This document shows, piece by piece, positions 1 to 64,000 of a stretch of DNA of 64,000 bases. The translations under genes and the position numbers were made by a program. The stretch covers positions 5,257-69,256 of the forward strand of contig WOZK01000010.1 in assembly GCA_011620275.1 (NCBI GenBank), written 5' to 3'. Position 1 is the first letter of the stretch. Every line of letters begins with the position of its first letter. The notes beneath the pieces are model-generated. The model did no database searches, was not told the origin of the DNA, and saw nothing but the letters and a program-made list of their open reading frames with translations. This stretch comes from Candidatus Omnitrophota bacterium (GTDB taxonomy: Bacteria > Omnitrophota > Gorgyraeia > Gygaellales > Profunditerraquicolaceae).

Positions 1-957
1 GGCGTCGGCGTAGTGCTTCTATTCTGGACGGTAATCAAAGTGCTGGGCAATATCGAAAGCTCATTCAACGATATCTGGGGGATAAAACGCATGCGCAGTA
101 TCAGCCGCAGATTTACCGATTATCTCTCGGTGATGCTGATCTGCCCGATTCTGCTCATCGCCAGCGGCAGCGCGACTATCTACATTACAGCGCAGGCAAA
201 GATGATCACCGAAAGGGTCGCTCTTTTGGGCGCGCTCAGCCCGTTGATAGGGGTGCTGCCTTATATAATGATTTGGTTCCTGTTTATATTCATTTATATT
301 TTTATACCCAACACCAAAGTCAACGTTTCTTCCGCCGTCCTCGGCGGCATAACCGCCGGTACGCTCTATCAGGTATCCCAGTGGATATACCTGCGTTTTC
401 AGGTGGGGGTGATGCAATACAACGCCATTTACGGTAGTTTTGCCGCTTTGCCTTTATTCTTATTATGGTTGCAGTTAAGTTGGCGGATTGTGCTTTTAGG
501 GGCGGAGATCTCTTTCGCGCACCAGAACGTGGATACTTATGAATTCGAGCCTGATTGTTTAAACGCCAGCCATACCTTTAAGAGGATGTTGAGTTTAAGG
601 CTGGTGAACCTCGCGGTAAAGAATTTCTCCGGAGCAAACAAACCCTTTACCGCGCAGAAGATATCGCACGAGCTGGGCGTGCCTATACGTTTAGTGCGGG
701 ATATCATCTTTGAATTGAACGAAGTGGGGATCCTTTCGACGGTCAGGGATGATGAACAGTGCGCCCCGGCCTACCAGCCGGCTGTCGATACCGGACTGCT
801 CACTATCAAATACGTCACGGATAAGCTGGATAACCGCGGGAGCGACGCGCTGCCGGTCACAAAGACAAAAGAGTTGGAGAGAATCAGGGAGAGTTTGCGT
901 AGTTTTGAAAAGTTGATCGAGGGGTCTCCGGCGAACCTTCCTTTGAAAGAGATATAG
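1..957 (+). CDS. YihY/BrkB-family inner-membrane protein, 5' partial. The frame is open from position 1, so the N-terminal ~100 aa lie off-window. It has a ~100-aa C-terminal soluble extension.
   Basis: Motifs typical of YihY (ribonuclease BN-like) membrane proteins: FAALPLFLLWLQLSWRIVLLGAEISFA, and a WGIKRMRSISRRF segment. No stop upstream in frame to the window edge. Confidence 0.6.
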   Translation, partial: GVGVVLLFWTVIKVLGNIESSFNDIWGIKRMRSISRRFTDYLSVMLICPILLIASGSATIYITAQAKMITERVALLGALSPLIGVLPYIMIWFLFIFIYIFIPNTKVNVSSAVLGGITAGTLYQVSQWIYLRFQVGVMQYNAIYGSFAALPLFLLWLQLSWRIVLLGAEISFAHQNVDTYEFEPDCLNASHTFKRMLSLRLVNLAVKNFSGANKPFTAQKISHELGVPIRLVRDIIFELNEVGILSTVRDDEQCAPAYQPAVDTGLLTIKYVTDKLDNRGSDALPVTKTKELERIRESLRSFEKLIEGSPANLPLKEI

Positions 958-996
958 CGAAAAGAAGAGTGGTTATCCGCAAAGCGGGAGGACAAA

Positions 997-2658
997 ATGA
1001 AAATACCGTTCACAAGGATAGGACGCATAGCGCTTAGAATCCTTATCGGTATCCTGCTTTTTTTCTTCTTTGTCATCTACATAGTTATTCCGCTGGGCGC
1101 TCCGTGGTTTATCCGAAGCCAGGGTTCAAAGATTCTGTCTCATCCGGTCAAGGTGCGTTCGGTCTGGGTGAATCCTTTCTTGCTGCGGTTAAGCGTGGAC
1201 AAGTTCAAGATCCTGACCCCGGATAAAAAAGGCACTCTGACAGGTTTCGACAAATTTTGGGTTGATTTTAGTTTCCTGGGATTATGCAAGAAAGAGTACC
1301 GGATCGAGTCCATCGGTTTGTCCGGGTTGGTCGTCAATGTAGAGCTATTGCCGGGCAACAAGATAAACCTGATGAATCTGCTGCCGGCCTCCAGCTATGC
1401 CGCGGCGGTAGAGAAAAAGCCGGCTATAAACAAGCAGGAAGGACAGGCTCCGCGGGAAAAAGCACTTTTAGCGCCCGTATTACCGAATATCAGGATCGAC
1501 AGTATCAAGCTGACCGGCGGCACTGTGACTTTCACCGACCGGACCTTAACTCCGCAATTCAGCAGCACGTTTAACGATCTAACGCTTACCATATGCGGTA
1601 TTTCAAGTAAACCGGAGGATACCACAACCGCGGTATTCTCCGTCAAGATAGACGATAAAGGAGTGATCAACGCCGAAGCCGAATTCAAACCTTTTGTGCA
1701 GCCCATAGAATTGAATTCGACCTTTTCAATGGATGGGTATCATCTTGACGTATTGACGCCCTATGTGGGTAAATACGCCGGTCATGGCGTAAAAAGCGGC
1801 AGAATGGGCCTGAAAATGGATTACAAGATATCGGATAACAAGCTTAATGCCTGGCATAAGCTGCTCATTCAGAACTTCGATTTCGGCGAGAAGGTGGAGA
1901 GTAAAGACGCATTGAACCTGCCCTTTGGCTTGGCCATAGCTCTTCTTGAGGACCCGCAAGGCCGCATTTCGATCTCTCTCCCGGTTAAAGGCGATATGAG
2001 CGATCCTCAATTCGAATACTGGCATCTTGTCGGGCAAGTCGTCACGAATTTCTTTATGAAGCTGGTAACTTCGCCGTTCTTGTCGCTGTTGTCCATGACG
2101 GGTATTGAAAGCGGGGCCGAGGAGATGAGCTCGGTCTCTTTTGAGCCCGGCAAGGCGGAGTTGACCGACAAAACCAAAGAGAAACTCACGCTTCTGCTGC
2201 AGGTGATAAAAGAGCGGCCTAAACTTTTCCTGGAGATCAACGGAAGTTATGATCCCAAAACAGACTGGGCCGCGATCAGAGCCGAGGCTTACACAACCGA
2301 ATTTTCCGGCAGGCAGAAGGAAAGCAGCCGCAGCGATTGGAAAATCATTAAAGATATATATGTTCTGGATTTCGGGATCTTGGATTTCTGGAAACTGGCC
2401 AAAAAGTTCACTGTCGGCAAAAAGATCGATGAGCTTGCGATGCAGCAGGAGATGAAACGTCTGATCATAGAGCGGGGAAAAAATGACAATGCCGCGCTTG
2501 AAATATTGGCTGATCAGCGGGCCCGGGCAGTATATGATTTTATCATCTCCGGAGGATTCGACTCAAGCCGGGTTAAGGTCGGAGCTGTGCGCCAGACACA
2601 GGAAACTATGGGCCTGATACCACTTGAATTTACCATAACGGTGTTTGAGGCAAAGTGA
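997..2658 (+). CDS. DUF748/AsmA-like domain protein with an N-terminal membrane anchor
   Basis: 553 aa with a single N-terminal TM helix (LRILIGILLFFFFVIYIVIPL) and a long periplasmic beta-rich region whose repeat architecture resembles AsmA/DUF748 proteins. The family call is from memory and unverified. Confidence 0.4.
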   Translation: MKIPFTRIGRIALRILIGILLFFFFVIYIVIPLGAPWFIRSQGSKILSHPVKVRSVWVNPFLLRLSVDKFKILTPDKKGTLTGFDKFWVDFSFLGLCKKEYRIESIGLSGLVVNVELLPGNKINLMNLLPASSYAAAVEKKPAINKQEGQAPREKALLAPVLPNIRIDSIKLTGGTVTFTDRTLTPQFSSTFNDLTLTICGISSKPEDTTTAVFSVKIDDKGVINAEAEFKPFVQPIELNSTFSMDGYHLDVLTPYVGKYAGHGVKSGRMGLKMDYKISDNKLNAWHKLLIQNFDFGEKVESKDALNLPFGLAIALLEDPQGRISISLPVKGDMSDPQFEYWHLVGQVVTNFFMKLVTSPFLSLLSMTGIESGAEEMSSVSFEPGKAELTDKTKEKLTLLLQVIKERPKLFLEINGSYDPKTDWAAIRAEAYTTEFSGRQKESSRSDWKIIKDIYVLDFGILDFWKLAKKFTVGKKIDELAMQQEMKRLIIERGKNDNAALEILADQRARAVYDFIISGGFDSSRVKVGAVRQTQETMGLIPLEFTITVFEAK

Positions 2659-2769
2659 CAGTTACAAAAGTAGCTATTACTTTAAACTTTACTACGGTAC
2701 GCAATGAATGAACCATATAACATAGCTGTTTCGGCCTTAGCTTCGGAGAAAGCGGATGGCAAACATAGG

Positions 2770-3235
2770 GTTATGATCATTGAATGACGGGATAAATGCC
2801 GTTGATCTGTTTAAAGCACCCCCTTGAAAGCGAAGGTTATCAGGTGCTGGCTTTATATTGAACGCCAAGGAGATCATTCCCGAGGTCCATCGTTTCCTGC
2901 CCGACATAATAATCCTGGATCTGCTGATGTCGGAATTAGCAGTCTGCTGAAAAAGTTCCACACGTAGTCATTCTGAGGCCGCAGGCCGAAGAATCTCATC
3001 GCGAGATGAGATTCTTCGCTGTGCTCAGGATGACAAATCAGGGTTTTTAGCAGACTGTTAGGCGGGTGGGGTGCCTGCGAAATGTTGGACAAGGATCCCG
3101 TCGGCCAAAGCACGCCGATCATCGTAGTGAACGGTTTGAATAAGGATATCGACAAGAAGAAGGCTTATGTAATGGGGATACAGGAGTCCTTCGCAAAACC
3201 CGTGGATATTTAGGCCCTGTTGCAAGCGATACGGA
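2770..3235 (+). pseudogene. Decayed response-regulator receiver-domain gene with multiple frameshifts and stops, interrupted by a palindromic element
   Basis: Receiver-domain peptide fragments in three frames: ...VMIIE.DGINAVDLFKAPLESEGYQVLAL..., ...AKEIIPEVHRFLPDIIILDLLMSE..., GISSLLKKFHT. After the inserted element comes ...DPVGQSTPIIVVNGLNKDIDKKKAYVMGIQESFAKPVDI(stop)ALLQAIRKY. There is no intact ORF. Confidence 0.6.
2967..3034. repeat. 68-bp palindromic element (GTCATTCTGAGG...CCTCAGGATGAC ends) inserted within the receiver-gene remnant. Its core is a perfect 30-bp palindrome at 2988..3017: GAAGAATCTCATC-GCGA-GATGAGATTCTTC.
   Basis: The perfect inverted repeat is read directly. Its translation gives the ...RDEILRCAQDDK... 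type peptide typical of spurious ORFs over palindromic elements. It splits the N-terminal and C-terminal halves of the receiver remnant. Confidence 0.6.
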
Positions 3236-3447
3236 AGTATACAAAGGAAAAAGAAGAAGATGGATAGCAGGCATAAACCATATTTCCCGCGGCCGGCCCA
3301 GCCCGGGAGTTTCATTAGTGTTGACTTCGCCGCGCGAAGATGTAAAATATCCCCTGGATTATCCGGAGACAGGCGGCTATCGGAAGGAAGAATTTGGATT
3401 GTTCGTACGGTATCCGGCGCCGGTAATTCTTGCGGACGGAGCGCGTT

Positions 3448-3816
3448 ATGAGAAAGATAAATTGCGATAAATGCAGTAAACCGAGCGCCTGCTGCAGCTT
3501 CGGGGCCTGGGTTGACCTGGAAGAAGCGAAAAGGATTGCCGCCCTGGGGCTGGAAGGCGAGTTTTACCATCTCGAAGTGGATAAGGATTTTCCTTCCGGG
3601 TACAGAGTGGGGACGAGTTATGGCAACAGCCCGTGTACCTTCCTTACCCCGAGAGGGTTGTGCTCCATTCATATGATAGATTACAAATTCAAGCCTTCCC
3701 ACTGCAAAGAATTCCCTTATGAGAACAAGAAACTCTCGCCGTTCGCCAGGCATCTTTGCCTTCAGGCCGGGCTTAAGAAGAAAAAGAAGAAAGTATCCCG
3801 CGTAGGCAAACATTGA
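3448..3816 (+). CDS. YkgJ-family (CxxCx(n)CC zinc/iron-chelating domain) protein
   Basis: CDKCSKPSACC motif near the N-terminus and a PCTFLTPRGLCSIH second motif, as in the YkgJ/PF03692 family. A GGAG lies 7 nt upstream of the ATG at 3448. The tracked ORF starts at 3430. Confidence 0.55.
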   Translation: MRKINCDKCSKPSACCSFGAWVDLEEAKRIAALGLEGEFYHLEVDKDFPSGYRVGTSYGNSPCTFLTPRGLCSIHMIDYKFKPSHCKEFPYENKKLSPFARHLCLQAGLKKKKKKVSRVGKH

Positions 3817-3822
3817 CCCGGC

Positions 3823-4533
3823 ATGAATCTTATCTCTTACGGTTTCCAGGACTCCAACCTTTTGCGGCATATGCCGCATTTCGAAGAGATATCTTACGCC
3901 GGCCACAATGAGGACAAGGTCCGCCTTTACAAAGCCCTTCACGAAGGACAGCCTTGCAGTATCCTTTCGCTGAATTTCATCCGCGGGGATGAAAAGATTC
4001 TCTGGGATGCGATAGAGGATTTCGTGAAGCGCGGCACGGCAAACGCCGCTTCCTCGGCCCGAGGCATATATATCTTCGACCTGCTTACCATAGATATACA
4101 TAAGGAAATAAAGACTTTTAATCAAGCCGAGCTCTCGGCTGTGATCGTTAACATCGCCCGGAAGATGTCTCCCGGAGAGATGAAGATGGTTAAATATTCC
4201 TCGCTTTACGCGTTGCTGCGAAAAACCGCCGACTACGACTGGGGAAAGATTACCTTCAAAAGCACGGTCAACGTGTTCAAGGATAAACCACAGTATTTGG
4301 ACCTGCTCATTAAGCAGCTTTTAAAAGATTATATATTCCCCCGAGAGCCGGTTATACTCCTGCTGAACGACATCAGCCAGAATCCGGTATTCGACCCCGG
4401 GAACGCGGCTCAACAGGAGAGACTGAAAAAGGTGATAACCGGTCTTGTCCCGAATTCGATGGAGTTTGTCCCGGAGGTCTATGTTCAGGATAAAAATGGG
4501 GCAAGAGAGCTTCTTTCAGGGTGTAATCTATGA
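3823..4533 (+). CDS. Hypothetical protein (236 aa), no recognised domain
   Basis: Clean ORF whose stop overlaps the start of the downstream S4-domain gene (ATGA overlap). Non-repetitive composition. The antisense 355-aa ORF at 3058..4125 is low-complexity and was rejected. Confidence 0.5.
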   Translation: MNLISYGFQDSNLLRHMPHFEEISYAGHNEDKVRLYKALHEGQPCSILSLNFIRGDEKILWDAIEDFVKRGTANAASSARGIYIFDLLTIDIHKEIKTFNQAELSAVIVNIARKMSPGEMKMVKYSSLYALLRKTADYDWGKITFKSTVNVFKDKPQYLDLLIKQLLKDYIFPREPVILLLNDISQNPVFDPGNAAQQERLKKVITGLVPNSMEFVPEVYVQDKNGARELLSGCNL

Positions 4534-4754
4534 CGGCAATGGGAGGTCCGGTGTATCTCGAGCTTAAGGGAGAATATATCGAACTGGACAATCTTTTGAA
4601 GAACGCCGGTATCGCCTCAAGCGGCGGCGAGGCCGGACAGTCTATTCGCTCCGGCTCGGTGAAGGTCAACGGAGAAACGGAAACGCGCGTCCGCCGCAAA
4701 CTGCGCCGGGGTGATAGCGTGGAGTCAGGCGGCCTACGGATAAATATCGTATAG
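4530..4754 (+). CDS. RNA-binding S4-domain protein (YbcJ-like)
   Basis: 74 aa ending in ...GSVKVNGETETRVRRKLRRGDSVE..., the small S4 fold of YbcJ-type ribosome-associated proteins. Confidence 0.7.
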   Translation: MTAMGGPVYLELKGEYIELDNLLKNAGIASSGGEAGQSIRSGSVKVNGETETRVRRKLRRGDSVESGGLRINIV

Positions 4755-4888
4755 CAGCAGCGCTTTCATAAAACGCAGCAGGAGGAGGCGCGGGCGTAAC
4801 CGGGAAATCGCGAAAAAATAGTTACCAAAACGGCGTTTTTCTTACTTGTAATAGTGTAAGGCACATCGGCGTGTAGGAATCAAACATA

Positions 4889-4918
4889 GGCGTTCTGCAG
4901 ACAGAACGCCGTTTTTTT
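4889..4918 (+). terminator. Rho-independent terminator after the S4-domain gene
   Basis: GGCGTTCTG-CAGA-CAGAACGCC, a 9-bp perfect stem, followed by TTTTTTT. Confidence 0.7.
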
Positions 4919-4987
4919 ACAGACGCGGGCGTCTTTTTAATCCAGGATGGATTATAAAGGCGTTTTTTTATTTAAAAAGGAGGGAGT

Positions 4988-6346
4988 ATGCGTAAAATCG
5001 TTTTACTGCTGTTGGCGGCAATGCTGGGGGAGACTGCTTTGTGTTTCGCCCAGGACCCGGCCGGGGCGGCCACTCTGGCAGCCAATGCTTCCGCGCCGAT
5101 CGATTATGTCTGGGTGCTTATTTGCGGTTTCCTTGTTTTTTTCATGCAGGCGGGATTTGCCATGGTGGAAACGGGTTTTTGCCGCGCCAAGAATGCCACC
5201 AACCTGATGGCCAAGAACACCATAGATTTCGTGGTGGCGTCTTTGGTCTTCATGGTTTTCGGTTTCGCTTTTATGATGGGGACGGATTTTAAAGGATTGA
5301 TAGGTATATCGGGCTGGTTCCTGCGTGGAGACAACTATGACGTTGGCAGGTACCTGTTGTTTTTCTGGCAGTTGGTTTTTGCCGGCACAGCCGCTACTAT
5401 CGTCTCTGGGGCGGTCGCGGAAAGGCTCAAATTCAAAGCTTATTTCCTTTACAGCCTCGCGGTCACCGCTATTATCTATCCTATATACGGGCATTGGGTC
5501 TGGGGAGGCGGCTGGCTTTCCAAGCTTCCTTTCGGAGCCGGGCACGTTGATTTCGCCGGTTCAGGCGTGGTGCATACCATAGGCGGTTTCGTGGGATTGG
5601 CCGGTACAATAGTGCTTGGCCCGCGTTTCGGCAAGTTCGGTAAGGACGGCAAGCCTAAAGCGATCCCCGGGCACAGCATTGTCCTGGCCACGCTGGGGAC
5701 TTTCATTCTCTGGTTCGGGTGGTTCGGTTTTAACCCCGGTTCGACTTTCTCGGCGCACCAGTTGAGGATAGCGGTGATCGCGGTGAATACCAACCTGGCC
5801 GCGGCCGCGGGCGCGGCGGTGGCGATATTGCTGGTTTTCGCCAAGACCAAGAAATGGGACGTCGGTATGATGTTAAACGGCTGTCTCGCCGGTCTGGTGG
5901 CGGTAACTGCTCCCTGCGCCTGGATCGAGGCATGGGCGGCCGTGGTCATCGGGGCGGTAGCCGGATTGCTCGTTGTATTGAGCATTTATTTCTGGGAGAA
6001 CGTTGGAGTTGATGACCCGGTAGGCGCGGTGAGCGTTCACGGTATAAACGGCATCTGGGGGCTTTTGAGCGTCGGCCTCTTCGCCGACGGCACTTACGGC
6101 CTCTGCACCAGCGAAGCGCCTCTGGTCAAAGGGCTTTTCTACGGCGGCGGCGCCGGACAATTGGCCGCCCAGGCGATAGGGGCGGCGGTCTGCGCCTGCT
6201 GGGCGTTCGGCCTCGGTTTCATAGTGTTCAAACTTATGGATAAATACTTCGGGATCAGGGTATCTCCTCATGAGGAGATTAAAGGCCTTGATCTGCAGGA
6301 ACACGGTACGCCTGCATACCCGAATTTTTACACCTTCAACAACTAA
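4988..6346 (+). CDS. amtB: Ammonium transporter (Amt family)
   Basis: 452 aa with a signal peptide and 11-12 TM helices. Amt-family blocks include DYVWVLICGFLVFFMQAGFAMVETGF and GAVAERLKF... RBS AAAGGAGGG precedes the start. A GlnK gene follows immediately. Confidence 0.93.
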   Translation: MRKIVLLLLAAMLGETALCFAQDPAGAATLAANASAPIDYVWVLICGFLVFFMQAGFAMVETGFCRAKNATNLMAKNTIDFVVASLVFMVFGFAFMMGTDFKGLIGISGWFLRGDNYDVGRYLLFFWQLVFAGTAATIVSGAVAERLKFKAYFLYSLAVTAIIYPIYGHWVWGGGWLSKLPFGAGHVDFAGSGVVHTIGGFVGLAGTIVLGPRFGKFGKDGKPKAIPGHSIVLATLGTFILWFGWFGFNPGSTFSAHQLRIAVIAVNTNLAAAAGAAVAILLVFAKTKKWDVGMMLNGCLAGLVAVTAPCAWIEAWAAVVIGAVAGLLVVLSIYFWENVGVDDPVGAVSVHGINGIWGLLSVGLFADGTYGLCTSEAPLVKGLFYGGGAGQLAAQAIGAAVCACWAFGLGFIVFKLMDKYFGIRVSPHEEIKGLDLQEHGTPAYPNFYTFNN

Positions 6347-6421
6347 AATGTTATTCGCGCCCTCCGTCAGCGTCCGGTTCCGGGCGCGGGCAGGGGGACT
6401 CCATAAGGAGGATATGACAAG

Positions 6422-6760
6422 ATGAAGAAAATAGAAGCTGTAATAAGAGTAGAGAAGCTGGATGAGATGACGGAGGCCCTTGAAAAATACGGCTGTCCGG
6501 GTATGATGGTAACTCATATCGAAGGGCACGGCCGCCAGAAAGGGATAACAGAGCAGTTCAGGGGCAGGGAATTCAAGCTCAATTTCATTCCCAAGGTGAA
6601 GATAGAGATAGTGCTTAAGGACTCGCAAGTGGATAGTATCCTGAAATTGATTACCGGTATAGCCAGGACCGGAGAGATCGGCGACGGAAAAATATTCGTC
6701 TGTCCCGTCGAAGACGCGGTCAGGATACGCACCGAGGAGAAAGGCGAGAGCGCGATTTGA
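6422..6760 (+). CDS. glnK: P-II nitrogen regulatory protein (GlnK/GlnB)
   Basis: 112 aa, aligns along its whole length to E. coli GlnB (MKKI.A.I......GRQKG.TE..RG.E....F.PKVKIEIV..D...GDGKIFV). Linked to amt. Position 51 is Phe rather than Tyr. Confidence 0.93.
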   Translation: MKKIEAVIRVEKLDEMTEALEKYGCPGMMVTHIEGHGRQKGITEQFRGREFKLNFIPKVKIEIVLKDSQVDSILKLITGIARTGEIGDGKIFVCPVEDAVRIRTEEKGESAI

Positions 6761-6816
6761 ACGTTGTATCCGGTGCCAGTGCGGGCAGCGAAGCGCGCGC
6801 AGCGGAGTAGCCGGCT

Positions 6817-6845
6817 AAAGGCGTCTCTTAAGGGACGCCTTTTCC
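6817..6845 (+). terminator. Hairpin plus short T-run after glnK (weak intrinsic terminator)
   Basis: AAAGGCGTC-TCTTAAG-GGACGCCTTTT. Confidence 0.4.
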
Positions 6846-7089
6846 GTATAAAGCAGGCGCGCCCAGCCCGGCGCGCACTTAGAATCCCACCCCCCTGTTC
6901 CTTCCGCGGGCGGCAGTCTGTTTTTTTCTTGTCCTTCTCCCATAAAAGCCTATAATAAAATCCGAACCGGTGCTCGCCCGTTTTCTAAGCGCCGTTTGTT
7001 CCCGCGCGAGGATGCTTTTTTTGTTTTTGCGGCGTATTGCGCGAATAGTCCTGCGCGTAGAACCGGGGATATTCCACCCGGAGAGAATT

Positions 7090-8151
7090 ATGAAAAGCGA
7101 CGTCTATTTTGTCAGGCTGGATTCCACCGATATTGAAATGCGTGTGGTAGCGTTGAAGAGGCTACTGAAGGCCGTGGATCCTTTCGTAGTTTACTCCCAA
7201 AACGAGATGGTTCCGGTTAAGCTCACGGTGGGCGATTATATGTCGGCCTATCATCTCGATCCCGAACTTGTGAAACAGGCGGCCGGCTGGCTGAAGGGAA
7301 AGAAGACCAGGCCGTTCCTCTTCGATACCTCCGTGATTTACAATGGGCAGAGACAGAACGCGGTGGACCATATGAACCTGGCGCAAAGCAAAGGTTTCGG
7401 CCATGACAGGACCGGGGCCCCATTCATCGTCGCCGATGGAGTGCTGGGGCAGGACGGCCGGGAGTATTCTATCGGTTCTCCGGAGATAAAACAAATAAAG
7501 GTCCCGTCTTTCGTCGGGATGCTGGACAGCCTGCTGGTTCTTTCTCATCCTACCGGGCACGTCGTTACCCAGTACGCCGGCGCGTTGAAGAATGTGGCGA
7601 TGGGGATGGTTTGCCGGCCTACCAAGCAGGTGCAGCATTCTTCTCTTAAACCGGCGGCGGTAGCAAAAAAATGCACCGGCTGCGGGTGCTGTGAAAGGAT
7701 ATGTCCGGCGGGGGCGGTATCTTTCAGGGGAGGAAAAGCCTTCATCGATAAGGAGCGCTGTCTTGGCTGTGGCGAATGTCTCTGCGCTTGCAAATTCGGC
7801 GCAATTTTCATCAACTGGGAGGAGGAGCCGTTAGTTCTCTGCAGGCGCATGGTGCACGTGGCGAAATTCATCCTTTCCCGTTTCAAGAACGTTTTCTTTA
7901 TCAATTTCGCTTTCGGTGTCACCAGGGACTGTGACTGTATCTCCGATAAGGACGACGTTATGTTAGCCGGAGACATCGGTATTTTGGCTTCTCGGGACAT
8001 CGTGAGCGTGGACAGGGCGACGCTGGACCAGATCGCCGCGCACAAGAAAGCGGCGTTAACGGGCAGACGCGGGGAATTGGCTTCGCGGATGTTAGAGTTT
8101 GCCGCGGAGAACGGACTGGGTAATTCGGAATATAATCTCATAGAATTATGA
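7090..8151 (+). CDS. DUF362-domain protein with two 4Fe-4S ferredoxin motifs
   Basis: CTGCGCCERICPAG and CLGCGECLCACKFGA (two CxxCxxCxxxCP clusters) inside a DUF362-like fold. GGAGAG RBS sits 6 nt before the ATG at 7090. The tracked ORF starts at 6970 and is probably over-extended. Confidence 0.7.
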   Translation: MKSDVYFVRLDSTDIEMRVVALKRLLKAVDPFVVYSQNEMVPVKLTVGDYMSAYHLDPELVKQAAGWLKGKKTRPFLFDTSVIYNGQRQNAVDHMNLAQSKGFGHDRTGAPFIVADGVLGQDGREYSIGSPEIKQIKVPSFVGMLDSLLVLSHPTGHVVTQYAGALKNVAMGMVCRPTKQVQHSSLKPAAVAKKCTGCGCCERICPAGAVSFRGGKAFIDKERCLGCGECLCACKFGAIFINWEEEPLVLCRRMVHVAKFILSRFKNVFFINFAFGVTRDCDCISDKDDVMLAGDIGILASRDIVSVDRATLDQIAAHKKAALTGRRGELASRMLEFAAENGLGNSEYNLIEL

Positions 8152-8184
8152 ATAACACCTTGCCCTTGTGTGAACCCAATTCCG

Positions 8185-8275
8185 GGGACACGATACTTAA
8201 TTCGATAACGGCTACGGTAAGCAACAGACCCCAACCAATCTTTCTTCCCCTCGATGGGGAGGATGGAGGGGGGAA
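8185..8275. repeat. Dispersed mosaic intergenic repeat. Module X is CCGGGGACACGATACTTAAT and module Y is CCTCCATCCTCCCCATCGAGGGGAAG.
   Basis: The reverse complement matches 52650..52776 and 63520..63636. The X module also occurs at 22519, 39783, 49932(-), 52755(-) and 63615(-). Confidence 0.75.
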
Positions 8276-8606
8276 TGAGTGCGCTGTTTTATAAGTTTTT
8301 TACAGCGCACAGAGCAATCGAAAATCGAGAATCGAAAGGTAGAGAAAAGAAACATTTCGATTACGGTCAAATTTCGGTTTTCGATTTTTAAATACCGACA
8401 GTACTTTGTTAAAAAACGGCTCAATTTAATGGTTTTATCTTCGAGAAGATGCGTTGAACTAACATGAAATCAAAGATAATCAACGCATTGAAATACGCAC
8501 AACGCTTCCAATGACAATGTGTTACAATAAGATGGTTTTTGGAAAGTAAACACAAAGAAATAAATTTTAACAAAGTACTGATACCGATAAGCGATAGACG
8601 AATTAT

Positions 8607-10160
8607 ATGATTATGAAGCGGACTACTCTGTTTTCTTTTTTGCTTATACTGTCGGTCGGGTTAGCATTGCGGCTGTATGGTTTCTTTGAACGTTCCCTGG
8701 GGACGGACGAATCCATAAGCCTTTTTCTTGCCTCCGGGCACGGTATGGATGTCAAGGCTTTTACCGAAAAGGCATCGGCGGCAGGCAATGGTTTCCATTG
8801 TACGGCAAAGGACCTTAAACGTTTCTTCAGGGCGGACCGCGCGCTTTCTTTGGGAGAGTATACCGGCAGTCTGGCGCGGCTTGACCCGCATCCACCGTTG
8901 TATCTTTGGCTTATGTTTTTTTTGATGCGGCTTTTTTCGGACAGCCTGGCGGCGGTCAGGGCTTTTTCGCTGTTGATGGGGCTTCTGTCCGTGTATCTGG
9001 CGTATCTCCTGGCAAAGGAGCTTTTTGATGAGCGGGCCGGGATCTTCGCGGCCGCCTTCTTGAGCGTCTCCGCGCTGGCGGTGCGTTATTCCCAGGAAGC
9101 GCGCTCTTACAGTCTGGTCCTTGCGCTGGGGTTGCTCGCCTGGCTCTTTCTGGCGCGGTTCGAGAAACGCGGCAAACTACCGGACGCCTTGTTCTTTGCC
9201 GTCTTCAACTGCCTGGGTATTTACGCGCATTATTTTTTCGGGTTTCCGGCCTTCGCATTTTTTGTTTATTTTACCTTGCTTTACAGAAGGAATAGCCGCC
9301 TGCTGGACAGGTTCTACGCGGCGTTACTTTTTTCTTTGTTGTGGTTGCTTCCCTGGGGTCTTTTTATGATGGGCCGCGGCTACCGTTTCGACCTGGTGGA
9401 ATGGATCTTCGCTTATCCGGGCGTAATCGATAAGATAGCCGGTTTTTTTAGCGGGATGGGCAGGCTTCTTTTCATCTTCCCCTCTTCTTCCGTTCTCTCA
9501 GCCGCTGGTTCGCTGTTTTTTTTACTATTGATGTTTTACGCCGGGAAAAGGCTTTTGAAGGAATGTCCCCGGCAGTTATTTTTCTGCGTCTGCGTATTAT
9601 TCATACCCTTGCTGGCAATGCTGGCGTTAGATCTCCTGCAGGGCGGGTTGATGCTCAGGCAGGAGCGTTTCTGGATTTTTCCTTTGCTGGGTATGATTCC
9701 GCTTGCCGGATATTCTTTCAGCCGTCTTTTCCGGGAAAAAAGGCCCGCCGTTTATTGTCTGCTTGCCTTGATGCTTCTTTCCTCTTTATTGACGGCCGGC
9801 AGGCAAATAGGTCCGGCGCCCCGGACGCTGTCGGAATGGATTAACGGCGAGTCTAAAGGGAAGACGGCCGCGGTGATAGTATATAACTTCAGGACGGTAA
9901 CCATGCCGCAGTCGTTTTACCTGGACGACGATATCCTGTTGTTCCCGGTCTTGAACGCGGAGCAGTTCATGGCGGCGCTGGAGGCTGGCGTGGGTCCGGC
10001 GGACAATGTTTTCGTGGTCAGACATCTTCATCACGCAGATCCTGCTTTGATGGACGAGCCGTTCATGCGGTCGGAGGTTAAAGAACCCGGTCTGCGGCTT
10101 AAAAGCAGGTTCTTTAGGGATAATATCTACGCGGTTGAATACGTAAAGGGGGCTTTCTGA
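8607..10160 (+). CDS. Integral-membrane glycosyltransferase, family 39/83 (ArnT/PMT-like, uses polyprenyl-phosphate-sugar donors)
   Basis: 517 aa and multi-TM, with an N-terminal block (LRLYGFF...DESISLFLA) and overall architecture typical of ArnT/PMT 4-amino-arabinose/mannosyl transferases. Confidence 0.65.
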   Translation: MIMKRTTLFSFLLILSVGLALRLYGFFERSLGTDESISLFLASGHGMDVKAFTEKASAAGNGFHCTAKDLKRFFRADRALSLGEYTGSLARLDPHPPLYLWLMFFLMRLFSDSLAAVRAFSLLMGLLSVYLAYLLAKELFDERAGIFAAAFLSVSALAVRYSQEARSYSLVLALGLLAWLFLARFEKRGKLPDALFFAVFNCLGIYAHYFFGFPAFAFFVYFTLLYRRNSRLLDRFYAALLFSLLWLLPWGLFMMGRGYRFDLVEWIFAYPGVIDKIAGFFSGMGRLLFIFPSSSVLSAAGSLFFLLLMFYAGKRLLKECPRQLFFCVCVLFIPLLAMLALDLLQGGLMLRQERFWIFPLLGMIPLAGYSFSRLFREKRPAVYCLLALMLLSSLLTAGRQIGPAPRTLSEWINGESKGKTAAVIVYNFRTVTMPQSFYLDDDILLFPVLNAEQFMAALEAGVGPADNVFVVRHLHHADPALMDEPFMRSEVKEPGLRLKSRFFRDNIYAVEYVKGAF

Positions 10161-10165
10161 CGGAC

Positions 10166-10891
10166 ACGAAGCTGATTTCCATAATTATACCTGCTTATAA
10201 CGAAGAACTGCGGATACCGCCTTATCTTCGGCGGTTATCTTCATATTGCGCTTCCGCCGGCGCCGGCCTGCGCTTCGAGATAATCGTGGTGGATGACGGC
10301 AGCAGCGATAATACGGCCGGAGTAGCCGCCGCCTGCCCTGGGGCGCGCGTTATCCGCCTGGAGAAAAACACAGGCAAGGGATACGCTGTGGCCAGGGGGC
10401 TGCTTGAGGCCGCAGGAGAAGTCCGTCTATTCCTGGACGCGGACGGCTCGGTCGCTCCTGAAGAGATCGGCAGGAACCTGCATTATATCTCTGAGGGCGG
10501 TTACTATGTTTTCGCCGGCTCTCGGGTGCTGACAGGCCGGGGATGCCGCCTTAAGGCGAAATGGTACAGAAAAGCGATGGGATGGGTTTTTAATCTTATC
10601 CTGCATGCCGTGCTGCCCTTAAAAGTGCGGGACACGCAGTGCGGTTTCAAGATGTTTCGCGCCGCCGCGGTCGGTCCTTTATTCGGGAACGGCTGCCTTT
10701 GCGGATACGCTTTCGATATCGAGATACTCCTGAAGGCGCAATATGCCGGCTACAGGATCAAAGAAGGGCCTGTTTCCTGGGAGCATATCGGAGGCTCCAA
10801 AGTCGATCTTTTTGCTGATTCGCTGCGTTTGCTGGCGGATATATTCCGGCTTAGGAAGAAGTATGCCGGCCGCAGCCGGGCCGGCTCATAA
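10166..10891 (+). CDS. GT2 polyprenyl-phosphate sugar synthase (ArnC/GtrB/DPM1-like). The start codon is unresolved: ACG at 10166 is only a proposal from SD spacing (the frame contains no ATG, GTG or TTG upstream of 10286), and the exact 5' end is uncertain.
   Basis: ...KLISIIIPAYNEE...EIIVVDDGSSDNT... is the canonical N-terminus of a GT2 family-2 transferase. The frame opens at 10139 right after an in-frame TGA. An AAAGGGGG SD lies 12 nt upstream of ACG 10166. The tracked ORF begins only at GTG 10286, inside the catalytic domain. Confidence 0.55.
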   Translation, partial: TKLISIIIPAYNEELRIPPYLRRLSSYCASAGAGLRFEIIVVDDGSSDNTAGVAAACPGARVIRLEKNTGKGYAVARGLLEAAGEVRLFLDADGSVAPEEIGRNLHYISEGGYYVFAGSRVLTGRGCRLKAKWYRKAMGWVFNLILHAVLPLKVRDTQCGFKMFRAAAVGPLFGNGCLCGYAFDIEILLKAQYAGYRIKEGPVSWEHIGGSKVDLFADSLRLLADIFRLRKKYAGRSRAGS

Positions 10892-10898
10892 AAACAAT

Positions 10899-10926
10899 TT
10901 GTCAAAAGTCCAAATATGTATATAAT
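10899..10926 (+). promoter_or_regulatory. Sigma70-like promoter: TTGTCA, 16-nt spacer, TATAAT
   Basis: TTGTCA at 10899-10904, spacer AAAGTCCAAATATGTA, TATAAT at 10921-10926, placed upstream of the rho-like gene. Confidence 0.5.
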
Positions 10927-10989
10927 AAAGCAATAACATTAAAATTACCTGCGTAAACACATTTCCGCAGTACCGTTAATATCACAAAT

Positions 10990-11958
10990 TTGAGTTATCC
11001 ATCTAATAACAATTATCGTCGTAACGGTCAGCCTGCCCAGCCGCGCAGATTCATTTCGTCAGCCGCTCCGCGCCAGGCTGATGAAAATGAGCGGAAATTC
11101 TTTTCCGGGACAGCCGTCGATCCCTCCCCGCGCATACGCCTGGAGAACGGCAGCAGTGAATTTACCATGCGGGCGATGGATTTGGTGTGTCCCATAGGTA
11201 TGGGACAGCGCGGGTTGATAGTCGCCCCGCCAGGTTCCGGCAAGACCACCTTTTTGAAACATATCTGCCGCGCGGTGGCGCAGAGCTGCCCGGAGATGAA
11301 GCTTTACTGCTTGCTTATAGACGAACGCCCGGAGGAAGTCACGGATATCAGGCGCAACGTCACCGCGGAGGTGCACGCCTCTTCTTCCGACCAGACTTAC
11401 GACAACCATCTGCGTACGGCGGACGAGTTGATGAAGAAAGTGTTCGCTCAAGCGGCCGAAGGCGCCGACATTATGGTTGTGATAGATTCCCTGACCAGGC
11501 TGGCGCGCGTGCACAACGCCGGCAGCGTCTCCAGCGGCAGGACACTCTCCGGAGGGGTGGACGCCAGGGCGCTGGAGGTCCCGCGGCGCATATTCGGGGC
11601 CGCGCGCAAGATCGAGAACGGAGGGTCGCTTTCCATAATGGCGACCATCCTGGTCGATACCGGAAGCCGTATGGATCAGGTGATATTCGAAGAATTCAAG
11701 GGGACCGGTAACATGGAGATAGTTCTTTCCCGGGATATCGCCAACCACCGTATCTTCCCGGCGATAGACATCGCCGCCAGCAACACCCGTAAAAAAGAAC
11801 TTTTGCTTTCTCCCGAAGAACTGGACTCTTCGGATAAGCTGCGGCGTCTTCTGCTCGAGCGTGATCCGCTGGAAAGCGGCAGGGAACTTGTGGAGATGCT
11901 GGGCAAATACCCTTCCAACAGCGAACTGCTCGCCGCTTTAAAAATTAAAAATCAATAA
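10990..11958 (+). CDS. rho: Transcription termination factor Rho, ATPase/RecA-like domain only. It lacks the N-terminal helix bundle and the OB-fold primary RNA-binding domain.
   Basis: Aligns to E. coli Rho from about residue 130 to the C-terminus: SPRIRLENGSSEF..MDLVCPIGMGQRGLIVAPPGSGKTT...GGVDARALEVPRRIFGAARKIENGGSLSIMATILVDTGSRMDQVIFEEFKGTGNMEIVLSR...FPAIDIAASNTRKKELLL. The earliest in-frame start is TTG 10990, and the frame closes at TAA 10954. Only 100 bp separate it from the upstream gene. Confidence 0.8.
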   Translation: MSYPSNNNYRRNGQPAQPRRFISSAAPRQADENERKFFSGTAVDPSPRIRLENGSSEFTMRAMDLVCPIGMGQRGLIVAPPGSGKTTFLKHICRAVAQSCPEMKLYCLLIDERPEEVTDIRRNVTAEVHASSSDQTYDNHLRTADELMKKVFAQAAEGADIMVVIDSLTRLARVHNAGSVSSGRTLSGGVDARALEVPRRIFGAARKIENGGSLSIMATILVDTGSRMDQVIFEEFKGTGNMEIVLSRDIANHRIFPAIDIAASNTRKKELLLSPEELDSSDKLRRLLLERDPLESGRELVEMLGKYPSNSELLAALKIKNQ

Positions 11959-11980
11959 AGGGCGTTTCTTCCGCGATAAA

Positions 11981-12925
11981 ATGTCCGATAGCACTATTTT
12001 GCGATTGCTGGAATCCGCCGCGCGTAGACGGGAAACACTGGCCCGCGCTACCGACGCCTTCCGCCTTGTGGACGGAGCTGGTGACGGGATGGACGGCCTC
12101 GTGATCGAACGTTACGGCCGGCACTTCAGCGCGCAGGTTTTCGACAGGCGCTGGCTATATAAGGGTGATATCCTGACAGCTTTTCTTAAAGAACATTTCG
12201 GCGCGCTGTATTTTATCGTCAAGGATAGGTGCGGACAGGTTTCTCCGGAAGATTTCGGGAAACTGCTTTGGCTGAACGAGGCTCCGGCGGCCACAGTGGT
12301 TCGGGAGAACGGGCTCAATTTCTCGGTTGACCTTGATGACGCGCTCAACTGCGGCCTTTTCCTTGACATGCGCCGCAACAGGGATATAGTTTCCGGATAC
12401 GCCGCCGGCAGGCGGGTGCTGAATTGTTTCGCTTACACCTGTTCGTTCGGCGTTTACTGCCGCGCCAGGGGGGCCCTGGCCGCGGTTAACGTTGACGTAA
12501 GCAGGAAATCGCTTGAACGAGGTAGAGCGAATTATAGATTAAACGGGTTGGAGCCGTCTCGCAATGAGATGATCCGCGCGGACGCCGCCGAATACCTGAA
12601 GCGGGCTCCGGGCAGAAGGAATAGTTTTGGACTGATAATCCTCGATCCTCCTTCTTTCGCCCGCCATGAAGGCGGTGTCTTCAGCGTAAGGAAAGACATG
12701 CCCGGGCTTGTTGCTTCGGCGATAGAGATCCTTGAGCCGGGCGGCTGCTTGTTCGTATCCACCAATCTAAGCGGGATGACGAAGAGCGCTCTGACGGAGA
12801 TGTTCAAAGCCGGTTCCGCAGGGCGTAAGTTTGAACGCCTGGATTCTTCCGGCCAGGATGTGGATTTTACCGGCAGCGGAACCGTCCGGCGTGGCTGTCT
12901 GACGACATTGCTGGCGAGGTTCTAA
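11981..12925 (+). CDS. Class I SAM-dependent rRNA (cytosine) methyltransferase, RlmI/YccW-like
   Basis: LNCFAYTCSFG...LDPPSFARHEGG...LFVSTN motifs of the RlmI/RlmK PUA-MTase family. Confidence 0.7.
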   Translation: MSDSTILRLLESAARRRETLARATDAFRLVDGAGDGMDGLVIERYGRHFSAQVFDRRWLYKGDILTAFLKEHFGALYFIVKDRCGQVSPEDFGKLLWLNEAPAATVVRENGLNFSVDLDDALNCGLFLDMRRNRDIVSGYAAGRRVLNCFAYTCSFGVYCRARGALAAVNVDVSRKSLERGRANYRLNGLEPSRNEMIRADAAEYLKRAPGRRNSFGLIILDPPSFARHEGGVFSVRKDMPGLVASAIEILEPGGCLFVSTNLSGMTKSALTEMFKAGSAGRKFERLDSSGQDVDFTGSGTVRRGCLTTLLARF

Positions 12926-13011
12926 GACGCGAAAAGGGTTGTTCCGGTCTCCTTAACGTCGTATAATTGGGTGTTCCGGGCGTTTAGGAATATTTCGAGG
13001 GTAACAGGCAG

Positions 13012-14736
13012 ATGATCACGCAGATGAATATCCGCAATTTCGGTCTGATCGACGAGCTCTCTCTCGAGTTCGGCGCGGCCTTGAACATTCTCACCGGAGA
13101 GACCGGCGCCGGGAAATCCATAATTATAGACGCTTTGCGTTTCGCCTTGGGGGAGACGCTCGGTCAGTCGCAGATACGCGATACCGCGTTCCCCTGCGCG
13201 GTAGAGGCGGTTTTCGATATCGTGTCCCCGGAATTGAGGGGCAATCCTCTTGTGGCCGAATTTCTCCTCGGGGAAGAAGATCCCCGGTTGATTATATACC
13301 GGGAGCAATCCTCCGACGGCCGTAAAAAGGTGAAGATCAACGGACGCTCCGTTACCGTTTCCCAGCTTAAAGCGCTCGGGAACAACCTGGTGGATTTTCA
13401 CGGCGCGCACGACCACCAATTGATACTTTCCGCCGACGCGCATCTTTCTATCCTGGACCGGCTGATAGATTTCGCTTCACTCAAGGATGAATACCGGGAG
13501 ATATTTTCCAGATACAGGCAGACAGTTTCCGGGCTTGAAGAGATAGCGCTGGCCAGACAGTCCCGCGAGCGCGACCTCGATTTCCTCGGCCACCAGATAA
13601 AAGAGCTGGAGCAGGTCCCTCTTGATCCGACCGTTTACGAAGAGACCCGCAGGAAACAGCTCCAGCTTAACAACGCGGAGAAACTTTTCGAGGAGGTCAA
13701 CGCTTTACTGGCGCTTTTCGAGAATGACGACGGCGGAGTCGGCCGCACACTTTCCGGCGCTTTCGTCCCCATGCGCCGCCTTAACCGCATAGATGCCTCC
13801 ACGGAGGAACTGGCGCGGTCCCTTGAGCGCCTTCAGAACGAGGCGGAGGAGTTTTCCAGCCGGCTCGCTCAATATAAGGACGGTCTTTCTTTCGATCCCG
13901 ACGAGGCAGGCCGGATCAACAGGAATTGCGATATATACGAAGACATCCTCAGAAAATACGGCCCCGGATTCGATGACGCGCAGAGAGTTTATAGTTCCGC
14001 GAAGGAGAAATACGGCCTGCTGGCGGACCTGGAGCATAACGACGCCTCACTACGGGCGGAGTCCGACAGACTGGAAAAGGAACTCCGCGCGGTCGCCGCC
14101 AAGATCACGCGCCTGCGAAAAAAAACCGCTCAGTTCCTGAAAGATACGATCGAAAAAGAACTTTCGGAACTGGGAATAGCCGGCGCTCGTTTTGAATGCC
14201 GGCTGGAGGCGGCGCCCTTGAACGCCGAGGGAGCGGATAGTGCTGTTTTCTATATCAGTCCCAACACGGGTGAGGCGCTTAAACCTCTGGCTGAGATAGT
14301 CTCTTCCGGAGAGGCGGCCAGGCTGATGCTCGCGCTCAAAAAGGCCCTGACAAAAGTGGACACCGTGCCGGTCTTGATTTTCGACGAGATAGACGCGCAG
14401 ATCGGTGGGAGGCTGGGCACGGTTACCGGACGGAAATTAAAAGAGCTTTCTTCCGACCGCCAGGTCATATTAATCACGCACCTGCCGCAGATAGCCTCTT
14501 TCGCGAACAGGCATTTTAAGGTATCCAAGAAGGTCGCCGGCGGACGGACATTTACGGAGGTCTGCCTGCTGGACCGCGATGCCAGCGTGCGCGAGATGGC
14601 CAAGATGATGAGCGGGGAAAAGGAAAGCCGCATTTCCCTGGAGCACGCGCGGGACATGGCGGCCGAAGCGGGGAAAGAGCGCGGGGACGAGGGGAAAAGT
14701 CAGAAGCAGGAGATAGACAAGAAGAGCGGGAGATGA
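13012..14736 (+). CDS. recN: DNA repair protein RecN
   Basis: MITQMNIRNFGLIDELSLEFGAALNILTGETGAGKSIIIDAL (Walker A), a long coiled-coil middle region, and a C-terminal ...LIFDEIDAQIGG... signature. Confidence 0.93.
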   Translation: MITQMNIRNFGLIDELSLEFGAALNILTGETGAGKSIIIDALRFALGETLGQSQIRDTAFPCAVEAVFDIVSPELRGNPLVAEFLLGEEDPRLIIYREQSSDGRKKVKINGRSVTVSQLKALGNNLVDFHGAHDHQLILSADAHLSILDRLIDFASLKDEYREIFSRYRQTVSGLEEIALARQSRERDLDFLGHQIKELEQVPLDPTVYEETRRKQLQLNNAEKLFEEVNALLALFENDDGGVGRTLSGAFVPMRRLNRIDASTEELARSLERLQNEAEEFSSRLAQYKDGLSFDPDEAGRINRNCDIYEDILRKYGPGFDDAQRVYSSAKEKYGLLADLEHNDASLRAESDRLEKELRAVAAKITRLRKKTAQFLKDTIEKELSELGIAGARFECRLEAAPLNAEGADSAVFYISPNTGEALKPLAEIVSSGEAARLMLALKKALTKVDTVPVLIFDEIDAQIGGRLGTVTGRKLKELSSDRQVILITHLPQIASFANRHFKVSKKVAGGRTFTEVCLLDRDASVREMAKMMSGEKESRISLEHARDMAAEAGKERGDEGKSQKQEIDKKSGR

Positions 14737-14807
14737 AAGGAAAAACGCGAAAAGATAAATAGTGTCCTTAAGCATTTTTTCCGTTTTCTCGGGAGACCTG
14801 GAGAAAA

Positions 14808-15632
14808 ATGAGCGAAACCGTTTTTGATGAGCATACCGGTATCGTGTACCGCAGATGGGCGGCCGCGGAGCCGCGCGCGGCGCTTTTGCTGGTACACGGG
14901 CTGGGATCTTACGGCGGCAGATGGAGTTTTCTCGTTGAGTTCTTGCTGAAAGTGGGTATCTCTTCTTACGCCATAGACCTGCGTGGTTTCGGAGAAACGC
15001 CCGGACTTAAAGGCCACGTCGATTCTTTCGGCGTTTATTACGAAGACATAAAGAGTTTGCGCGGTATCATCGCCAAGGATTGCCCGGGGAAGAAGATATT
15101 CCTCTGCGGCGAAAGCATGGGCGGGCTGATTTCTTTTACGTCCGCCTGCCTGGCTCCCGGCCTGTTCGACGGGCTGATCTGTCTGGCTCCGTCTTTCAGG
15201 AACAGGTTGAAGGTGAAATACACGGATTACTTAAGGATGTTTTTCTTCCGTGTGTTCGCCCCGCGAAAACAGATGCTCCTGCCTTTTACCGCGCAGATGT
15301 GCACGCGCGACTCCGCTTATCAGAAGGTGATGGAGTCCGACAAGCGCGAGATCAAGGTGGCCACCCCGGTGCTTTTGACCAATATACTGCTTGCCGAGGT
15401 GCGCGCGGGCGCGCTCAGTGGAAAACTCTCCTGCCCGGTTCTCTTTCAGGTCCCGCTCGACCTGGACAATTTCGTCGACCCGGAAGGGACTAGAAATATA
15501 TTCCGCGCTTTGAGGATTCCGGACAAGAGGATCATTTTTTATCCGCTGATGCTGCATTCCCTTTCCGTAGACCTGGGCAGGGAAGAGGTGTTTAACGATA
15601 TTCTGGACTGGCTCAATGGGAGGATAAGATGA
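14808..15632 (+). CDS. Alpha/beta-hydrolase (lysophospholipase/monoacylglycerol-lipase-like)
   Basis: HGLGSYGGRW..., the GESMGG nucleophile elbow, and a C-terminal His motif. Its stop overlaps the glpK start. Confidence 0.7.
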   Translation: MSETVFDEHTGIVYRRWAAAEPRAALLLVHGLGSYGGRWSFLVEFLLKVGISSYAIDLRGFGETPGLKGHVDSFGVYYEDIKSLRGIIAKDCPGKKIFLCGESMGGLISFTSACLAPGLFDGLICLAPSFRNRLKVKYTDYLRMFFFRVFAPRKQMLLPFTAQMCTRDSAYQKVMESDKREIKVATPVLLTNILLAEVRAGALSGKLSCPVLFQVPLDLDNFVDPEGTRNIFRALRIPDKRIIFYPLMLHSLSVDLGREEVFNDILDWLNGRIR

Positions 15633-17110
15633 GGTATGTTCTGGCCGTAGACCAGGGGACAACCGGGAGCCGCGCGGTATTATACGATAAAAACGGACGC
15701 AGGAAAGCCTCGGCTTACGAGGAGTTCAGGCAGTATTTCCCGCGCCCCGGCTGGGTGGAACACGACCCGCTGGAGATCTGGCGCAGCGTGGACAATTCCA
15801 TACAGAAGGTTCTTAAACAGGCGCCGGGCGCGGAGATCGCGGCAGTCGGCATCACCAATCAGCGCGAGACCACCGTCGTCTGGGACAGGGAGACCGGAAG
15901 GCCTGTGTATAACGCCATAGTTTGGCAGTGCCGGCGCACGGCGCGGCGCTGTCGGGAGTTGAAGAGGCGCGGAGGCGCCGCGCAATTCTTTTCCGGCAGG
16001 ACCGGTCTGCCTATAGACGCTTATTTCTCAGCCAGCAAGATCGAATGGATACTGAAGAATGTCCCCGGTGCTTCGGCCAAAGCCAGGCAAGGAAGGCTGT
16101 TTTTCGGCACCACCGACAGCTGGGTGCTTTGGAAACTCAGCGCCGGAGGCGCGCACGCCACGGATTTCACCAACGCTTCGCGCACCATGCTTTTTAACAT
16201 AGAAAAGATGAAATGGGACGCCGACATATTGAAGGAATTCGGCATACCGCCCGCGCTCCTGCCGGAGGTGAGGCGGTCGAGCGGTGAATTCGCGCGCACT
16301 GTCCGCCGCGGCAGGCTGGCCTCCGGCATACCGGTTTGCGGCATCGCCGGCGACCAGCAGGCTGCTTTGTTCGGGCAGGCGTGTTTCAGTCCGGGAACTC
16401 TCAAGAATACTTATGGAACCGGATGTTTTATGCTTTTGAACGCCGGCAAGAATAGGCCGGTATCAAAACACGGGTTGATCACTACCCTGGCCTGCGGGGA
16501 GGGCGGCGGCCCGGTCTACGCCCTGGAAGGAGCGGTTTTTATCGCCGGAGCGGCGATACAATGGCTGCGCGACGGCTTGAAGCTGTTGAAGTCTTCATCT
16601 GAGTCGGAAGGGATGGCGCGGTCGCTGAAAGATAATCAGGGGGTATATTTCGTTCCGGCCCTGACCGGTCTGGGGGCCCCTTACTGGGATCCCGACGCCA
16701 GGGGCGCGGTTTACGGGATAACCCGCGGCACAAAGGCGCAGCATCTGTCCAGGGCGGCGCTGGAGGCGATATGCTATCAGAGCAGAGATGTCCTCTCGGC
16801 GATACAGAAGGACTCCGGATTTAAGGTAAAGAGTTTGAAGGTGGACGGCGGCGCTGCCGCCAACGATTTTCTCTGCCAGTTCCAGGCGGACATACTGGGT
16901 ATCGAGGTGATCAGACCTAAGGTAATAGAAAGCACTTCCCTGGGGGCCGCCTATCTGGCCGGACTTGCCTGCGGCTACTGGAAAAGCACGGCTGAGATTG
17001 AAAGGCATTGGGAGAGGGAGAGGGTATTCAGGCCGCGTATGGAGAGGCGCGAGGCTGCGGCTTACTACAAGGGATGGCTTGAGGCGGTGCGAAGAACGCT
17101 CACCAGATGA
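15629..17110 (+). CDS. glpK: Glycerol kinase
   Basis: MRYVLAVDQGTTGSRAVLYD... with full-length similarity to the FGGY family GlpK (GITNQRETTVVWD, GTGCF..N). Confidence 0.93.
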   Translation: MRYVLAVDQGTTGSRAVLYDKNGRRKASAYEEFRQYFPRPGWVEHDPLEIWRSVDNSIQKVLKQAPGAEIAAVGITNQRETTVVWDRETGRPVYNAIVWQCRRTARRCRELKRRGGAAQFFSGRTGLPIDAYFSASKIEWILKNVPGASAKARQGRLFFGTTDSWVLWKLSAGGAHATDFTNASRTMLFNIEKMKWDADILKEFGIPPALLPEVRRSSGEFARTVRRGRLASGIPVCGIAGDQQAALFGQACFSPGTLKNTYGTGCFMLLNAGKNRPVSKHGLITTLACGEGGGPVYALEGAVFIAGAAIQWLRDGLKLLKSSSESEGMARSLKDNQGVYFVPALTGLGAPYWDPDARGAVYGITRGTKAQHLSRAALEAICYQSRDVLSAIQKDSGFKVKSLKVDGGAAANDFLCQFQADILGIEVIRPKVIESTSLGAAYLAGLACGYWKSTAEIERHWERERVFRPRMERREAAAYYKGWLEAVRRTLTR

Positions 17111-18540
17111 AGGCATACGATGTAATAATTATCGGAGCAGGGGTGACCGGCGCGGCGATCGCAAGGGAGTTGTCGCGCTATAAACTTCGTATCGCCGTCC
17201 TGGAAAAAGAAGAGGAATACGCTTTCGGCGTTTCTAAATCCAATTCCGGGATAATTCATCCCGGCACACAGAACTCTCACTGTTCTTTGAAGGGCCGGCT
17301 CTGCGTGCAGGGGAACCGCCTGGTGAGAAAGATAGCGCGCGAACTAGGAGTGGATTTCAAACAAACCGGAGAATTGATCGTCGCTTTCAACGGGGAAGAG
17401 ACCGGGCGCCTGCGGGAGTTGAAGCGCGAAGCCGAGATGCTCGGCGTGCCGGGCCTTCGTATCCTGAATAAACGCCGGCTTGTAGAAAAAGAGCCTAATC
17501 TCTCTCCGGAGGCGGTTGCCGCTCTCTACGCGCCCACCGCCGGTATCATCAGCCCTTACCGGCTGGTCTATGATCTCTGCGAGAACGCGCTCAAGAACGG
17601 GGTTGAGATACATACCGGCTGCGCTGTGAAGGCTGTCGGTACCGCCGGCGGCGAGTTCTCGGTTCTTACCGCAAAAGGCGAGTTCCGTTCCAGGTTCCTG
17701 GTCAACGCCGCCGGCCTTTTTGCCGACGACGTCGCCGCCATGTGCGGGATAAACGATTTTCGGATCACCCCGCGCAAGGGCGAAGAGTTCATCCTGGACA
17801 AGAAGCTGGAGAATATCTCGAGGCACCTTTTGTTCCCTCTTCCCAACAAGATTTCCAAAGGCGTGCTGGTGATCAAGACCGCCGACGGCAACCCGATGAT
17901 TGGCCCCACGGCTCAAGATGCCGCCGACAAGGAAGACCTGGGCACCAGTGATGCCGGACTTAAAGAGGCCCTAGACGGGGCACGCCGGTTGGTACCTTCC
18001 ATAGATGAAAAAGATATCATCGCCTATTTCGCCGGGCTGCGTCCGGCTGCGGGAGACGATTTCATCATCCGCCGAGAGGAGAAAGTCCCGGGGCTGGTTA
18101 CCGTCGCAGGCATACAGTCGCCCGGCTTGACCGCGGCGCCGGCAGCAGCGCTGATGGTTAGGGGGCTTTTGAGAGATTGCGGGCTGGTTTTGAAAAAGAA
18201 ATTATTTTTTCGCCCGCGGCAGTCGGAGATCCCGCATTTGTTTTCTCTTACGTTTAAAGCGGCGGAACGTCTGGTTAAGAAGGACCCGTCTTACGGGGAT
18301 ATCGTGTGCCGTTGCGAGATGGTTTCGGCCAAAGAGGTGAGGGATGCCGTCAAACGCGGCGCCTGCACCATGGACGGGATAAAATTCCGCACGCGCGCGC
18401 AGGCCGGACGCTGCCACGGGAGTTTCTGCACCGCCAGGATCATGCGCATACTCGCGCAAGAGCGCAAACTCCCGCTTACCGGGGTGAGCAAGAGAGGAAA
18501 AGGGTCGGAGCTGGTAAAAAAGGACAGGGCTGATGTCTGA
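17107..18540 (+). CDS. glpA: FAD-dependent glycerol-3-phosphate dehydrogenase (GlpA/GlpD-like) with a C-terminal BFD-like [2Fe-2S] domain
   Basis: N-terminal GAGVTGAAIA FAD dinucleotide-binding fold. C-terminal CRCEMVSAKEVRDAVKRGACTMDGIKFRTRAQAGRCHGSFC. Confidence 0.85.
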   Translation: MKAYDVIIIGAGVTGAAIARELSRYKLRIAVLEKEEEYAFGVSKSNSGIIHPGTQNSHCSLKGRLCVQGNRLVRKIARELGVDFKQTGELIVAFNGEETGRLRELKREAEMLGVPGLRILNKRRLVEKEPNLSPEAVAALYAPTAGIISPYRLVYDLCENALKNGVEIHTGCAVKAVGTAGGEFSVLTAKGEFRSRFLVNAAGLFADDVAAMCGINDFRITPRKGEEFILDKKLENISRHLLFPLPNKISKGVLVIKTADGNPMIGPTAQDAADKEDLGTSDAGLKEALDGARRLVPSIDEKDIIAYFAGLRPAAGDDFIIRREEKVPGLVTVAGIQSPGLTAAPAAALMVRGLLRDCGLVLKKKLFFRPRQSEIPHLFSLTFKAAERLVKKDPSYGDIVCRCEMVSAKEVRDAVKRGACTMDGIKFRTRAQAGRCHGSFCTARIMRILAQERKLPLTGVSKRGKGSELVKKDRADV

Positions 18541-19519
18541 ACGCGAACTGGTGATAGTCGGCGGCGGGCCGGCGGGAATGGCCGCGGCGCTTTCCGCCTA
18601 TGAGCACGGTGTCAGGGATATTCTGCTGCTGGAACGCGACCAGTATCTCGGCGGCATACTCAACCAGTGCATACATGCCGGTTTCGGGTTGAACTATTTC
18701 AAGGAGTCGCTCACCGGTCCGGAATACGCGCTGCGTTTTGCGCGCAGGATAACTGATATAAAGGGAATAGATGTGAGCCTTAAATCTTTCGCGGTCAGGC
18801 TCACACCGGACAAGACGCTGACTTATCTGAAACCGGGAAGGGTGGAAAAGGTGAAGGCAAAAGCCCTGATCATGGCCACCGGCTGCCGGGAGAAAACCAG
18901 GGAAATGGTGCATATAGCCGGCACTCGCCCGGCTGGTATTTTTTCAGCCGGTCTGGCGCAGAAGCTGATCAATATAGAGGGTCTGCTTCCTGGAAAAGAG
19001 GCGGTGATTCTGGGTTCCGGCGATATCGGTCTCATAATGGCGCGGCGTTTTATCCTGGAAGGCGCGAGGGTAAAAGGTGTCGTTGAGATCAGGGAGCAAA
19101 GCCGGGGCCTTACCCGTAACGTCGTGCAGTGCCTTGATGATTTCGATATACCTCTCTATCTGCGGCACAAGATCTCTCGCGTGCGCGGCAGGGATCGCGT
19201 GGAGGCGGTGGATGTGGCGCGGGTGGATGATCGTATAGAGCAAGTTCCGGGTTCGGAGTTCACCCTGGAATGCGATACCCTTCTGGTATCCGTGGGGTTG
19301 ATACCGGAGAACGAATTGATAGAAATGGCCGGGGTGCCGCTGGATAAAAAAACCAATTCTCCCCTTTCCGAAGGGTTGAATGAAACCTCAATTCCCGGGT
19401 TATTCGTCTGCGGCAACGCCTTTAAAGTGTACGACCTGGCGGACTCCGTCTCTACGGACAGCCTTGAAGCCGGCCGCATGGCCGCGGTATATTTGAGGCA
19501 GAAAGGCGAAGGACGGTAA
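18533..19519 (+). CDS. FAD/NAD(P)-binding oxidoreductase (pyridine-nucleotide-disulfide family), partner subunit of GlpA-type G3P dehydrogenase
   Basis: VIVGGGPAGMAAA... with a second Rossmann motif GSGDIGLIMA. Start and stop codons overlap its neighbours. Confidence 0.75.
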   Translation: MSERELVIVGGGPAGMAAALSAYEHGVRDILLLERDQYLGGILNQCIHAGFGLNYFKESLTGPEYALRFARRITDIKGIDVSLKSFAVRLTPDKTLTYLKPGRVEKVKAKALIMATGCREKTREMVHIAGTRPAGIFSAGLAQKLINIEGLLPGKEAVILGSGDIGLIMARRFILEGARVKGVVEIREQSRGLTRNVVQCLDDFDIPLYLRHKISRVRGRDRVEAVDVARVDDRIEQVPGSEFTLECDTLLVSVGLIPENELIEMAGVPLDKKTNSPLSEGLNETSIPGLFVCGNAFKVYDLADSVSTDSLEAGRMAAVYLRQKGEGR

Positions 19520-19524
19520 GTTTT

Positions 19525-19893
19525 ATGTTGAAGAAATTCGTTTGCATAGAATGTCCACAAGGATGCTTGTTGGAGACTGAGATCGAGAACGGCCGAATGG
19601 TAAAGGTTAACGGCAATAAATGCCCCAGGGGTGAAGATTATGCCCGCGGCGAGATAGAAAATCCGGCCCGCGTGCTGACCTCGACTATACCGGCGGAAGG
19701 GCTCCGGTTAAAGATGGTCTCCGTTAAGACAAACCGGCCGATAGCGAAATCCAGGGTGCTTGAGGCCGCGGCGGAGGTCAGGAAGCTGAAGGTGAAAAAG
19801 CCGGTGCGCGCGGGAGAGGTGATCGCGGAAAACTTTCTGGGGCTGGGAGCTGATCTGATTGCAACGAGGGACGTGCTGAAGGGCACTCCATAG
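19525..19893 (+). CDS. DUF1667-domain protein (third subunit of Firmicutes/Thermotoga-type G3P dehydrogenase clusters)
   Basis: CIECPQGC...GNKCPRGEDYARGEIENP... Cys-rich N-terminus and conserved tail. Family assignment is from memory of the conserved three-gene cluster. Confidence 0.65.
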   Translation: MLKKFVCIECPQGCLLETEIENGRMVKVNGNKCPRGEDYARGEIENPARVLTSTIPAEGLRLKMVSVKTNRPIAKSRVLEAAAEVRKLKVKKPVRAGEVIAENFLGLGADLIATRDVLKGTP

Positions 19894-19927
19894 CCCGCTA
19901 TCTACAGTTTTCGGAATAATACCCTGT

Positions 19928-21133
19928 GTGAAGATGAAGGAAGAAAAAGAACGTTACATAGTGCATGTGGATATGGACGCCTTCTTCGCCGCGGTGGAAC
20001 AACGGGACAACCCGGAATACTGCGGCAGGCCGGTGGTAGTCGGCGCCGACCCTAAGGGAGGCGGAGGCCGCGGCGTGGTATCGACTTGTTCCTACGAGGC
20101 GCGCAGGTACGGCGTGCATTCCGCTATGCCGATCTCGCAGGCCTATCGAAAATGCCCGCACGCGGTGTTCCTTCCGGTGGATATGGAGAAATACAGCCTG
20201 GTTTCGGAGAAAGTGCTCTCCATTCTGAATTCTTTTTCCCCTCTGGTGCAGCAGGTAAGCATAGACGAAGCGTTCCTTGACATAAGTTCCAGCTATAAGC
20301 TGCACAGCACTCCTTATCTGGCCTGCTTGGCGATGAAAAAACGGATAAAGGAGGAGACCGGTCTTACCGCCTCAGTGGGGCTTGCGCCGAATAAAATGGC
20401 TGCCAAGATAGCTTCGGATTTTTGCAAGCCAGACGGGCTGCTGGAAGTCACGGCTTCCGGATTACGCGAGTTCCTCGATCCCCTGGACGTGGGGCTGTTG
20501 TGGGGAGTAGGAGAAAAGACCAGGTTATCATTCAACGCCCTGGGTATCCGTACTATCGGCGACCTCGGCCGCAAAACGCGGCAGGAATTAACCGGGCTTT
20601 TCGGAAGGAACGGGGTCTGGTTCTGGGAGGCCGGACGCGGGGTGGACGACAGCGAGGTTGTCCCCGAACGCGAGGCCAAGTCTGTCGGTAACGAAAGCAC
20701 TTTCGAAGAGGATACCGGGGATAGGAAAATTGCGGAAGGCGAACTTTTCCGGCTTTGCGAACTTGTCTCCGATAGAATGCGGGAAAAAGGTGTGAAAGGC
20801 AGGACTGTGACTTTGAAGATACGGCTGGAAGGGTTTCTCACTTATACCCGTTCCAAGACTCTGACCGAGCCGACCAATTTCACTGAAGACTTGATCAGGG
20901 CGGCAAGATATTTATTCGGAGGATTTTCCTGCCGGGGGAAGAAAATCAGGCTCGTGGGCGTCAAGGTCTCAAACCTTTCGGAGGCGGATGAACTTTTGCT
21001 TTTCGAGCCGGAAGGCGGGCAGAAACGGGAAAAGGCGCACAGGGCAGTCGACAGGATAAAGAAAAAGTTCGGGAGGGAGTGTATTTCTCAGGCGTCCGGA
21101 GCAGTCTTGGGGAAATTTAGACTTTCCACGTAA
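19928..21133 (+). CDS. dinB: DNA polymerase IV (Y-family, DinB)
   Basis: VHVDMDAFFAAVEQRDNPEY...VSTCSYEARRYGVHSAMP...SIDEAFLD, the canonical DinB catalytic motifs. Confidence 0.93.
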   Translation: MKMKEEKERYIVHVDMDAFFAAVEQRDNPEYCGRPVVVGADPKGGGGRGVVSTCSYEARRYGVHSAMPISQAYRKCPHAVFLPVDMEKYSLVSEKVLSILNSFSPLVQQVSIDEAFLDISSSYKLHSTPYLACLAMKKRIKEETGLTASVGLAPNKMAAKIASDFCKPDGLLEVTASGLREFLDPLDVGLLWGVGEKTRLSFNALGIRTIGDLGRKTRQELTGLFGRNGVWFWEAGRGVDDSEVVPEREAKSVGNESTFEEDTGDRKIAEGELFRLCELVSDRMREKGVKGRTVTLKIRLEGFLTYTRSKTLTEPTNFTEDLIRAARYLFGGFSCRGKKIRLVGVKVSNLSEADELLLFEPEGGQKREKAHRAVDRIKKKFGRECISQASGAVLGKFRLST

Positions 21134-22404
21134 AAATATGTCGTCGCAAAGATCACGATTTCTATGATAGCGGTGGCCAGCGCGGCCCCGGTGTAGGAAA
21201 AGGCGTTTATCAGCAGGAATATCAGCGGCAGTCCGAAGAGCGCGGTTGTCACGTGTATCCGCGAATAGAGACCGGTCCTGCCGCAGACCAGCAGGAATTG
21301 TATCCTGAAGGCGTTGGCCGCCACGAAGAAAACGGCGATAAGAAGCAGTCTCAGCGACAATACCGTTTCGTCGTCCGCTCTGCCGCAGGCTATCTCCGTC
21401 AGCGGACGAGCGAAAAAGAATATCAGCGGCAGGCAGATCAACGATATGAGCGTGGTGACCAACTGTATCCTTTTCATCAAAAGGAACGCCTTCATCCTGT
21501 TTTTGTGGAATATCCTGCTCAGGCGCGGGAAGATCGCCTGGGAGAAGGAGTAGAGCGGGAACGTCTGCACGGCATTAGCTATTTTCTCCGCCATCGAGTA
21601 GAATCCTGTGGCGGTGTTATTGGTCAGCAGGCCGACCGCGAAGACCCTGGTTGTGGTGTAAGCGTTTATGGCGACATTGGAGATGAAAATGTCCCATCCG
21701 GCTTGGAGCTGCGAGCGGATGTCCGCGTACCCGGGGAACTTGAAGGAAACTCCGAATTTCCTGAAGACTATGTAAAGCCCCAGCACAGCGGTTATCATCA
21801 TTACCCCCGAATTTATCAGCGGCACCAGCAGGTAGTCCTGTGGCGTCTTCACGAAGGTGAATATGAGCAGAGCCAATATAACTCCCGCCAGTATGTTCAG
21901 GTCGGCTATGTGCCGCATTTTTTCTGTCCCCTGGAAGAACCAGACCGGGAAAAGGGTGTTGCCCGCTACCGTACCGAAGCTCAGCAGGTAAACCGGCCAG
22001 TCGCGCCTGAATTTCGGCACGAAATATACGAGCAATCCCAGGACCAGCAGACTCAAAACCGCCAGTAGTATCTTGACCGTTATCACGGAGGAGAATATGC
22101 AGGAGACCTTGCAGCGCTCTTCCCTGCAGAGGGATATCTCTTTTGTCGCGGATATACCGAAACCGTAATCGGTGACGATGGCGAAATACTGCACGAAGGC
22201 CTGGGCGAAAGCGATCAGTCCGAATTTTCCCGGGCCTATTATCCGGAAAAGGTAAGGCATTATTATCACCGGGAGGACGTAGGTGATAGCCTGCAGAGAG
22301 GTGAGGGAGGCGACATTGCCCATGACCACCCTGCGCTCATCCGGGTGGGCCATTCTGAAGGTCTTTTTTATCAATTTAATCAGGTAAGGCATTCTCTCAA
22401 TCAA
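21088..22404 (-). CDS. Polysaccharide/oligosaccharide flippase (Wzx/PST family)
   Basis: 438 aa with ~12 TM helices. N-terminus ...VMGNVASLTSLQAITYVLPVIIMPYLFRIIGPGKFGLIAFAQAFVQYF is typical of Wzx-like flippases. Convergent with dinB, with a 46-bp 3' overlap. Confidence 0.75.
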   Translation of the reverse strand: MIERMPYLIKLIKKTFRMAHPDERRVVMGNVASLTSLQAITYVLPVIIMPYLFRIIGPGKFGLIAFAQAFVQYFAIVTDYGFGISATKEISLCREERCKVSCIFSSVITVKILLAVLSLLVLGLLVYFVPKFRRDWPVYLLSFGTVAGNTLFPVWFFQGTEKMRHIADLNILAGVILALLIFTFVKTPQDYLLVPLINSGVMMITAVLGLYIVFRKFGVSFKFPGYADIRSQLQAGWDIFISNVAINAYTTTRVFAVGLLTNNTATGFYSMAEKIANAVQTFPLYSFSQAIFPRLSRIFHKNRMKAFLLMKRIQLVTTLISLICLPLIFFFARPLTEIACGRADDETVLSLRLLLIAVFFVAANAFRIQFLLVCGRTGLYSRIHVTTALFGLPLIFLLINAFSYTGAALATAIIEIVIFATTYFYVESLNFPKTAPDA

Positions 22405-22439
22405 AAGGATTACCCCGGGTTTGATCCTTCGACGGGCTT

Positions 22440-22560
22440 CAGTATTGAGCCTATCGAATTACTCTGGACATGCGCCCGGGGAGCTTCATTTTACAGTCGC
22501 CCGGTTGTTTAGTCAAGTTCGGGGCACGATACTTAATTAAACCGCTTATTGCCGGAAGCG
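22440..22560. repeat. Mosaic dispersed repeat: a Z-module fragment (GCGCCCGGGGAGCTTCATTTTA) plus the X module (CGGGGCACGATACTTAATT)
   Basis: Matches segments at 39905-39985, 26040-26110 and the X copies. Sits in the divergent intergenic region between the flippase and GH1 genes. Confidence 0.65.
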
Positions 22561-22689
22561 GCGCGCTTACTCCCAAAAAATCGGGAGTTGAGTGTATTTC
22601 GGGAATGAGGGAGTAAGGATCTATGGTATCTTTCCCAGTGCCACACGGTGCTTCTTGTCTTTCCCGTCTAATGATGTTATAATCGCTGC

Positions 22690-23907
22690 ATGATTAAATT
22701 CCCCCGCGGTTTTCTCTGGGGCGCGGCGACCTCCGCATACCAGGTGGAGGGAGGCAATTCCGCGTCCGACTGGTGGCTATGGGAGAAAATGACCGGACAC
22801 CGGCAATCCGGAGCGGCCTGCGATCACTACCGTCTCTATGAGCAGGACTTCGACCTGGCGCGCGGACTCTGTCATAACGCGCACCGCCTTTCCGTGGAAT
22901 GGAGCCGTATAGAGCCGCGCGAAGGCAGGTTCTCCCGCAAGGAGCTCAAACATTACCTTGACGTTATCCTTGCCTTGAGGGCGCGCGATATCGAGCCGGT
23001 GGTCACCCTGCATCATTTTACCAACCCGCTCTGGTTTTCCAGGTCCGGCCGCTGGGAAGAAAGCAGTTCGGTTAAGCGTTTCCTCAGGTATTGCGAAGAG
23101 GTCGTAGGGACACTGGCGAAACACGTCCATTACTGGATAACCATAAACGAACCTACCGTTTATATTTCGCACGGTTACATCCTCGGGGTCTGGCCGCCGC
23201 AGGCGCAGTCTTATCTGAAGGCGGTTCGGGTCGAGGAGAACCTGGCGGAGGCGCATATCCGCGTTTACCGTCTCATTCACCGCATTTACGAAAAACAAAA
23301 CCTGCCGCCGCCGGCGGTGAGTATAGCCCAGAACGTCACGGCCTTCGTGCCTTGCAAGCCTCTTTTCAAAAACCGGCTTGCCGCCGCTTTCCGGCATAAG
23401 CGGTATAATCTCGCTTTCCTGGAGAGGACCGCGCGAGAAAAGACGCTTGATTTCATCGGGCTTAATTATTATTCCCGCCAGTTGGTGCACCTGGCTGGCA
23501 GCGGTCCGGCCAACTTCGTTTTCGACGTCTGCAAAAAGAACCATCATCCGGTAAAAAAGAATTCCCTGGGATGGGATATCTATCCCAAAGGGCTTTGCGA
23601 TATCCTTATGGACATTAAAAGGTACCGCCTGCCCGTGATCATCACGGAAAACGGTATCTGCACTTCCGACGACGCGTTGCGCTGGGAATACATCCGCGGG
23701 CACCTGAAAAGCGTTCACCGCGCCGTTTCCGGAGGTGTTAACGTTAAAGGATATCTCTACTGGTCGCTGCTGGATAATTTCGAATGGGATAAAGGGTTTC
23801 GTCCGAGGTTCGGATTGATAGGCGTGGATTACAGGACGCAGAAGAGAAGGATACGCAAAAGCGCCAAAGAATTCGCTTCGGTTTGTTCGAGCGGGATCAT
23901 GAAATAG
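22690..23907 (+). CDS. Glycoside hydrolase family 1 beta-glucosidase
   Basis: [19 protein letters not shown]..., the ITENG nucleophile motif and the TxNEP acid/base region. Confidence 0.92.
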
Positions 23908-23990
23908 GCGGCGCTCCTTATTTTGCCGGTCGAGTCCGGGGCCTGCCTGGACATTACGCGCCGGCGCGGACTTTCTGAGGCTGGAAGAAA

Positions 23991-25574
23991 ATGGATAATA
24001 GCGAAAAGAAAACCGGTTGTTTTACCGCCTGCGATTTCCGGCAGTTGGTGGAGATCTCCGGCATATTGGTCTGGGTGACGGACAGCGAAGGCAGGTATAT
24101 TTATGTCAGCCGGGAGGTGTCCGATATACTCGGGATAGAGTCCCGGGAAATCATAGGCTGCAGTGTAAAGGATTTTCTGTTTTTCGGTCCGGAGGAGAAG
24201 CACGCGGTTTTGATTGCCGCAAAACTGTCCGCTAAGGAGGCTTTTTCCCGTCTTGAAATCGAAGGCCGGCGCAAGGACGGCAGTCAGGTTTTTCTTGAAA
24301 TAAGCGCTCTTCCCGTGTCGGACGATAAAGGCTGTTTTTGCGGGTTCAGCGGCATAGTCAAGGATATTACCGGATACAAACAGGCGGAAAACGGACTGCG
24401 CAGCAACCAGGAATTCATAAAATCCATAATACAGAATTCCGCCGTGGCTACCTTTGTCATTACCTCCGAGCATAAGGTCATCTACTGGAACAGGGCTTGC
24501 GAAGAACTTACCGGGATTAAAGCCTCCGAAGTTCTCGGTACCAATATGCATTGGAAGGCTTTCTACAAATCGCCGCGGCCATGCGTGGCGGACATCATAA
24601 TAGACGGTAGCGCCGCGGACATGGCCAAGCTTTATCCTGTGCAGTCGCGTTCCGAGTTCGTCGAAGGCGGGCTGCACTCGGAGGGATGGTATATAAATCT
24701 CGGCGGCAAGGACAGGTACATTATTTTCGACGCCGCCCCGATTCTCGACACGGCCGGGAGCGTGGTGGTCGCGATCGAGACCCTGCATGACATCACGGAG
24801 AGCAAGAAGGCGCAGGAAGAGCTTGCCGAGGCGTACCGCCAGCTTAAGGTTTATCAGGTCCAGCTTATCCAGGCGGCCAAGATGGACACCGTTGGGACGC
24901 TGGCCAGCGGAGTCGCGCATGAGGTAAAAAACCCGCTGGCGGTCATTCTGCAGGGCATTGAATATCTTTCCCGTAATATACCGCTTGATAACGAAGACAA
25001 CCGTATGGTGCTGGGTTTTATAAGCGAGGCGGTCGGCCGGGCGGACAGGATAATAAAGGGACTGCTGGATTTTTCCAGCCTGACCGAGATGCGCATTGAG
25101 TCTCAGCCGCTGGAGGCGGTGATAGACAGCGCCCTACTGCTGGTGAAGAACGCGCTGGACAGGAAAAAGATCCGGATCGCTAAACATCTGGCGCCGGATA
25201 TGCCCCCGGCCATGATAGACAGGAATAAATTTGAGCAGGTCCTGGTTAACCTTTTTATGAATGCCATAGATGTCATGCCTGAATACGGGGAATTGATTAT
25301 AAGAGGTTACGGGAGCTCGTCCGGAGTGAGAGAAGACGCGGGACCGGACAGCCGCGCGGCGGTGCTGGAGATAGAAGATAACGGTCCGGGGATACCGGAG
25401 GAAAATCTGGAGAAGGTTTTCGATCCGTTCTTTACCACCAAGCGCCGGAGAGGAGGCAGCGGTCTGGGGTTGTCCATAGTCCGCAACATAATAGATATGC
25501 ACGGAGGCAGGATCAGCTTGAACAACAGGGTCGGTTCGCGCGGTGTAATAGTTCAAATGGTGCTGGCAGTTTAA
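23991..25574 (+). CDS. PAS-domain sensor histidine kinase (cytoplasmic)
   Basis: Two or three PAS-like segments, then an H-box ([12 protein letters not shown]) and HATPase_c motifs ([22 protein letters not shown]...[10 protein letters not shown]). Confidence 0.85.
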
Positions 25575-25595
25575 TCAAAACGCTGGAGGGCAAGG

Positions 25596-25989
25596 TGCCC
25601 AAAAAAGTGTTTTTGATCTACGATGAAACGGCTTTTACTCAACTGGTTAAACTCAACCTGGAGAAGACCGGGAATACGTAGTGCGGGTGGAAAATCAGGG
25701 GGCAATGGGGTTGTCTTCAGCTATACAATTCAAACCGGACGTGATATTGCTGGATATCGTAATGCCGGAAACGGACGGTTCCGATGTGGCCATGCAGTTA
25801 TCCGAGAACAGCATGACCAGGGATATCCCGATAGTCTTTCTGACGGCGATAGTGGAAAAGGAGGAGGTTGACGGCAACGATAATATGATCGGCGGCAGGA
25901 AATTCCTTGCGAAACCGGTGAATCCGGCAATTGATAAGGTGCGTAGATTCGTCGGTTATATGACGGCTTACCGCGGCGGTAAGCATTGA
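25596..25989 (+). pseudogene. Single-domain response regulator (receiver) disrupted by a 1-nt frameshift near 25669
   Basis: Frame 0 from GTG 25596 (RBS GGAGGG) reads MPKKVFLIYDETAFTQLVKLNLEKTG and then hits TAG. The receiver continues in the next frame as EYVVRVENQGAMGLSSAIQFKPDVILLDIVMPETDG...FLTA...KP. The break falls in the CCGGG run. Confidence 0.6.
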
Positions 25990-26039
25990 CAAATGCCCGC
26001 TGGGAACTATAATAAAGAGTTAATCGAGAAAGAAACTCC

Positions 26040-26110
26040 GGGCGCATGTCCTGAGTAGTTTGGCAGGCTCACTACTGAAGCCCGTCGAAGGGTCAGCCCG
26101 GGGAGTTTCA
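26040..26110. repeat. Z-module dispersed repeat (GGCGCATGTCCTGAGTAGTT...CAGGCTCACT...TCGAAGG...GCCCGGGGAGTTTCA)
   Basis: About 75% identical to 39905-39985, including the outer CCGGGC/GCCCGG stem. Partial copies at 3290-3330, 22460-22500 and 56925-56950. Confidence 0.6.
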
Positions 26111-26299
26111 ATAATCGGCGGCCCGCGTTGGAAGGAATAAATCCGGGACCTTAAAAAACGGGACCAGAGCCTTTGGGTGGCGAAGTCCCGTCATCGGCGC
26201 CGTAAGGCGCCATAAAACCTTCGCTTTTAGAAGCGGAGGTTTTTGTTTTTTAAAAAGGAAGGGCGTTTTCCCGTCCGCCGCAAGAAAGGGGGCAGCCGC

Positions 26300-27436
26300 A
26301 TGGTTCTCATCAGGAAGATCCCTGATACCGGGGAGAAATTGAGCATACTTTCACGCGATTCGCAGTATGATCTTGCCTGCGCCTGCGCCACCCGGGAGGA
26401 CGAGCACCGCCGGCGTTCCAAAGATGGCAAATGGATATATCCGGTGACGCTGCCCGGCGGGGGGACGACCTTTCTTTTCAAGACGCTTCTTTCCAATCAA
26501 TGCGTTAACGACTGCAAATACTGTCCGCTGCGCGCCGGTTCTCCGGCCGCGCGTTGTTCCCTGGCGCCGGAAGAGGCGGCCAGTGTGTTTTTTTCGTATT
26601 ATAAAGCGGGGAAGGTCAGCGGTCTCTTTTTGAGCAGCGCGGTCTGCGGCAGCCCGGACGCCAGCATGGAGAATATCAATCGGGTTGCTCTTTTATTGCG
26701 CAGGGAGCGTTTCAGGGGATACATACATCTGAAGATAATCCCCGGGGCTTCGGAGAACGCTATTAGGCAGAGTCTTTCTTTGGCCAGCGCGGTTTCTCTG
26801 AATATAGAGACGGCCGGGGAAGGGAATTTCAAGTATTTCGGCAAAGGCAAGGATTATGTTAAGGATATAATCAGACCGCTGGAATTCATCAGTCGTTTTA
26901 GGCGCAGCTGCTCCGGCGGGTGCAGGATTAAACAGACCACGCAATTCGTGGTGGGCGTCTCCCGGGAGACGGACGGAGAGATTATCGGTTGTTCTTCCCG
27001 GCTATACCACAGCCTGGGGATGTCGAGGGTCTATTTCAGCGCTTACCAGAGGGGAGAAGGTGATCCTTCTTTGCCTGGGGAGAACTCCTCATACAGCAGC
27101 GCGGAAATGCTGACGCGCGAGCACCGGCTTTACCAGGCTGACTGGCTGATGCGTAAATACGGGTTTCGCGCCGACGAGATACCGCTGGACCCCGGGGGTA
27201 ATCTTTCTCTGGATGCCGATCCTAAAGCAGTGTGGGCGAGCAGACATCCGGAATTCTTCCCGGTGGAGGTGAACAGCGCCTCTGCGTCGCGGTTGCTGCG
27301 TGTGCCCGGACTGGGGCTGACGGCGGTGGAAAGGATAATGCAGTTGAGGCGGGAAGGCGTAAGGCTGCGGTCTCTTGCGACCGCGGTTAAACGCGGAAAA
27401 ATACTGGAGCAAGCGGAGAAATATGTTGTTTTTTAA
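26300..27436 (+). CDS. Radical SAM protein with a C-terminal helix-hairpin-helix region (putative DNA modification/repair radical SAM family)
   Basis: CVNDCKYCPL is a Cx3Cx2C radical-SAM cluster motif. C-terminal ...ASASRLLRVPGLGLTAVERIMQLRREG is HhH. GGGGG SD sits before ATG 26300. The tracked ORF from 26243 is probably over-extended. Confidence 0.55.
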   Translation: MVLIRKIPDTGEKLSILSRDSQYDLACACATREDEHRRRSKDGKWIYPVTLPGGGTTFLFKTLLSNQCVNDCKYCPLRAGSPAARCSLAPEEAASVFFSYYKAGKVSGLFLSSAVCGSPDASMENINRVALLLRRERFRGYIHLKIIPGASENAIRQSLSLASAVSLNIETAGEGNFKYFGKGKDYVKDIIRPLEFISRFRRSCSGGCRIKQTTQFVVGVSRETDGEIIGCSSRLYHSLGMSRVYFSAYQRGEGDPSLPGENSSYSSAEMLTREHRLYQADWLMRKYGFRADEIPLDPGGNLSLDADPKAVWASRHPEFFPVEVNSASASRLLRVPGLGLTAVERIMQLRREGVRLRSLATAVKRGKILEQAEKYVVF

Positions 27437-27470
27437 TCAAACCGCAGAAATCCCCGGGTTCAAAGAGGGT

Positions 27471-28571
27471 ATGCTAAGATTATTCCGTTGTTTTCTTATT
27501 CTGCAAATCGTTTTTTCTCCGGCGTCTTCCTCCGCGTCTGATCTGCCGCGCCGCGGCCTTTTCGTTTCGGTAATCCAGGATCCGCCTGTGCTCTCAAGCC
27601 GGGCGGATATGGAAAGGCTGCTGGACTTTGCGGTGAAAGCGCGCATAAACATTCTTTTCGTGCAGGTTTATCGGGCAGGCCTGGCGTGGTTTCCTTCCCG
27701 CTGTGCCGATGCGTCTCCTTATTATGAATGTCTGGATAAAACCGGAGTCGATCCGCTCGCGTTCCTCATAGAAGAGGCGCACAAAAGAGGGATAGAGGTG
27801 CACGCATGGATGAATATGCTCAGCCTTAGCCGTAACGAAAATGCGTTTCTTCTTCGTAAATACGGAACTGGCGTGCTGACCAGGAACACTCTGCCCAAGA
27901 AGGGCCTGCGCGACTACCGGATAGACGGCCAGTATTTTCTGGAACCGGGCGACCCTCGGGTGCGCGAAGAACTTTGCGATATCGTGGAAGAAGCGGCGTG
28001 TTATTATCCGGCACTGGACGGCATACAACTTGATTACATACGTTATCCCGATTCCATGCCTTTCTACGGGCATACGCCGGACAACGAGGCGCGCTTCAAG
28101 AAAGAAACCGGGATAGAGAGGATAACGGAAGATAACAGGCAGTGGCGCGGCTGGAAACGCGCCCAGGTAACAGACCTGCTGGATCTCCTCGTCAAGAGGA
28201 TTCGTTCAGTCCGGCCTGGGATCAAGGTCTCAGCCACCGGCTGTGTACCTTACTGCCGCGCCTACGAAGAGGCGTTTCAGGATTGGCCTTCCTGGTTATC
28301 CCGCGGGACGGTGGATTTCGTGACCCTGATGGATTATTCTCCTTATCCGCGGGAATTCAGGAAGTGCATTCTTGAACTGCAGGATAAATTCTCTTCCTGG
28401 GATAAGGTCACTATCGGTATAGGCGCTTATAAGCTGGTCGGTCTGCCGTTGACTTTTAGCGAAGAACTGGATTATTGCCGCCGGGAGAGAGGATTGTCGT
28501 ATGCTGTTTTTCATTACGGCAGCCTGCTGGAAGACCCGGCGATTGCCGGGTCGCTGGCCGCAGAGCATTAA
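27471..28571 (+). CDS. Glycoside-hydrolase-like family 10 (GHL10/DUF187, YngK-like) secreted or lipoprotein
   Basis: Signal peptide MLRLFRCFLILQIVFSPASSSAS, then ...ARINILFVQVYRAG...RGIEVHAWMNM..., characteristic of the GHL10 TIM-barrel family. The upstream part of the tracked ORF from 27375 overlaps the preceding gene and a dispersed repeat. Confidence 0.6.
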   Translation: MLRLFRCFLILQIVFSPASSSASDLPRRGLFVSVIQDPPVLSSRADMERLLDFAVKARINILFVQVYRAGLAWFPSRCADASPYYECLDKTGVDPLAFLIEEAHKRGIEVHAWMNMLSLSRNENAFLLRKYGTGVLTRNTLPKKGLRDYRIDGQYFLEPGDPRVREELCDIVEEAACYYPALDGIQLDYIRYPDSMPFYGHTPDNEARFKKETGIERITEDNRQWRGWKRAQVTDLLDLLVKRIRSVRPGIKVSATGCVPYCRAYEEAFQDWPSWLSRGTVDFVTLMDYSPYPREFRKCILELQDKFSSWDKVTIGIGAYKLVGLPLTFSEELDYCRRERGLSYAVFHYGSLLEDPAIAGSLAAEH

Positions 28572-28584
28572 GCGGAAATACCAT

Positions 28585-28613
28585 TTGACAAGTCTTCCGG
28601 GAACGGTATAATA
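28585..28613 (+). promoter_or_regulatory. Consensus sigma70 promoter (TTGACA, 17 nt, TATAAT)
   Basis: TTGACA at 28585-28590, 17-nt spacer AGTCTTCCGGGAACGGT, TATAAT at 28608-28613. It sits 180 nt upstream of the cold-shock gene. Confidence 0.6.
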
Positions 28614-28644
28614 ACAATGTGGATATTCATGGTGGAGTTTGAAT

Positions 28645-28688
28645 CCGGCAGGTCTCAACCATAGCGCCTGCCGGATTTTATTTTTTTA
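28645..28688 (+). terminator. Intrinsic-terminator-like hairpin plus T-tract: either the terminator of the GHL10 gene or an attenuator in the csp leader
   Basis: CCGGCAGG-(14-nt loop)-CCTGCCGG followed by ATTTTATTTTTTT. Located 30 nt downstream of the consensus promoter's -10 box. Confidence 0.6.
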
Positions 28689-28793
28689 CAGGGCGCGTAA
28701 TCAAAAAGAAAGGGGGCAGCCGGCCTCTGCAAAGAGTTCGCGGTACAAATGATAACATTGTGAGAAACGCAGCAGCTTTAATAAGGAGTATAC

Positions 28794-29006
28794 ATGCATA
28801 CAGGAAAAGTGAAGAAATTGGTGGCGGATAGAGGATTTGGTTTTATAAGCGACACCGACGGAAGAGAAGTGTTTTTTCATCAGTCCAGCCTGATAGACGC
28901 CAGATTCGATTCTCTAAGCGAGGGCCAGGACGTGGAGTTTGAAGTGGAGAAGTCTCCAAAAGGGCCCAGGGCTGTAAACGTTAAGATAGCGGCTAAACAG
29001 GAATAA
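28794..29006 (+). CDS. Cold-shock protein (CspA family)
   Basis: MHTGKVKKLVADRGFGFISDTDGREVFFHQSSL...VEFEVE...GPRAVNV, with the RNP1 (GFGFI) and RNP2 (VFFH) motifs. Confidence 0.93.
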   Translation: MHTGKVKKLVADRGFGFISDTDGREVFFHQSSLIDARFDSLSEGQDVEFEVEKSPKGPRAVNVKIAAKQE

Positions 29007-29157
29007 CGGCGGCGGTTTAACAAGGGGGGCGCGTCAAACCAGCGTGTATACGGCCGCCAGGGAAGGATCAATATCTTTATCCCTCCCGGCGTGACAAGAT
29101 TAGCGAATAAGGAGCCGTAAAGGGGCAGTTCACTAACCTTTACGGCTTTTTGTCATT

Positions 29158-30240
29158 ATGGACAGAGATTTCTCAAATTTCATGCTCGGCAATCTAAACG
29201 TAGAGATACCCATTATCCAGGGCGGGATGGGGGTGCGGGTTTCTTCTTTTGGATTGGCCTCCGCGGTTTCTAATGAGGGCGGATTGGGCGTTATCGCGGC
29301 CGTCGGCCTCGGCGAAGACGAGACCGGCGCCGGATGCGATTACAAGACCCGTTCCCGCAATTCCCTGATAGACAACATCAGAAAAACCCGCTCATTGACC
29401 GGGAACCCTTTCGGCGTGAACATAATGTGCGCTCTCAGCAATTATGATGATCTGGTCGACGCTTCCCAATCGGAAGAGGTGGATGTTATAATTTCCGGGG
29501 CCGGACTGCCGTTGAAACTGCCTGCTTTGATAAAGAACGGCAGGACCAAACTTGTGCCTATCGTGTCTTCGGCGAGGGCCGCGCATTTGATTTGCAGCGT
29601 GTGGCAGCGGAGGTATAACCGGATTCCGGACGCTTTGATCGTGGAAGGTCCGCTGGCCGGAGGTCATCTCGGATTCAGCAATGAGGAGTTGGCGGACGGG
29701 GACAATGTCCACCTAGACGGCATACTCAGCGAAGTGATCTCTATCTCTTCCGGCTTCTCCGGGTCCGAAAAGCAGATACCGGTGATAGCAGCCGGCGGTA
29801 TCTTTGACGGAGAGGATATTTCCAGGGTCATACGCCTGGGCGCCGGAGCAGTGCAGATGGCCACCAGATTCGTGTGCACCCATGAGTGCGATGCGGATTA
29901 CGGGTATAAAGCGGCGTATTTATCGGCAGGGAGGGAAGATATCACGGTCATTCGAAGTCCTGTCGGCCTGCCAGGCAGGGTTATACGCAATCAATTCGTG
30001 GAGAGAATAAACAGGGGAGAACGTGTCGATTTCGGCTGCGCTTATAAATGTCTTTCTACTTGTGACCCGGAAAAAGCCAATTATTGTATCGCCAAGGCGT
30101 TGATTAACGCCTCCAAAGGCAGGATGGATAACGGATTCGCGATGTGCGGGAGCAACGCTTACCGCATAAATAAGATCGTATCCGTCAAGGAATTGTTCCG
30201 TGAATTAGTGGAAGGGGCGCGTAAATGTTTAAGAAAGTAA
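29158..30240 (+). CDS. Nitronate monooxygenase / enoyl-ACP reductase II (FabK)-like FMN TIM-barrel enzyme
   Basis: ...PIIQGGMGVRVSSFGLASAVSNEGGLGVIA... is the NMO/FabK family signature. Confidence 0.8.
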   Translation: MDRDFSNFMLGNLNVEIPIIQGGMGVRVSSFGLASAVSNEGGLGVIAAVGLGEDETGAGCDYKTRSRNSLIDNIRKTRSLTGNPFGVNIMCALSNYDDLVDASQSEEVDVIISGAGLPLKLPALIKNGRTKLVPIVSSARAAHLICSVWQRRYNRIPDALIVEGPLAGGHLGFSNEELADGDNVHLDGILSEVISISSGFSGSEKQIPVIAAGGIFDGEDISRVIRLGAGAVQMATRFVCTHECDADYGYKAAYLSAGREDITVIRSPVGLPGRVIRNQFVERINRGERVDFGCAYKCLSTCDPEKANYCIAKALINASKGRMDNGFAMCGSNAYRINKIVSVKELFRELVEGARKCLRK

Positions 30241-30392
30241 AAAGCTATCCCAAAGGCCGGAAATGCCGTTTCCCTGCCTGCGGCAAGATCCTGAGTATAT
30301 ATAATCAGGGAGAATATTGCCACGTGCACCAGGGATACGTCGACAACGCCGCCTTTAAAAAAACCGGGAAGATCCGTTCCGGCCGCAAATAG
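30225..30392 (+). CDS. Possible small zinc-ribbon protein (55 aa), unannotated in the ORF track
   Basis: ATG 30225 is preceded by GAAGGGG, 7 nt upstream. It encodes MFKKVKSYPKGRKCRFPACGKILSIYNQGEYCHVHQGYVDNAAFKKTGKIRSGRK (CxxxxC...CxHxH). Overlaps the last 16 nt of the upstream gene. Confidence 0.3.
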   Translation: MFKKVKSYPKGRKCRFPACGKILSIYNQGEYCHVHQGYVDNAAFKKTGKIRSGRK

Positions 30393-30735
30393 ACGATTTA
30401 CGATACCTCACAAGAAGGAAGCCGGATCGTGAGCCTTCCGCTCCGGCATTCTTGTCCAATATCACGTTATCTCTGACGTCGATTCGGTTACCAAACCTTC
30501 CTGAGTTTTAATTGTATATATAAGGCTTATGGACGGATGTGCCGCGCGCTGTCCGGTAAAAGAGTGCGGTTTCCCAAAGCGAATACTAAGTGGCTTAATC
30601 TCACCCGCGGCATAAAGGGCGTGTTTCTCTATCCGCGGATGCATAAGTTCTCGTCTGAAAGACAGTCGGGAGAAATGCTTTTATATGTTGACCGCTTCGC
30701 GGCCGGCTGAGCGGCGGGGCGGTAACGGTAGAGCG

Positions 30736-31425
30736 ATGATATTGGTCATTAAGCACATAGATGTAGAAGGTCCCGGGACCCTCGGCGATTTTTTTGCCGC
30801 AGGCGGCATGGATGTTCTCCAGGCGGATGTCTATTCCGGCGCGCCTCTTCCGCGCGGCCTTCGTGGTATCGACGCCGTCGTCTCTCTGGGTGGCCCGATG
30901 AACGTTTATGAAGATAAGAAATACCCTTTTCTCCTGGAAGAAGAGAGGATACTAAAACAAGCGGTGGAGAATGGGTTGTCTGTGCTGGGGATATGCATGG
31001 GGGCGTAGTTGCTCGCTAAGTCCTGCGGCGCGGAAGTCTCGAAGTCGCCGATAAGAGAGATCGGCTGGCGCAGGGTAACGCTTACCGCTGAGGGTAGGCG
31101 CGACCGTTTGTTTTCCGGCATTCCGGAGCGTCCGGAGGTTTTTGAATGGCATGAGGATACCTTCGGGATTCCCGAAGGCGGGGCCCTGCTGGCTCGGGGG
31201 GAGGACTGCAGGAACCGGGCATTTAGAGTGGGACGTAACGCCTACGGCCTGCAGTTTCACGTCGAGGTAACTCCAGTTATGATACACGGCTGGATCGGGC
31301 GTTATGCCGGCGCCGGATGCCCGGATACGGCGGAAATAACCGGGAGGCAGTGCGGCAAGGACAGCGGTTTCTACCGGATGGCGCAAAAGATATACGCCAA
31401 TTTCGCGAATATCATCAAGGATTAA
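30736..31425 (+). pseudogene. Class I glutamine amidotransferase (GATase1) interrupted by an in-frame TAG at 31006..31008, replacing the conserved Gln after the catalytic Cys
   Basis: ...LSVLGICMGA(TAG)LLAKSCGAEV...: the GxCxGxQ nucleophile-elbow motif reads TAG where CAG is expected. The downstream frame continues as a GATase1 (His/Glu region ...GLQFHVEV...). Confidence 0.6.
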
Positions 31426-31487
31426 CATCTTGTCTTTCCCCGTGAGATATGTAAAATAATAAAATAAAGGGGATTATTCTTGATTCG

Positions 31488-31530
31488 ATAAGAGCCCGGT
31501 ACAATCCCGGTTCTTATTATCTGCTTTTTT
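31488..31530 (+). terminator. Candidate intrinsic terminator after the GATase gene
   Basis: ATAAGAGCCCGG-TACAATC-CCGGTTCTTAT imperfect stem, then ...CTGCTTTTTT. Confidence 0.35.
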
Positions 31531-31622
31531 CGTCCTTACTCCTTTATTTTTATTTAAGGCCATGACATAGCCTGTCCGCAGGCACCCAGGCCGGTTATTC
31601 GTTCCACCCAAGACCGGAAGAG

Positions 31623-32738
31623 GTGTCTGTGCTCGTCAATCTGCAATTCGAACGCCGCCCGTTTTTATTCGATTCTCCTGTTTCTCTTATCACCGCATAT
31701 ACTCCGGAAGGACTGCGTGGTTGTTTTCGCGGTATGGAGGAAGCGACGCGCGCCGGATATCATCTCGCCGGGTTTCTCTCTTACGAGGCGGGGTATTGTC
31801 TCGAGGAAGGCTTCTCTTATCCCGGTAAAAGCGATTTCCCGCTTATTCTGATGGGTGTTTACCGTCCGCCGCGCCGTATGATTTATCGGGAACACGGCCG
31901 TTCCGATTTCTCGGTCAAACACCGAAGAATGGATACAGAAAAAGAAAAATATTCGGCCAATATTTCTTTAATTAGGGATTTCATTTCCGCGGGAGAGATA
32001 TATCAGCTTACTTACTGTAATAAGCTTTTTTTTGACTTCTCCGGCAGCGCGTCCGCCCTCTACGCCCTACTTTTGAAAAAACAGCCCGTGCCTTACCCTG
32101 CGTATCTCCGCTGGCAGGACACGCACATCTGTTCGCTCTCCCCGGAGTTGTTCTTCAGAAAAAGCAGCGGTTTCATTCTTGCCAAGCCGATGAAAGGAAC
32201 ATGGCGCAGAGGCAGGGGGCTGTTGGCTGACCTGCGTGAATACCGCAGGTTCCGCGTCGATCACAAGAACAGGGCGGAGAACGTGATGATCGCCGACCTG
32301 CTACGCAACGATCTGGGCAGGATAGGAAGCCGCGTCAGGACGCCGGGATTGTTCGAGATCGGAGCCTATTCCACTCTTTTCCAGATGACTTCTACCGTGA
32401 CCGCCGTGATACCGGAGGATATCCCTTTTTATGAGATATTCCGCGCGCTTTTTCCCTCCGGTTCTGTGACCGGCGCCCCGAAACTGCGCGCCATGCGGAT
32501 CATCCGTGATATCGAGAACGGGCCGCGCAATATCTACACAGGCGCCATAGGCTGTATCACTCCCGGAAGGGAGATGTTTTTCAACGTCCCCATCCGCACC
32601 CTGCTTATACGCGGCGGACACGGGGAGATGGGCATAGGCGGGGGGATAGTTTGGGATTCCACCTCCGAGGGGGAGTGGGAGGAAAGCATGCTGAAGGCTG
32701 AGTTTTTTACCGCCGGAGCGGCAGACTTTGAAAAATAA
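31623..32738 (+). CDS. Chorismate-binding enzyme, aminodeoxychorismate/anthranilate synthase component I-like (PabB/TrpE family)
   Basis: ...LSPELFF...KGT..R......D...LL.D.K...EN.MI.DL.RND......G..K.RAM.II...E...R..Y.G.IG... blocks of the chorismate-binding fold. Confidence 0.75.
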   Translation: MSVLVNLQFERRPFLFDSPVSLITAYTPEGLRGCFRGMEEATRAGYHLAGFLSYEAGYCLEEGFSYPGKSDFPLILMGVYRPPRRMIYREHGRSDFSVKHRRMDTEKEKYSANISLIRDFISAGEIYQLTYCNKLFFDFSGSASALYALLLKKQPVPYPAYLRWQDTHICSLSPELFFRKSSGFILAKPMKGTWRRGRGLLADLREYRRFRVDHKNRAENVMIADLLRNDLGRIGSRVRTPGLFEIGAYSTLFQMTSTVTAVIPEDIPFYEIFRALFPSGSVTGAPKLRAMRIIRDIENGPRNIYTGAIGCITPGREMFFNVPIRTLLIRGGHGEMGIGGGIVWDSTSEGEWEESMLKAEFFTAGAADFEK

Positions 32739-32823
32739 CGGTTAGATTTTCGTTTTACCCTTCGTCTATTAATATGGGAGAACGCCTAAGTGATCCGATT
32801 CCGGAAAGACAGAGGAGGGGGAT

Positions 32824-33519
32824 ATGGAAAAAAAGAGAGTTGCTCTGAACGACCTGGAGCGCGTGCAGCGTCCGCGGGAGAAGCTCGCGCGTTACGGGCA
32901 GGGACGCCTGTCCGACACTGAACTGCTGGCGGTGCTCCTGCGCACCGGCAGTAGAAAGGAGAACGTGCTGGAATTGGCGGGGCGGTTGTTGAAAAGCGGA
33001 GGCCTGTCGGGGATAGCGCAATTTAACCTTGAGCAACTGCGGAAGATACCCGGCGTCGGACAGGTCAAAGCCGGGGGCATACTCGCGGCCCTGGAAATCG
33101 GCAGACGCGTTTTCGGCGGACAAAAGACGGAATTGAAACAGATGCTTTCTCCCGAGGACGTCTTCGAGAGCCTGAAAGACATAAGGGAGAGCAGGAAAGA
33201 GCATTTTGTCGTTTTCTACCTTGATTCCCGCAACCAGCAGATACGCCGGGAAGTTGTATCTATGGGGACCATCAATTCAAGCCTGGTGCATCCGCGGGAG
33301 GTCTTCGAAGGGGCTGTGAAATATCTGGCGACCAACGTAATCGTGGCGCATAATCATCCTTCCGGGGAACTGAGGGCTTCGGAAAAAGACATCGCCGTTA
33401 CCAGACGCCTGCGTGATTCCGGCATCCTGCTGGGCATAGAACTGTTGGACCATATTATCGTCAGCAAAGGGGGATACCTGAGTTTGAGAGAGGCCAATGC
33501 CTGCGAGTTCACGGAATGA
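32824..33519 (+). CDS. radC: RadC-family JAB/MPN domain protein (UPF0758)
   Basis: N-terminal HhH-like region, and C-terminal HNHPSG...IVSKGGY JAMM motif. Confidence 0.9.
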   Translation: MEKKRVALNDLERVQRPREKLARYGQGRLSDTELLAVLLRTGSRKENVLELAGRLLKSGGLSGIAQFNLEQLRKIPGVGQVKAGGILAALEIGRRVFGGQKTELKQMLSPEDVFESLKDIRESRKEHFVVFYLDSRNQQIRREVVSMGTINSSLVHPREVFEGAVKYLATNVIVAHNHPSGELRASEKDIAVTRRLRDSGILLGIELLDHIIVSKGGYLSLREANACEFTE

Positions 33520-33619
33520 TAAGAGGGGGATTAGCATTTTTTTATCTTTCCTTTCTTCTTTCTGTATTTCTTGTTTCTTTTTCTGTTCCGCAGTATAATA
33601 ATCCTCATTCGGAGGGAAT

Positions 33620-35431
33620 ATGAAAATATTAAAGGTAGTTTTGCTGTCTTTGCTCGGTCTTACGCTGGCGTTGCTCGCGGCAGTCTTCGTATTTATTAAA
33701 ACGTTCGACGGCAGTCGCTATAAACCGCAAATTATCGGCGCGATCAAAAGCGTCATCGACCGCGACGTGGATTTCGCCAGGGCCGGATTGGACATTTCCT
33801 GGGGCCTGGATATCAGTTTCAAGATCAGCGACCTGGCGGTGTCGGAAAACAGGACTTTCGGAGGAGGAGATTTTCTGCATATCAAGGATATCTCCGTTTC
33901 TCTGGACATCCCGGCGTTTATTTTCAAGAAACAGTTGCTGGTTTCCGCGGTCAACATTATGGGGCCGCGGTTGACCATCATCCGGAATAAGGATGGGGCG
34001 GTCAACGCTGCCACTCTGGTAAAGCAACCGCCGCAGAACGCGGGAACGGATACCGGGGCAGATACTCCGGCGGTGGGAGCGGCACTGCCGCTTCCTTTAT
34101 CGGTTTCGGCGTTGAATATATACGACGGCACCATAGTTTACCTGGACAAGTCGTTCCAGCCGCCGTTGTCCGTGAGCGTGGATGGACTGGAATTTAAAGC
34201 CTCGGGGGTATCCTTGGGCGGGCCTTTTCCTTTTACGGTAAAGGCGGGCGTTTTGAGCAGCAGGAAAAATTTACGCCTGCAAGGTAAAGCTGCTTTCGAC
34301 CCGTCCAGGGGGGAAGTTTGTATTTCGGATACGGAAGGCAGAACCGATCTCTCCGAACTGGATATGCAAAGGGTAGCCGCGCTTTTGCCCGCGGATCTGC
34401 GGGCATTCCTGCCTGCCGGCCTAAAAGGTAAAGCCGATATAACTCTCTCCAGGATGACGGCCGGGGCGAAAGGTTTGAGCGCCCTGCAGATGGAACTCGG
34501 TTTAAACGATGGGGAAGCCGGGATCAAAGACCTTGTTCTTCCTCTTGAGAATATCTCCGCTTCGGTCAGCGTCACCGAATCCGATATTAAACTTAAAAGC
34601 TTTTCCACGGCCGCGGGAGGCGGCAGGATTACCGCTTCCGGAGGGCTCAACGATTACGCTGCCGGCCGGGTTTTTAATGTGAATGCCTCCATATCAGGAG
34701 TAAAATTGCAAAAATTCCTGGCGCAGGACAAGATGCCTCTGAAGACGGAGGGCGACGTAACGGGCAAGATAATTCTCGACGGCAAAGGATTCTCCCCGGA
34801 TGAAACGTTGTCCGGGCTCTCCGGAGAAGCAGACATCGTAGTGCAGCAGCCGGCGCTGAAGGATATAAACATCCTGCGCGCGGCGCTGGACAAGATCACG
34901 GTATTGCCTTTTCTGACTGATAGGGTGGTCGCCGCCATGCCGGACAAGTATCGCGAGCGGTTTAACAGCAAGGACACGATGTTGAAGAAAATAGAACTAC
35001 CGGTGAAGATCTCCGACGGCAAGGCCACGGCGGAAAATACCCTGGTAGCCGGGGAGGATTTCATTCTCGCCGGCAAGACCGAAGCCGGGATGGACGGTTC
35101 TTTCTCCCTGGAAGGGCAGCTGGAGATTTCCGAAGAGCTCTCGGCGCTGATGACCAAGGCGGTAAAAGAACTGGAATACTTTTTTAACAAGGATAAACAG
35201 ATCATTATTCCTTTGAAGCTATCCGGAAAAGCCGGTTCAGCGAAAGTGGAGATTGACTCCGGCTATATAGCCGACAGGCTCCTGTCCGGAGGAATCGGCA
35301 CCCAGTTGATTGGCGCCGTAGGTAAAACCCTGGATAGAGACGATGTCTCTTCCGGCGCAGACGGGGAAAAGAGCGGTTCTGTGACGGACCTGGTGAATAG
35401 CGTGATAGACAGCCTGTTGCATAAAAAATAA
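33620..35431 (+). CDS. AsmA-family protein (N-terminal anchor plus long periplasmic domain)
   Basis: MKILKVVLLSLLGLTLALLAAVFVFIKTFDGSRYKPQIIGAIKSVIDRDVDFARAGLDISWGLDISFKISDLAVSEN is a typical AsmA N-terminus. Confidence 0.55.
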   Translation: MKILKVVLLSLLGLTLALLAAVFVFIKTFDGSRYKPQIIGAIKSVIDRDVDFARAGLDISWGLDISFKISDLAVSENRTFGGGDFLHIKDISVSLDIPAFIFKKQLLVSAVNIMGPRLTIIRNKDGAVNAATLVKQPPQNAGTDTGADTPAVGAALPLPLSVSALNIYDGTIVYLDKSFQPPLSVSVDGLEFKASGVSLGGPFPFTVKAGVLSSRKNLRLQGKAAFDPSRGEVCISDTEGRTDLSELDMQRVAALLPADLRAFLPAGLKGKADITLSRMTAGAKGLSALQMELGLNDGEAGIKDLVLPLENISASVSVTESDIKLKSFSTAAGGGRITASGGLNDYAAGRVFNVNASISGVKLQKFLAQDKMPLKTEGDVTGKIILDGKGFSPDETLSGLSGEADIVVQQPALKDINILRAALDKITVLPFLTDRVVAAMPDKYRERFNSKDTMLKKIELPVKISDGKATAENTLVAGEDFILAGKTEAGMDGSFSLEGQLEISEELSALMTKAVKELEYFFNKDKQIIIPLKLSGKAGSAKVEIDSGYIADRLLSGGIGTQLIGAVGKTLDRDDVSSGADGEKSGSVTDLVNSVIDSLLHKK

Positions 35432-35539
35432 CGCGCGATAAGACTGGAACAGGTGTTCCGCGCGTTGGTCGACAGGCCTAACCGCCGGTATGTGTCAGAA
35501 AAGGGGTTATACTTCCGGATTAAGCCGTCAGGAACGGGA

Positions 35540-36070
35540 TCAAAAAGCGGTTTTGAATATGTAGTGTATTTGGTTGTCGTCGAATTTCGGTTTGCCTTTT
35601 ATTTTGTAAACGTGCACGCTGGCCTTTTCGCTGATCCATTCTTCGGCTTCCTTGGCTTTGAAATAAGGCATGAATACGTCTAACCCGAGGAACTCTTCCC
35701 ATTCTTTGCGGCTGCGCGACTTTTCTTCCTTTTCGTGCTGTTTTTTGTTTCTCACGGAAGTGTAGCTTTTGCCGTTAAGATACGCCAGGAAGACGCGTTC
35801 TTTCTTTTCTCTGGAGTAGACTACGGTCGTCCTGAAACTTACCGTCAGTTCCGGTCTCACGAGCAGTTCGGCGTTTGTATGTTGTCCGGAAGCGGTGAGG
35901 CTGGTATATCCGCCTATGATAGGCTGGGCGTACGCGTTCACTCCCGCCGTAATTGCCAGGAGAAAGACAGCCGCTGCGGCTGGGCAGAGCTTATACTTCA
36001 GCCGAGCTAAAACCGCGGCCTTAAATTCGTATTTCTTATCGGTGCAGAACATTTCCCCTCTTTCCGTCAC
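35540..36070 (-). CDS. Hypothetical exported protein (signal-peptide-like N-terminus)
   Basis: Clean 176-aa ORF on the minus strand in an otherwise ORF-poor interval. Hydrophobic N-terminal segment, Lys/Glu-rich C-terminus, no recognised domain. Confidence 0.4.
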   Translation of the reverse strand: MTERGEMFCTDKKYEFKAAVLARLKYKLCPAAAAVFLLAITAGVNAYAQPIIGGYTSLTASGQHTNAELLVRPELTVSFRTTVVYSREKKERVFLAYLNGKSYTSVRNKKQHEKEEKSRSRKEWEEFLGLDVFMPYFKAKEAEEWISEKASVHVYKIKGKPKFDDNQIHYIFKTAF

Positions 36071-36299
36071 TATGATTCGCGTTTTTTTTCTACCTATATA
36101 AAATATAACACAAACACGGCCTTTTTACCCGTAGACAGGCGAAATCGTCCTCGAAAGATTCCGGTCGCAACCTTCTGTCGGACAGGGTGTTGTGATCTCA
36201 TTTATCTGCCGAGGCCGGCGCATGCGTGTTGCGTAAATAATTATTTCCGTGAAGTCGGCAGGAGGTATAATAGAAACAGGCCCGGGGTATGGTTATCAA

Positions 36300-37200
36300 T
36301 TTTAGAAAGAAGATGACGCAGTATCATTTTTTATCTTTGTTTTCTTTCTGGGCCTAAAATCCGACACCAGCAACTTGTTTCACCGGTTATGCTTGCCGCT
36401 GCGTTGGCAAAGAAATACGTTTTCCCTGGCCGTGATTTTAATGCATTCAGGCGCAAATCTGATCAACGATTACTACGATTTCCGCAAGGGAGTGGATAAG
36501 CCTGAGGCGTACGGCTCAGGCTGCGCTTTGACGCAGGGGCAGCTTTCCCCGCGTCGGGCGCGCATGTGCTCTTATCTCTGTTTTCTGGCGGCCTTTATCC
36601 CGGGTGTGTTTCTTGCCGCGCTGCGTGGTCCAGTTTTCATGTCCTTTGGGTTTGCCGGATTCCTGGGAGGTTACGGCTATACCGGCAGGCCATTCGGTTT
36701 CAAATATCTCGCGCTCGGCGAGGTTCTGGTTTTTCTTCTTTTGTGACCGCTGTTGGTTGTAAGCGGTTACTTCGCTTTTTCGGGCAGACTGTCGCTTTCT
36801 GTCGTTTATGTATCACTGCCGGCGGGATTGCTGGCCGCCGCTATTCTGCATTCCAACAATCTGCGCGATATGCGTCTGGACAGGGTAGCCGGGATCAACA
36901 CTATGGCGCTTTGGCTCGGCCTACGGGGAGCGAAAAACGGAATATTACCTCCTGTTTGTTTCTTTGTACCTCTGCATACCGGTAATGTGTTTCCTGGGTG
37001 TCGTTCCGCCTGCGGCGTTCTTGACCTGGTTGATCCTGCCTGCCACGGTCTCCTGCGCGTTGTCGGTGCGGAATGCCGAAGCCGGGCTGTCCCCCGGTAT
37101 CGCGAACATAGACGTGCGTACGGCCGGTCTGCATTTAGCGTTCGGGCTTATTTATGCGGTTTCTTTCCTGGCGCCGTTGTTGTCCCGCCGTTTATGAGCG
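36300..37200 (+). pseudogene. menA: UbiA-family prenyltransferase (MenA-like, 1,4-dihydroxy-2-naphthoate octaprenyltransferase) fragmented across three reading frames
   Basis: Four overlapping ORF pieces (36375-36746, 36566-36985, 36753-37241, 36964-37197) together carry NDYYDFRKGVD (the UbiA Asp-rich motif) and successive TM segments. At least three frame changes. Confidence 0.5.
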
Positions 37201-37213
37201 AATTCCATACTTA

Positions 37214-37242
37214 TTGCGTTAGTTCTTTTCATAACATATAAT
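37214..37242 (+). promoter_or_regulatory. Candidate sigma70 promoter for phoB-phoR (TTGCGT, 17 nt, TATAAT)
   Basis: TTGCGT at 37214-19, 17-nt spacer, TATAAT at 37237-42. Confidence 0.35.
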
Positions 37243-37303
37243 AGGCTAATCAAACCGTAGAATCCCCAGGACGGGCAGGTTTTCGCGGCGGCAAGGAGAA
37301 GCG

Positions 37304-38002
37304 ATGGCGGGAGAGAGGATATTGATAGTAGAGGATGACAAGAATATTTCCAGATTGCTGCGTTATAATCTGGAGAAAGAAGGCTATGTGTGTTCGCTGG
37401 CGTCGAATGCCGGAGAAGCGCTGGAAACGCTTTCTAGAGATAAGACGTCGTTGATCATCCTGGATATAATGCTGCCGGGCGGGGTAGACGGTTTTGAATT
37501 ATGCCGCAGAATTAAAAGAGAGCAGTCGTTGAAGGAGATACCTGTTATTATGCTCACTGCCCGGGGAGAGGAAGTGGACAGGGTGGTCGGATTGGAGCTT
37601 GGCGCCGACGACTATGTGGTCAAGCCTTTCAGCCCTCGGGAACTTACCCTGCGCGTTAAAGCCGTCTTGCGCAGACAAAACGCGCCTGAACAAGGCAGGG
37701 ATATCTTCTCCTGCGGGGGGCTGTATGTGAACCTCCCTGAGCATAAAGCGGAGGTGAACGGGAAAAACGTGGAGCTTACGCTTATGGAGTTCAAACTCCT
37801 GGCGGTCCTGGTAGCCAGGAAAGGCCGCGTGCAGACGCGCGACAAACTTCTTTCCGAGGTCTGGGATATGCACGCCGACGTGTACACGCGCACCGTGGAC
37901 ACCCATATAAAAAGGCTCAGGGAAAAACTCGGCCTCGCCGGCAGGATGATCGAAACCGTCAGGGGCGTCGGTTACCGTTTTAACTCCGCATATGAAGATT
38001 AG
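37304..38002 (+). CDS. phoB: OmpR/PhoB-family response regulator, close to PhoB
   Basis: ...[43 protein letters not shown] matches E. coli PhoB [43 protein letters not shown] nearly residue for residue. Winged-helix C-terminus. Confidence 0.85.
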   Translation: [232 protein letters not shown]

Positions 38003-39764
38003 GCTGCATTGGAAGCTTACCGCTTTTTTTTCCTGCGTTTTTATTTTCACATTCCTTGCAGGATACCTTTATCTTTCCGGGCAGGTGAAGGCCTTCCTGC
38101 GGGAGAATTTCTACTCGGACATTAAAAGCCAACTATTCATAAATAAAGCCGTCCTGGAAAGCCGTTTCTCCGGTAAAGTGCCGGTTGATTTGCAGGATAC
38201 GGCCGGGGTTATCGGTAAGGCGCTGTCCCTGCGGGTGTCGATTATCGGTACGGACGGACGCCTGTTGGGCGATTCCGGATTGACGCCGGAGCTGCTGCTG
38301 GCGGCGGACAACCACGCCGGCAGGCCGGAAGTCGCCGAGGCGTTTAGGAACGGCTTCGGGATGAGCAGGCGGTTCAGTCATACCCTGCGGCAGCAGATGC
38401 TCTATATGGCAGTGCCTTTCGGCAAGGGTGAGGTTAGCGGGGTACTGCGGTTCTCGGTGCCGGAGCGCCAAGTAGCATCTTTAGGAAGGCGCGGAGTGAA
38501 TGTTGCCGGGGCGGGGCTGATTTTGATACTTTTTTCCAGCCTGTTTATCACTTTCGTCACGTCCTTTTATGTCTCCAGGCCGCTTGTCTCCATCTCCAGG
38601 ACAGCCGAACTTATGGCAAAGGGAGACCTTTCCCGCAAGGCCCTGGTGAATTCCGGTGACGAGATAGGAGATCTCGCGGCGTCACTTAATTCATTGGCCG
38701 AGGAGATAAAAGGAAGGATAGACGGCATCAGTTCCGAGAAAGCCAAGCTGGACGCCGTTCTTGCCAGTATGTTCGAGGGGCTGGTAGTTATCGATGAACA
38801 GGAAAAGGTCGTCTTGATGAACCCCTCTCTGCGCGGGCTATTTTCCGTAAAAGAAGATCCGCAGGGCAGTAAACTGATCGAGGTGGTGCGTAATACCTCC
38901 GTTCAGGAGATGGCCGATAAGGTAATCTCGGAGAAAGAGCGTCTTGTCACCGGAGAGATCAGGATATTCGTTCCCGAAGAGAAGGTATTGCGCGTTAACG
39001 GCGTTCCTATAATTCGGAGGGGGAGGCTTGAAGGCGCCGTAATGGTTTTTCACGATATTACGGAGTTGAGGCGTCTGGAAAAGATTCGCCAGGATTTTGT
39101 CGCCAACGTCTCTCATGAATTGCGCACGCCTCTTTCCAGCATAAAGGGGTACGCCGAAACTTTGCTGGATGGGGCGGTCGACGATAAAGGGCACGCGCGG
39201 GAGTTTATCGGTATCATCCATCAGGAAAGCGACAGGCTGGCAAATCTGATCAACGACCTTCTCGATCTCGCCAGAATAGAGTCCGGGAATATGGAACTGT
39301 CCAAAGCGCCTTTTGATGTTTTGGCCGTCGCGAAACGGGTAGTAGAAAGCATGGGCGTCCAGGCGCGGGCTAAGTCCATAAAGCTGGGGATAACCGCTAC
39401 CTCCGGCGTCTTACCCTTAGCCGCCGGGGATGAGTTTGGATTCCGCCAGGTCTTGACCAATCTGCTTGATAACGCCTTGAAATACACTTCTGAAGGAGGC
39501 GACGTGACGATCTCCATAGAAGCGGCCGGAGGTTTTCTACAGGTCAACGTCGCGGATACCGGTATAGGTATTTCTCCGTCGGACATCCCTCGTATCTTTG
39601 AACGCTTTTACCGGGTGGACAAGGCCCGTTCGCGGGAAGCCGGCGGAACAGGCCTGGGATTGTCCATAGTAAAGCACATCGTGCAGGCCCACGGCGGCCG
39701 CGTATGGGTGGAATCCGAGCTCGGCTCCGGCTCCGTCTTCAGTTTTACCATCCCTTTAGCATAA
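37992..39764 (+). CDS. phoR: Sensor histidine kinase, PhoR-like (TM, HAMP, PAS, HisKA, HATPase)
   Basis: Overlaps phoB by 11 nt. H-box SHELRTPL, N-box, G-boxes (GGTGLGLSIVKHIV). In pst/phoU context. Confidence 0.8.
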   Translation: MKIRLHWKLTAFFSCVFIFTFLAGYLYLSGQVKAFLRENFYSDIKSQLFINKAVLESRFSGKVPVDLQDTAGVIGKALSLRVSIIGTDGRLLGDSGLTPELLLAADNHAGRPEVAEAFRNGFGMSRRFSHTLRQQMLYMAVPFGKGEVSGVLRFSVPERQVASLGRRGVNVAGAGLILILFSSLFITFVTSFYVSRPLVSISRTAELMAKGDLSRKALVNSGDEIGDLAASLNSLAEEIKGRIDGISSEKAKLDAVLASMFEGLVVIDEQEKVVLMNPSLRGLFSVKEDPQGSKLIEVVRNTSVQEMADKVISEKERLVTGEIRIFVPEEKVLRVNGVPIIRRGRLEGAVMVFHDITELRRLEKIRQDFVANVSHELRTPLSSIKGYAETLLDGAVDDKGHAREFIGIIHQESDRLANLINDLLDLARIESGNMELSKAPFDVLAVAKRVVESMGVQARAKSIKLGITATSGVLPLAAGDEFGFRQVLTNLLDNALKYTSEGGDVTISIEAAGGFLQVNVADTGIGISPSDIPRIFERFYRVDKARSREAGGTGLGLSIVKHIVQAHGGRVWVESELGSGSVFSFTIPLA

Positions 39765-39781
39765 CCCCCGTTTTTTTCCTT

Positions 39782-39908
39782 CCGGACACGATACTTAATC
39801 AAGCCGGGTTACCTGTCGGAATAGCACTCTGTCTTCAAGGAGAGGCAGGTGTTCACTCGTGTGAAAATGCGGCGCAGACTTGCCCTTAGTTTATCTAAGG
39901 GGTACCCC
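39782..39908 (+). repeat. 127-bp dispersed repeat, left copy of an inverted pair
   Basis: About 96% identical to the reverse complement of 49827..49953. Contains the X module and internal hairpins (GTTCAC-TCGT-GTGAAC). Confidence 0.85.
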
Positions 39909-40048
39909 GGGCGCTTGTCCTGAGCAGTTCAACAGGCTCACTGTCAATGCATTGTCGAAGGATCCGCCCGGGGAGCTTCATTTATCAGCAACAGAAACGC
40001 TAACCAACAGGTTCAATAATTCCCGCCTTCAAACCCTGGAAACGTAAT

Positions 40049-40100
40049 TTCACCATAATTTCACATGTTCTTACCTGTTCCGTCACATAGCGGTAATATA
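40049..40100 (+). promoter_or_regulatory. Array of five phased hexamer direct repeats (TTCACC, TTCACA, TTACCT, GTCACA, GTAATA) at exact 11-bp spacing, followed by a -10-like TAATAT: putative Pho boxes (PhoP/PhoB-type)
   Basis: Hexamers at 40049, 40060, 40071, 40082, 40093. Located 70 bp upstream of the single-domain RR gene that heads the giant-protein operon. Confidence 0.55.
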
Positions 40101-40167
40101 TTCTGATTAGGGGCGGCGTGATTCTTTTAAAGCGTCCGCCGGAGCAGAATACAAACCGGGAGGTTTC

Positions 40168-40599
40168 ATGGGCATTGTCAGGAGCGAGAGAGGCAACTGT
40201 TCCGTGGCCAGGAAGAGAATAATGGTCGTGGAGGATGAACAGGAGATAAGAAGGCTTATGTCTTTTCATATAGCCATAAGCGGTTACGATGCGGTTCCGG
40301 TAAGCGATGGCGCTGAAGCAGTGAAAAGCATCAGGGAAAGACTTCCCGATCTCATAGTCCTTGATATACTCATGCCGCGCATGAACGGTTGGGAACTGCT
40401 GGCCTGTCTGCGTAGGGAATTTCGAGGTAGCGATATCCCGGTGATCGTGGTAAGCGCGCTCGGTGAGGTGGACGACAAATTGCGCGCGTTTGCTTCCGGC
40501 GCAGAGGATTACATGACCAAGCCTTTCAGCCCGAGGGAATTGGTAGCCCGGATACAAAGGATACTTGAACGGCGCGGGGACGCCGGAATCGGGGTTTGA
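40168..40599 (+). CDS. Single-domain response regulator (receiver only)
   Basis: ...[15 protein letters not shown]...[18 protein letters not shown]...[11 protein letters not shown]...[23 protein letters not shown]. Its stop lies 17 nt before the giant ORF. Confidence 0.85.
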   Translation: [143 protein letters not shown]

Positions 40600-40616
40600 A
40601 AGCGGCTATCTAAGGG

Positions 40617-43600
40617 TTGGAACAATGCGCAGACATCCCCGGATCCGGAAATATTAGGCTTATGAGCAATTCGTTTCGTGAATATGGTTTTTTTCGCCGC
40701 GCGGTAACGTTTTTTACTTTCTTGTCCTGCATTTTCGCTTTCTGTCTTCCTTTTTCATTCAGCGCTCCGTCTATCCCTCTAAATCCCGCCGTTTCAGAAC
40801 GACCGGTTTTTGTTTTTCGGTCACTGACTGTAGAAAACGGCAATAAGTTTTTGCGTCTGCCGGTTTTCTCCGCGTCATCCGGACCAACAAGCAGGGAATC
40901 CTGTCTTGAAGAGGAAGCCGGGCGTTTGACACAGTATTTTCTCACAGGTCTTAACGCGCCGTCCGGGGATCTTTGGGTAAATCTTTCGCCGCGTGATCCG
41001 GGCAGAATCGTCGGCCCGGCGTTGAAAGGCACGGAAGCCGGCAAGGTCATGCTCGATGCCGACATACAGCTCAAAAAGGACTTTGCCGCCCTTATATCTC
41101 CTTATACGAACAGGGGAAGTAATTTTTGGGTGCGAGTGAGGATGAAGAGCGGCGAGCTGTTCGGCGCCGGTGGAATGCAAATCCCTCTGGAGATAAGGCT
41201 CTGGATAGAGCCGTCGGAAGTCGTGATAAAAGAAAGCAATGAGAGCGCTTTCATAGAGAGGGCCGTGCTGAAAGTTTCTTTTGAACCGGTTTTCGGGCCC
41301 GGGGCGGACAGCCGCCTTATCCTTTTCGGCAACTACGCCTGCGGTCTGCTTTCGCCTTCAGTTTCGGAAGAGTTGACCGCGGCGGTCAATTCCGCCCCGC
41401 GTTATTGTCGGCTGAGGCAGGTTTTCAATTCCCTGGTGTTGGCACAATGGTTAAAACAGAGATCCGCCTCCCGAGAGGCGTATAACGAACTTGCCGCACG
41501 CGGCGTGCTCTGTGGTTTAGTCTCCGGCGCGCGCTGGTCGGCGCAGGACTACTTCAGGCAGTACAAAAAACTGGCGCAGAAGCACTCCGTAGATTTTTCT
41601 TCCATTAGTTTTTTGTCGACGGGCGAGATAAGTGTTATCTCCGGCTTCAGCGGGGGAGTTTCTTTCGCTCTACCGGCGTTTCCGCCTCCTGGAACGGTAG
41701 CCCTGCCGTTCCATGCCGGAGCGGTTACCGTCAAACCGGCCTCAGGGAATGAGACCGATAAATTGTGCAGGTCCGTGGTCGAGGCAAGCATAAAAACAGG
41801 GGCTTCCGGAGGCGTGCCGGAATTGGGGATAACCGTTCATCCTCTGCCGGACAGGACTCCCGCTGACACGGATAAGCTGTTCGTTTATGTTCATCCCGCC
41901 GCATCGGACGGCGGAGAAAGCGGAGCAGGAACCGATTCCCAGTCCGTCGATAATAACGTTGAGCGTTCAGGGATCAGCCGGCAGGAATATTTTGATAGAT
42001 TGCTGCGTTCCTGGGCCGGGATACTGGATTCAAACGAGAGGAAGGAGTTCCATGCGTCAATACGCAACGATATTCTCAATATTTCCAGTCAATGCGTAAC
42101 AATCATGCCTTTTATCCCTGAACGGGCAACCGGTAAGGCAGAGTCTCTGGCTTCTGATATACGGCTGATCGTTGACTTGCTCCGCGAGACCGTTCGCAGG
42201 ATCGATTATAACGTTGTCCCTGCGGATGAAGAAGAAAGAAAATCGGTTGCCGCGGAACGGGAGGAATTGCTGGCGGCCATCGAGTATTTCGCGGAATACG
42301 AATATGCCCTGAATTTCGTGGTGAATATCCCGAAGATCGAGCCGTATAGATTCAAACGGGGAGGGCGTTTCTGGCGTGCTTGTGAAACGGCGGTAAGGAG
42401 GGTCTTTCTCTTTGAGTACGGGCTAAGACGGTCGAGGCAGCTGCTGCTGGAGCAGACGGATAAAGTTATCAGCTTGGGGAACCGGCTGAACCGCGCCTAT
42501 ACCGGTAAAGAGAAATACGTTAGAGAAGAATGGAAGAAGTGGATCGCCGAGCAGGACATCCTGAACGGCGGAGTTAAACGCGCAGCGGGCGTGAAGAACA
42601 AAAGCAGCGTTCCGCTTGGTATCAACCGGACATGGAAGACCACCGGGACCACTACCCGTTTTGTGAGTTTGATATCGGTGTGTTTGTTCCTGTTTGTATC
42701 CATGCTTGATTTCGGGCACATTCTTGCCGGCATTTCGTTATTCCTGCTCAAACTGGGCCTGGTCGGCATGTCTTTTTTTATTTCCTGGTACAGTATCGCC
42801 TGGGTCGGATTCAACGACGTTTGGTATAAGCAGCGCATATCGGAACTTGAGTCATTGAGGAACAACGAAGCCGTTTGCGATTTCAGAAGAGAGCGGATTA
42901 AATCCGAGATCACGCAGACTTTAAACAGTTTCAAGAGAGAGAAACGTGCCCCCAGCGTTGATTACATACTTGTTTTTTGCAAGCCGGGGATGAAAAAAAA
43001 CGTCCGGCTGAACCCCGAACTGCTCAGAGATGATGTTCTTCTGGAAATAACGGAAGCCGATTCCGGAAGCGGCGGGGTTTACGCGCAGGCGTGCAGCGAT
43101 CTTCTGTCCGGCAGGTACGATTCGTCATTTGAGAGAACGGCGAGGCTCAAAGGTAAAAGTGTTTCCGATATGCGCGGCATCGTGATTGTCCTTGAGCGCT
43201 TCTTTTCAGTTTCCGAGACGGACGGATATCTGGATAAAGCGGCATCCGGCGCCGTATTGCCGGCAGGCTGGGGCCCTTTGAATAATCTGGAGATGGCTTT
43301 GTTGAACGGTTATAAATCCACTCAGGAAATGGGTGCTTTGGGCAGGAGCGGGATGGTTTTTGTATTTGCCGATAACTTTCTAATCAGCCCCGCGACAATA
43401 AAGGGCGATATAACGTTGATAGGTTCATGGGACAGCTATCGGCATATAAAAGATTGGGGATTGGGGCTGCTTGTCGCCGATATCGGCAGCGGCGACAAGC
43501 TGGTTAAATTGTATGAAAAGGCGGATACTCCTCGTTTGCATAAGAAGCTTCGCAGGTCTTTTCTTTACACGGCGTTGGATTGGGAGAATGAGGACAAGAC

Positions 43601-46600
43601 CCAGATGCTGGGGTTCACCGGTATGACGATCTTCAGCTTCAAAGATCCGGGGCAGTACAGGCGTTTCCTTGGACTGATGGCGGAGATAAATACGTTAATC
43701 AAGCCGCAGAAATCCCCGGTTTTCACAGATCGGGAAGCTTCATTATCTCCCGTGCCCGGGCGTTATTCATTCGTGCCTGAAATCATGGTGCCTTTGGTCA
43801 TGACCGGTAACGGCGAGAATCCGTATACCTATCTGGATACTCGTTTCAGTAACGGGGAATTTTCCGGCGGTGATCACGGCCGGGAATACAAGGTAAGAAA
43901 AGAACTGATAAACAGAATTTTCGCGCAAAGGAACACTTTGCGCCCGGAGGTCAAGGTTTGCGCCGGCACCAATTCATTGTTCTTCAGACCGTGGAATGAC
44001 TCCGGACAAGAAACGGCGGGTATCCCTGACAAGAAAGATGGTGATAGTGCCGATGAAGACAAGTTTCAGGATATCCTGCTTTACTTTGCCGATCTGCTGT
44101 CCGGCAAGAGGGGTCAGCATCTTGATAAAAAGGCGCGCAATGAAATATTGAATATCGTGCACCGCTGCGTAATCCGCAATCCTTTTACTACGGAATGCGC
44201 GGCGGACAATCCGGAGAGAACGGCCGCCGATATATACATCCTGGCGGAACTGTTGAAAAAAAGTATAAGCATACTGGGCGAACAAGCCGGGAGCGCCGGG
44301 ACGCGGGAAGCGGAGGAACTCTTGTCGGACAGGGACCATCTATTGGCGGTATTCGAGTATTTTTCCCGATATGAATACGCGCTTAACTTTGTGGCCAACA
44401 TCTCGAAAATAGAGCCGTATAAATTCAAGAGGGCGGATCCCTTATCCAGCCGGTTGAGCTGGTTGGTGAGGCGTCTTTTTTCTTTCGAAACAGGTCTGCG
44501 AAAGTCGCGGGAGAGACTGTATAAGCAACTGGATGAGGTGATGGAATACGGCAATCTCGTGAACGGACTGTATTATGGCAGGGAAGAGGATATCAGACGA
44601 GAGTGGAAAGAGTGGGTGAACCGGTATTCATTATTGAAACGCGAAGACAGAGCGGCAGGACGGTTGAGCGGGCAGGTCCCCCCGCTCTCCGACAAGTGTA
44701 TGACAAGATTCATGCATAGGCAGAAGGTTCAATTGGGTGTCAACCGTATCTGGGACAGCGATAGAGGAATGATGTCGAGATTGCTGAGCTTGATCTCCCT
44801 GACCTTATTTGCCGTATTGACTATCGCGCCGTTTATCGGCGCCGGCAGTTTGTCATTATTCTGGGGGGCGATGCAGTCTCCCGGCAGTTTTATCGCCGCC
44901 TCTTATGCAAACGGGGATATTACGGCTTTCGTTCTCACCTCGATCAGATTTTGTCTCGGCGTCATTCCCCTGATCTTTTCCTGGTATAACCTCAGTTTCG
45001 TAAGCGTAAGCGATCCTTGGTACGAGTCCAATATGAAGCTTATAGCGGATTTTAGGCACGCCGGGGCGGGGAAATACGCTTCGGAAAGCGGCTTATCTAA
45101 AGAATTCAACGCCCTTGTCCGGGCGTATGAGGCCGAGATATCGGCTCCTCTTCCGTCGGCAGACTTCTTGATAGTAGTCGGCAGCGGCTCGCCGGATAGT
45201 AAAAAATATTTCACGGGAAACGGAATGCCGATCCGGGATAAAGGTGTGTTTCTGAAATATCTCACCGGAAGCCGCGGCAGCGGGAATGCCTGGTTGTCCG
45301 CGGTCAGATACCTGGAATCGGATTTTATGAAGGAGAGCGGCCGGTCTCCACAGGGGCTTAAAGGAATAATAATCCTCGCTGATGACATCGAGACCCCCGT
45401 TCGCCTCCCGTTCTCTCTTCCGCAGAGAACCCTGAAGCGATCCGGGCGCCCTTTGAGCAATATAGATCTTGCTATTCTTAACGGTTACAAATTGACGCAG
45501 CAGATGGCGTCGGAAGGCAGGGGCGGCCTTGTGGTTACCTATGCGGATAGCCTGTTGATAAGTCCGATGCAGATAGACGGTGATATCACGGTGTCCGGCG
45601 TATGGACGGATTATGAACAGTTGCGCGAACAAAACCCCGGATTGCTTATTGCCGATGTGGGCAAAGGAAATCGTCTCAGGAAGATGTATGAAAAAGCCGA
45701 TTTGCATAGAGTACGCGGCAAGATAGAAAAAGCGGCCGGTCCGGGCGCGATAAACTGGGCTGAAATGAAACGCAGGCAGCTGCTTGTTTTCGCAGGAACG
45801 GTCGTCATCAGTTTTAAGGACGATGTGCGTTATGCCGGTTTCCTCAAGATGATGGCTGAAGCGGCCGTCTTCTCCACGCCCCGGGGCAATAAAGAGGATA
45901 AATTGTCGTTCGTTTCCGATATCTTCATTCCTTTATTGATGTTGATGAACAATGAGAATCCTTACACGTACCTGGATGCGGTATCGCTCGGGCAGAACAG
46001 GGAATTTGTCATGAACGAAGAGGGATGCGTCTTGAGAAGAAGAATAATACGGTTGTTTGAAAAGCAGCGGGATATTCTGCCGGGTATGGCGAGGGTATGT
46101 GTTCATCCTCAGGGGACATATCTGAGGCTGGACCATAGCCCTTTTGCCGGCAAGAGACTCGCTTATTTAAATGCCCGCATGCGGCAAGAGACGTCCGGCG
46201 TGTCGGTTTCGCATTCGTCTCTGGAGAATCGAGCGCCGGATACCGCGCGGGAAAAGGGAGTTCGGACTGAGTGGAAGAATGACTGCAGGGATAAACCGGC
46301 ATTCAGGCCGGCCGGGAACGCCGCCGGCCGGGCATTCGCGGTTTCCTCCGCGTTTCCGTTATCCGTTGATTTCTTATGGAATACGGACAGGCTGCAGACC
46401 GTCTTAAGGGATAGGTTGGACAAGGAGCTCCTGAGAGAATGGCGTTATCGGCGTGCTTGGGATGTATTGTCTGTGAAGTCCAAGGTATGCCGTAGGGATG
46501 TTTTGTCCGCAGGGGAAGTGTTGGGAGAAGAATTTGAGGTTTTTCCGCAGGCAGAAAACCGCCGGCGGGAAGATGTTTTCGGACGGGCAATAGGTTATGC

Positions 46601-47276
46601 CGTCATGGACGGATGGCGGGCCCCCCTGGACGGATGGCGGGCCCCCGATGCATTTTACAGCTCGGTCCAGCCGCCGCAAGAAGGGTTTCCCGGTCCTCTG
46701 CCGCTTGACAGCGGCGGTCCCTGGTCCTCAAGATATAAGTTCCAATATGGAGGGACTTATTCTGGGGCCGGAATGTTCACGAGACCCGGCGGCGGAGAAA
46801 GAGCTGTCCTTTCAGATAAGCCGGGGCAGGAGGCGTATTTGTTCGTTCCCGCGCCGCTTCTTAAGCCGGCGAACAGACTTAAGGAGAATGAAGAATGCGT
46901 TTATAACCTTTGGGCAAAACCTAAGAATGGAGGAGAAGGATTCATGCTTTTGGGAGGGCTTGGCGGACTTTCAGCTCTCTCGGAAGGGCTGATAGAAAAA
47001 GCCCTGCAGGCGCTCGCGAATGCCGGTAAGGATGCTTCCGGATTCAATTTCTTTCTTGTCAGCAGTTGTGATCTCTCCAACCGAATAGACGTGACCCCTC
47101 AGTTATACGCGTCCGCCGGAGACGGTTGTTTTTCGCGAGGCGATTACAAAGGCGCTTTAAAATATTACGATCTCTGCCTCGATCTCTACGGCAAAGCCGG
47201 CCTGTCCCCGTCTCTTTATGAAAGGATCGCGGCGGGAAAACAAAAGGCCGGTGAGATGCTGAAAACGGGGGCCTGA
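40617..47276 (+). CDS. Giant (2219-aa) exported/membrane protein of unknown function with two tandem ~700-aa paralogous modules, each with a TM hairpin, and a TPR-like C-terminus
   Basis: Uninterrupted 6.66-kb ORF. Signal/anchor at residues ~20-50. Module A (nt ~42040-44130) and module B (~44130-46200) share about 45-50% identity (EYFAEYEYALNFVVNIPKIEPYRFKR vs EYFSRYEYALNFVANISKIEPYKFKR, LNGYKSTQEMG vs LNGYKLTQQMA, NENPYTYLD in both). TM pairs at ~42655-42830 and ~44760-45010. DGWRAPL tandem repeat at 46606-46647. No confident catalytic family. Confidence 0.75.
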   Translation: MEQCADIPGSGNIRLMSNSFREYGFFRRAVTFFTFLSCIFAFCLPFSFSAPSIPLNPAVSERPVFVFRSLTVENGNKFLRLPVFSASSGPTSRESCLEEEAGRLTQYFLTGLNAPSGDLWVNLSPRDPGRIVGPALKGTEAGKVMLDADIQLKKDFAALISPYTNRGSNFWVRVRMKSGELFGAGGMQIPLEIRLWIEPSEVVIKESNESAFIERAVLKVSFEPVFGPGADSRLILFGNYACGLLSPSVSEELTAAVNSAPRYCRLRQVFNSLVLAQWLKQRSASREAYNELAARGVLCGLVSGARWSAQDYFRQYKKLAQKHSVDFSSISFLSTGEISVISGFSGGVSFALPAFPPPGTVALPFHAGAVTVKPASGNETDKLCRSVVEASIKTGASGGVPELGITVHPLPDRTPADTDKLFVYVHPAASDGGESGAGTDSQSVDNNVERSGISRQEYFDRLLRSWAGILDSNERKEFHASIRNDILNISSQCVTIMPFIPERATGKAESLASDIRLIVDLLRETVRRIDYNVVPADEEERKSVAAEREELLAAIEYFAEYEYALNFVVNIPKIEPYRFKRGGRFWRACETAVRRVFLFEYGLRRSRQLLLEQTDKVISLGNRLNRAYTGKEKYVREEWKKWIAEQDILNGGVKRAAGVKNKSSVPLGINRTWKTTGTTTRFVSLISVCLFLFVSMLDFGHILAGISLFLLKLGLVGMSFFISWYSIAWVGFNDVWYKQRISELESLRNNEAVCDFRRERIKSEITQTLNSFKREKRAPSVDYILVFCKPGMKKNVRLNPELLRDDVLLEITEADSGSGGVYAQACSDLLSGRYDSSFERTARLKGKSVSDMRGIVIVLERFFSVSETDGYLDKAASGAVLPAGWGPLNNLEMALLNGYKSTQEMGALGRSGMVFVFADNFLISPATIKGDITLIGSWDSYRHIKDWGLGLLVADIGSGDKLVKLYEKADTPRLHKKLRRSFLYTALDWENEDKTQMLGFTGMTIFSFKDPGQYRRFLGLMAEINTLIKPQKSPVFTDREASLSPVPGRYSFVPEIMVPLVMTGNGENPYTYLDTRFSNGEFSGGDHGREYKVRKELINRIFAQRNTLRPEVKVCAGTNSLFFRPWNDSGQETAGIPDKKDGDSADEDKFQDILLYFADLLSGKRGQHLDKKARNEILNIVHRCVIRNPFTTECAADNPERTAADIYILAELLKKSISILGEQAGSAGTREAEELLSDRDHLLAVFEYFSRYEYALNFVANISKIEPYKFKRADPLSSRLSWLVRRLFSFETGLRKSRERLYKQLDEVMEYGNLVNGLYYGREEDIRREWKEWVNRYSLLKREDRAAGRLSGQVPPLSDKCMTRFMHRQKVQLGVNRIWDSDRGMMSRLLSLISLTLFAVLTIAPFIGAGSLSLFWGAMQSPGSFIAASYANGDITAFVLTSIRFCLGVIPLIFSWYNLSFVSVSDPWYESNMKLIADFRHAGAGKYASESGLSKEFNALVRAYEAEISAPLPSADFLIVVGSGSPDSKKYFTGNGMPIRDKGVFLKYLTGSRGSGNAWLSAVRYLESDFMKESGRSPQGLKGIIILADDIETPVRLPFSLPQRTLKRSGRPLSNIDLAILNGYKLTQQMASEGRGGLVVTYADSLLISPMQIDGDITVSGVWTDYEQLREQNPGLLIADVGKGNRLRKMYEKADLHRVRGKIEKAAGPGAINWAEMKRRQLLVFAGTVVISFKDDVRYAGFLKMMAEAAVFSTPRGNKEDKLSFVSDIFIPLLMLMNNENPYTYLDAVSLGQNREFVMNEEGCVLRRRIIRLFEKQRDILPGMARVCVHPQGTYLRLDHSPFAGKRLAYLNARMRQETSGVSVSHSSLENRAPDTAREKGVRTEWKNDCRDKPAFRPAGNAAGRAFAVSSAFPLSVDFLWNTDRLQTVLRDRLDKELLREWRYRRAWDVLSVKSKVCRRDVLSAGEVLGEEFEVFPQAENRRREDVFGRAIGYAVMDGWRAPLDGWRAPDAFYSSVQPPQEGFPGPLPLDSGGPWSSRYKFQYGGTYSGAGMFTRPGGGERAVLSDKPGQEAYLFVPAPLLKPANRLKENEECVYNLWAKPKNGGEGFMLLGGLGGLSALSEGLIEKALQALANAGKDASGFNFFLVSSCDLSNRIDVTPQLYASAGDGCFSRGDYKGALKYYDLCLDLYGKAGLSPSLYERIAAGKQKAGEMLKTGA

Positions 47277-47311
47277 AGCGGAGAAAAGGCCGCAAAACCG
47301 GGGAAAAAGAG

Positions 47312-47365
47312 TTCACACGGATTTCACAAATGCTTAATTCAGTTGTAACGGAGTGGTTTTATACT
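47312..47365 (+). promoter_or_regulatory. Phased TTCACA, TTCACA, TTAATT, GTAACG repeats (11-bp period) plus a TATACT -10: putative Pho-box promoter of the porin-pstS1 operon
   Basis: Hexamers at 47312, 47323, 47334, 47345. TATACT at 47360-47365. 110 bp upstream of the porin start. Confidence 0.55.
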
Positions 47366-47476
47366 CTGGATGAGAAGCGGAAAACCACTGCCGCGGATAA
47401 GTGCGGCGTATATCCATAGATCGAAGGTAAAAGAGGGATAAACCCAGCATAACCTGTAGCAAACGAGGAGGAGTAA

Positions 47477-48778
47477 ATGAAAAAATGGTATTTATTGTTT
47501 ACGGCGGCAGCGGTATTCGCAACAGCGCCGGTATCCAACGTCCGCGCCGGGGAGATCGACATCCTGCTGGATAAACTGGTTGATAAAGGAGTGCTTACCG
47601 CAGGGGAGGCGCGGCAGATAGCAGCCGAGACCAAGGAGGACGTTCGTAAAGAGGTCGCGGCCGGCAAGTCGGACATCCTGCCGAAATGGGTGCAGAACAC
47701 GAAATTGAAGGGTGATTTCCGCCTGCGTTATCAAATGGACCATGCCAAGAGTTCTCATAATCAAACAAAGAACAGACAGCGCGGACGCATCAGGGCGCGC
47801 CTGGGGCTTGAATCGAAAGTGAATGAGAAACTGCTCGTGGCGGTTGGAATAGCCACCGGCTTGAACGAATACACGACGTCCAACAAAGACACCATCCGTT
47901 CCACAAACCAGACGCTCGGCGCTTCCTGGTCTAAGAAGCCGTTTAACCTGGATTACGCCTACGCTAAATACACCCCGATGCCCGGGTTCGCGGTGATCGG
48001 CGGTAAAATGCTGCTTAAGGATGCGATTTGGGAGCCGGGCGACCTGATGTGGGATACCGATATTACCCCGGAAGGCGTGGCTTTTGATTTCGCCAGAAAT
48101 GTAAACAGCGATATGAGCGTTTTCCTGAAGAGCGGTTTCTTCCTGTTTGAAGAGATCAGCTCCAGCAACGACGACCCGTATTCCATACATATCCAGCCAG
48201 GTATGGACGTGAAGATCGCCGACGGTATCTCTCTGCGCGCTTCGGTGGCGGCAGACTATTTCCGGGTGCGCGATTTTACTTTAAAAGGCAGTTCGGTGAG
48301 CAACACCGGGTCGTATAAGAGCGGGGATAACAGCTACGCGGTCCCCATGGCAAACTACACCAATATAATGCCTGCCCTTGAATTGAAATTTAGCGATCCA
48401 TTCAAGGCGTTCCATATCAACGTGCCGCAGTTGAGACTCTTCGGAGAATACATCAGGAACTTCGCAGACATCGATCCTTACACCGGTAAGAGCGGTTATA
48501 TGCTCGGGTTCGGCCTCGGCGCCGACAAGGTCGCCAAATTCGGAGACTGGGTGTTGAAATATAACTACGCCAGGCTGGAAAAGAACGCCGTGCTTGATAT
48601 CCTGCCGGATTCCGACCGTTACGAGGGGAAGACCAATATCCGCGCGCACGAGATCGCGCTCGATTTCGGACTGGGTGAGAATACCTGGCTTGGCCTCGAC
48701 GTTTACAGAGCACAGTTGTTGACTGCTCCAAGAGCTCCTTCTACGGTAGTGCAGGTTGACTGGAATATGAAGTTCTAA
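47477..48778 (+). CDS. Outer-membrane beta-barrel porin, probably phosphate-selective (OprO/OprP-like)
   Basis: Signal peptide MKKWYLLFTAAAVFATAPVSNVRA, an N-terminal helical segment, alternating amphipathic beta-strand pattern, and a C-terminal aromatic (..VDWNMKF). Sits immediately upstream of pstS behind putative Pho boxes. Confidence 0.55.
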   Translation: MKKWYLLFTAAAVFATAPVSNVRAGEIDILLDKLVDKGVLTAGEARQIAAETKEDVRKEVAAGKSDILPKWVQNTKLKGDFRLRYQMDHAKSSHNQTKNRQRGRIRARLGLESKVNEKLLVAVGIATGLNEYTTSNKDTIRSTNQTLGASWSKKPFNLDYAYAKYTPMPGFAVIGGKMLLKDAIWEPGDLMWDTDITPEGVAFDFARNVNSDMSVFLKSGFFLFEEISSSNDDPYSIHIQPGMDVKIADGISLRASVAADYFRVRDFTLKGSSVSNTGSYKSGDNSYAVPMANYTNIMPALELKFSDPFKAFHINVPQLRLFGEYIRNFADIDPYTGKSGYMLGFGLGADKVAKFGDWVLKYNYARLEKNAVLDILPDSDRYEGKTNIRAHEIALDFGLGENTWLGLDVYRAQLLTAPRAPSTVVQVDWNMKF

Positions 48779-48841
48779 GCCAGGGTTGAAGCGGGATGCC
48801 CGGTGAAACGGACAACGAAAATAATTAAGGAGGAAAAACAA

Positions 48842-49657
48842 ATGAGAGCTAAAACGTTAATCTTATGCGCCGCCGCGGCGATCTTTCTGGCGGCAGCGGC
48901 ACCCTGTTACGCCGGCAAGGTCGTGGTGGAAGGTTCCACCACGGTATTGCCGATAGCCCAGCGCGCCGCGGAAGTCTTTATGGACGATAACCCGCAGGTA
49001 GACATTTCGGTGCGGGGCGGAGGGTCAGGGGTCGGCATAGCTTCTTTGCTGGCCGGCACCTGCGATATCGCCGATTCGTCCCGTCCCATAAAGGAAAAGG
49101 AACTTGAAGACGCTGTGAGCCGCGGCAAAGACCCCAAGGCTAACGTAATCGCGATGGACGGAATAGCCGTGATAGTAAACCCTTCCAATCCCGTCAAGTC
49201 CATGACTAAGAAACAGTTAAAGGATATTTATACGGGAAAGATATCTTCGTGGTCTGCCTTGGGAGGCAGCGGTTCGATAGTGGCGGTTTCCCGGGACAGC
49301 TCTAGCGGGACCTTTGAAGCGTTCGGCGAGCTCGCTCTGGACAAGGAGAAGGTTAGGCCGGACGCGCTTATGGAAGCATCCAACCAAGCTGTCGCCTCGG
49401 TGGTGGCCAAGACACCGGGCGCGATAGGTTACGTCGGGATCGGCTACATAAACGATTCCGTGAAGGCGCTTGAGCTTAACGGCGTCTATCCTTCCAAAGA
49501 AACGGTTTTGCGCAACCGTTATGCGCTTTCCCGTCCATTATTTATGTATACGAACGGCAAGCCTGACGGTGATTGCAAATCCTTTCTTGATTTCATCATG
49601 AGCAAACAAGGACAGATTCTGGTGGAAAAAGAGGGTTACATCCCGCTGGGCGGATAG
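48842..49657 (+). CDS. pstS: Phosphate ABC transporter substrate-binding protein PstS
   Basis: AAGGAGG RBS before ATG 48842. Signal peptide, then GSTTVLPIAQRAAEVF...GGGSGVGIASLLAGTCDIADSSRPIK..., the PstS family signature. Confidence 0.9.
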   Translation: MRAKTLILCAAAAIFLAAAAPCYAGKVVVEGSTTVLPIAQRAAEVFMDDNPQVDISVRGGGSGVGIASLLAGTCDIADSSRPIKEKELEDAVSRGKDPKANVIAMDGIAVIVNPSNPVKSMTKKQLKDIYTGKISSWSALGGSGSIVAVSRDSSSGTFEAFGELALDKEKVRPDALMEASNQAVASVVAKTPGAIGYVGIGYINDSVKALELNGVYPSKETVLRNRYALSRPLFMYTNGKPDGDCKSFLDFIMSKQGQILVEKEGYIPLGG

Positions 49658-49826
49658 CCGGGCCACGGAAGGCGTATAAGTGTAAACCATGTACCCGGTC
49701 TATAGTGTAAAGTATGTTACCAGTTTGTACCATTATCGCCTCTTCCGTCATCCTCCCCATCAAGGTGAGGAAAGAAGCGAATACTTGGCCTTCCGATAGG
49801 CCAAGGTAAATCCCCGGCACTCTACA

Positions 49827-49953
49827 GGGTACCCCTTAGATAAACTAAGGGCAAGTCTGAGCCGCATTTTCACACGAGTGAACACCTGCCTCTCCTTGAA
49901 GGCAGAGTGCTATTCCGAGAGGTAACCCGGCTTGATTAAGTATCGTGTCCCCG
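49827..49953 (-). repeat. 127-bp dispersed repeat, right (inverted) copy
   Basis: Reverse complement of 39782..39908 with about five mismatches. Ends 17 bp before the pstC start. Confidence 0.85.
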
Positions 49954-49969
49954 GAAGAAAAAATCTACT

Positions 49970-50860
49970 ATGAAAAGATTATTCTCCAAAGAAAGCGTTT
50001 ACGCCTCTGTCTTCGGCATACTGGCCTTTGCCTGTTTGATCTTTCTGGCGGGAATAACCCTGGTACTTTTTAAAGAAGGACTGCCGTTGTTCGCCAAGGT
50101 AAGCCTGTGGGATTTCCTTTCCGGTACCGCGTGGTATCCCACGCACGAAGACCCCGAGTTCGGGATACTGTCGCTGTTGGCCGGCTCGTTATGGGTTACC
50201 GCGGGAGCGATGCTGGTTTGTCTTCCTTTGGGCATAGGCAGCGCCCTTTATATAAACGAGATCGCCGGCAATACCCAGAAGGCGGTGTTGAAACCGCTGG
50301 TGGAATTGCTGGCGGGTATCCCTTCCATAGTGTTCGGTTTTTTCGGGATGGTGGTGGTCGCGCCGTTCCTGCAGAGGCTGCTGCATATTCCTACAGGGCT
50401 TTGCGCCTTTACCGCCAGCCTCATCCTGGGTATCATGGCGGTCCCCACTGTCTGCAGTCTTTCCGAGGATGCCTTGAGCTATGTTCCTGCCAGTTACCGG
50501 GAGGCGTCCCTTGCGCTCGGCGCCACCCGCTGGGAGACTTTAATCAAGGTCGTTCTACCGGCTGCCGGTTCAGGTATATCCACGGCCGCCATACTCGGTG
50601 TCAGCAGGGTGATGGGCGAAACGATGACGGTCCTGATGGTCTCCGGAGGGGCGGCTATAATCCCGCATTCTTTTTTTCAGCCGGTAAGGCCGTTGACGTC
50701 CACTATCGCCGCGGAGATGGGGGAGGCCGCCGTGGGCAGCACGCATTACCAAGCGCTCTTCGCCATAGCCATGGTGCTTTTCACGCTTACTTTCATTTTT
50801 AATATCGCCGCCGAGATCTTAAGCCGCAGATACCGGTTAAAGCTGGGAATACAAAGATGA
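49970..50860 (+). CDS. pstC: Phosphate ABC transporter permease PstC
   Basis: Six TM helices and the EAA-like loop ...LGATRWETLIKVVLPAAGSGI... Confidence 0.9.
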   Translation: MKRLFSKESVYASVFGILAFACLIFLAGITLVLFKEGLPLFAKVSLWDFLSGTAWYPTHEDPEFGILSLLAGSLWVTAGAMLVCLPLGIGSALYINEIAGNTQKAVLKPLVELLAGIPSIVFGFFGMVVVAPFLQRLLHIPTGLCAFTASLILGIMAVPTVCSLSEDALSYVPASYREASLALGATRWETLIKVVLPAAGSGISTAAILGVSRVMGETMTVLMVSGGAAIIPHSFFQPVRPLTSTIAAEMGEAAVGSTHYQALFAIAMVLFTLTFIFNIAAEILSRRYRLKLGIQR

Positions 50861-51804
50861 GAAGAAAGATTTGCGTTACAGGAGTCTTCCGGAAGCTTTT
50901 TGAGCGGACGTTCGCGCGGAGCGCCGGGAACGTTTCGGTATCGGCCGGATCCTATAGGAACAAGCAGGCCGCGCAGAAAGCCGGGTTTTTCCTGTTGTTC
51001 TGCTGTATCCTCGCGACGCTGCTGTTCCTCGGCAGTATCGTTTATTTCATTTTTGCGGGGGGAAGTAAAGTCGTCACTTGGGGTTTCCTCACCCAGTGGC
51101 CGCGCAACGCTATGACCGAAGGCGGGATATTCCCGGCTCTGTTGGGGACTTTTTATCTTACCCTTGGGGCGGTAACGGTCGCTTTACCGCTGGGGCTGGC
51201 GTGTGCCGTGTATCTATGCGAATATACGCCCGGCAGCCTGGCGCTTAACGCCATTCGCATCGGCATAAACAATCTTGCCGGAGTGCCGTCGGTCGTCTTC
51301 GGGCTTTTCGGCCTGGCGGTGTTTGTGAAATTCTTTGGTTTCGGGGTTTCGGTGCTTTCCGGGAGCCTGACTTTGGGAATACTTATTCTGCCGGGAATAA
51401 TATCGGCTTCACAGGAGGCGCTTATGGCCGTGCCTAATTCCCTCAGGGAGGCTTCTTTCGCTTTGGGAGCTACCCGCTGGCAGACAATCAAGAAAATAGT
51501 CGTCCCACAGGCGTTGCCGGGTATATTGACCGGCGTGATCTTGAGCATCGGCAGGGCGGCGGGCGAGACCGCTCCCATACTTTTTACCGCCGCGGCTTTT
51601 TATACGCGGAGGTATCCGCAGTCTCCGTTTTCTGAAGTCATGGCGCTGCCTTATCATATTTACGCCCTGATGACTGAAGGGACGCATCCGCGCCAGCAAA
51701 CGGTTATAGCCTACGGCAGCGCGCTGGTTTTGCTTATACTGGTGCTGCTGATTTCCGGGACCGCGGTTTTCATACGCCAGAGACATAGGAGTTACAATGG
51801 ATAA
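50857..51804 (+). CDS. pstA: Phosphate ABC transporter permease PstA
   Basis: ...[48 protein letters not shown]... Confidence 0.9.
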
Positions 51805-52558
51805 AGAAATAAGGATGCGCGCGGAAGGAGTAAACTTTTTTTACGGCAGCCGTCCGGCGTTGAAGGACGTCAACCTGGAGATATACCGTAACCAGGTCAC
51901 CGCGATAATAGGCCCGTCGGGATGTGGTAAGTCCACTTTTATCCGTCTGCTTAACCGGATGAACGATATGGTCCCCAAGAGCCGGCTTGAGGGCAGAATA
52001 TTTCTGGACGGAGATGATATTCACGACCCCGAGACGGACGTGGTGGATATCAGACGCAGGGTGGGGATGGTTTTCCAGAAGCCGAACCCCTTTCCGAAAA
52101 GCATTTTTGAGAATATCAAATACGGCCTGGAGATAAACGGGATGCGCGACAAGTCGGTTATAGAAGACAAGGTGGTGGATTCTCTGAAGAAAGCCGCTTT
52201 GTGGGAGGAGGTCAAGGGCAGACTCTACGACAGCGCGCTCAGGCTTTCCGGCGGTCAGCAGCAGCGGCTTTGCATAGCCAGGTGCCTGGCGGTTGAGCCG
52301 GAAGTCATACTTTTCGACGAGCCTTGCGCCAGCCTGGACCCGATTTCCACTGCCCGGATCGAAGAACTGTTGATGGAGCTCAAACAGGAATATACGATAG
52401 TGATCGTAACTCACAATATGCAACAGGCGGCAAGGGTCTCCGGTAACACCGCTTTCTTCCTACTGGGGGAGATTGTGGAGTTCGGCAAGACCCAGGATAT
52501 TTTCACAAAACCGCGGGACTCCAGGACAGAAGCGTATATCACGGGAAGATTCGGATAA
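51797..52558 (+). CDS. pstB: Phosphate ABC transporter ATP-binding protein PstB
   Basis: [32 protein letters not shown], and the PstB-specific C-terminus ...EAYITGRFG. Confidence 0.93.
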
Positions 52559-52639
52559 TCGGTTATCTTTTGCCCGGTCGCGATACTTTATTTCAGTTTC
52601 ACCGATGCTTTAATCGGATACGGCTATTACGACCCCTGC

Positions 52640-52790
52640 TTCATCTTTCTTGACTGTCATCCCTCCTTCATCCTCCCCATCGAGGGGAGGAAAGATTGGA
52701 GGTATCCATTGGGGAGGAAAGATAGCTTGAATTCTGTTGGTTACCGTAACCGAATTAAGTATCGTGTCCCCGGAAGAAAGGATGCGTGGA
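52640..52790. repeat. Mosaic repeat (Y module, with the inverted repeat CTCCCCATCGAGGGGAG, plus the X module) immediately upstream of phoU
   Basis: Near-identical copies at 63520..63636 and, in reverse complement, 8185..8275. Confidence 0.8.
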
Positions 52791-52791
52791 T

Positions 52792-53466
52792 ATGTTAAGA
52801 CATTTTGATTTGGAACTGGATGAGCTCAAGAGACAACTGTTGGGAATGGGAAGGCTGGTGGAGATGGCGATTTCCGCTTCGCTGGAGGCGCTGGAAACAC
52901 TGAATGCCGTCGCCGCCAGCAATGTCGTCGCCGCTGACCGCGCCATAGACGAACTGGAGAACGCACTTGATGAACGTTGTTTCGATCTGCTGGCGCTCAA
53001 ACAGCCCATGGCGGTTGACTTGCGTTTCATCGCCATGTCGATGAAAATATCCACCGATCTGGAAAGGATGGCTGATCTTGCCGTGGACATCGCCCAGAGA
53101 GTAATCGAGCTTGCCGGTAAACCGCTTCTGAAACCGCTGGTGGACATTCCCAAGCTTGCCGCGCTGTCCAAGCGCATGACCTCCGAGGCCCTTCTGGCGT
53201 TCGTGGAGAAAGACGCCGATGCCGCCGCGGGTATAATCATTATGGACAGGGAGGCGGACAGGTTGCGTAATCTAATCCAGAAGGAATTAATGGAAGATTT
53301 TATGGCCAAAGACACTTCGGTCGCCCCGCGCGCCATACCTTTGCTTTTGATCGCCCGCCACCTGGAGCGCATCTGCGACCACGCTACTAACATAGCCGAA
53401 GACGTGATTTATATGGTGCGTGCAGACATCGTCAAGCACCATCCGGAACGTCTGAATCCGGAATAA
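52792..53466 (+). CDS. phoU: Phosphate signalling complex protein PhoU
   Basis: MLRHFDLELDELKRQLLGMG... and two PhoU repeats (...ERMADLAVDIA... / ...ERICDHATNIAEDVIYMV...). Confidence 0.9.
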   Translation: MLRHFDLELDELKRQLLGMGRLVEMAISASLEALETLNAVAASNVVAADRAIDELENALDERCFDLLALKQPMAVDLRFIAMSMKISTDLERMADLAVDIAQRVIELAGKPLLKPLVDIPKLAALSKRMTSEALLAFVEKDADAAAGIIIMDREADRLRNLIQKELMEDFMAKDTSVAPRAIPLLLIARHLERICDHATNIAEDVIYMVRADIVKHHPERLNPE

Positions 53467-53657
53467 GCCACATCCTTGCCGCCGGCCGTTTTGCGGTGAA
53501 CCGGGGTGAGCTTTCCTCCCGGCGTGCCGCATGCCCTTCAATATTCCGCATACATTCGGTTCCGTCAGTGCAACAAAGAAGCCCGGGGTAATCCTTAGAC
53601 AAATTAATGACAAGTCCGGCTTGAAAGCCTGGAATTTCTGCGGTTTGATTAAAAGAG

Positions 53658-53702
53658 TTGACAGAATTCTGAAAAGCGGCATAATTAGTAATGGAAACCA
53701 TT
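53658..53702 (+). promoter_or_regulatory. Sigma70-like promoter (TTGACA, 16 nt, CATAAT) with a 5-3-5 palindrome AATGGAAACCATT in the leader: candidate Fur-family autoregulatory operator
   Basis: TTGACA at 53658-63, CATAAT at 53680-85, AATGG-AAA-CCATT at 53690-53702, which lies between the -10 box and the AAGGAGGAGG RBS. Confidence 0.45.
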
Positions 53703-53720
53703 TTCAATAAGGAGGAGGTT

Positions 53721-54191
53721 ATGCCGCGAGGTCATTGCAGGGGACAGTGGTGGTGGCGGGGAAGAGTCTATGGCTGCGGTTACCGGCTTACGGCCGGCAG
53801 AGAGGCTATCCTCGGCCTGCTTTCCACGTCCAAAGAACATATGAGTGCCGAGGATATCTATATGAAGATACATACCGCTTATTCCAATGTGGGGTTGACC
53901 ACGGTTTACAGGACTCTGGAGCTTCTTTCCGATCTCGGAATGATCTGCAAGCTGGATTTCGGTGACGGACGGGCCCGTTATGAGCTTGCCGAAGGGGTGC
54001 AGGGCGTTCGGCATCACCATCATCTGGTCTGTACGGGATGTAACAGGGTAGTCGAATACACCGACTTCATAGACAAAGAGGTCGAGCTTCTCAAAGAGAC
54101 GGAAAAAGGGCTGGAAGAGAAATATCATTTTAAGATCACGGGTCATGTTATCCAGTTTTCCGGTTTGTGCGATAGATGCAGCTGTAAATAA
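53721..54191 (+). CDS. Fur-family metalloregulator (Fur/Zur/PerR) with an unusual Cys/Trp-rich N-terminal extension
   Basis: ...LTAGREAILGLLSTSKEHMSAEDIYMKIH...VGLTTVYRTLELLSDLGMICK...HHHHLVCTGCNRVVEY...CDRC. Strong RBS before ATG 53721. The tracked ORF starts at 53691. Confidence 0.8.
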   Translation: MPRGHCRGQWWWRGRVYGCGYRLTAGREAILGLLSTSKEHMSAEDIYMKIHTAYSNVGLTTVYRTLELLSDLGMICKLDFGDGRARYELAEGVQGVRHHHHLVCTGCNRVVEYTDFIDKEVELLKETEKGLEEKYHFKITGHVIQFSGLCDRCSCK

Positions 54192-54230
54192 AACCATTTT
54201 GGGGGTTTCAACAGTCGAAAGGAAGCGCGT

Positions 54231-54486
54231 TATGCCGGGATTAGACGGAACAGGACCTGCCAGTCAGGGATCCATGACCGGCGGCGGCAGGGGATATTGC
54301 GCGGTCAATATGAAGGGCCAGGGAAAGGCGATGGCTGGATTCCGGGGAAGGGGCCGCGGATGCGGCGCCGGATACGGGAGGTTTTTCTACGGCGGCGGGC
54401 GTCCTTGCCGGATGCGGGCGGGCGGCCGGCCTGTGTTTCCGGGCGGCTTCGCAGGGTCTGCGTACCCTCAAGAGAAAGCGGAATAA
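54231..54486 (+). CDS. DUF5320-family small Gly/Arg-rich protein
   Basis: MPGLDGTGPASQGSMTGGGRGYC... matches the MPxxDGTGPxGxGPMTGRGxGYC N-terminus of the DUF5320 family, which is usually found beside NifX-like or Fe-S ATPase genes. Confidence 0.6.
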
Positions 54487-54601
54487 AATTTGTTCGGGTT
54501 TGAGCCCGGGAAGTTTCACTCGAAGCTTGGCGGTTTGAAGCAGCGGTCTGCTCATGGTTTCGACGCCGTCGAAGTATAGAATAAGAAAGGAGTTTCGCAT
54601 T

Positions 54602-54982
54602 ATGAGGATCGGGATCGTTCTGGAAGAGGATAAAGGGGTGCACGGTAATGTCTGCCCTCATTTCGCCCAAGCCGGTTTTTTTCTTCTGGCGGACATAGAC
54701 CCGGATAAGAAAAAGATCGTTCATCTGCGTACTGTTCCCAATACCGTATCTCACGGCGGAGGAGGGTGCGTAGCGGTTGAAGAGATATTGAAACACGGCG
54801 TCACTCATGTAATCGCCGGCGGCATGGGGTTTGCCGCTCAGCAGAAACTGGCGCAGTCCGGGGTCAAGGTCTTCGGATATTCCGGGAACGTGCAGAAAGC
54901 CCTGGATGATCTTATGAATAACGCGCTGGGCGGATTAGGCGCCTGCAAAGGGCACGGCGAAACAGGCGGATGCCTTCATTAA
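54602..54982 (+). CDS. NifX/NifB-C-terminal-like dinitrogenase FeMo-cofactor-binding domain protein (PF02579)
   Basis: MRIGIV...GNVCPHFAQAGFFLLADID...VTHVIAGGMGFAAQQKLAQSGVKVF. Confidence 0.65.
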   Translation: MRIGIVLEEDKGVHGNVCPHFAQAGFFLLADIDPDKKKIVHLRTVPNTVSHGGGGCVAVEEILKHGVTHVIAGGMGFAAQQKLAQSGVKVFGYSGNVQKALDDLMNNALGGLGACKGHGETGGCLH

Positions 54983-54999
54983 GGAAGAGGGTGTGAATT

Positions 55000-55377
55000 A
55001 TGAAGATATGCGTTACTTCTGAAGGAAAGAGCCTGGATTCTCCGGTCGATTCGCGGTTCGGCCGTTGCAGTAATTTCATATTTTTCGATACGGACACCGA
55101 AGGATTCGAGGCGCAAGAGAATTCCGGTTTTCAATTTCAGGGAGGCGCCGGCATACAGGCAGGACAACTGGCGGTTTCAAAAGGCGTCACGGCAGTGCTC
55201 ACCGGTAACGTCGGACCCAACGCCTACCGGGTTTTAGCGTCTGCCGGCATAAGCGTGTTCACCGGAGTCTCCGGGACGGTCAAAGAGGCTATTGAAGGTT
55301 ACAGGAACGGCAAATACAAGGCGGCGGAAGCGCCAAGCGTGGCTCTCAAGTCCGGCACGCAGGTTAAAAATGAATGA
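55000..55377 (+). CDS. Second NifX/NifB-like FeMo-cofactor-binding domain protein
   Basis: MKICVTSEGKSLDSPVDSRFGRCSNFIFFDTDT...VTAVLTGNVGPNAYRVLASAGISVF. Confidence 0.65.
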   Translation: MKICVTSEGKSLDSPVDSRFGRCSNFIFFDTDTEGFEAQENSGFQFQGGAGIQAGQLAVSKGVTAVLTGNVGPNAYRVLASAGISVFTGVSGTVKEAIEGYRNGKYKAAEAPSVALKSGTQVKNE

Positions 55378-55406
55378 GGAAGTGTCATATAAACGCAGAA
55401 TAACGT

Positions 55407-56054
55407 ATGCCGGTATGCGTATCGGAGATTTGCTCTGTGAATAAGAAAATCACGGATAATTACTGCAGATACCTGGAACGTCAGGCTCTTTACAAGAGTT
55501 TCGGCTACGGCGTGGAAAAGGAAAGGGACTTTATACTCGCCGCGGCCGCTCCGATTCGGGGCAGGATCATAGAGGCGGGCACGGGAAAAGGGCATTTCGC
55601 GCTCGCCCTGGCAAAGGCCGGTCATTCCTTCGTCAGCTTCGACATATCGGCGCAAGAGCAGTATTTCGCCGGGCTGCTGCTGGAATATTTCGGGCTGCGG
55701 GAGCGGGCCGACCTCAGGATAGAGAACGGTGAACGCACGTCTTTTCCTGCCGGCGCGTTCGATACCGTTTTTTCGGTCAACGTCCTGCATCATCTCTCCA
55801 ATCCTTATCTGGTCATTGACGAGCTTATCCGTCTGGTGTCGCCTGGGGGCAGGTTGGTACTGGCTGACTTCACGCCCGAAGGATTCAAGGTGATGGATAA
55901 AATACACAGTCTGGAAGGTAACGTGCATGAGACCGGCAAAGTCGGAATGGCGGAGGCGGAAACGTATCTTGTAAATATGGAATTTTCGATCGGGAAAGTT
56001 TCCAGCGTTTATCAAACCGTACTCGTAGCCGGGAAAAACGGCGGTGCGTCATGA
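55407..56054 (+). CDS. Class I SAM-dependent methyltransferase
   Basis: IIEAGTGKGHFALALA (motif I) ... VLHHL. Start codon choice is uncertain. Confidence 0.6.
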   Translation: MPVCVSEICSVNKKITDNYCRYLERQALYKSFGYGVEKERDFILAAAAPIRGRIIEAGTGKGHFALALAKAGHSFVSFDISAQEQYFAGLLLEYFGLRERADLRIENGERTSFPAGAFDTVFSVNVLHHLSNPYLVIDELIRLVSPGGRLVLADFTPEGFKVMDKIHSLEGNVHETGKVGMAEAETYLVNMEFSIGKVSSVYQTVLVAGKNGGAS

Positions 56055-56908
56055 TCATTTCGGTCGCCAGCGGTAAAGGCGGCACCGGCAAGACCACGAT
56101 TGCGGTCAACCTGGCGCTTTCTCTCGGGGATGTGCAGTTTCTCGACTGCGACGTGGAAGAACCGAACGCCCATATATTTCTGAAACCGCGTCTTACCGAC
56201 GAACGCAGGATCTTCGTCCCGGTTCCCGAAATAGACGAATCTAAATGCACTTATTGCGGCAAGTGTCGCGAGGTCTGCGCGTTTAACGCCATAGCGGTCC
56301 TGGGCGGAACCGGCCCGGGCGGAGGGAGCGTTCTTGTATTCCCTCATCTTTGCCACGGCTGCGGCGCCTGCAGTATTTTCTGTCCGGAAAAAGCGATAAA
56401 AGAAATCGGCAGGGAGATCGGGATGGTCGAGAGCGGAATTAGAGACGGGATGGGATTTGTCCATGGGCGGTTGAACGTGGGAGAAGCTATGTCTCCGCCT
56501 TTGATCAGGAAGGTCAAAGAGCGCGCGGATTCGGCAAGAACGGTAATCATTGACGCCCCCCCGGGGATATCCTGTCCGGTAATCACGGCGGTGGAAGGTA
56601 GCGATTTCTGCCTGCTGGTTACTGAACCCACGCCTTTCGGGCTCAACGATCTTGTCCTGGCGGCCGGGATGCTGCGCGAATTGAAAATACCTTTCGCGGT
56701 CGCCGTCAACCGCGACGGCATCGGCGACGGGAAAGTGGACGATTATTGCGCCGGGGAGAAAATCCCGATCTTGATGCGTATACCTTTCAGTAAAGAGATA
56801 GCCGGAGCGTATTCCCGCGGAGAACCGGCAGTTTCGCTGTTTCCGGAGCTTGCCGGGCAGTTTCGGGATCTTTTCTCGCGTATCAGGACCGTATCAGGCA
56901 GCAGTTGA
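56051..56908 (+). CDS. MinD/Mrp-superfamily P-loop ATPase with an inserted 2x[4Fe-4S] ferredoxin domain
   Basis: SGKGGTGKTT deviant Walker A. CTYCGKCREVCAFNAI and CHGCGACSIFCPEKAI. Confidence 0.8.
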   Translation: MIISVASGKGGTGKTTIAVNLALSLGDVQFLDCDVEEPNAHIFLKPRLTDERRIFVPVPEIDESKCTYCGKCREVCAFNAIAVLGGTGPGGGSVLVFPHLCHGCGACSIFCPEKAIKEIGREIGMVESGIRDGMGFVHGRLNVGEAMSPPLIRKVKERADSARTVIIDAPPGISCPVITAVEGSDFCLLVTEPTPFGLNDLVLAAGMLRELKIPFAVAVNRDGIGDGKVDDYCAGEKIPILMRIPFSKEIAGAYSRGEPAVSLFPELAGQFRDLFSRIRTVSGSS

Positions 56909-56949
56909 TCAAGACGCAGAAATCCCGGGTTTTCAGGGGAGCTTCATTT

Positions 56950-57294
56950 ATGATAGAGGAAGCAAGGAACAATTTCCTTGGGAAAACCGGTGCTCGTTAT
57001 AACTGCGCTCAAGCGGTGATCAAGGCGTATGCCGAACTGTTCGGCCTGCCGGCCGGAACGGTGGAGGCACATGCCGGTTTTGGGGGCGGTAATGCCCCGC
57101 ATGGTTATTGCGGCGCGTTGTATGCCGCTTTATACATTCTGGCGTTCAAAGACAGCGGAAAATCGCAAAAATGTAAAGATTTTTTTCGCGGACATTCAGG
57201 GGCGTTGACCTGCCGGGAAATAAGGTCTGGGAGAAAGATTACCTGTTTATCCTGCGTTGAGAAAGCCGCGGAATTCCTAAAAAGGGAGCTTTAA
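56950..57294 (+). CDS. C_GCAxxG_C_C-family-like small putative redox protein
   Basis: ...YNCAQAVIKAY...GYCGALYAAL...CKDFF...CREI...CLSC. The pattern of conserved Cys positions resembles PF09719. The tracked ORF's first 15 codons overlap a dispersed repeat. Confidence 0.45.
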   Translation: MIEEARNNFLGKTGARYNCAQAVIKAYAELFGLPAGTVEAHAGFGGGNAPHGYCGALYAALYILAFKDSGKSQKCKDFFRGHSGALTCREIRSGRKITCLSCVEKAAEFLKREL

Positions 57295-57302
57295 TAAGAG
57301 AT

Positions 57303-58154
57303 ATGAAGAAGATAGCAGTTGTCAGCGGCAAGGGAGGAACCGGCAAGACGGTGGTCGCCGCCTCTTTCGCCGCGTTGCCGGGGAGTAAGGTCATGGTAGA
57401 TTGTGACGTTGATGCCGCCGACCTGCATCTTTTGCTGCATCCGGAGGTCAAAGAGCGGCATGAATTCAGGGGCGGCAGTACTGCCGTCATCGACCGCGGA
57501 CTCTGCCGACAATGCGGTAAATGTTCTGCCGTCTGCAGGTTCAAAGCGGTGAAATCCGGCCCTCGTGTGGAACGTTTCTTTTGCGAGGGGTGCGGATTAT
57601 GCGCCCGTCTTTGTCCTTACGGGGCGATAAGCATGGGGGAGACCGTATCCGGAGAATGGTTTGTCTCCGACACCCGCCGCGGGCCTTTCGTGCACGCCAG
57701 GCTTGGCGTCGCGCAGGGGAATTCCGGCAGGCTCGTTGCGCAGATACGCCGGGCCGCCGAGCGTATCGCCGCCGAAGAGAAACTGGAATATGTCGTGATC
57801 GACGGCCCCCCAGGAATAGGATGCCCGGTGATAGCTTCTCTCTCTGGAGTAGACTGCGCCCTTGTCGTTACTGAACCTACGCTTTCCGGCCTGCATGACG
57901 CCCGGCGCGTCATGGAAACGGCAGCTCATTTCGCCATTCCGGTTAAACTGGCGGTAAACAAATACGACCTCAATCCGGAGATGAGCGGTGAGATAGAGGA
58001 TTTCTGCCGTGAAAATGGCATACAGTTCGCCGGTAGAATATCTTTCGACCCGGCCGTGGTCGAAGCGTTGTCCGCAGGGCAGACTATAATCGACAGCGGG
58101 AACCGCACCGTAGGAGATGAAATAAGGAAGATATGGGAACTCTTGATACGGTAG
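57303..58154 (+). CDS. Second MinD/Mrp-type ATPase with a 4Fe-4S ferredoxin insert
   Basis: SGKGGTGKT. CRQCGKCSAVCRF and CEGCGLCARLCPYGAI. Confidence 0.8.
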   Translation: MKKIAVVSGKGGTGKTVVAASFAALPGSKVMVDCDVDAADLHLLLHPEVKERHEFRGGSTAVIDRGLCRQCGKCSAVCRFKAVKSGPRVERFFCEGCGLCARLCPYGAISMGETVSGEWFVSDTRRGPFVHARLGVAQGNSGRLVAQIRRAAERIAAEEKLEYVVIDGPPGIGCPVIASLSGVDCALVVTEPTLSGLHDARRVMETAAHFAIPVKLAVNKYDLNPEMSGEIEDFCRENGIQFAGRISFDPAVVEALSAGQTIIDSGNRTVGDEIRKIWELLIR

Positions 58155-58268
58155 ATAAACCGGCCGCCGCTTTTTACGAACCTCATCCTTGAAAACCTCC
58201 GGCGTAATAATCGCCTGCCGCATCCGCCGGCTGCCTGCCGCGGAAAATCCTCTTTCTTTTTATTGAGC

Positions 58269-58291
58269 CTTGTCCGAACTTGTTGTATAAT
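58269..58291 (+). promoter_or_regulatory. Direct repeats CTTGTCC / CTTGTTG abutting a TATAAT: candidate PhoB-dependent (E. coli-type Pho-box-like) promoter for the second pst operon
   Basis: CTTGTCC at 58269, CTTGTTG at 58279, TATAAT at 58286-58291. About 95 bp upstream of pstS2. Confidence 0.3.
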
Positions 58292-58385
58292 TGCAGAGAA
58301 ATCGGTTGTTCTCCATAAAATACCGGATTAACGTTTTTTCTGCGCTTATGGATCGCCATTCCCGCCGGTCCTAAAAGGAGTCATA

Positions 58386-59237
58386 ATGAAAAGTCTGATA
58401 TTGTCTCTATTTTTTCTCGCCTGTTTCTCTGTCCAGTCATCGGCCGCCGTGAATAATTCGGTGCGGATAAAAGGGTCTGATACTATGGTCAACCTGGCGC
58501 AGTCCTGGGCCGAAAAATACATGGAGATAAAACCGGAAGTCTTTCTGGCCGTGACCGGCGGAGGCTCGGGCACCGGGTTCTCCAGCCTGATCAGCGGCAC
58601 CTGCGAGATCGCCATGAGTTCAAGGGAAATAAAGGAAAAAGAGATCGCTCTGGCGGAGAAAAGAGGCATACATCCTTACGAGATAAAGGTCGCCCTGGAC
58701 GGGCTGGCGGTGGTCGTCAATCCGCAGAACCCGGTAGAAAAGCTGACCATGGAACAGTTGGCCGGGATATTCACCGGCGCTATCCGCAACTGGAAAGAAT
58801 TGGGGGGGCATGACGAAAAGATCGTGGTGTTGTCCCGCGAGGTGAATTCCGGGACCCACGTTTATTTTAAAGAGCACGTTCTCAGGAGGGGCAACCCGCA
58901 GGGGACGGAGGAGTTCGCCCCTTCGGCGCTGTTATTGTCTTCTTCGCAGGCGATAGCGGACGAGATCGCCCAGAACCCGGGAGCCATCGGTTATTATGGC
59001 ATGGGATACGTCTGCGCCAAACAAAAGGCGGTCCTAGTGGCCAAGGACGCGAAGTCGCTTTATGAAGCCCCGACGATCGACAACGTGATAAGCGGCCGAT
59101 ATCCGATATCCAGGCCGCTCTTCTTTTATCTCAACGGCAGCCCGCAGGGGATGTTGAAGGATTTTATAGATTATTGTCTTTCCGGAGACGGGCAGGAGAT
59201 AGTGGTGAAAACCGATTTCGTCCCTTTAAAACGTTAG
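58386..59237 (+). CDS. pstS: Phosphate ABC transporter substrate-binding protein PstS (second copy)
   Basis: Signal peptide, then IKGSDTMVNLAQSWAEKYM...GGGSGTGFSSLISGTCEIAMSSREIK. Confidence 0.9.
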   Translation: MKSLILSLFFLACFSVQSSAAVNNSVRIKGSDTMVNLAQSWAEKYMEIKPEVFLAVTGGGSGTGFSSLISGTCEIAMSSREIKEKEIALAEKRGIHPYEIKVALDGLAVVVNPQNPVEKLTMEQLAGIFTGAIRNWKELGGHDEKIVVLSREVNSGTHVYFKEHVLRRGNPQGTEEFAPSALLLSSSQAIADEIAQNPGAIGYYGMGYVCAKQKAVLVAKDAKSLYEAPTIDNVISGRYPISRPLFFYLNGSPQGMLKDFIDYCLSGDGQEIVVKTDFVPLKR

Positions 59238-59243
59238 AAGTCT

Positions 59244-60110
59244 GTGCGTAAACTAAAAGAATTCGTCATAGAGAAACTGATACTCTTCTGCGGGTTGGCG
59301 TCCATCTTTTTCGTGGTGCTTATTTTTCTTTTCCTGCTTAAAGAAGGCCTGGCGGTTTTTAAAACGGTAACTCCTCCCCAATTTCTTTTCGGAAAAAGCT
59401 GGTATCCGATTTCCGAACCGCCTCATCTCGGCATCCTGCCGTTGATCTTGGGGTCTTTAATGGTCACGCTCGGCGCGGCACTGATCTCCATACCCATCGG
59501 CGTGGCCTGCGCTGTTTACATCGCGGAGGTCGCCCCCCTGAAAATAAAGGAAATACTTAAAAGCGGCATAGAACTACTGGCCGCCATCCCGAGCGTGGTC
59601 CTTGGGTTCATCGGTATGGTCACCATAGTTCCCTGGATAAAAAGCATTTTTCATCTTCCCACCGGCCTCACCGCGCTTTCCGGGGCGGTGATGCTGGCTT
59701 TTATGGCCATGCCTACCATAGTCTCCATCGCGGAGGATGCCCTTTATTCCGTGCCCAAGACATATAAGGAAGGGGCCCTCGCGCTGGGCGCCACTCACTG
59801 GCAGGCTATCCACAGGGTGATCCTGCCCGCCGCTTCCTCCGGCATAATGGCGGCGGTGATGTTGGGAATAGGCAGGGTCATAGGAGAGACCATGGCGGTG
59901 ATGATGATCACCGGAAACGCCGCGGTGATCCCGCATTCCATACTTCAGCCGGTGCGGACGCTCACCGCTACCATAGCCGCCGAGATGGGGGAGGCGGTGG
60001 TAGGCAGCGAACATTATTTCGCCCTTTTCGCCGTCGGCATCGTGCTGTTCGTGATAAGTTTCATCGTAAACGTGGGCGCCGACCTTTTTCTGCATAAGAA
60101 AGAACAATGA
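59244..60110 (+). CDS. pstC: PstC permease (second copy)
   Basis: ...LGATHWQAIHRVILPAASSGIMAAVMLGIGRVIGETMAV... Confidence 0.9.
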   Translation: MRKLKEFVIEKLILFCGLASIFFVVLIFLFLLKEGLAVFKTVTPPQFLFGKSWYPISEPPHLGILPLILGSLMVTLGAALISIPIGVACAVYIAEVAPLKIKEILKSGIELLAAIPSVVLGFIGMVTIVPWIKSIFHLPTGLTALSGAVMLAFMAMPTIVSIAEDALYSVPKTYKEGALALGATHWQAIHRVILPAASSGIMAAVMLGIGRVIGETMAVMMITGNAAVIPHSILQPVRTLTATIAAEMGEAVVGSEHYFALFAVGIVLFVISFIVNVGADLFLHKKEQ

Positions 60111-61015
60111 ACGATAGTAACGTCACGGAATGTCCGGCGTCGCCGGCGCTTAAATTGAAGAAGAGATCCAGGGACCCGGTTCTGACCCAGCGTCTGGCCT
60201 TCGCGTTCCTTTTTGTTTCCACTCTTCTGATCATCGTGCCGGTGGGATTGATCATAGTGATCATAGTCCAGAAAGGCCTGCCGGGGATAACCTGGCAGTT
60301 CCTTTCCGACATCCCCAGGCAGGGGATGCGCAGCGGAGGGATATTTCCGGCGATCCTTGGTACCATTTACCTGGTGAGCGGGGCCATCGTCTTCGCGTTA
60401 CCCATCGGGCTGCTCTCCGCCGTTTATCTCAGCGAATACGCCCGCGGGAATTTTCTTACCCGCCTGATAAAGCTCGCCATCGTCAACCTCGCCGGCGTGC
60501 CTTCCGTGGTCTACGGGCTTTTCGGCCTGGCGCTTTTCGTTACCTTTTTCAAGTTCGGGGCGTCGATACTCTCCGGGGCTTTGACGCTCGGGATAATGAT
60601 ACTGCCTATAATAATCACGGCTTCCCTGGAGGCGCTGGAGAGCGTGCCGCATTCTTTCCGCGAGGCGAGCCGTTCGCTTGGCGCCAGCAGGTGGCAGACC
60701 ATAAGATACGTGGTGCTTCCCAACGCCATCTCCGGGATAATCACCGGGACCATTCTCGGTCTAGGCAGGGCGGCGGGCGAGACCGCCCCCATACTTTTTA
60801 CGGTGGCGGCTTTTTATCTTCCGCAGCTTCCCGGCTCCATATTCGACCAGGTCATGGCGCTGCCGTATCACCTTTACGTCATTTCCACCCAGGTACCCAA
60901 TGTGGACGAGAAGATCCGTTACGGCACGGCGCTGGTGCTGCTTGCGATGGTGCTTTTTATGAACCTTGCCGCGGTGGTGATACGCTGCCGCTTCAGAAAG
61001 AAGAAGAAATGGTAG
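60107..61015 (+). CDS. pstA: PstA permease (second copy)
   Basis: ...[42 protein letters not shown]... Confidence 0.9.
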   Translation: MNDSNVTECPASPALKLKKRSRDPVLTQRLAFAFLFVSTLLIIVPVGLIIVIIVQKGLPGITWQFLSDIPRQGMRSGGIFPAILGTIYLVSGAIVFALPIGLLSAVYLSEYARGNFLTRLIKLAIVNLAGVPSVVYGLFGLALFVTFFKFGASILSGALTLGIMILPIIITASLEALESVPHSFREASRSLGASRWQTIRYVVLPNAISGIITGTILGLGRAAGETAPILFTVAAFYLPQLPGSIFDQVMALPYHLYVISTQVPNVDEKIRYGTALVLLAMVLFMNLAAVVIRCRFRKKKKW

Positions 61016-61755
61016 AGTTCCTCATAAAAGACCTGAACATCTGGTTCGGCCAGATACACGCCATGAAGAACGTGAACATGGAGATTGGCTCGAAACAGAT
61101 ATTGAGCGTGATCGGCCCGGCCAACAGCGGCAAGACGACCTTCCTGCGTATGCTTAACCGGCTTAACGAATTGAACGACAATTTCCGTATGACGGGGGAG
61201 GTGCTTTTCGGCGGCAGGGACATCGTCGAGATGGACCCGGAAACGGTGAGAAAAAAGATAGGAATGGTTTTCGCGCTCCCGCTTCCCTTGCCTATGTCGA
61301 TATTCGACAACGTTGCCTACGGGGTAAAAGTCTCCGGGGTTAGGAACAGGAAACTTCAGGCGGCTGCGGTAGAAAAGGCGTTGAAGCAGGCGTATCTTTG
61401 GGACGAGGTCAAAGACAGGCTGGACACCTCGGCTTTTAAACTCTCCGGCGGCCAGCAGCAGCGGCTTTGCATAGCCAGGACCTTGGCGGTGGAGCCGCGC
61501 GTCATTCTTTTTGACGAACCGTGTTCGGGGCTGGACCCGATCTCGACGGCCAAGGTGGAAGAGGCGATGCTCGTGCTCAAGAAGGATTATACGATAATCC
61601 TGGTTACCAATAACGTCAAGCAGGCCGCGCGCGTGGGGGACAGGACGGCCTTTTTCCTTTCCAGCGAGCTTGTCGAGATGGACGGCACGGATAAGATATT
61701 CACGGCGCCGCGGGACAAGCGCACCGATGATTACATAAGGGGGAAATTTGGATAA
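61009..61755 (+). CDS. pstB: PstB ATPase (copy 2a), with a divergent Q-loop/Walker B neighbourhood
   Basis: ATG 61009 overlaps the pstA stop. [33 protein letters not shown], ...DDYIRGKFG. The tracked ORF from 60691 is an antisense-style over-extension. Confidence 0.85.
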
Positions 61756-62506
61756 TCCGGCGATTCTGGTCAAGTCCCTCGATCTCTGGTACGGTGATTT
61801 CAAGGCGTTGAAGGGGATAAATGCATCCTTCCGCGGGAAGATGATTACTTCCATCATCGGCCCGTCGGGGTGCGGCAAGTCCACGCTTTTGCGCGTCTTC
61901 AACCGCATGAATGACCTGGCTGAGGGAGTGCGCACTTCCGGAGAGATTATTATAAACGGGGCGGATATCCTGCGCAGGGACGCCGACCTGGTGGCTTTGC
62001 GCAAGAGAGTGGGAATGGTCTTTCAGCGTCCGAATCCATTCCCGCTGTCCATATACGAAAACATCGTCTTCGGCGCGCGCATACACCTGGAGGCGAAGAA
62101 GAAAGATCTGGACTACCTGGTGGAGCAGAGCCTGCGCTCGGTACTGCTCTGGGATGAGCTTAAGGATAGGCTGGGCCGTTCCGCCCTGGGGCTTTCACTG
62201 GAGCAGAAACAGCGGCTTTGTATCGCGCGCCTGCTGGCCGTCAAGCCGGAGATACTGCTTATGGACGAGCCGTGTTCGGCGCTTGACCCGCAGGCTACCC
62301 AGCGTATTGAGGAATTGATGCGCGAGCTGAAGCGCGATTATACCATCGTGATCGTTACGCACAACATGCAGCAGGCGGCGCGCATCTCCGACGAGACGGG
62401 TTTTATCCTGATGGGGGAATTGGTGGAGTTCGGCAGGACGGAGACGATATTCACCAAACCGTCGGACCGCCGCACCGAAGATTACATAACCGGCAGGTAC
62501 GGATAA
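61748..62506 (+). CDS. pstB: PstB ATPase (copy 2b), tandem to copy 2a
   Basis: [20 protein letters not shown] ... [13 protein letters not shown] (signature motif LSGGQ replaced by LSLEQ) ... EDYITGRYG. Confidence 0.85.
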
Positions 62507-62736
62507 ATCCGGGGAGGGGCCGGTCTTGGCGGCGGTCGGCTACCGGAATATGTCTTGTGTGCTATACTATATAATATATGGCGGCCGCGCGGTGTTTTAA
62601 TCAGATTGCTGCTTCGGCAGGCGCACTGTCAAGACTTGCCGAAGAATGAGCAGTGGAGCGCCGGAATGACGCGGCTAAGCAGGATGGGCATTGAAGAATA
62701 CTAATTCCCGGATACGACAAGTTTGAAAGAGAGGTC

Positions 62737-63405
62737 ATGATGGAGAGACATTTTGACGAAGAACTCGCTAATCTGCGCAAAGGAATACTTAGGATGGCGG
62801 CCATGGCCCAGGAAGCCATTTTTAATTCGATCGAGGCGCTGAAGAACCGCGATAAAGGCCGTGCGCAGGCAGTGATCGATACCGACGACAAGATTGATAT
62901 GCTGGAACTGGAAGTGGACGAGAAGTGCATAGATCTTATAGCCAGGCACCAGCCGATGGCCGGAGACCTGCGGTTTATTACCACCGGGATGAAGATAAAT
63001 TCGGAACTGGAACGTATAGCTGACCTGGCCGTGGATATTTCCCAGCGCGTCCAGGACCTGATAGATAAGCCGATACTCAAGCCTTTGATAGACATCCCCA
63101 AGCTCTCCGTAGTGGCGCAGAATATGGTGCGGGACGCGATCGACGCTTTCGTGAAGCGCGACGTCTCCCTGGCCAAGCAGGTGATGTGCTCGGACTGCGA
63201 GGCGGATCGGCTGCGTAACCTCGTTCAGGAAGAGCTGATCAATGATTTCATGGCAAAGGACATCGGCACCGCTTCCAGGGCCGTGCCCTTGCTGCTCATC
63301 GCGCGCCACCTCGAGCGCATCTGCGACCACGCCACGAACATAGCCGAGGACATAATTTACATGGTAGAAGGTAAAGTGGTCAAGCATCATAGCGAGGATT
63401 TATAG
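62737..63405 (+). CDS. phoU: PhoU (second copy)
   Basis: MMERHFDEELANLRKGILRMA... plus two PhoU repeats. About 60% identical to the first PhoU. Confidence 0.9.
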   Translation: MMERHFDEELANLRKGILRMAAMAQEAIFNSIEALKNRDKGRAQAVIDTDDKIDMLELEVDEKCIDLIARHQPMAGDLRFITTGMKINSELERIADLAVDISQRVQDLIDKPILKPLIDIPKLSVVAQNMVRDAIDAFVKRDVSLAKQVMCSDCEADRLRNLVQEELINDFMAKDIGTASRAVPLLLIARHLERICDHATNIAEDIIYMVEGKVVKHHSEDL

Positions 63406-63439
63406 TAGTTCACTCTCGGTTACGGTTACGTTGTCTTTA

Positions 63440-63640
63440 TTTTAGTCACCCCTCTTTAATTCTCCCCATCGGATGACAGGGAAGATGATCACCCTTCCTA
63501 AGTCTCCTTAGTTATCACCCCTCCATCATTCTCCCCATCGAGGGGAGGAAAGATTGGAGGTCCCCATTCGAGAGGAAAGATAGGTTGAACTCTGTTGGTT
63601 ACCGTAACCGTTACCGAACTAAGTATCGTGTCCCCGAATA
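63440..63640. repeat. Mosaic repeat (two Y-like units plus the X module) downstream of phoU2
   Basis: ...CCTCCATCATTCTCCCCATCGAGGGGAGGAAAGATTGGAGG...GTTGGTTACCGTAACCG...AAGTATCGTGTCCCC, same order and orientation as 52650..52776. Confidence 0.8.
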
Positions 63641-63641
63641 T

Positions 63642-64000
63642 GGACTTCACCTTCAGAGATATAAAGATCATCCGCAGCCGGCGCAGGAGGACCTGCGCGT
63701 TGATCGTCTGCCCGGACGGAACGGTCTTAATGCGTGTTCCCTCCGCTTTTTCAATTCACTCCGCGGAGCGATTGGCGTCTTCCAGAATGGGATGGATAAC
63801 GCGTAAGCGTTTTTTAGCTCTGCGTGAGGAAGAGCGCCGCAGGGAAATTAGCTCGGGAGTCCCTTATCTGGGTGAGGTTTACAAAATAACGTTTCTCGAA
63901 GGGAGTCCGGAAGGCTTGTCTTTCGACGGAAGAGAATTCAGGCTGGGAGGACTCCTGCGCGGGAACGCCGCCGGAGTGTTCGGCTCATGGTACAGGCGCC
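63642..64000 (+). CDS. YgjP/DUF45-family (M48-like, SprT/WLM-related) metal-dependent hydrolase, 3' partial
   Basis: MDFTFRDIKIIRSRRRRTCALIVCPDGTVLMRVPSAFSIHSAERLASSRMGWI... matches the ...Y.L.RS.RRKT..I.V.PDG.V.V.AP......I..F.....WI N-terminal pattern of YgjP proteins. The ORF runs off the window end. Confidence 0.6.

Follow-up and report, generated by a model that had tools for sequence, protein, structure and literature searches.

What are the short sequence modules that recur in changing combinations along 64 kb of the genome of an uncultured Omnitrophota bacterium (the whole stretch analysed here, hereafter the window)? Our results indicate that they are selfish REP/BIME-like mosaic DNA elements, a fresh example of a known element type that reveals neither a new class of regulatory RNA nor a new regulator or type of system. 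In particular, the window probably holds small non-autonomous DNA repeats from this uncultured lineage, combined into a BIME-like mosaic. The most conserved module, X, is the terminal inverted repeat (TIR) of a Y1/HUH transposase family that occurs in many bacterial phyla, and a transposase acting in trans would spread or maintain the copies.

A preliminary description of the window had proposed a MITE-like modular family built from modules X, Y, Z and Q at 10 or more sites. Such a family is real. All four modules lie at or near the positions given for them, where dinucleotide shuffles yield 0-0.12 chance matches, and we counted 13 repeat-bearing sites. One minus-strand Q copy placed at 53611 lies at 53625, and a fifth large module, W (108 nt), had been overlooked. 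The copies in the window are as follows (L numbers denote loci in other genomes).

3283..3316, + strand: 3' fragment of Z with the Z-end motif GCCCGGGAGTTTCATT last (end piece 3301-3316); the 'empty' state of a polymorphic site.
8178..8203, + strand: solo X, a TIRYT-type TIR, AATTCCGGGGACACGATACTTAATT (match 8184-8201), kept at the same spot in L191.
8204..8279, - strand: linker and Y hairpin CCTCCATCCTCCCCATCGAGGGGAAGAAAGATTGG (Y 8239-8263), on the TTAAT side of X.
8282..8340, + strand: module H, hairpin GTGCGCTGT..ACAGCGCAC and then AGAGCAATCGAAAATCGAGAATCGAAAGG.
22405..22490, + strand: Z with its ~53-nt core inverted between CCCGGG arms; the right arm GCCCGGGGAGCTTCATT stays in + orientation.
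22518..22544, + strand: X variant TTCGGGGCACGATACTTAATTAAACCG with 2 mismatches (match 22520-22537).
26033..26112, + strand: full Z, outer stem GAAACTCCGGGC / GCCCGGGGAGTTTC around a ~50-nt core.
27433..27460, + strand: Q alone (match 27434-27460); the TAA of Q is the stop codon of ORF 26243-27436.
37247..37270, + strand: weak Q-like copy TAATCAAACCGTAGAATCCCCAGG in a 62-nt spacer.
39780..39799, + strand: X variant TTCCGGACACGATACTTAAT with 2 mismatches (match 39782-39799), opening the longest composite.
39800..39907, + strand: W, a 108-nt multi-hairpin module starting CAAGCCGGGTTACC directly after the TTAAT of X.
39905..39982, + strand: full Z after W, ending in GCCCGGGGAGCTTCATT.
43695..43754, + strand: Q (43696-43722) and degenerate Z end, in frame within the 2219-aa ORF 40617-47276.
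49744..49826, + strand: degenerate Y hairpin (49751-49775) and S hairpin TTGGCCTTCCGATAGGCCAA, in the pstS-pstC spacer.
49827..49934, - strand: inverted copy of W.
49935..49956, - strand: X (match 49935-49952), outer end 13 nt before the pstC ATG (49970).
52655..52702, + strand: Y hairpin (Y 52671-52695) in the pstB-phoU spacer.
52703..52753, + strand: degenerate X-like arm GGGGAGGAAAGATAGCTTGAATT and 20-nt loop, predicted to pair with the adjacent minus-strand X as a REPIN-like dimer.
52754..52775, - strand: X (match 52754-52771), 10-16 nt before the phoU start (GTG 52786 / ATG 52792).
53579..53654, - strand: Q (53625-53651) and W-end-like piece ..AAGGATTACCCCGGGCTT in the phoU-fur spacer, ~87% conserved in L111.
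56904..56948, + strand: minimal unit of Q (56904-56935) and Z end (56933-56948) in an intercistronic gap, conserved in L111.
63446..63560, + strand: partial Y (63446-63471) and full Y (63513-63560, match 63529-63553) after phoU2.
63561..63637, - strand: degenerate X-like arm, loop and X (63618-63635, 1 mismatch), 2 nt before ATG 63640.

As first described, the repeats often end close upstream of start codons, pstC (13 nt) and phoU (10-16 nt) among them. They had also been said to lie always at gene boundaries, which does not hold: the Q and Z end at 43695-43754 are in frame inside ORF 40617-47276, and a 19-nt exact match to X lies in the interior of recN (13218-13236). The recN 19-mer was rejected as an insertion, since recN homologues align across it gap-free and differ in length at the C-terminus.

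The consensus of module X, AATTCCGGGGACACGATACTTAATT, which reads GGGGACAC GATACTTAATT, occurs in 64 or more loci that represent about ten phylum-level groups, and among 114 matches to GGACACGATACTTAAT in the genome collection, 85 have GG directly 5' against ~7 expected. According to the record titles, these groups include Desulfobacterota, Omnitrophota, Planctomycetota, several proteobacterial classes, Acidobacteria, Elusimicrobia, Aminicenantes and SAR324; X is not lineage-specific, and it was not found in the viral contigs searched. Only one non-trivial protein family is common to X loci: a protein of 220 aa, which 11 of them carry in intact or degraded form. This ~220-aa protein matched PF01797 (Y1_Tnp) with 53.5 bits, and a 222-aa member contains TNHVHLIV, LWQGRF and YVELNPV (motifs NHVH, WQ and YVELNP). 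The X-flanked protein scored 67.7 against NCBIfam REP_Tyr_transpos, below the cutoff of 80, as would be expected of a non-canonical RAYT. In five loci from other genomes (L020 with 2+2 copies, L059, L063, L075 and L110), inward-facing X copies flank the transposase gene on both sides, the left one stopping 16 nt short of the start codon and the right one overlapping the stop codon. Conversely, when loci were picked by the protein, 3/3 homologues (69-77% identity to the query) had X on both sides at fixed positions; X flanks both sides in L193/L194 and L197/L198, and in L195/L196 the left X is diverged and the right X, spotted by eye, is degenerate and inverted. These data identify X as the terminal inverted repeat of a Y1/HUH transposase of the TIRYT type (Group-1 RAYT, TnpA-Y1 subclass 2.1).

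In the window, the GGGGACAC head, which fits the GGGGWSAS consensus of such TIRs, is kept in four X copies that carry 0-1 mismatch to the cross-phylum consensus, and it is mutated to CGGGGCAC / CCGGACAC in the two copies at 22520 and 39782. Two other readings of X were dismissed: a sigma-54 promoter (GGCACG-N4-TT) by the missing -12 GC, and both this and a Pho box or operator by the position of X around a transposase gene in many phyla.

Y1 transposases with GGGGWSAS TIRs were described as TIRtrons/TIRYT by Di Nocera et al. 2013 (PMC3733652), and their counterparts are TnpA-Y1 subclass 2.1 of Quentin et al. 2018 (PMC6006769) and the Group-1 RAYTs of Bertels et al. 2017 (PMC5581495). The protein criteria of subclass 2.1 are a PF01797 core, NHVH, W[EQ], Y[IV]ELNP, a C-terminal extension and a median of 238 aa (PMC6006769). 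The X system shares with TIRYT a Y1/HUH gene between inward inverted repeats starting GGGGWSAS (X starts GGGGACAC; other genomes), the motifs NHVH, WQ and YVELNP in a ~220-aa protein, dispersed solo copies, dimers and clusters, and a wide, patchy distribution over phyla. It differs in several respects. X in the window is only dispersed, with no transposase gene found by tblastn in the 64 kb and none in the orthologous loci; among the loci compared, L110 is the only Omnitrophota example of the transposase, its gene is degraded, and we assume that the host genome encodes a cognate enzyme. X is also fused to lineage-specific modules, and at ~1 copy per 10 kb it is denser than the modest repeat numbers reported for Group 1 (Bertels et al., PMC5581495). 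Subclass 2.1 genes are reported to lack, in general, associated families of REP-like repeats (Quentin et al., PMC6006769); high-copy dispersal of X is therefore not typical of this family. Moreover, X (19-26 nt) is essentially invariant while the proteins share only 45-56% identity, which we did not find stated in the literature on the group. The preliminary description had allowed that the repeats might belong to an already catalogued family. This holds for X by family type, whereas no paper with its exact sequence was found in the searchable literature.

In contrast to X, modules Y, Z, Q and W are confined to the Omnitrophota MAGs JBAZDY01 and JAAYZR01 and close relatives, and none was found in 78 loci (~0.5 Mb) around PhoU homologues at most 71% identical. 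Together with S and H, they are lineage-specific stem-loop pieces, which combine with X into two composites. One consists of X, a loop, a degenerate inverted X and the Y hairpin, arranged as a REPIN-like dimer; module H adjoins Y in L009, L046, L089, L102, L111 and L191 as well. By eye, the degenerate arm agrees with X at 17/20 positions, allowing two 1-nt insertions, a likeness that is no more than suggestive. The other composite runs X|Q, optionally W, Z core and Z end, where Q and Z end pair as hairpin arms (GAAAYCCCCGGGC ... GCCCGGGGAGYTTC) around a loop that can be exchanged. Contiguity was seen for X|Q (L009), X|Z (L085) and Q|Z (L191, L046), and L102 and L025 have the minimal hairpin of Q and Z end. 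W makes up 108 nt of a 124-nt inverted pair (39784-39907 and 49827-49950) that is 98% complementary, and its copies in L039, L062 and L089 are 94-95% identical. Truncation, nesting or inversion of these two composites, and not free shuffling, accounts for the copies in the window. The varied module orders and orientations first described do make a mosaic, but the modules are not independent units: in related copies, X directly adjoins Q or W, and Q directly adjoins Z.

The copies turn over fast. Between genomes 92-95% identical, whole modules are inserted, deleted or swapped, and the presence/absence polymorphism that had been proposed as a check was seen at orthologous spacers. At the site orthologous to 3283..3316, L191 has an extra ~117 nt (Q, arm, Z core and Z end) after ..GTTTCATT, a discrete indel between genomes 95% identical. 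The linker and Y piece of 8204..8279 is swapped in L191 for a different 40-nt module, and the 291-nt pstS-pstC spacer is replaced entirely in L111 by an unrelated 77-nt spacer. The X of the pstB-phoU spacer is retained at the same position in L111 and L112, with different neighbouring modules.

The repeats had been called unlike simple REP elements, a contrast that falls away in the light of published BIME-like mosaics and TIR repeats of RAYT-like transposases, which share this architecture (PMC2817692, PMC3733652, PMC6006769) and to which X belongs as such a TIR. Like enterobacterial BIMEs (REP units and spacer motifs), the window combines a transposase-recognised repeat with other short motifs in a mosaic, with alternating unit orientations, positions that are mainly extragenic and fall between operon genes, and unit numbers that vary per site. 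Unlike them, it has no GTAG-tagged REP hairpin, the repeat unit being the TIR of another RAYT-like subclass, and the accompanying modules, which reach 108 nt, exceed those of BIMEs in length and do not resemble them in sequence; one copy is intragenic. The resemblance would be one of organisation and not of membership. A canonical REP is a 20-40-nt palindromic hairpin with a 5' GT[AG]G tag, and X, which lacks the GTAG tag and does not by itself form a palindrome, is therefore not classed as one. As in REPINs, which are inverted REP doublets mobilised by single-copy RAYTs, a hairpin is predicted at 52711-52772 and 63567-63635 between X and a degenerate inverted copy, with a loop of ~20 nt, and clean X-loop-X' doublets occur only in other phyla (L012, L058, L081 and L109). 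However, one arm of the window pairs is strongly degenerate, most X copies are solo, and the enzyme class (Group 1) is reported as not REPIN-associated. As a parallel for REPs in a pst operon, the record checked for E. coli MG1655 has no REP features annotated there.

Alternatively, the modules might be transcribed structured RNAs conserved for their fold, such as cis-regulatory leaders or sRNAs, with Z as a leader and Y as an mRNA-stabilising hairpin. Z, the composite containing W and the Y-X composite form somewhat more stable folds than shuffles (z -1.3 to -3.3): the full Z at 26033..26112 reaches -33.1 kcal/mol (z -1.3), the Z at 39905..39982 z -3.3, and the Y-X composite in the region of 52703..52753 -45.9 kcal/mol (z -2.6), including a predicted hairpin at 52711-52772. 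The Z core is also sense to the downstream gene in 5/5 copies examined, including the inverted one at 22411-22490 that faces a minus-strand gene, and a unit of Q and Z end exactly fills an intercistronic gap with GGGGAG beside the start codon. The orientation of the Z core is accounted for equally by strand-specific transposition, and Rfam 15 gave no match to any module at gathering thresholds or at E<=5, with no tRNA or tmRNA found. None of 22 predicted Z pairs shows a compensatory change and some are broken, in alignments of 5-11 near-identical copies that leave room for an RNA-level role; in 11 near-identical copies of Y there was likewise no compensatory change, and the few changes present break stem pairs. 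Moreover, copies come and go between genomes 92-95% identical, and one is translated in frame. We therefore consider the structured RNAs suggested earlier quite improbable. A hammerhead-like reading of Z (CUGAGUAG) was rejected, as the core did not fit on inspection and Rfam was negative.

It is somewhat less improbable, though still unlikely, that the repeats are dead relics which no longer transpose, and that the mosaic arose only by homologous recombination, gene conversion and slippage among old copies, no transposase being involved in this lineage. This would fit the lack of a transposase gene in the window and orthologous loci, the two mutated GGGG heads, the module swaps at orthologous sites, which resemble replacement more than clean insertion, and the inverted Z core and the indel between direct copies of Z end, which are classic products of recombination. 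Against it, the two W copies share 98% identity although they lie 10 kb from each other, and copies in another MAG are 94-95% identical, pointing to recent spread or homogenisation; four X copies have stayed within one mismatch of a consensus that spans phyla, and the ~117-nt Q-Z unit comes or goes as a whole. Mobilisation as classical MITEs by a DDE transposase, through terminal inverted repeats with target-site duplications, would fit the short, intergenic elements and the inverted repeats of the Q and Z-end arms, but we regard it as most improbable. No target-site duplication is visible at the single filled/empty Q-Z pair, where flanking direct repeats make the boundaries ambiguous; the ends of the Q-Z units are constant, with CAAACCG.. 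and ..TTCATT next to a TTAAT-like flank, and X is linked to a Y1/HUH enzyme and not to a DDE enzyme.

Under the favoured reading as non-autonomous repeats, a Y1 transposase encoded elsewhere in the genome would spread or maintain the copies in trans by acting on single-stranded DNA. Q-Z units would be inserted 3' of a TTAAT-like pentanucleotide, which would explain why they abut TAA stops and the TTAAT end of X. The Z core may have been flipped by recombination between inverted CCCGGG arms, and modules may have been deleted by recombination between direct copies. Any effects on neighbouring genes, through mRNA hairpins or Shine-Dalgarno-like GGGGAG by start codons, would be secondary. The left flank of 10/13 Q copies is T(T/A)AAT, and units with Q and Z end lie 8:1 on the + strand, as expected for strand-specific transposition of single-stranded DNA; most genes lie on this strand, and its GC skew is positive along the whole window. 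These features, together with fixed ends, subterminal hairpin arms and no visible target duplication, recall the IS200/IS605-derived PATEs, whose insertion site lies on the 3' side of a fixed sequence of four or five nucleotides. No IS200/IS605 TnpA/TnpB is linked to the window units, however, and their target rule comes from few copies, so that the likeness serves as a working analogy and not as membership. A bolder reading, which we hold only tentatively and rather doubt, takes the Q-Z units as undescribed Y1/HUH-type single-strand miniature elements that insert 3' of TTAAT (after TAA stops, the TTAAT end of X or their own ..TCATT end) and so build nested mosaics stepwise. It further takes the invariance of X (19-26 nt) across at least 10 phyla, with a transposase diverged to ~50% identity and short 'stutter' duplications on the outer side of X that suggest a border at GG|GGACAC, as a sign of an unusually rigid recognition and cleavage code. 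If true, this would be an unusually rigid protein-DNA code for the largest, least-studied RAYT group.

X provides a concrete DNA partner, conserved across phyla, for this RAYT-like group (TIRYT / Group 1 / subclass 2.1), and its fixed sequence allows a straightforward biochemical test of TIRYT binding and cleavage. Earlier surveys recorded few or no repeat families for the group, whereas in Omnitrophota X has spread to the density found in the window and has become joined to local stem-loop modules. The repeats are likely break points in metagenome assembly, and in Omnitrophota MAGs they account for differing spacer lengths, for small spurious ORFs and for a giant protein with an in-frame insertion. 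At the minimal unit 56904..56948, Q contains the TGA stop of the upstream gene, and the ATG of the downstream one (56941) shares bases with the tail of the Z end, ..CATTTATG. A search for homologues of the giant ORF's segment surrounding the intragenic copy gave no matches; within this 2219-aa protein, the paralogous half is 12 aa shorter exactly at the Q and Z end.

All four repeat modules of the preliminary description, X, Y, Z and Q, were found in the window on or a few bases off the positions claimed, confirming its observation of a repeat family, which it had put at 10 or more sites; repeat-bearing sites number 13 in the 64 kb. A fifth module of 108 nt, W, had been missed, and the hairpin modules S and H were also added here. 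The 18-mer core of X gave 6 matches in the window against 0.04 expected.

Repeat modules and their copies in the window
X (CCGGGGACACGATACTTAAT), at most 3 mismatches: 8182 (+), 49935 (-), 52754 (-), 63618 (-); shuffle expectation 0.00
X, diverged copies found by the 18-mer core search: 22520 (+), 39782 (+)
Y: 8239 (-), 49751 (+), 52671 (+), 63529 (+); 4 matches, 0 expected
Y, partial copy: 63446
Z end piece, CCCGGGGAGCTTCATT: 4 matches in the window, 0.12 expected
Z, full copies: 26033-26112 and 39905-39982
Q: 27434, 43696, 53625 (-), 56904
Q, weak copy: 37247
W: 108 nt inside a 124-nt inverted pair, 39784-39907 and 49827-49950, 98% complementary
S: hairpin TTGGCCT..AGGCCAA
H: hairpin GTGCGCTGT..ACAGCGCAC plus AGAGCAATCGAAAATCGAGAATCGA

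We identify X with high confidence as the terminal inverted repeat (TIR) of a TIRYT/Group-1 RAYT transposase, a Y1/HUH tyrosine transposase bounded by such repeats. A scan of one genome per species with GGRCACGATACTTAAT returned at least 109 stretches, and because about 500 chance matches to the bare 16-mer are expected in that collection by our own estimate, matches were judged by their flanks. Among the matches listed, GG precedes 85 of 114 GGACAC-type matches (about 7 expected) and T follows 88 of the 114. The extended motif AATTCCGGGGACACGATACTTAATT occurs at 64 loci at least, assigned by record title to Desulfobacterota, Omnitrophota, Planctomycetota, Gamma-, Alpha-, Beta- and Zetaproteobacteria, Acidobacteria, Elusimicrobia, Aminicenantes, SAR324 and Bacteriovoracaceae. 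The 16-mer matches outside these loci were rejected as X, being chance or coding matches, one group of them a conserved Streptomyces region with GGGCAC; those in the conserved coding context ATGATGGACACGATACTTAAT, which we take to be pyruvate phosphate dikinase, are likewise not X.

Clustering of all ORFs in the X loci revealed a single non-trivial family in common, a protein of ~220 aa that is present, intact or degraded, at 11 or more of them. This protein matched PF01797 (Y1_Tnp, IS200-like) with 53.5 bits and the NCBIfam model of REP-associated tyrosine transposases with 67.7, under the cutoff of 80, and it carries the motifs NHVH, LWQGRF and YVELNP. Inward-pointing copies of X surround the transposase gene, two per side in one locus from another genome (L020) and one per side in four (L059, L063, L075, L110). 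In the reverse test, three homologues on long contigs were picked blind to the DNA from a protein search with at least 7,986 matches at E ≤ 1e-20, and X flanks all three. For two of these genes, 16 nt separate the end of X(+) from the start codon and the stop codon is overlapped by X(-); in the third, X(+) occupies the equivalent place but is diverged, and an inverted, degenerate X is visible by eye at the stop codon. Such a flanking arrangement has been published for TIRtrons/TIRYT, whose inverted repeats have GGGGWSAS in common (Di Nocera et al. 2013, PMC3733652), and X, starting with GGGGACAC, fits this consensus. TIRYT has been equated with TnpA-Y1 subclass 2.1, which is characterized by NHVH, W[EQ], YIELNP and a median of 238 aa (Quentin et al. 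2018, PMC6006769), and the same transposases were named Group 1 by Bertels et al. 2017 (PMC5581495).

That the window's copies are or were formerly mobilised by a TIRYT-type enzyme is held with moderate confidence; the 64-kb window contains no X-type transposase gene. No paper with the exact sequence of X turned up in the searchable literature, and viral contigs had no X. What may be new to specialists is that X hardly varies from phylum to phylum while its enzyme has diverged to 45-56% identity, and that X reaches a high density in the window. The preliminary description had called the repeats unlike simple REP elements, which is wrong, since X is the TIR of a TIRYT/Group-1 RAYT transposase; its interpretation as a MITE-like, modular and polymorphic family holds. 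The best description is a BIME-like mosaic, built around X as its transposase-linked anchor.

In loci L193-L198, the X-flanked transposase unit (gene at 1501-2169 in each) is very compact and of fixed geometry across genomes, with X(+) ending 16 nt from the start codon and the TAA stop inside X(-). Short tandem "stutter" copies of the 7-10 nt before GGGGACAC, together with the first bases of GGGGACAC itself (for example GAGTTCCGGCGAGTTCCGGGGACAC), often border X externally; they were observed at L011, L024, L035, L055, L059, L066, L074, L075, L081, L089, L090, L094, L193:2164-2260 and L194:1440-1484. Of 86 distinct X copies, 16 have a stutter, compared with 2 of 88 for a control offset; three of those 16 X copies are nothing but full tandem X repeats. 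Near transposase genes the stutter lies outside both inverted repeats. The stutter could be the footprint of the cleavage and joining site.

Y, Z, Q, W, S and H were found only in Omnitrophota relatives, and the window's RecN is closest to proteins labelled Candidatus Omnitrophota. The Omnitrophota MAG JBAZDY01 carries these lineage-specific modules at 85-95% identity, and JAAYZR01 (Ca. Undivivens industriae) has partial and weaker counterparts, 68-100% identical over short stretches; none of the modules was detected around PhoU homologues of ≤71% identity (78 loci, about 0.5 Mb in total). The four modules do exist, but they are not independent units reused in different orders; they are better read as pieces of two composites sharing X, from which they derive by truncation, nesting or inversion. 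Composite A, in the orientation of 52655-52775, runs from the Y hairpin through one to three ~23-nt units of the type GGGGAGGAAAGAT(A/T)G.TTGAA.T and a 20-nt loop to X(-); one unit is missing at 8184, and L102 has three. The last unit is predicted by folding to pair with X and looks by eye like a degenerate X, so that the two together resemble a REPIN-type dimer. Composite B consists of X abutting CAAGCCGCAGAAATCCCCGGG (Q), followed by the Z core and GCCCGGGGAGCTTCATT (Z end), and its junctions are contiguous between X and Q in L009, X and Z in L085, and Q and Z in L191 and L046. Q forms one arm of a hairpin and the Z end the other; the loop between them is 6-7 nt in the minimal form (L102:102-148, L025 and window 56904-56948) and is the ~50-nt core in Z. 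At 39800-39907, W is placed between CAAGCCG and CCCCGGG. At 22411-22490 the Z core is inverted with the right arm unchanged in orientation; exactly such a product would be expected from recombination between the inverted CCCGGG arms.

Nearly all repeat sites are intergenic according to Pfam annotation of the window.

Repeat-bearing spacers (Pfam)
DUF362/PMT_2
polysaccharide flippase/GH1
histidine kinase/unknown
unknown/GHL10
histidine kinase/giant ORF
PstS/PstC
PstB/PhoU
PhoU/Fur
ParA-like Fe-S protein/C_GCAxxG
PhoU2/unknown

X(-) ends 13 nt upstream of the pstC ATG, 10-16 nt upstream of the phoU start and 2 nt upstream of an ATG at 63640. The gene-boundary location claimed for every copy is not universal, as the Q-Z end unit at 43695-43754 is translated in frame within ORF 40617-47276. 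The halves of the encoded protein are paralogous (39% identity, E 4e-56), and the one bearing the unit has 12 extra aa at precisely this point, consistent with an in-frame insertion. The same has been described for REPs (Di Nocera et al., PMC3733652). This ORF (+) encodes 2219 aa with no Pfam match at 1e-5, and a 420-aa fragment had no homologue at E ≤ 1e-10 among 5.8 billion proteins. In addition, 19 nt within recN are identical to the head of X (CAATTCCGGGGACACGATA; 13218-13236, -) and encode DIVSPEL. An insertion was rejected there, as homologues align across it without a gap; only the closest relatives (≥87% identity) share the peptide, and gene conversion from an X copy and coincidence are both possible origins. 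The window also holds two paralogous pstSCAB-phoU clusters (49970-53466 and 58386-63405; 67-75% nucleotide identity over long stretches), with mosaic repeats in the spacers of the first and after phoU in the second, the 230-nt pstB2-phoU2 spacer being free of them.

Q starts with CAA(A/G)CCGCAG; the bases just before it are T(T/A)AAT in 10 of 13 copies and TGAT, CATT or CACT in the others. In the window this flank contributes the upstream gene's stop codon at 27434 (TAA) and 56906 (TGA). TTAAT is also the end of X, its junctions with Q and with W read TTAAT/CAAGCCG, and Q-Z units always end just after TTCATT. In the IS200/IS605 family, IS608 targets TTAC and ISDra2 TTGAT. By analogy, and with low to moderate confidence, Q-Z units may target a TTAAT-like pentanucleotide, inserting on its 3' side with no duplication; this would account both for where they sit at stop codons and for the way they nest on X and on one another. 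Units of Q and Z ends lie 8:1 on the + strand, where GC skew is positive throughout and most genes reside; this bias fits strand-specific single-strand transposition and could also reflect selection in mRNA.

A structured-RNA reading, also raised in the preliminary description, found no support. No Rfam family matched any module at the gathering score or at E ≤ 5, predicted folds were only moderately better than shuffles (z -1.3 to -3.3), no compensatory change occurred in the 22 pairs of Z, several of which were broken (5 copies), and the few substitutions among 11 nearly identical copies of Y break the stem. Given this small sample of copies, the result is an absence of support and not a disproof. 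Two similar terminator-like hairpins followed by T runs (TAAAACCTTCGCTTTTAGAAGCGGAGGTTTTTGTTTTT) were noted at 26213-26250, with the Z copy of 26033-26112 some 100 nt upstream, and at 40780-40817; a sub-threshold Rfam match to an Enterococcus sRNA over the former (26.3 bits, gathering score 100) is probably meaningless.

Presence/absence polymorphism, which the preliminary description had proposed to look for in related genomes, was seen at orthologous spacers of L111/L112 (~92% identical to window 47-59.5 kb) and L191 (~95% identical to 2.8-14.8 kb). The pstS-pstC spacer comprises 291 nt of Y-S-W-X in the window versus an unrelated 77 nt in L111. Between pstB and phoU, the window and L111 share an X(-) in the same place; next to it are Y plus linker in the window, inside a 169-nt non-aligning stretch, and a 38-nt piece like the S and W ends in L111. 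At 3301-3316, where the window has one Z end, L191 has ~117 nt more (Q, arm, Z core, Z end), starting directly after ..GTTTCATT. In the DUF362-PMT_2 spacer, X(+) is kept in the window and L191, the linker and Y of the window are swapped in L191 for another 40-nt module that recurs inverted elsewhere in L191, and the window has ~220 nt more. The phoU-fur and 56904 copies are stable (87-91% conserved). This pattern is that expected of mobile or recombining selfish repeats.

Downstream of recN, past which the window and L191 are not collinear, ~700 nt of L191 (11770-12500) lack a counterpart in the window; in this stretch the 40-nt module that L191 has in place of Y beside X occurs once more, inverted. 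Window 2940-3058 (~119 nt), in or next to a response-regulator gene, is missing at the orthologous place in L191; it has inverted ends (CAGTCTGCTGAAAAA / TTTTTAGCAGACTG) around GTCATTCTGAGGCCGCAGGCCGAAGAATCTCATC as core and resembles a separate family of miniature repeats.

Follow-up and report, generated by a model that had tools for sequence, protein, structure and literature searches.

The Fur proteins of E. coli, B. subtilis and B. cereus recognize the classical Fur box, described either as the 19-bp GATAATGATAATCATTATC or as the 7-1-7 repeat TGATAATnATTATCA. In E. coli, Fur represses the suf Fe-S assembly operon. The actinobacterial Zur box has a consensus of the TGAAAATnATTTTCA type. In Desulfovibrio, the orange protein (ORP) complex includes Orp3 and Orp4, MinD-type ATPase paralogues that each bear two [4Fe-4S] motifs (PMC6345978). 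The orp genes depend on sigma-54 and OrpR rather than on Fur (PMC6345978, PMC8359166), and the signal to which they respond is redox potential rather than iron (PMC8359166). The DNA analysed here is a stretch of 64,000 nucleotides (the window) from an Omnitrophota bacterium; the nearest genome is the MAG 'Candidatus Undivivens industriae'. Positions 53658-58154 of the window are best explained as a single sigma-70 operon, which is likely to be a metal-dependent (probably Fe2+) autorepressed operon headed by a dedicated Fur-family repressor.

All eight domain calls made for this region by the first-pass annotation hold up in Pfam. The forward-strand run starts with the predicted Fur-family repressor of 156 aa (53721-54191; PF01475, 105 bits) and a short-form DUF5320 protein of 84 aa (54232-54486; PF17253, 36 bits). 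These are followed by the NifX-like/Nitro_FeMo-Co domain protein #1 (54602-54982; 64 bits), NifX-like protein #2, an orange protein (ORP/Orp8) homologue (55000-55377; 81 bits), and a class I SAM-dependent methyltransferase (55407-56054; Methyltransf_11/23/25). A C_GCAxxG_C_C family protein (56905-57294; PF09719, 52 bits) lies between paralogues 1 (56051-56908) and 2 (57303-58154) of a MinD/ParA-type P-loop ATPase with an inserted 2x[4Fe-4S] ferredoxin domain (CbiA, ParA and Fer4 in both). The genes are closely packed, with intergenic gaps of 40, 115, 17, 29, -4, -4 and 8 nt, and neither a promoter nor a terminator was detected inside the operon. This gene set had been called functionally uncharacterised, but it corresponds to the ORP complex genes of Desulfovibrio (PMC6345978). 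NifX-like protein #2 finds its best solved-structure match, over its full length, in the D. gigas ORP (2WFB, E = 1.6e-18), while protein #1 has a Cys-containing C-terminal tail and PDB matches to 1RDU, 2YX6 and 2WFB. The two ATPases are 36% identical, and the translation of paralogue 1 contains the deviant Walker A motif GKGGTGKT. The seven downstream genes include an ORP-type (orange protein complex) module, composed of the two Orp3/Orp4-type ATPases, the ORP/Orp8 homologue, the other NifX-like protein and the DUF5320 protein. The methyltransferase matches CpaM and the DVU_1556 family weakly (NCBIfam). An MrpORP (Orp9) fusion is absent from the window, where partial matches reach 30-52 bits against a 450-bit cut-off (NCBIfam), and the window holds no third P-loop gene. 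Related clusters additionally carry NifU_N, radical SAM, HypA, FeoAB and small zinc-ribbon protein genes. By analogy, the ORP-like proteins may serve in metallocluster handling or trafficking.

The regulator promoter proposed earlier, TTGACA-16-CATAAT, stands: the forward-strand -35 (53658-53663) and -10 (53680-53685) hexamers match 11/12 positions and form the best promoter-like site within 52500-58500 in a promoter scan. The palindrome AATGGAAACCATT likewise lies where it was reported (53690-53702), between the -10 box and the ribosome-binding site AAGGAGG (53709-53715, forward strand), which is 5 nt ahead of the ATG. The 13-mer alone is not significant, with 3 one-mismatch matches in the window versus 2.6 expected, and a second exact inverse copy occurs within a coding region (8787-8799). 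It is conservation of the operator across orthologous upstream regions that places the palindrome beyond chance. The proposed 5-3-5 palindrome is indeed the core of this operator, but the functional unit is a Fur-box-like element of 19-21 bp, whose most conserved positions coincide with those of the classical Fur box. A 20-nt position weight matrix (PWM), built from the upstream regions of orthologous regulators, scores 35.7 at the Fur-box-type element TAATGGAAACCATTTTCAAT (operator O1, 53689-53708, unstranded), compared with a maximum of 20.6 over 30 shuffles of the window. O1 begins 3 nt past the -10 box and also holds the imperfect 7-1-7 repeat TGGAAAC-C-ATTTTCA (53692-53706); its reverse complement scores 22.2, as for a dyad. 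Together with two upstream consensus bases, O1 matches the classical box at 15/19 positions in a manual alignment to the textbook consensus. Further copies, which the first-pass annotation had suggested searching for, were not found in the 64-kb window by PWM, all other sites scoring <8. A sequence that may be the remnant of a second operator (O2), TAAATAAAACCATTTTGGGG (54186-54205, unstranded), overlaps the regulator stop codon and matches the consensus at 14/20 positions; because its PWM score is also <8, it is probably non-functional.

About 60 of 80 species genomes, spread over roughly a dozen anaerobic phyla, keep the promoter-operator-RBS layout ahead of their orthologous regulator. A TTGACA-type -35 box stands in the same relative position, with a promoter score of at least 10/12, in 64 of the 75 orthologous upstream regions compared, and in 54 of them the operator starts 2-3 nt past the -10 box of a near-consensus promoter. 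In most orthologous loci AAGGAG comes after the operator. The element, with the consensus TGAAAAYnATTTTCA, is conserved in at least 62 related loci and occurs in upstream regions from Omnitrophota, Planctomycetota, Atribacterota, Nitrospirota, Syntrophaceae, WOR-3, TA06, Elusimicrobiota, Calditrichota, Spirochaetota, Lentisphaerae and Clostridia. Across 939 kb of related loci, the motif is almost confined to two fixed places beside the regulator gene. In most related loci there is also a full second operator, in either orientation, 20-30 nt past the regulator stop codon. The window lineage is without this second operator, and therefore its regulation may differ from the family norm. Among 120 exact metagenome copies of the 20-mer, 53 adjoin this regulator; elsewhere, copies precede ZnuA, ZIP and TonB-receptor genes in other organisms, which are typical Fur/Zur targets.

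Pfam, a solved-structure sequence search and the predicted fold all confirm that the regulator belongs to the Fur family. Its start is at 53721 (MPRG...) rather than 53691, which the N-terminal sequences of over 100 homologues confirm. The best solved-structure match is B. cereus Fur (9IRE, E = 1e-30), and C. jejuni Fur is also matched (1e-21). The AF2 model shows a canonical Fur fold, for which Foldseek matches Fur structures at 1e-14, with a YlaN-Fur model as the top structural match. Across 121 regulator sequences, H40, E88, H98-H101, E120, H142 and C104/C107/C150/C153 are invariant. These residues align with conserved His/Glu and CxxC pairs of C. jejuni Fur, which we take to be the metal ligands of that protein. 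In NCBIfam, the regulator scores 131 bits versus a cut-off of 220 for Bacillus Fur and stays below every Fur, PerR and Zur equivalog cut-off. No characterised sensor is therefore its orthologue.

The conserved operator overlaps the transcription start, which makes autoregulation, as first proposed, the natural reading. From the sequence features, the regulator in all likelihood binds O1 and very probably acts as a repressor. The first gene of the operon would thus encode a dedicated Fur-family repressor, whose dimer, together with a metal co-repressor, would bind the ~20-bp operator 3 nt past the -10 box, over the predicted transcription start, and block RNA polymerase. Binding would shut down the regulator's own gene and the seven downstream genes. 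Loss of the co-repressor would derepress the operon, so that a metallocluster handling or trafficking machine would be made according to metal status. Fe2+ may be the likeliest co-repressor, since the regulator retains every N/O ligand of both Fur regulatory sites together with the Cys4 zinc site; taken singly, this choice of effector is tentative, slightly short of an even chance.

ORP-like proteins are iron-rich, and therefore induction on iron starvation is not self-evidently sensible. The same architecture might instead answer a non-iron signal, through a Zur-, Mur- or Nur-like sensor of Zn2+, Mn2+ or Ni2+ or a PerR-like peroxide/redox sensor. The PerR-like variant would parallel the OrpR redox control of orp genes in Desulfovibrio; the orp operons of DvH are redox-controlled (PMC8359166). 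The operator consensus resembles actinobacterial Zur boxes no less closely than the Fe-Fur box, and the identical 20-mers ahead of ZnuA and ZIP genes, the zinc-ribbon proteins and HypA of related clusters and the equivalog scores point in the same direction. In addition, at one site-2 position, that of PerR D104, most homologues have Asp as PerR does; the window protein has Glu. We nevertheless consider a non-iron sensor unlikely. The Zur structures of M. tuberculosis and S. coelicolor include Cys in the regulatory-site ligand set, whereas the regulator has the Fur-type His/Glu ligands H40 and E88 and is without that Cys. Moreover, NCBIfam similarity ranks Fur (131 bits) over PerR (76) and Zur (37), and the PDB ranking agrees.

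The first 21 residues of the regulator, MPRGHCRGQWWWRGRVYGCGY, form a subfamily-specific N-terminus with the conserved signature MPRGxCxGxGWWHGKFRGCGYR. The extension had been noted as unusual and Cys/Trp-rich; it is real and conserved, but it is rich in Gly, Arg and Trp, with one well-conserved Cys only. Such a tail could control the regulator wholly or partly at the protein level, by docking on the ATPases or NifX-like proteins of the cluster, so that transcription would report the state of the ORP machine and not free metal alone. The docking tail would be a DUF5320-like N-terminus, MPxxDGTGP... followed by an RG-rich stretch. The window DUF5320 protein starts with MPGLDGTGP... and an RG-rich stretch, matches profile positions 1-57 of 99 (PF17253) and is without the C-terminal coiled-coil part of the family. 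The first nine residues match the DUF5320 N-terminus in 11 of 84 regulators by a strict pattern and in 32 of 114 by a relaxed one. When the DUF5320 HMM was run on 5088 ORFs, regulators were the first non-family matches, making up about 14 of the next ~33 by hand count, and Pfam DUF5320 matches 2 of 27 regulators at E = 0.03. Within a locus, the regulator and DUF5320 genes share on average 15.6 identities over their first 30 nt, versus 9.6 in controls (control maximum 16). Residues 1-9 of the regulator are predicted to be disordered (pLDDT 43, AF2 model), both cluster ATPases carry the deviant Walker A of partner-stimulated ParA/MinD proteins, and the YlaN-Fur model offers a precedent for a protein partner of Fur. 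ParA/MinD partners such as ParG, ParB, MinE and McdB have N-terminal tails of this kind. By analogy, the regulator and DUF5320 tails would be disordered basic tails beside deviant-Walker-A ATPases, here on a DNA-binding repressor and a small coiled-coil protein, although they have no sequence similarity to those partner tails. However, hhalign finds no significant profile-profile similarity between the whole N-terminal segments (P = 0.09), the window tail MPRGHCRGQ retains just MPRG..G of the motif, and the likeness could be left over from duplication of an operator-RBS-start module and have no present function. Control through a docking tail is therefore rather improbable.

The predicted metal-dependent autorepression would act on a conserved gene set. 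A neighbourhood analysis of the kind suggested earlier covered 55 species-level loci whose downstream sequence was long enough, from roughly a dozen phyla, and found the adjacency of the regulator to the DUF5320, NifX-like and ATPase genes conserved in 44-46. NifX-like genes and both MinD/[4Fe-4S] ATPase paralogues lie downstream on the regulator strand in 44 loci, a DUF5320-like gene takes the same place after the regulator in 46, and paralogues 1 and 2 are each present in 45. The methyltransferase, found in 28 loci, is an accessory gene of the cluster, and C_GCAxxG_C_C, found in 2, is a lineage-specific insertion between the ATPase genes. Dozens of uncultivated anaerobic bacteria keep the operator ahead of these genes, giving a first handle, through regulation, on the ORP-like set. 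The two pst-phoU operons that enclose the cluster in the window had suggested coordinated metal and phosphate homeostasis; the same arrangement is seen in the two closest relatives, L001 and L008 (regulators 84% and 93% identical). The link to phosphate is unsupported, since pst/phoU flanks occur in just 1 of the 55 loci, of the same lineage; the regulator-cluster unit sits in at least four unrelated genomic contexts, and neither pst operon has an operator copy nearby by PWM scan, making a functional tie to phosphate highly improbable. It is just as hard to credit a 5'-leader RNA signal (a riboswitch or translational operator): the element does lie within the predicted 5' UTR and abuts the RBS, but Rfam gives no match even at E = 1, the leader is no more stable than shuffled sequences (z = -0.88), the conserved positions are those of the Fur box, and scoring on both strands with a second copy in either orientation is expected of a dyad protein site and not of an RNA element.

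Like classical Fur, the regulator has the Fur fold, the His/Glu regulatory-site ligands and the Cys4 zinc site, and its operator, alike at the most conserved positions, lies over the -10 to +1 region of a sigma-70 promoter, as in an autoregulated fur gene. Unlike classical Fur, it has the Gly/Arg/Trp-rich signature in place of helix alpha-1 and the N-terminus, scores beneath the Fur equivalog cut-offs, and has a visible regulon that is local (its own cluster) rather than global in the 64 kb of genome scanned. The box centre is GGAAACC where the classical box has GATAATC, and the second operator past the stop codon in most family members is a further difference. The operators resemble actinobacterial Zur boxes in their near-identical half-sites and in the 20-mer class ahead of ZnuA and ZIP genes, whereas the regulator is without the Cys-containing Zur site and closer to Fur. 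The proposed control would be analogous to Fur repression of suf in E. coli, in that metal-responsive Fur would govern an ATPase-containing metal-sulfur cluster machine; the proteins are unrelated, and suf has no dedicated Fur paralogue at its head. The D. vulgaris operons orp3-4-5 and orp7-8-9 share with the window two MinD-type Fe-S ATPases, an ORP/Orp8 homologue alongside another NifX-like protein, and a gene set specific to anaerobes (PMC6345978, PMC8359166). D. vulgaris has the MrpORP (Orp9) fusion that the window is without, and the window lineage has the extra methyltransferase and C_GCAxxG_C_C genes. Where D. vulgaris uses two divergent sigma-54 operons and the redox-sensing activator OrpR, the window has one co-directional sigma-70 operon and a putative Fur-family repressor.

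The best-supported reading of the cluster at 53658-58154 is metal-dependent autorepression of its operon through O1, a 20-nt Fur-box-type operator (53689-53708); what the effector is, and what the ORP-like (orange protein complex-like) machine encoded downstream does, we infer. The metal-loaded dimer of a dedicated Fur paralogue would bind O1 across the transcription start and repress the regulator's own gene together with the ORP-like genes; once the metal is lost, the operon would be derepressed. This is ordinary Fur logic with an unusual target and in an unusual subfamily.

The eight genes of the cluster lie tightly packed on one strand (53721-58154), and every element described in the first-pass annotation, including the genes, the promoter and the palindrome, is present. 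The first gene encodes the Fur-family regulator (53721-54191; Pfam PF01475, 105 bits). It is followed by a DUF5320 protein (54232-54486), whose match to Pfam PF17253 (36.2 bits against a gathering score of 27) extends only over profile positions 1-57 of 99, the N-terminal half, and which is a short form of the family. Next come NifX-like #1 (54602-54982) and NifX-like #2 (55000-55377), both matched by Pfam Nitro_FeMo-Co, and a class I SAM methyltransferase (55407-56054; Pfam). Two MinD/ParA-type ATPases, ATPase 1 (56051-56908) and ATPase 2 (57303-58154), are paralogues with 36% identity, each with a Pfam CbiA/ParA domain and an inserted 2x[4Fe-4S] ferredoxin domain. A C_GCAxxG_C_C protein (56905-57294; Pfam PF09719) is encoded between them. 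The methyltransferase and the C_GCAxxG_C_C protein have weak NCBIfam matches to the DVU_1556-family methyltransferase and the DVU_1555-family C_GCAxxG_C_C protein, respectively. By locus number the two families would be neighbours in D. vulgaris, a hint of a recurring pair; in the window an ATPase gene stands between the two genes. No convincing terminator candidate was found bounding the operon in the window.

The regulator gene is preceded by a -35 hexamer TTGACA (53658-53663), a 16-nt spacer and a -10 hexamer CATAAT (53680-53685), the top promoter-like site of the 6 kb scanned. The palindrome AATGGAAACCATT (53690-53702) lies between the -10 box and the RBS AAGGAGG (53709-53715), and the ATG start is at 53721. 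The palindrome by itself is no more than chance would give, with 3 sites of the 5-3-5 pattern in the window against 2.6 expected when one mismatch is allowed, and it is the comparative evidence that decides. When the upstream regions of related loci are aligned on the start codon, nearly all have a near-consensus sigma-70 promoter followed by GATAATGGAAACCATTTTCAATAAGGAG 2-3 nt past the -10 box. Of 75 non-redundant loci, 64 have a promoter scoring at least 10/12, and in 54 the box starts 2-3 nt past the -10 box. A 20-nt position weight matrix (PWM) derived from the operator sites of related loci gives 35.7 at 53689-53708, compared with a maximum of 20.6 in shuffled windows. O1 is a dyad, because its reverse complement also scores 22. 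The autoregulated Fur-type operator proposed from the palindrome therefore holds up through the conservation of O1 between promoter and RBS across related loci. The search for more copies, suggested along with it, gave none in the 64-kb window scoring at least 8 in the PWM scan. The 13-nt palindrome recurs once exactly, in inverse form (AATGGTTTCCATT), at 8787-8799 inside an ORF for a 517-aa membrane protein (8607-10160). The flanks of this second site are unlike those of the operator, it scores below 8 and it has no promoter context, so we take this lone copy as most likely chance.

The highest-information positions of the 28-nt operator consensus are A4, T6, G7, A10, A11, T15, T16, C19 and A20, and all but A20, which falls beyond the 19-bp box, are positions where the consensus agrees with the classical Fur box GATAATGATAATCATTATC; overall, 15 of 19 positions match. 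Several loci (L047, L087, L050 and L024) have a near-canonical Fur box, and others a perfect 7-1-7 repeat, TGAAAATnATTTTCA. The window version is TGGAAAC-C-ATTTTCA, of which the AATGG-AAA-CCATT noticed in the first-pass annotation is an overlapping sub-symmetry. Scanning metagenome contigs for exact TAATGRAAAYCATTTTCAWT gave at least 120 stretches. Among the matches listed, 35 lie just upstream of this regulator type, 18 just downstream and several more before DUF5320 genes, and many others precede genes for ZnuA, ZIP transporters, TonB receptors and other Fur paralogues in unrelated organisms. The O1 element is therefore of the general Fur/Zur operator class, and O1, as a sequence, does not by itself tell which metal is sensed. 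We do not count the matches away from the regulator as members of its regulon; they show the motif class and nothing on the regulon.

In 939 kb of related loci, PWM sites occur almost only at two fixed places, O1 and a second operator, O2. O2 is located 20-30 nt past the regulator stop codon, between the regulator and DUF5320 genes, in ~56-60 loci (those cited are L006 and L009-L087) and in either orientation. It usually comes after a TATATTTTTTT tract and before the RBS of the DUF5320 gene. O1 is not an RNA element: this second copy occurs in both orientations, and neither an Rfam match to the leader nor a significant leader fold (z = -0.88) was found. O2 may act as a roadblock, a loop partner or a weak internal promoter. 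No sigma-70 promoter was found before O2 in the related loci (mean 7.3/12 versus 6.5 at random positions). A T-run follows the regulator gene in 48 of 84 related loci, and the hairpin before it is overall not stabler than shuffles (-3.5 versus -2.6 kcal/mol), giving no intrinsic terminator after the regulator. O2 is absent from the window and from its closest relatives, L001 and L008. What is left in the window is a remnant with a 14/20 match at 54186-54205, overlapping the regulator stop codon. Since O2 is lost in this lineage, the whole cluster in this genome seems to hang on one O1-controlled promoter. Two variants were seen elsewhere: L147:17-1203 has the order operator, DUF5320, regulator, and in L120:5173-8927 the NifX and ATPase genes have an operator in front of them and the cluster ends with a more distant Fur (39% identity).

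The linkage of the regulator to the cluster is conserved far beyond Omnitrophota. The regulator has >1,400 database relatives, the top 120 of which share 63-92% identity with it at equal length, and a scan with one genome per species gave 80 loci. The closest locus is in the MAG 'Candidatus Undivivens industriae' (Omnitrophota), with a regulator 93% identical. Four homologue neighbourhoods in four unrelated contexts have one order: Fur, DUF5320, NifX, NifX, methyltransferase, ATPase, (C_GCAxxG), ATPase. We counted features on the same strand within 8 kb in the 55 species-level loci with at least 4 kb downstream. A NifX-like gene and both ATPase paralogues are found downstream in 44 of the 55 loci and a DUF5320-like gene in 46, which bears out the proposal of a conserved cluster; a methyltransferase gene is found in 28 and a C_GCAxxG_C_C gene in 2. 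The core module is the regulator, DUF5320, NifX-like and two ATPase genes. The phyla and lineages include Omnitrophota, Planctomycetota, Atribacterota, Nitrospirota/Thermodesulfovibrionales, Syntrophaceae, WOR-3, TA06, Elusimicrobiota, Calditrichota, Spirochaetota, Lentisphaerae and Clostridia. Some relatives have extra genes for NifU_N, radical SAM, HypA or FeoAB.

In the window, the cluster is flanked by two complete phosphate-uptake operons. The upstream one (47477-53466) contains a porin-like gene, pstS, pstC, pstA, pstB and phoU, and the downstream one (58386-63405) contains pstS, pstC, pstA, two pstB paralogues and phoU. The PhoU copies are 57% identical and the PstS copies 45%. Just upstream of the first operon is a 2219-aa ORF with a TTG start (40617-47276, + strand). 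The double pst-phoU arrangement is common only to the window and its closest relatives L001 and L008, and pst/phoU genes are nearby in just 1 of the 55 species-level loci. Therefore, the metal-phosphate link read from these flanks is not supported, and they are a peculiarity of this lineage.

The regulator is a Fur-family protein of its own kind. Pfam FUR, whose profile takes in the winged-helix DNA-binding domain and the dimerisation domain, matches residues 20-145 at 105.5 bits against a cut-off of 23.1; among solved structures the protein is closest to B. cereus Fur (9IRE, E = 1e-30) and next to C. jejuni Fur. The AF2 model has a mean pLDDT of 79, with 80-93 over most of the body, and superposes on Fur structures (Foldseek E = 4e-14, TM 0.6-0.7). 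Foldseek ranks 9A4A first, a YlaN-Fur complex model and a reminder that some Fur proteins are partner-controlled. Invariant in 121 sequences are H40, E88, H98-H101, E120, H142, C104, C107, C150 and C153, giving HHxH followed by CxxC and a C-terminal CxxC, the predicted structural Zn Cys4 site. H40, E88, H98-H101, E112, E120 and H142 align with conserved His and Glu residues of C. jejuni Fur, which we take to be its metal ligands, and the CxxC pairs also align. The regulatory-site ligands are thus of the His/Glu type seen at sites 2 and 3 of C. jejuni or P. aeruginosa Fur. Position 112 is Glu in the window protein and Asp in most homologues.

A Zur identity does not fit these residues. The regulatory zinc site of Zur carries a Cys ligand; here this Cys is absent, with Glu (E88) at the corresponding position, and the Zur equivalog NF008646 gives 36.6 bits against a cut-off of 167. 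PerR has Asp at both acidic ligand positions (D85 and D104 in B. subtilis). In this family the first is the invariant Glu E88; at the second, most homologues have Asp, and the window protein has Glu. The highest score of a PerR model is 76 bits versus 180. The NCBIfam Fur equivalogs NF051892, NF006999 and NF051891 also remain below their cut-offs (131 versus 220, 81 versus 146 and 68 versus 200 bits). Falling below all Fur, PerR and Zur equivalog cut-offs, the protein belongs to a separate subfamily. We infer iron sensing from the ligands and not from orthology, with Fe2+ (or Mn2+) the most likely co-repressor, at no more than moderate confidence. Some genomes have a second, distant Fur paralogue (~31% identity) near the cluster regulator, as at L002:7281-7721, where it is transcribed divergently, and in L017, ~7.7 kb downstream. 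This second Fur shows the cluster regulator to be an extra, dedicated paralogue; in the 64-kb window, no second Fur gene is present.

The N-terminus of the regulator, described in the first-pass annotation as unusual, is a real extension but a conserved one, with the consensus MPRGxCxGxGWWHGKFRGCGYRLT across 114 sequences. The Tyr-Arg is found in all 114, the first and second Trp of the WW pair in 113 and 111, the Gly after WWH in 113, the second Cys in 107 and the Phe in 106. The first Cys is kept in only 69 of the 114, which makes a four-Cys cluster bridging the two tails of the dimer unlikely as a general feature. In the AF2 model, residues 1-9 are disordered and residues 10-17 form a short helix of moderate confidence, which stands in for the last part of Fur helix alpha-1, in agreement with the alignment to 9IRE.

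A subset of homologues starts with MPxRDGTGPPWWHG, and DUF5320 proteins carry MPxxDGTGP as their N-terminal signature; the tail of the window regulator keeps little of this motif. In an HMM search of 5,088 ORFs of related loci, the regulators rank first after true DUF5320 family members, and the Pfam DUF5320 model matches 2 of 27 regulators (E = 0.03). Over the first 30 nt, regulator and DUF5320 genes of the same locus have a mean of 15.6 identities, compared with 9.6 for control genes (max 16). A third small family of ~70 aa, encoded in the related clusters, has an MPxGDGTGP N-terminus, an RG-rich stretch and a zinc ribbon at the end (CxCPxCG...CPxCG). Examples are L044:1961-2191, L006:9896-10102 and L011:2655-2876; the family is absent from the window, and its Pfam DUF5320 matches are only sub-threshold. 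In these clusters, an MPxxDGTGP plus RG-rich signature is common to the regulator, DUF5320 and the small DUF5320-N/zinc-ribbon protein. We reject homology to DUF5320 across the entire N-terminal segment: the hhalign profile-profile comparison is not significant (P = 0.09), and the resemblance lies in just the first nine residues, in the subset, and the first 30 nt. We keep as a lead that the regulator may have gained the module 'operator - RBS - MPxxDGTGP' by duplication from the DUF5320 gene. It is improbable in our estimation that, with such a duplication, the shared signature is a docking or activating peptide for the two Fe-S ATPases or the NifX-like carriers, wiring the repressor to the ORP machine. 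If true, operon transcription would follow not only free metal but also the machine's loading or nucleotide state, and a partner protein would control a Fur-family member by way of a borrowed tail.

The ORP gene set occurs widely among anaerobes, with cell division and metallocluster or Fe-S trafficking as proposed roles. To our knowledge, it has been studied so far only in Desulfovibrio, under a redox-sensing sigma-54 activator. Our literature search found no paper on what DUF5320 does, and none tying a Fur-family regulator to clusters of orp, NifX-like or MinD-Fe-S genes. Across about a dozen phyla, mostly uncultivated, a dedicated Fur-family repressor gene and its conserved operator stand at the head of an ORP-type module, which suggests that expression of the module is tied to metal status. 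This gives a new handle on the gene set and a testable entry point, one small protein and one 20-bp site. The regulator and its >1,400 database relatives form a large Fur subfamily whose N-terminus is remodelled, and a short N-terminal motif links the regulator with DUF5320, a family of no known function. Such genes should not be labelled as the organism's general 'ferric uptake regulator'.

The Desulfovibrio complex contains Orp3 and Orp4, which are paralogues with two [4Fe-4S] ferredoxin motifs each, Orp5, Orp8 (ORP) and Orp9 (MrpORP), and is putatively involved in cell division (PMC6345978). Partial 'MrpORP' matches in NCBIfam (NF041136, 30-52 bits against a cut-off of 450) point to this complex. 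Like the Desulfovibrio set, the window has an Orp8-type NifX-like gene: the best PDB match of NifX-like #2 is 2WFB, D. gigas ORP (E = 1.6e-18), over its full length (residues 2-112). Like Orp3 and Orp4, both window ATPases are MinD-type with two [4Fe-4S] motifs, matched by the architecture described in PMC6345978. By the 2WFB match and this architecture, the gene set is of the ORP type and not wholly uncharacterised; formation of a complex by the gene products is putative, as is a Mo-Cu or Fe-S cluster carried by the NifX-like proteins. Of the autoregulated operator, conserved cluster, phosphate link and uncharacterised set that made up the first-pass reading, the first two thus stand and the last two do not. 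Unlike the Desulfovibrio set, the window lacks MrpORP (Orp9; a fusion of Mrp/NBP35 and Di-Nase) and has no further P-loop gene, and no enhancer-binding-protein gene adjoins the cluster. The two divergent orp operons of Desulfovibrio are driven by sigma-54, IHF and OrpR, an activator sensing redox potential via a [4Fe-4S] cluster (PMC8359166, PMC3897727). In the window, instead of sigma-54 and OrpR, the promoter is sigma-70-type and is paired with a Fur-family repressor.
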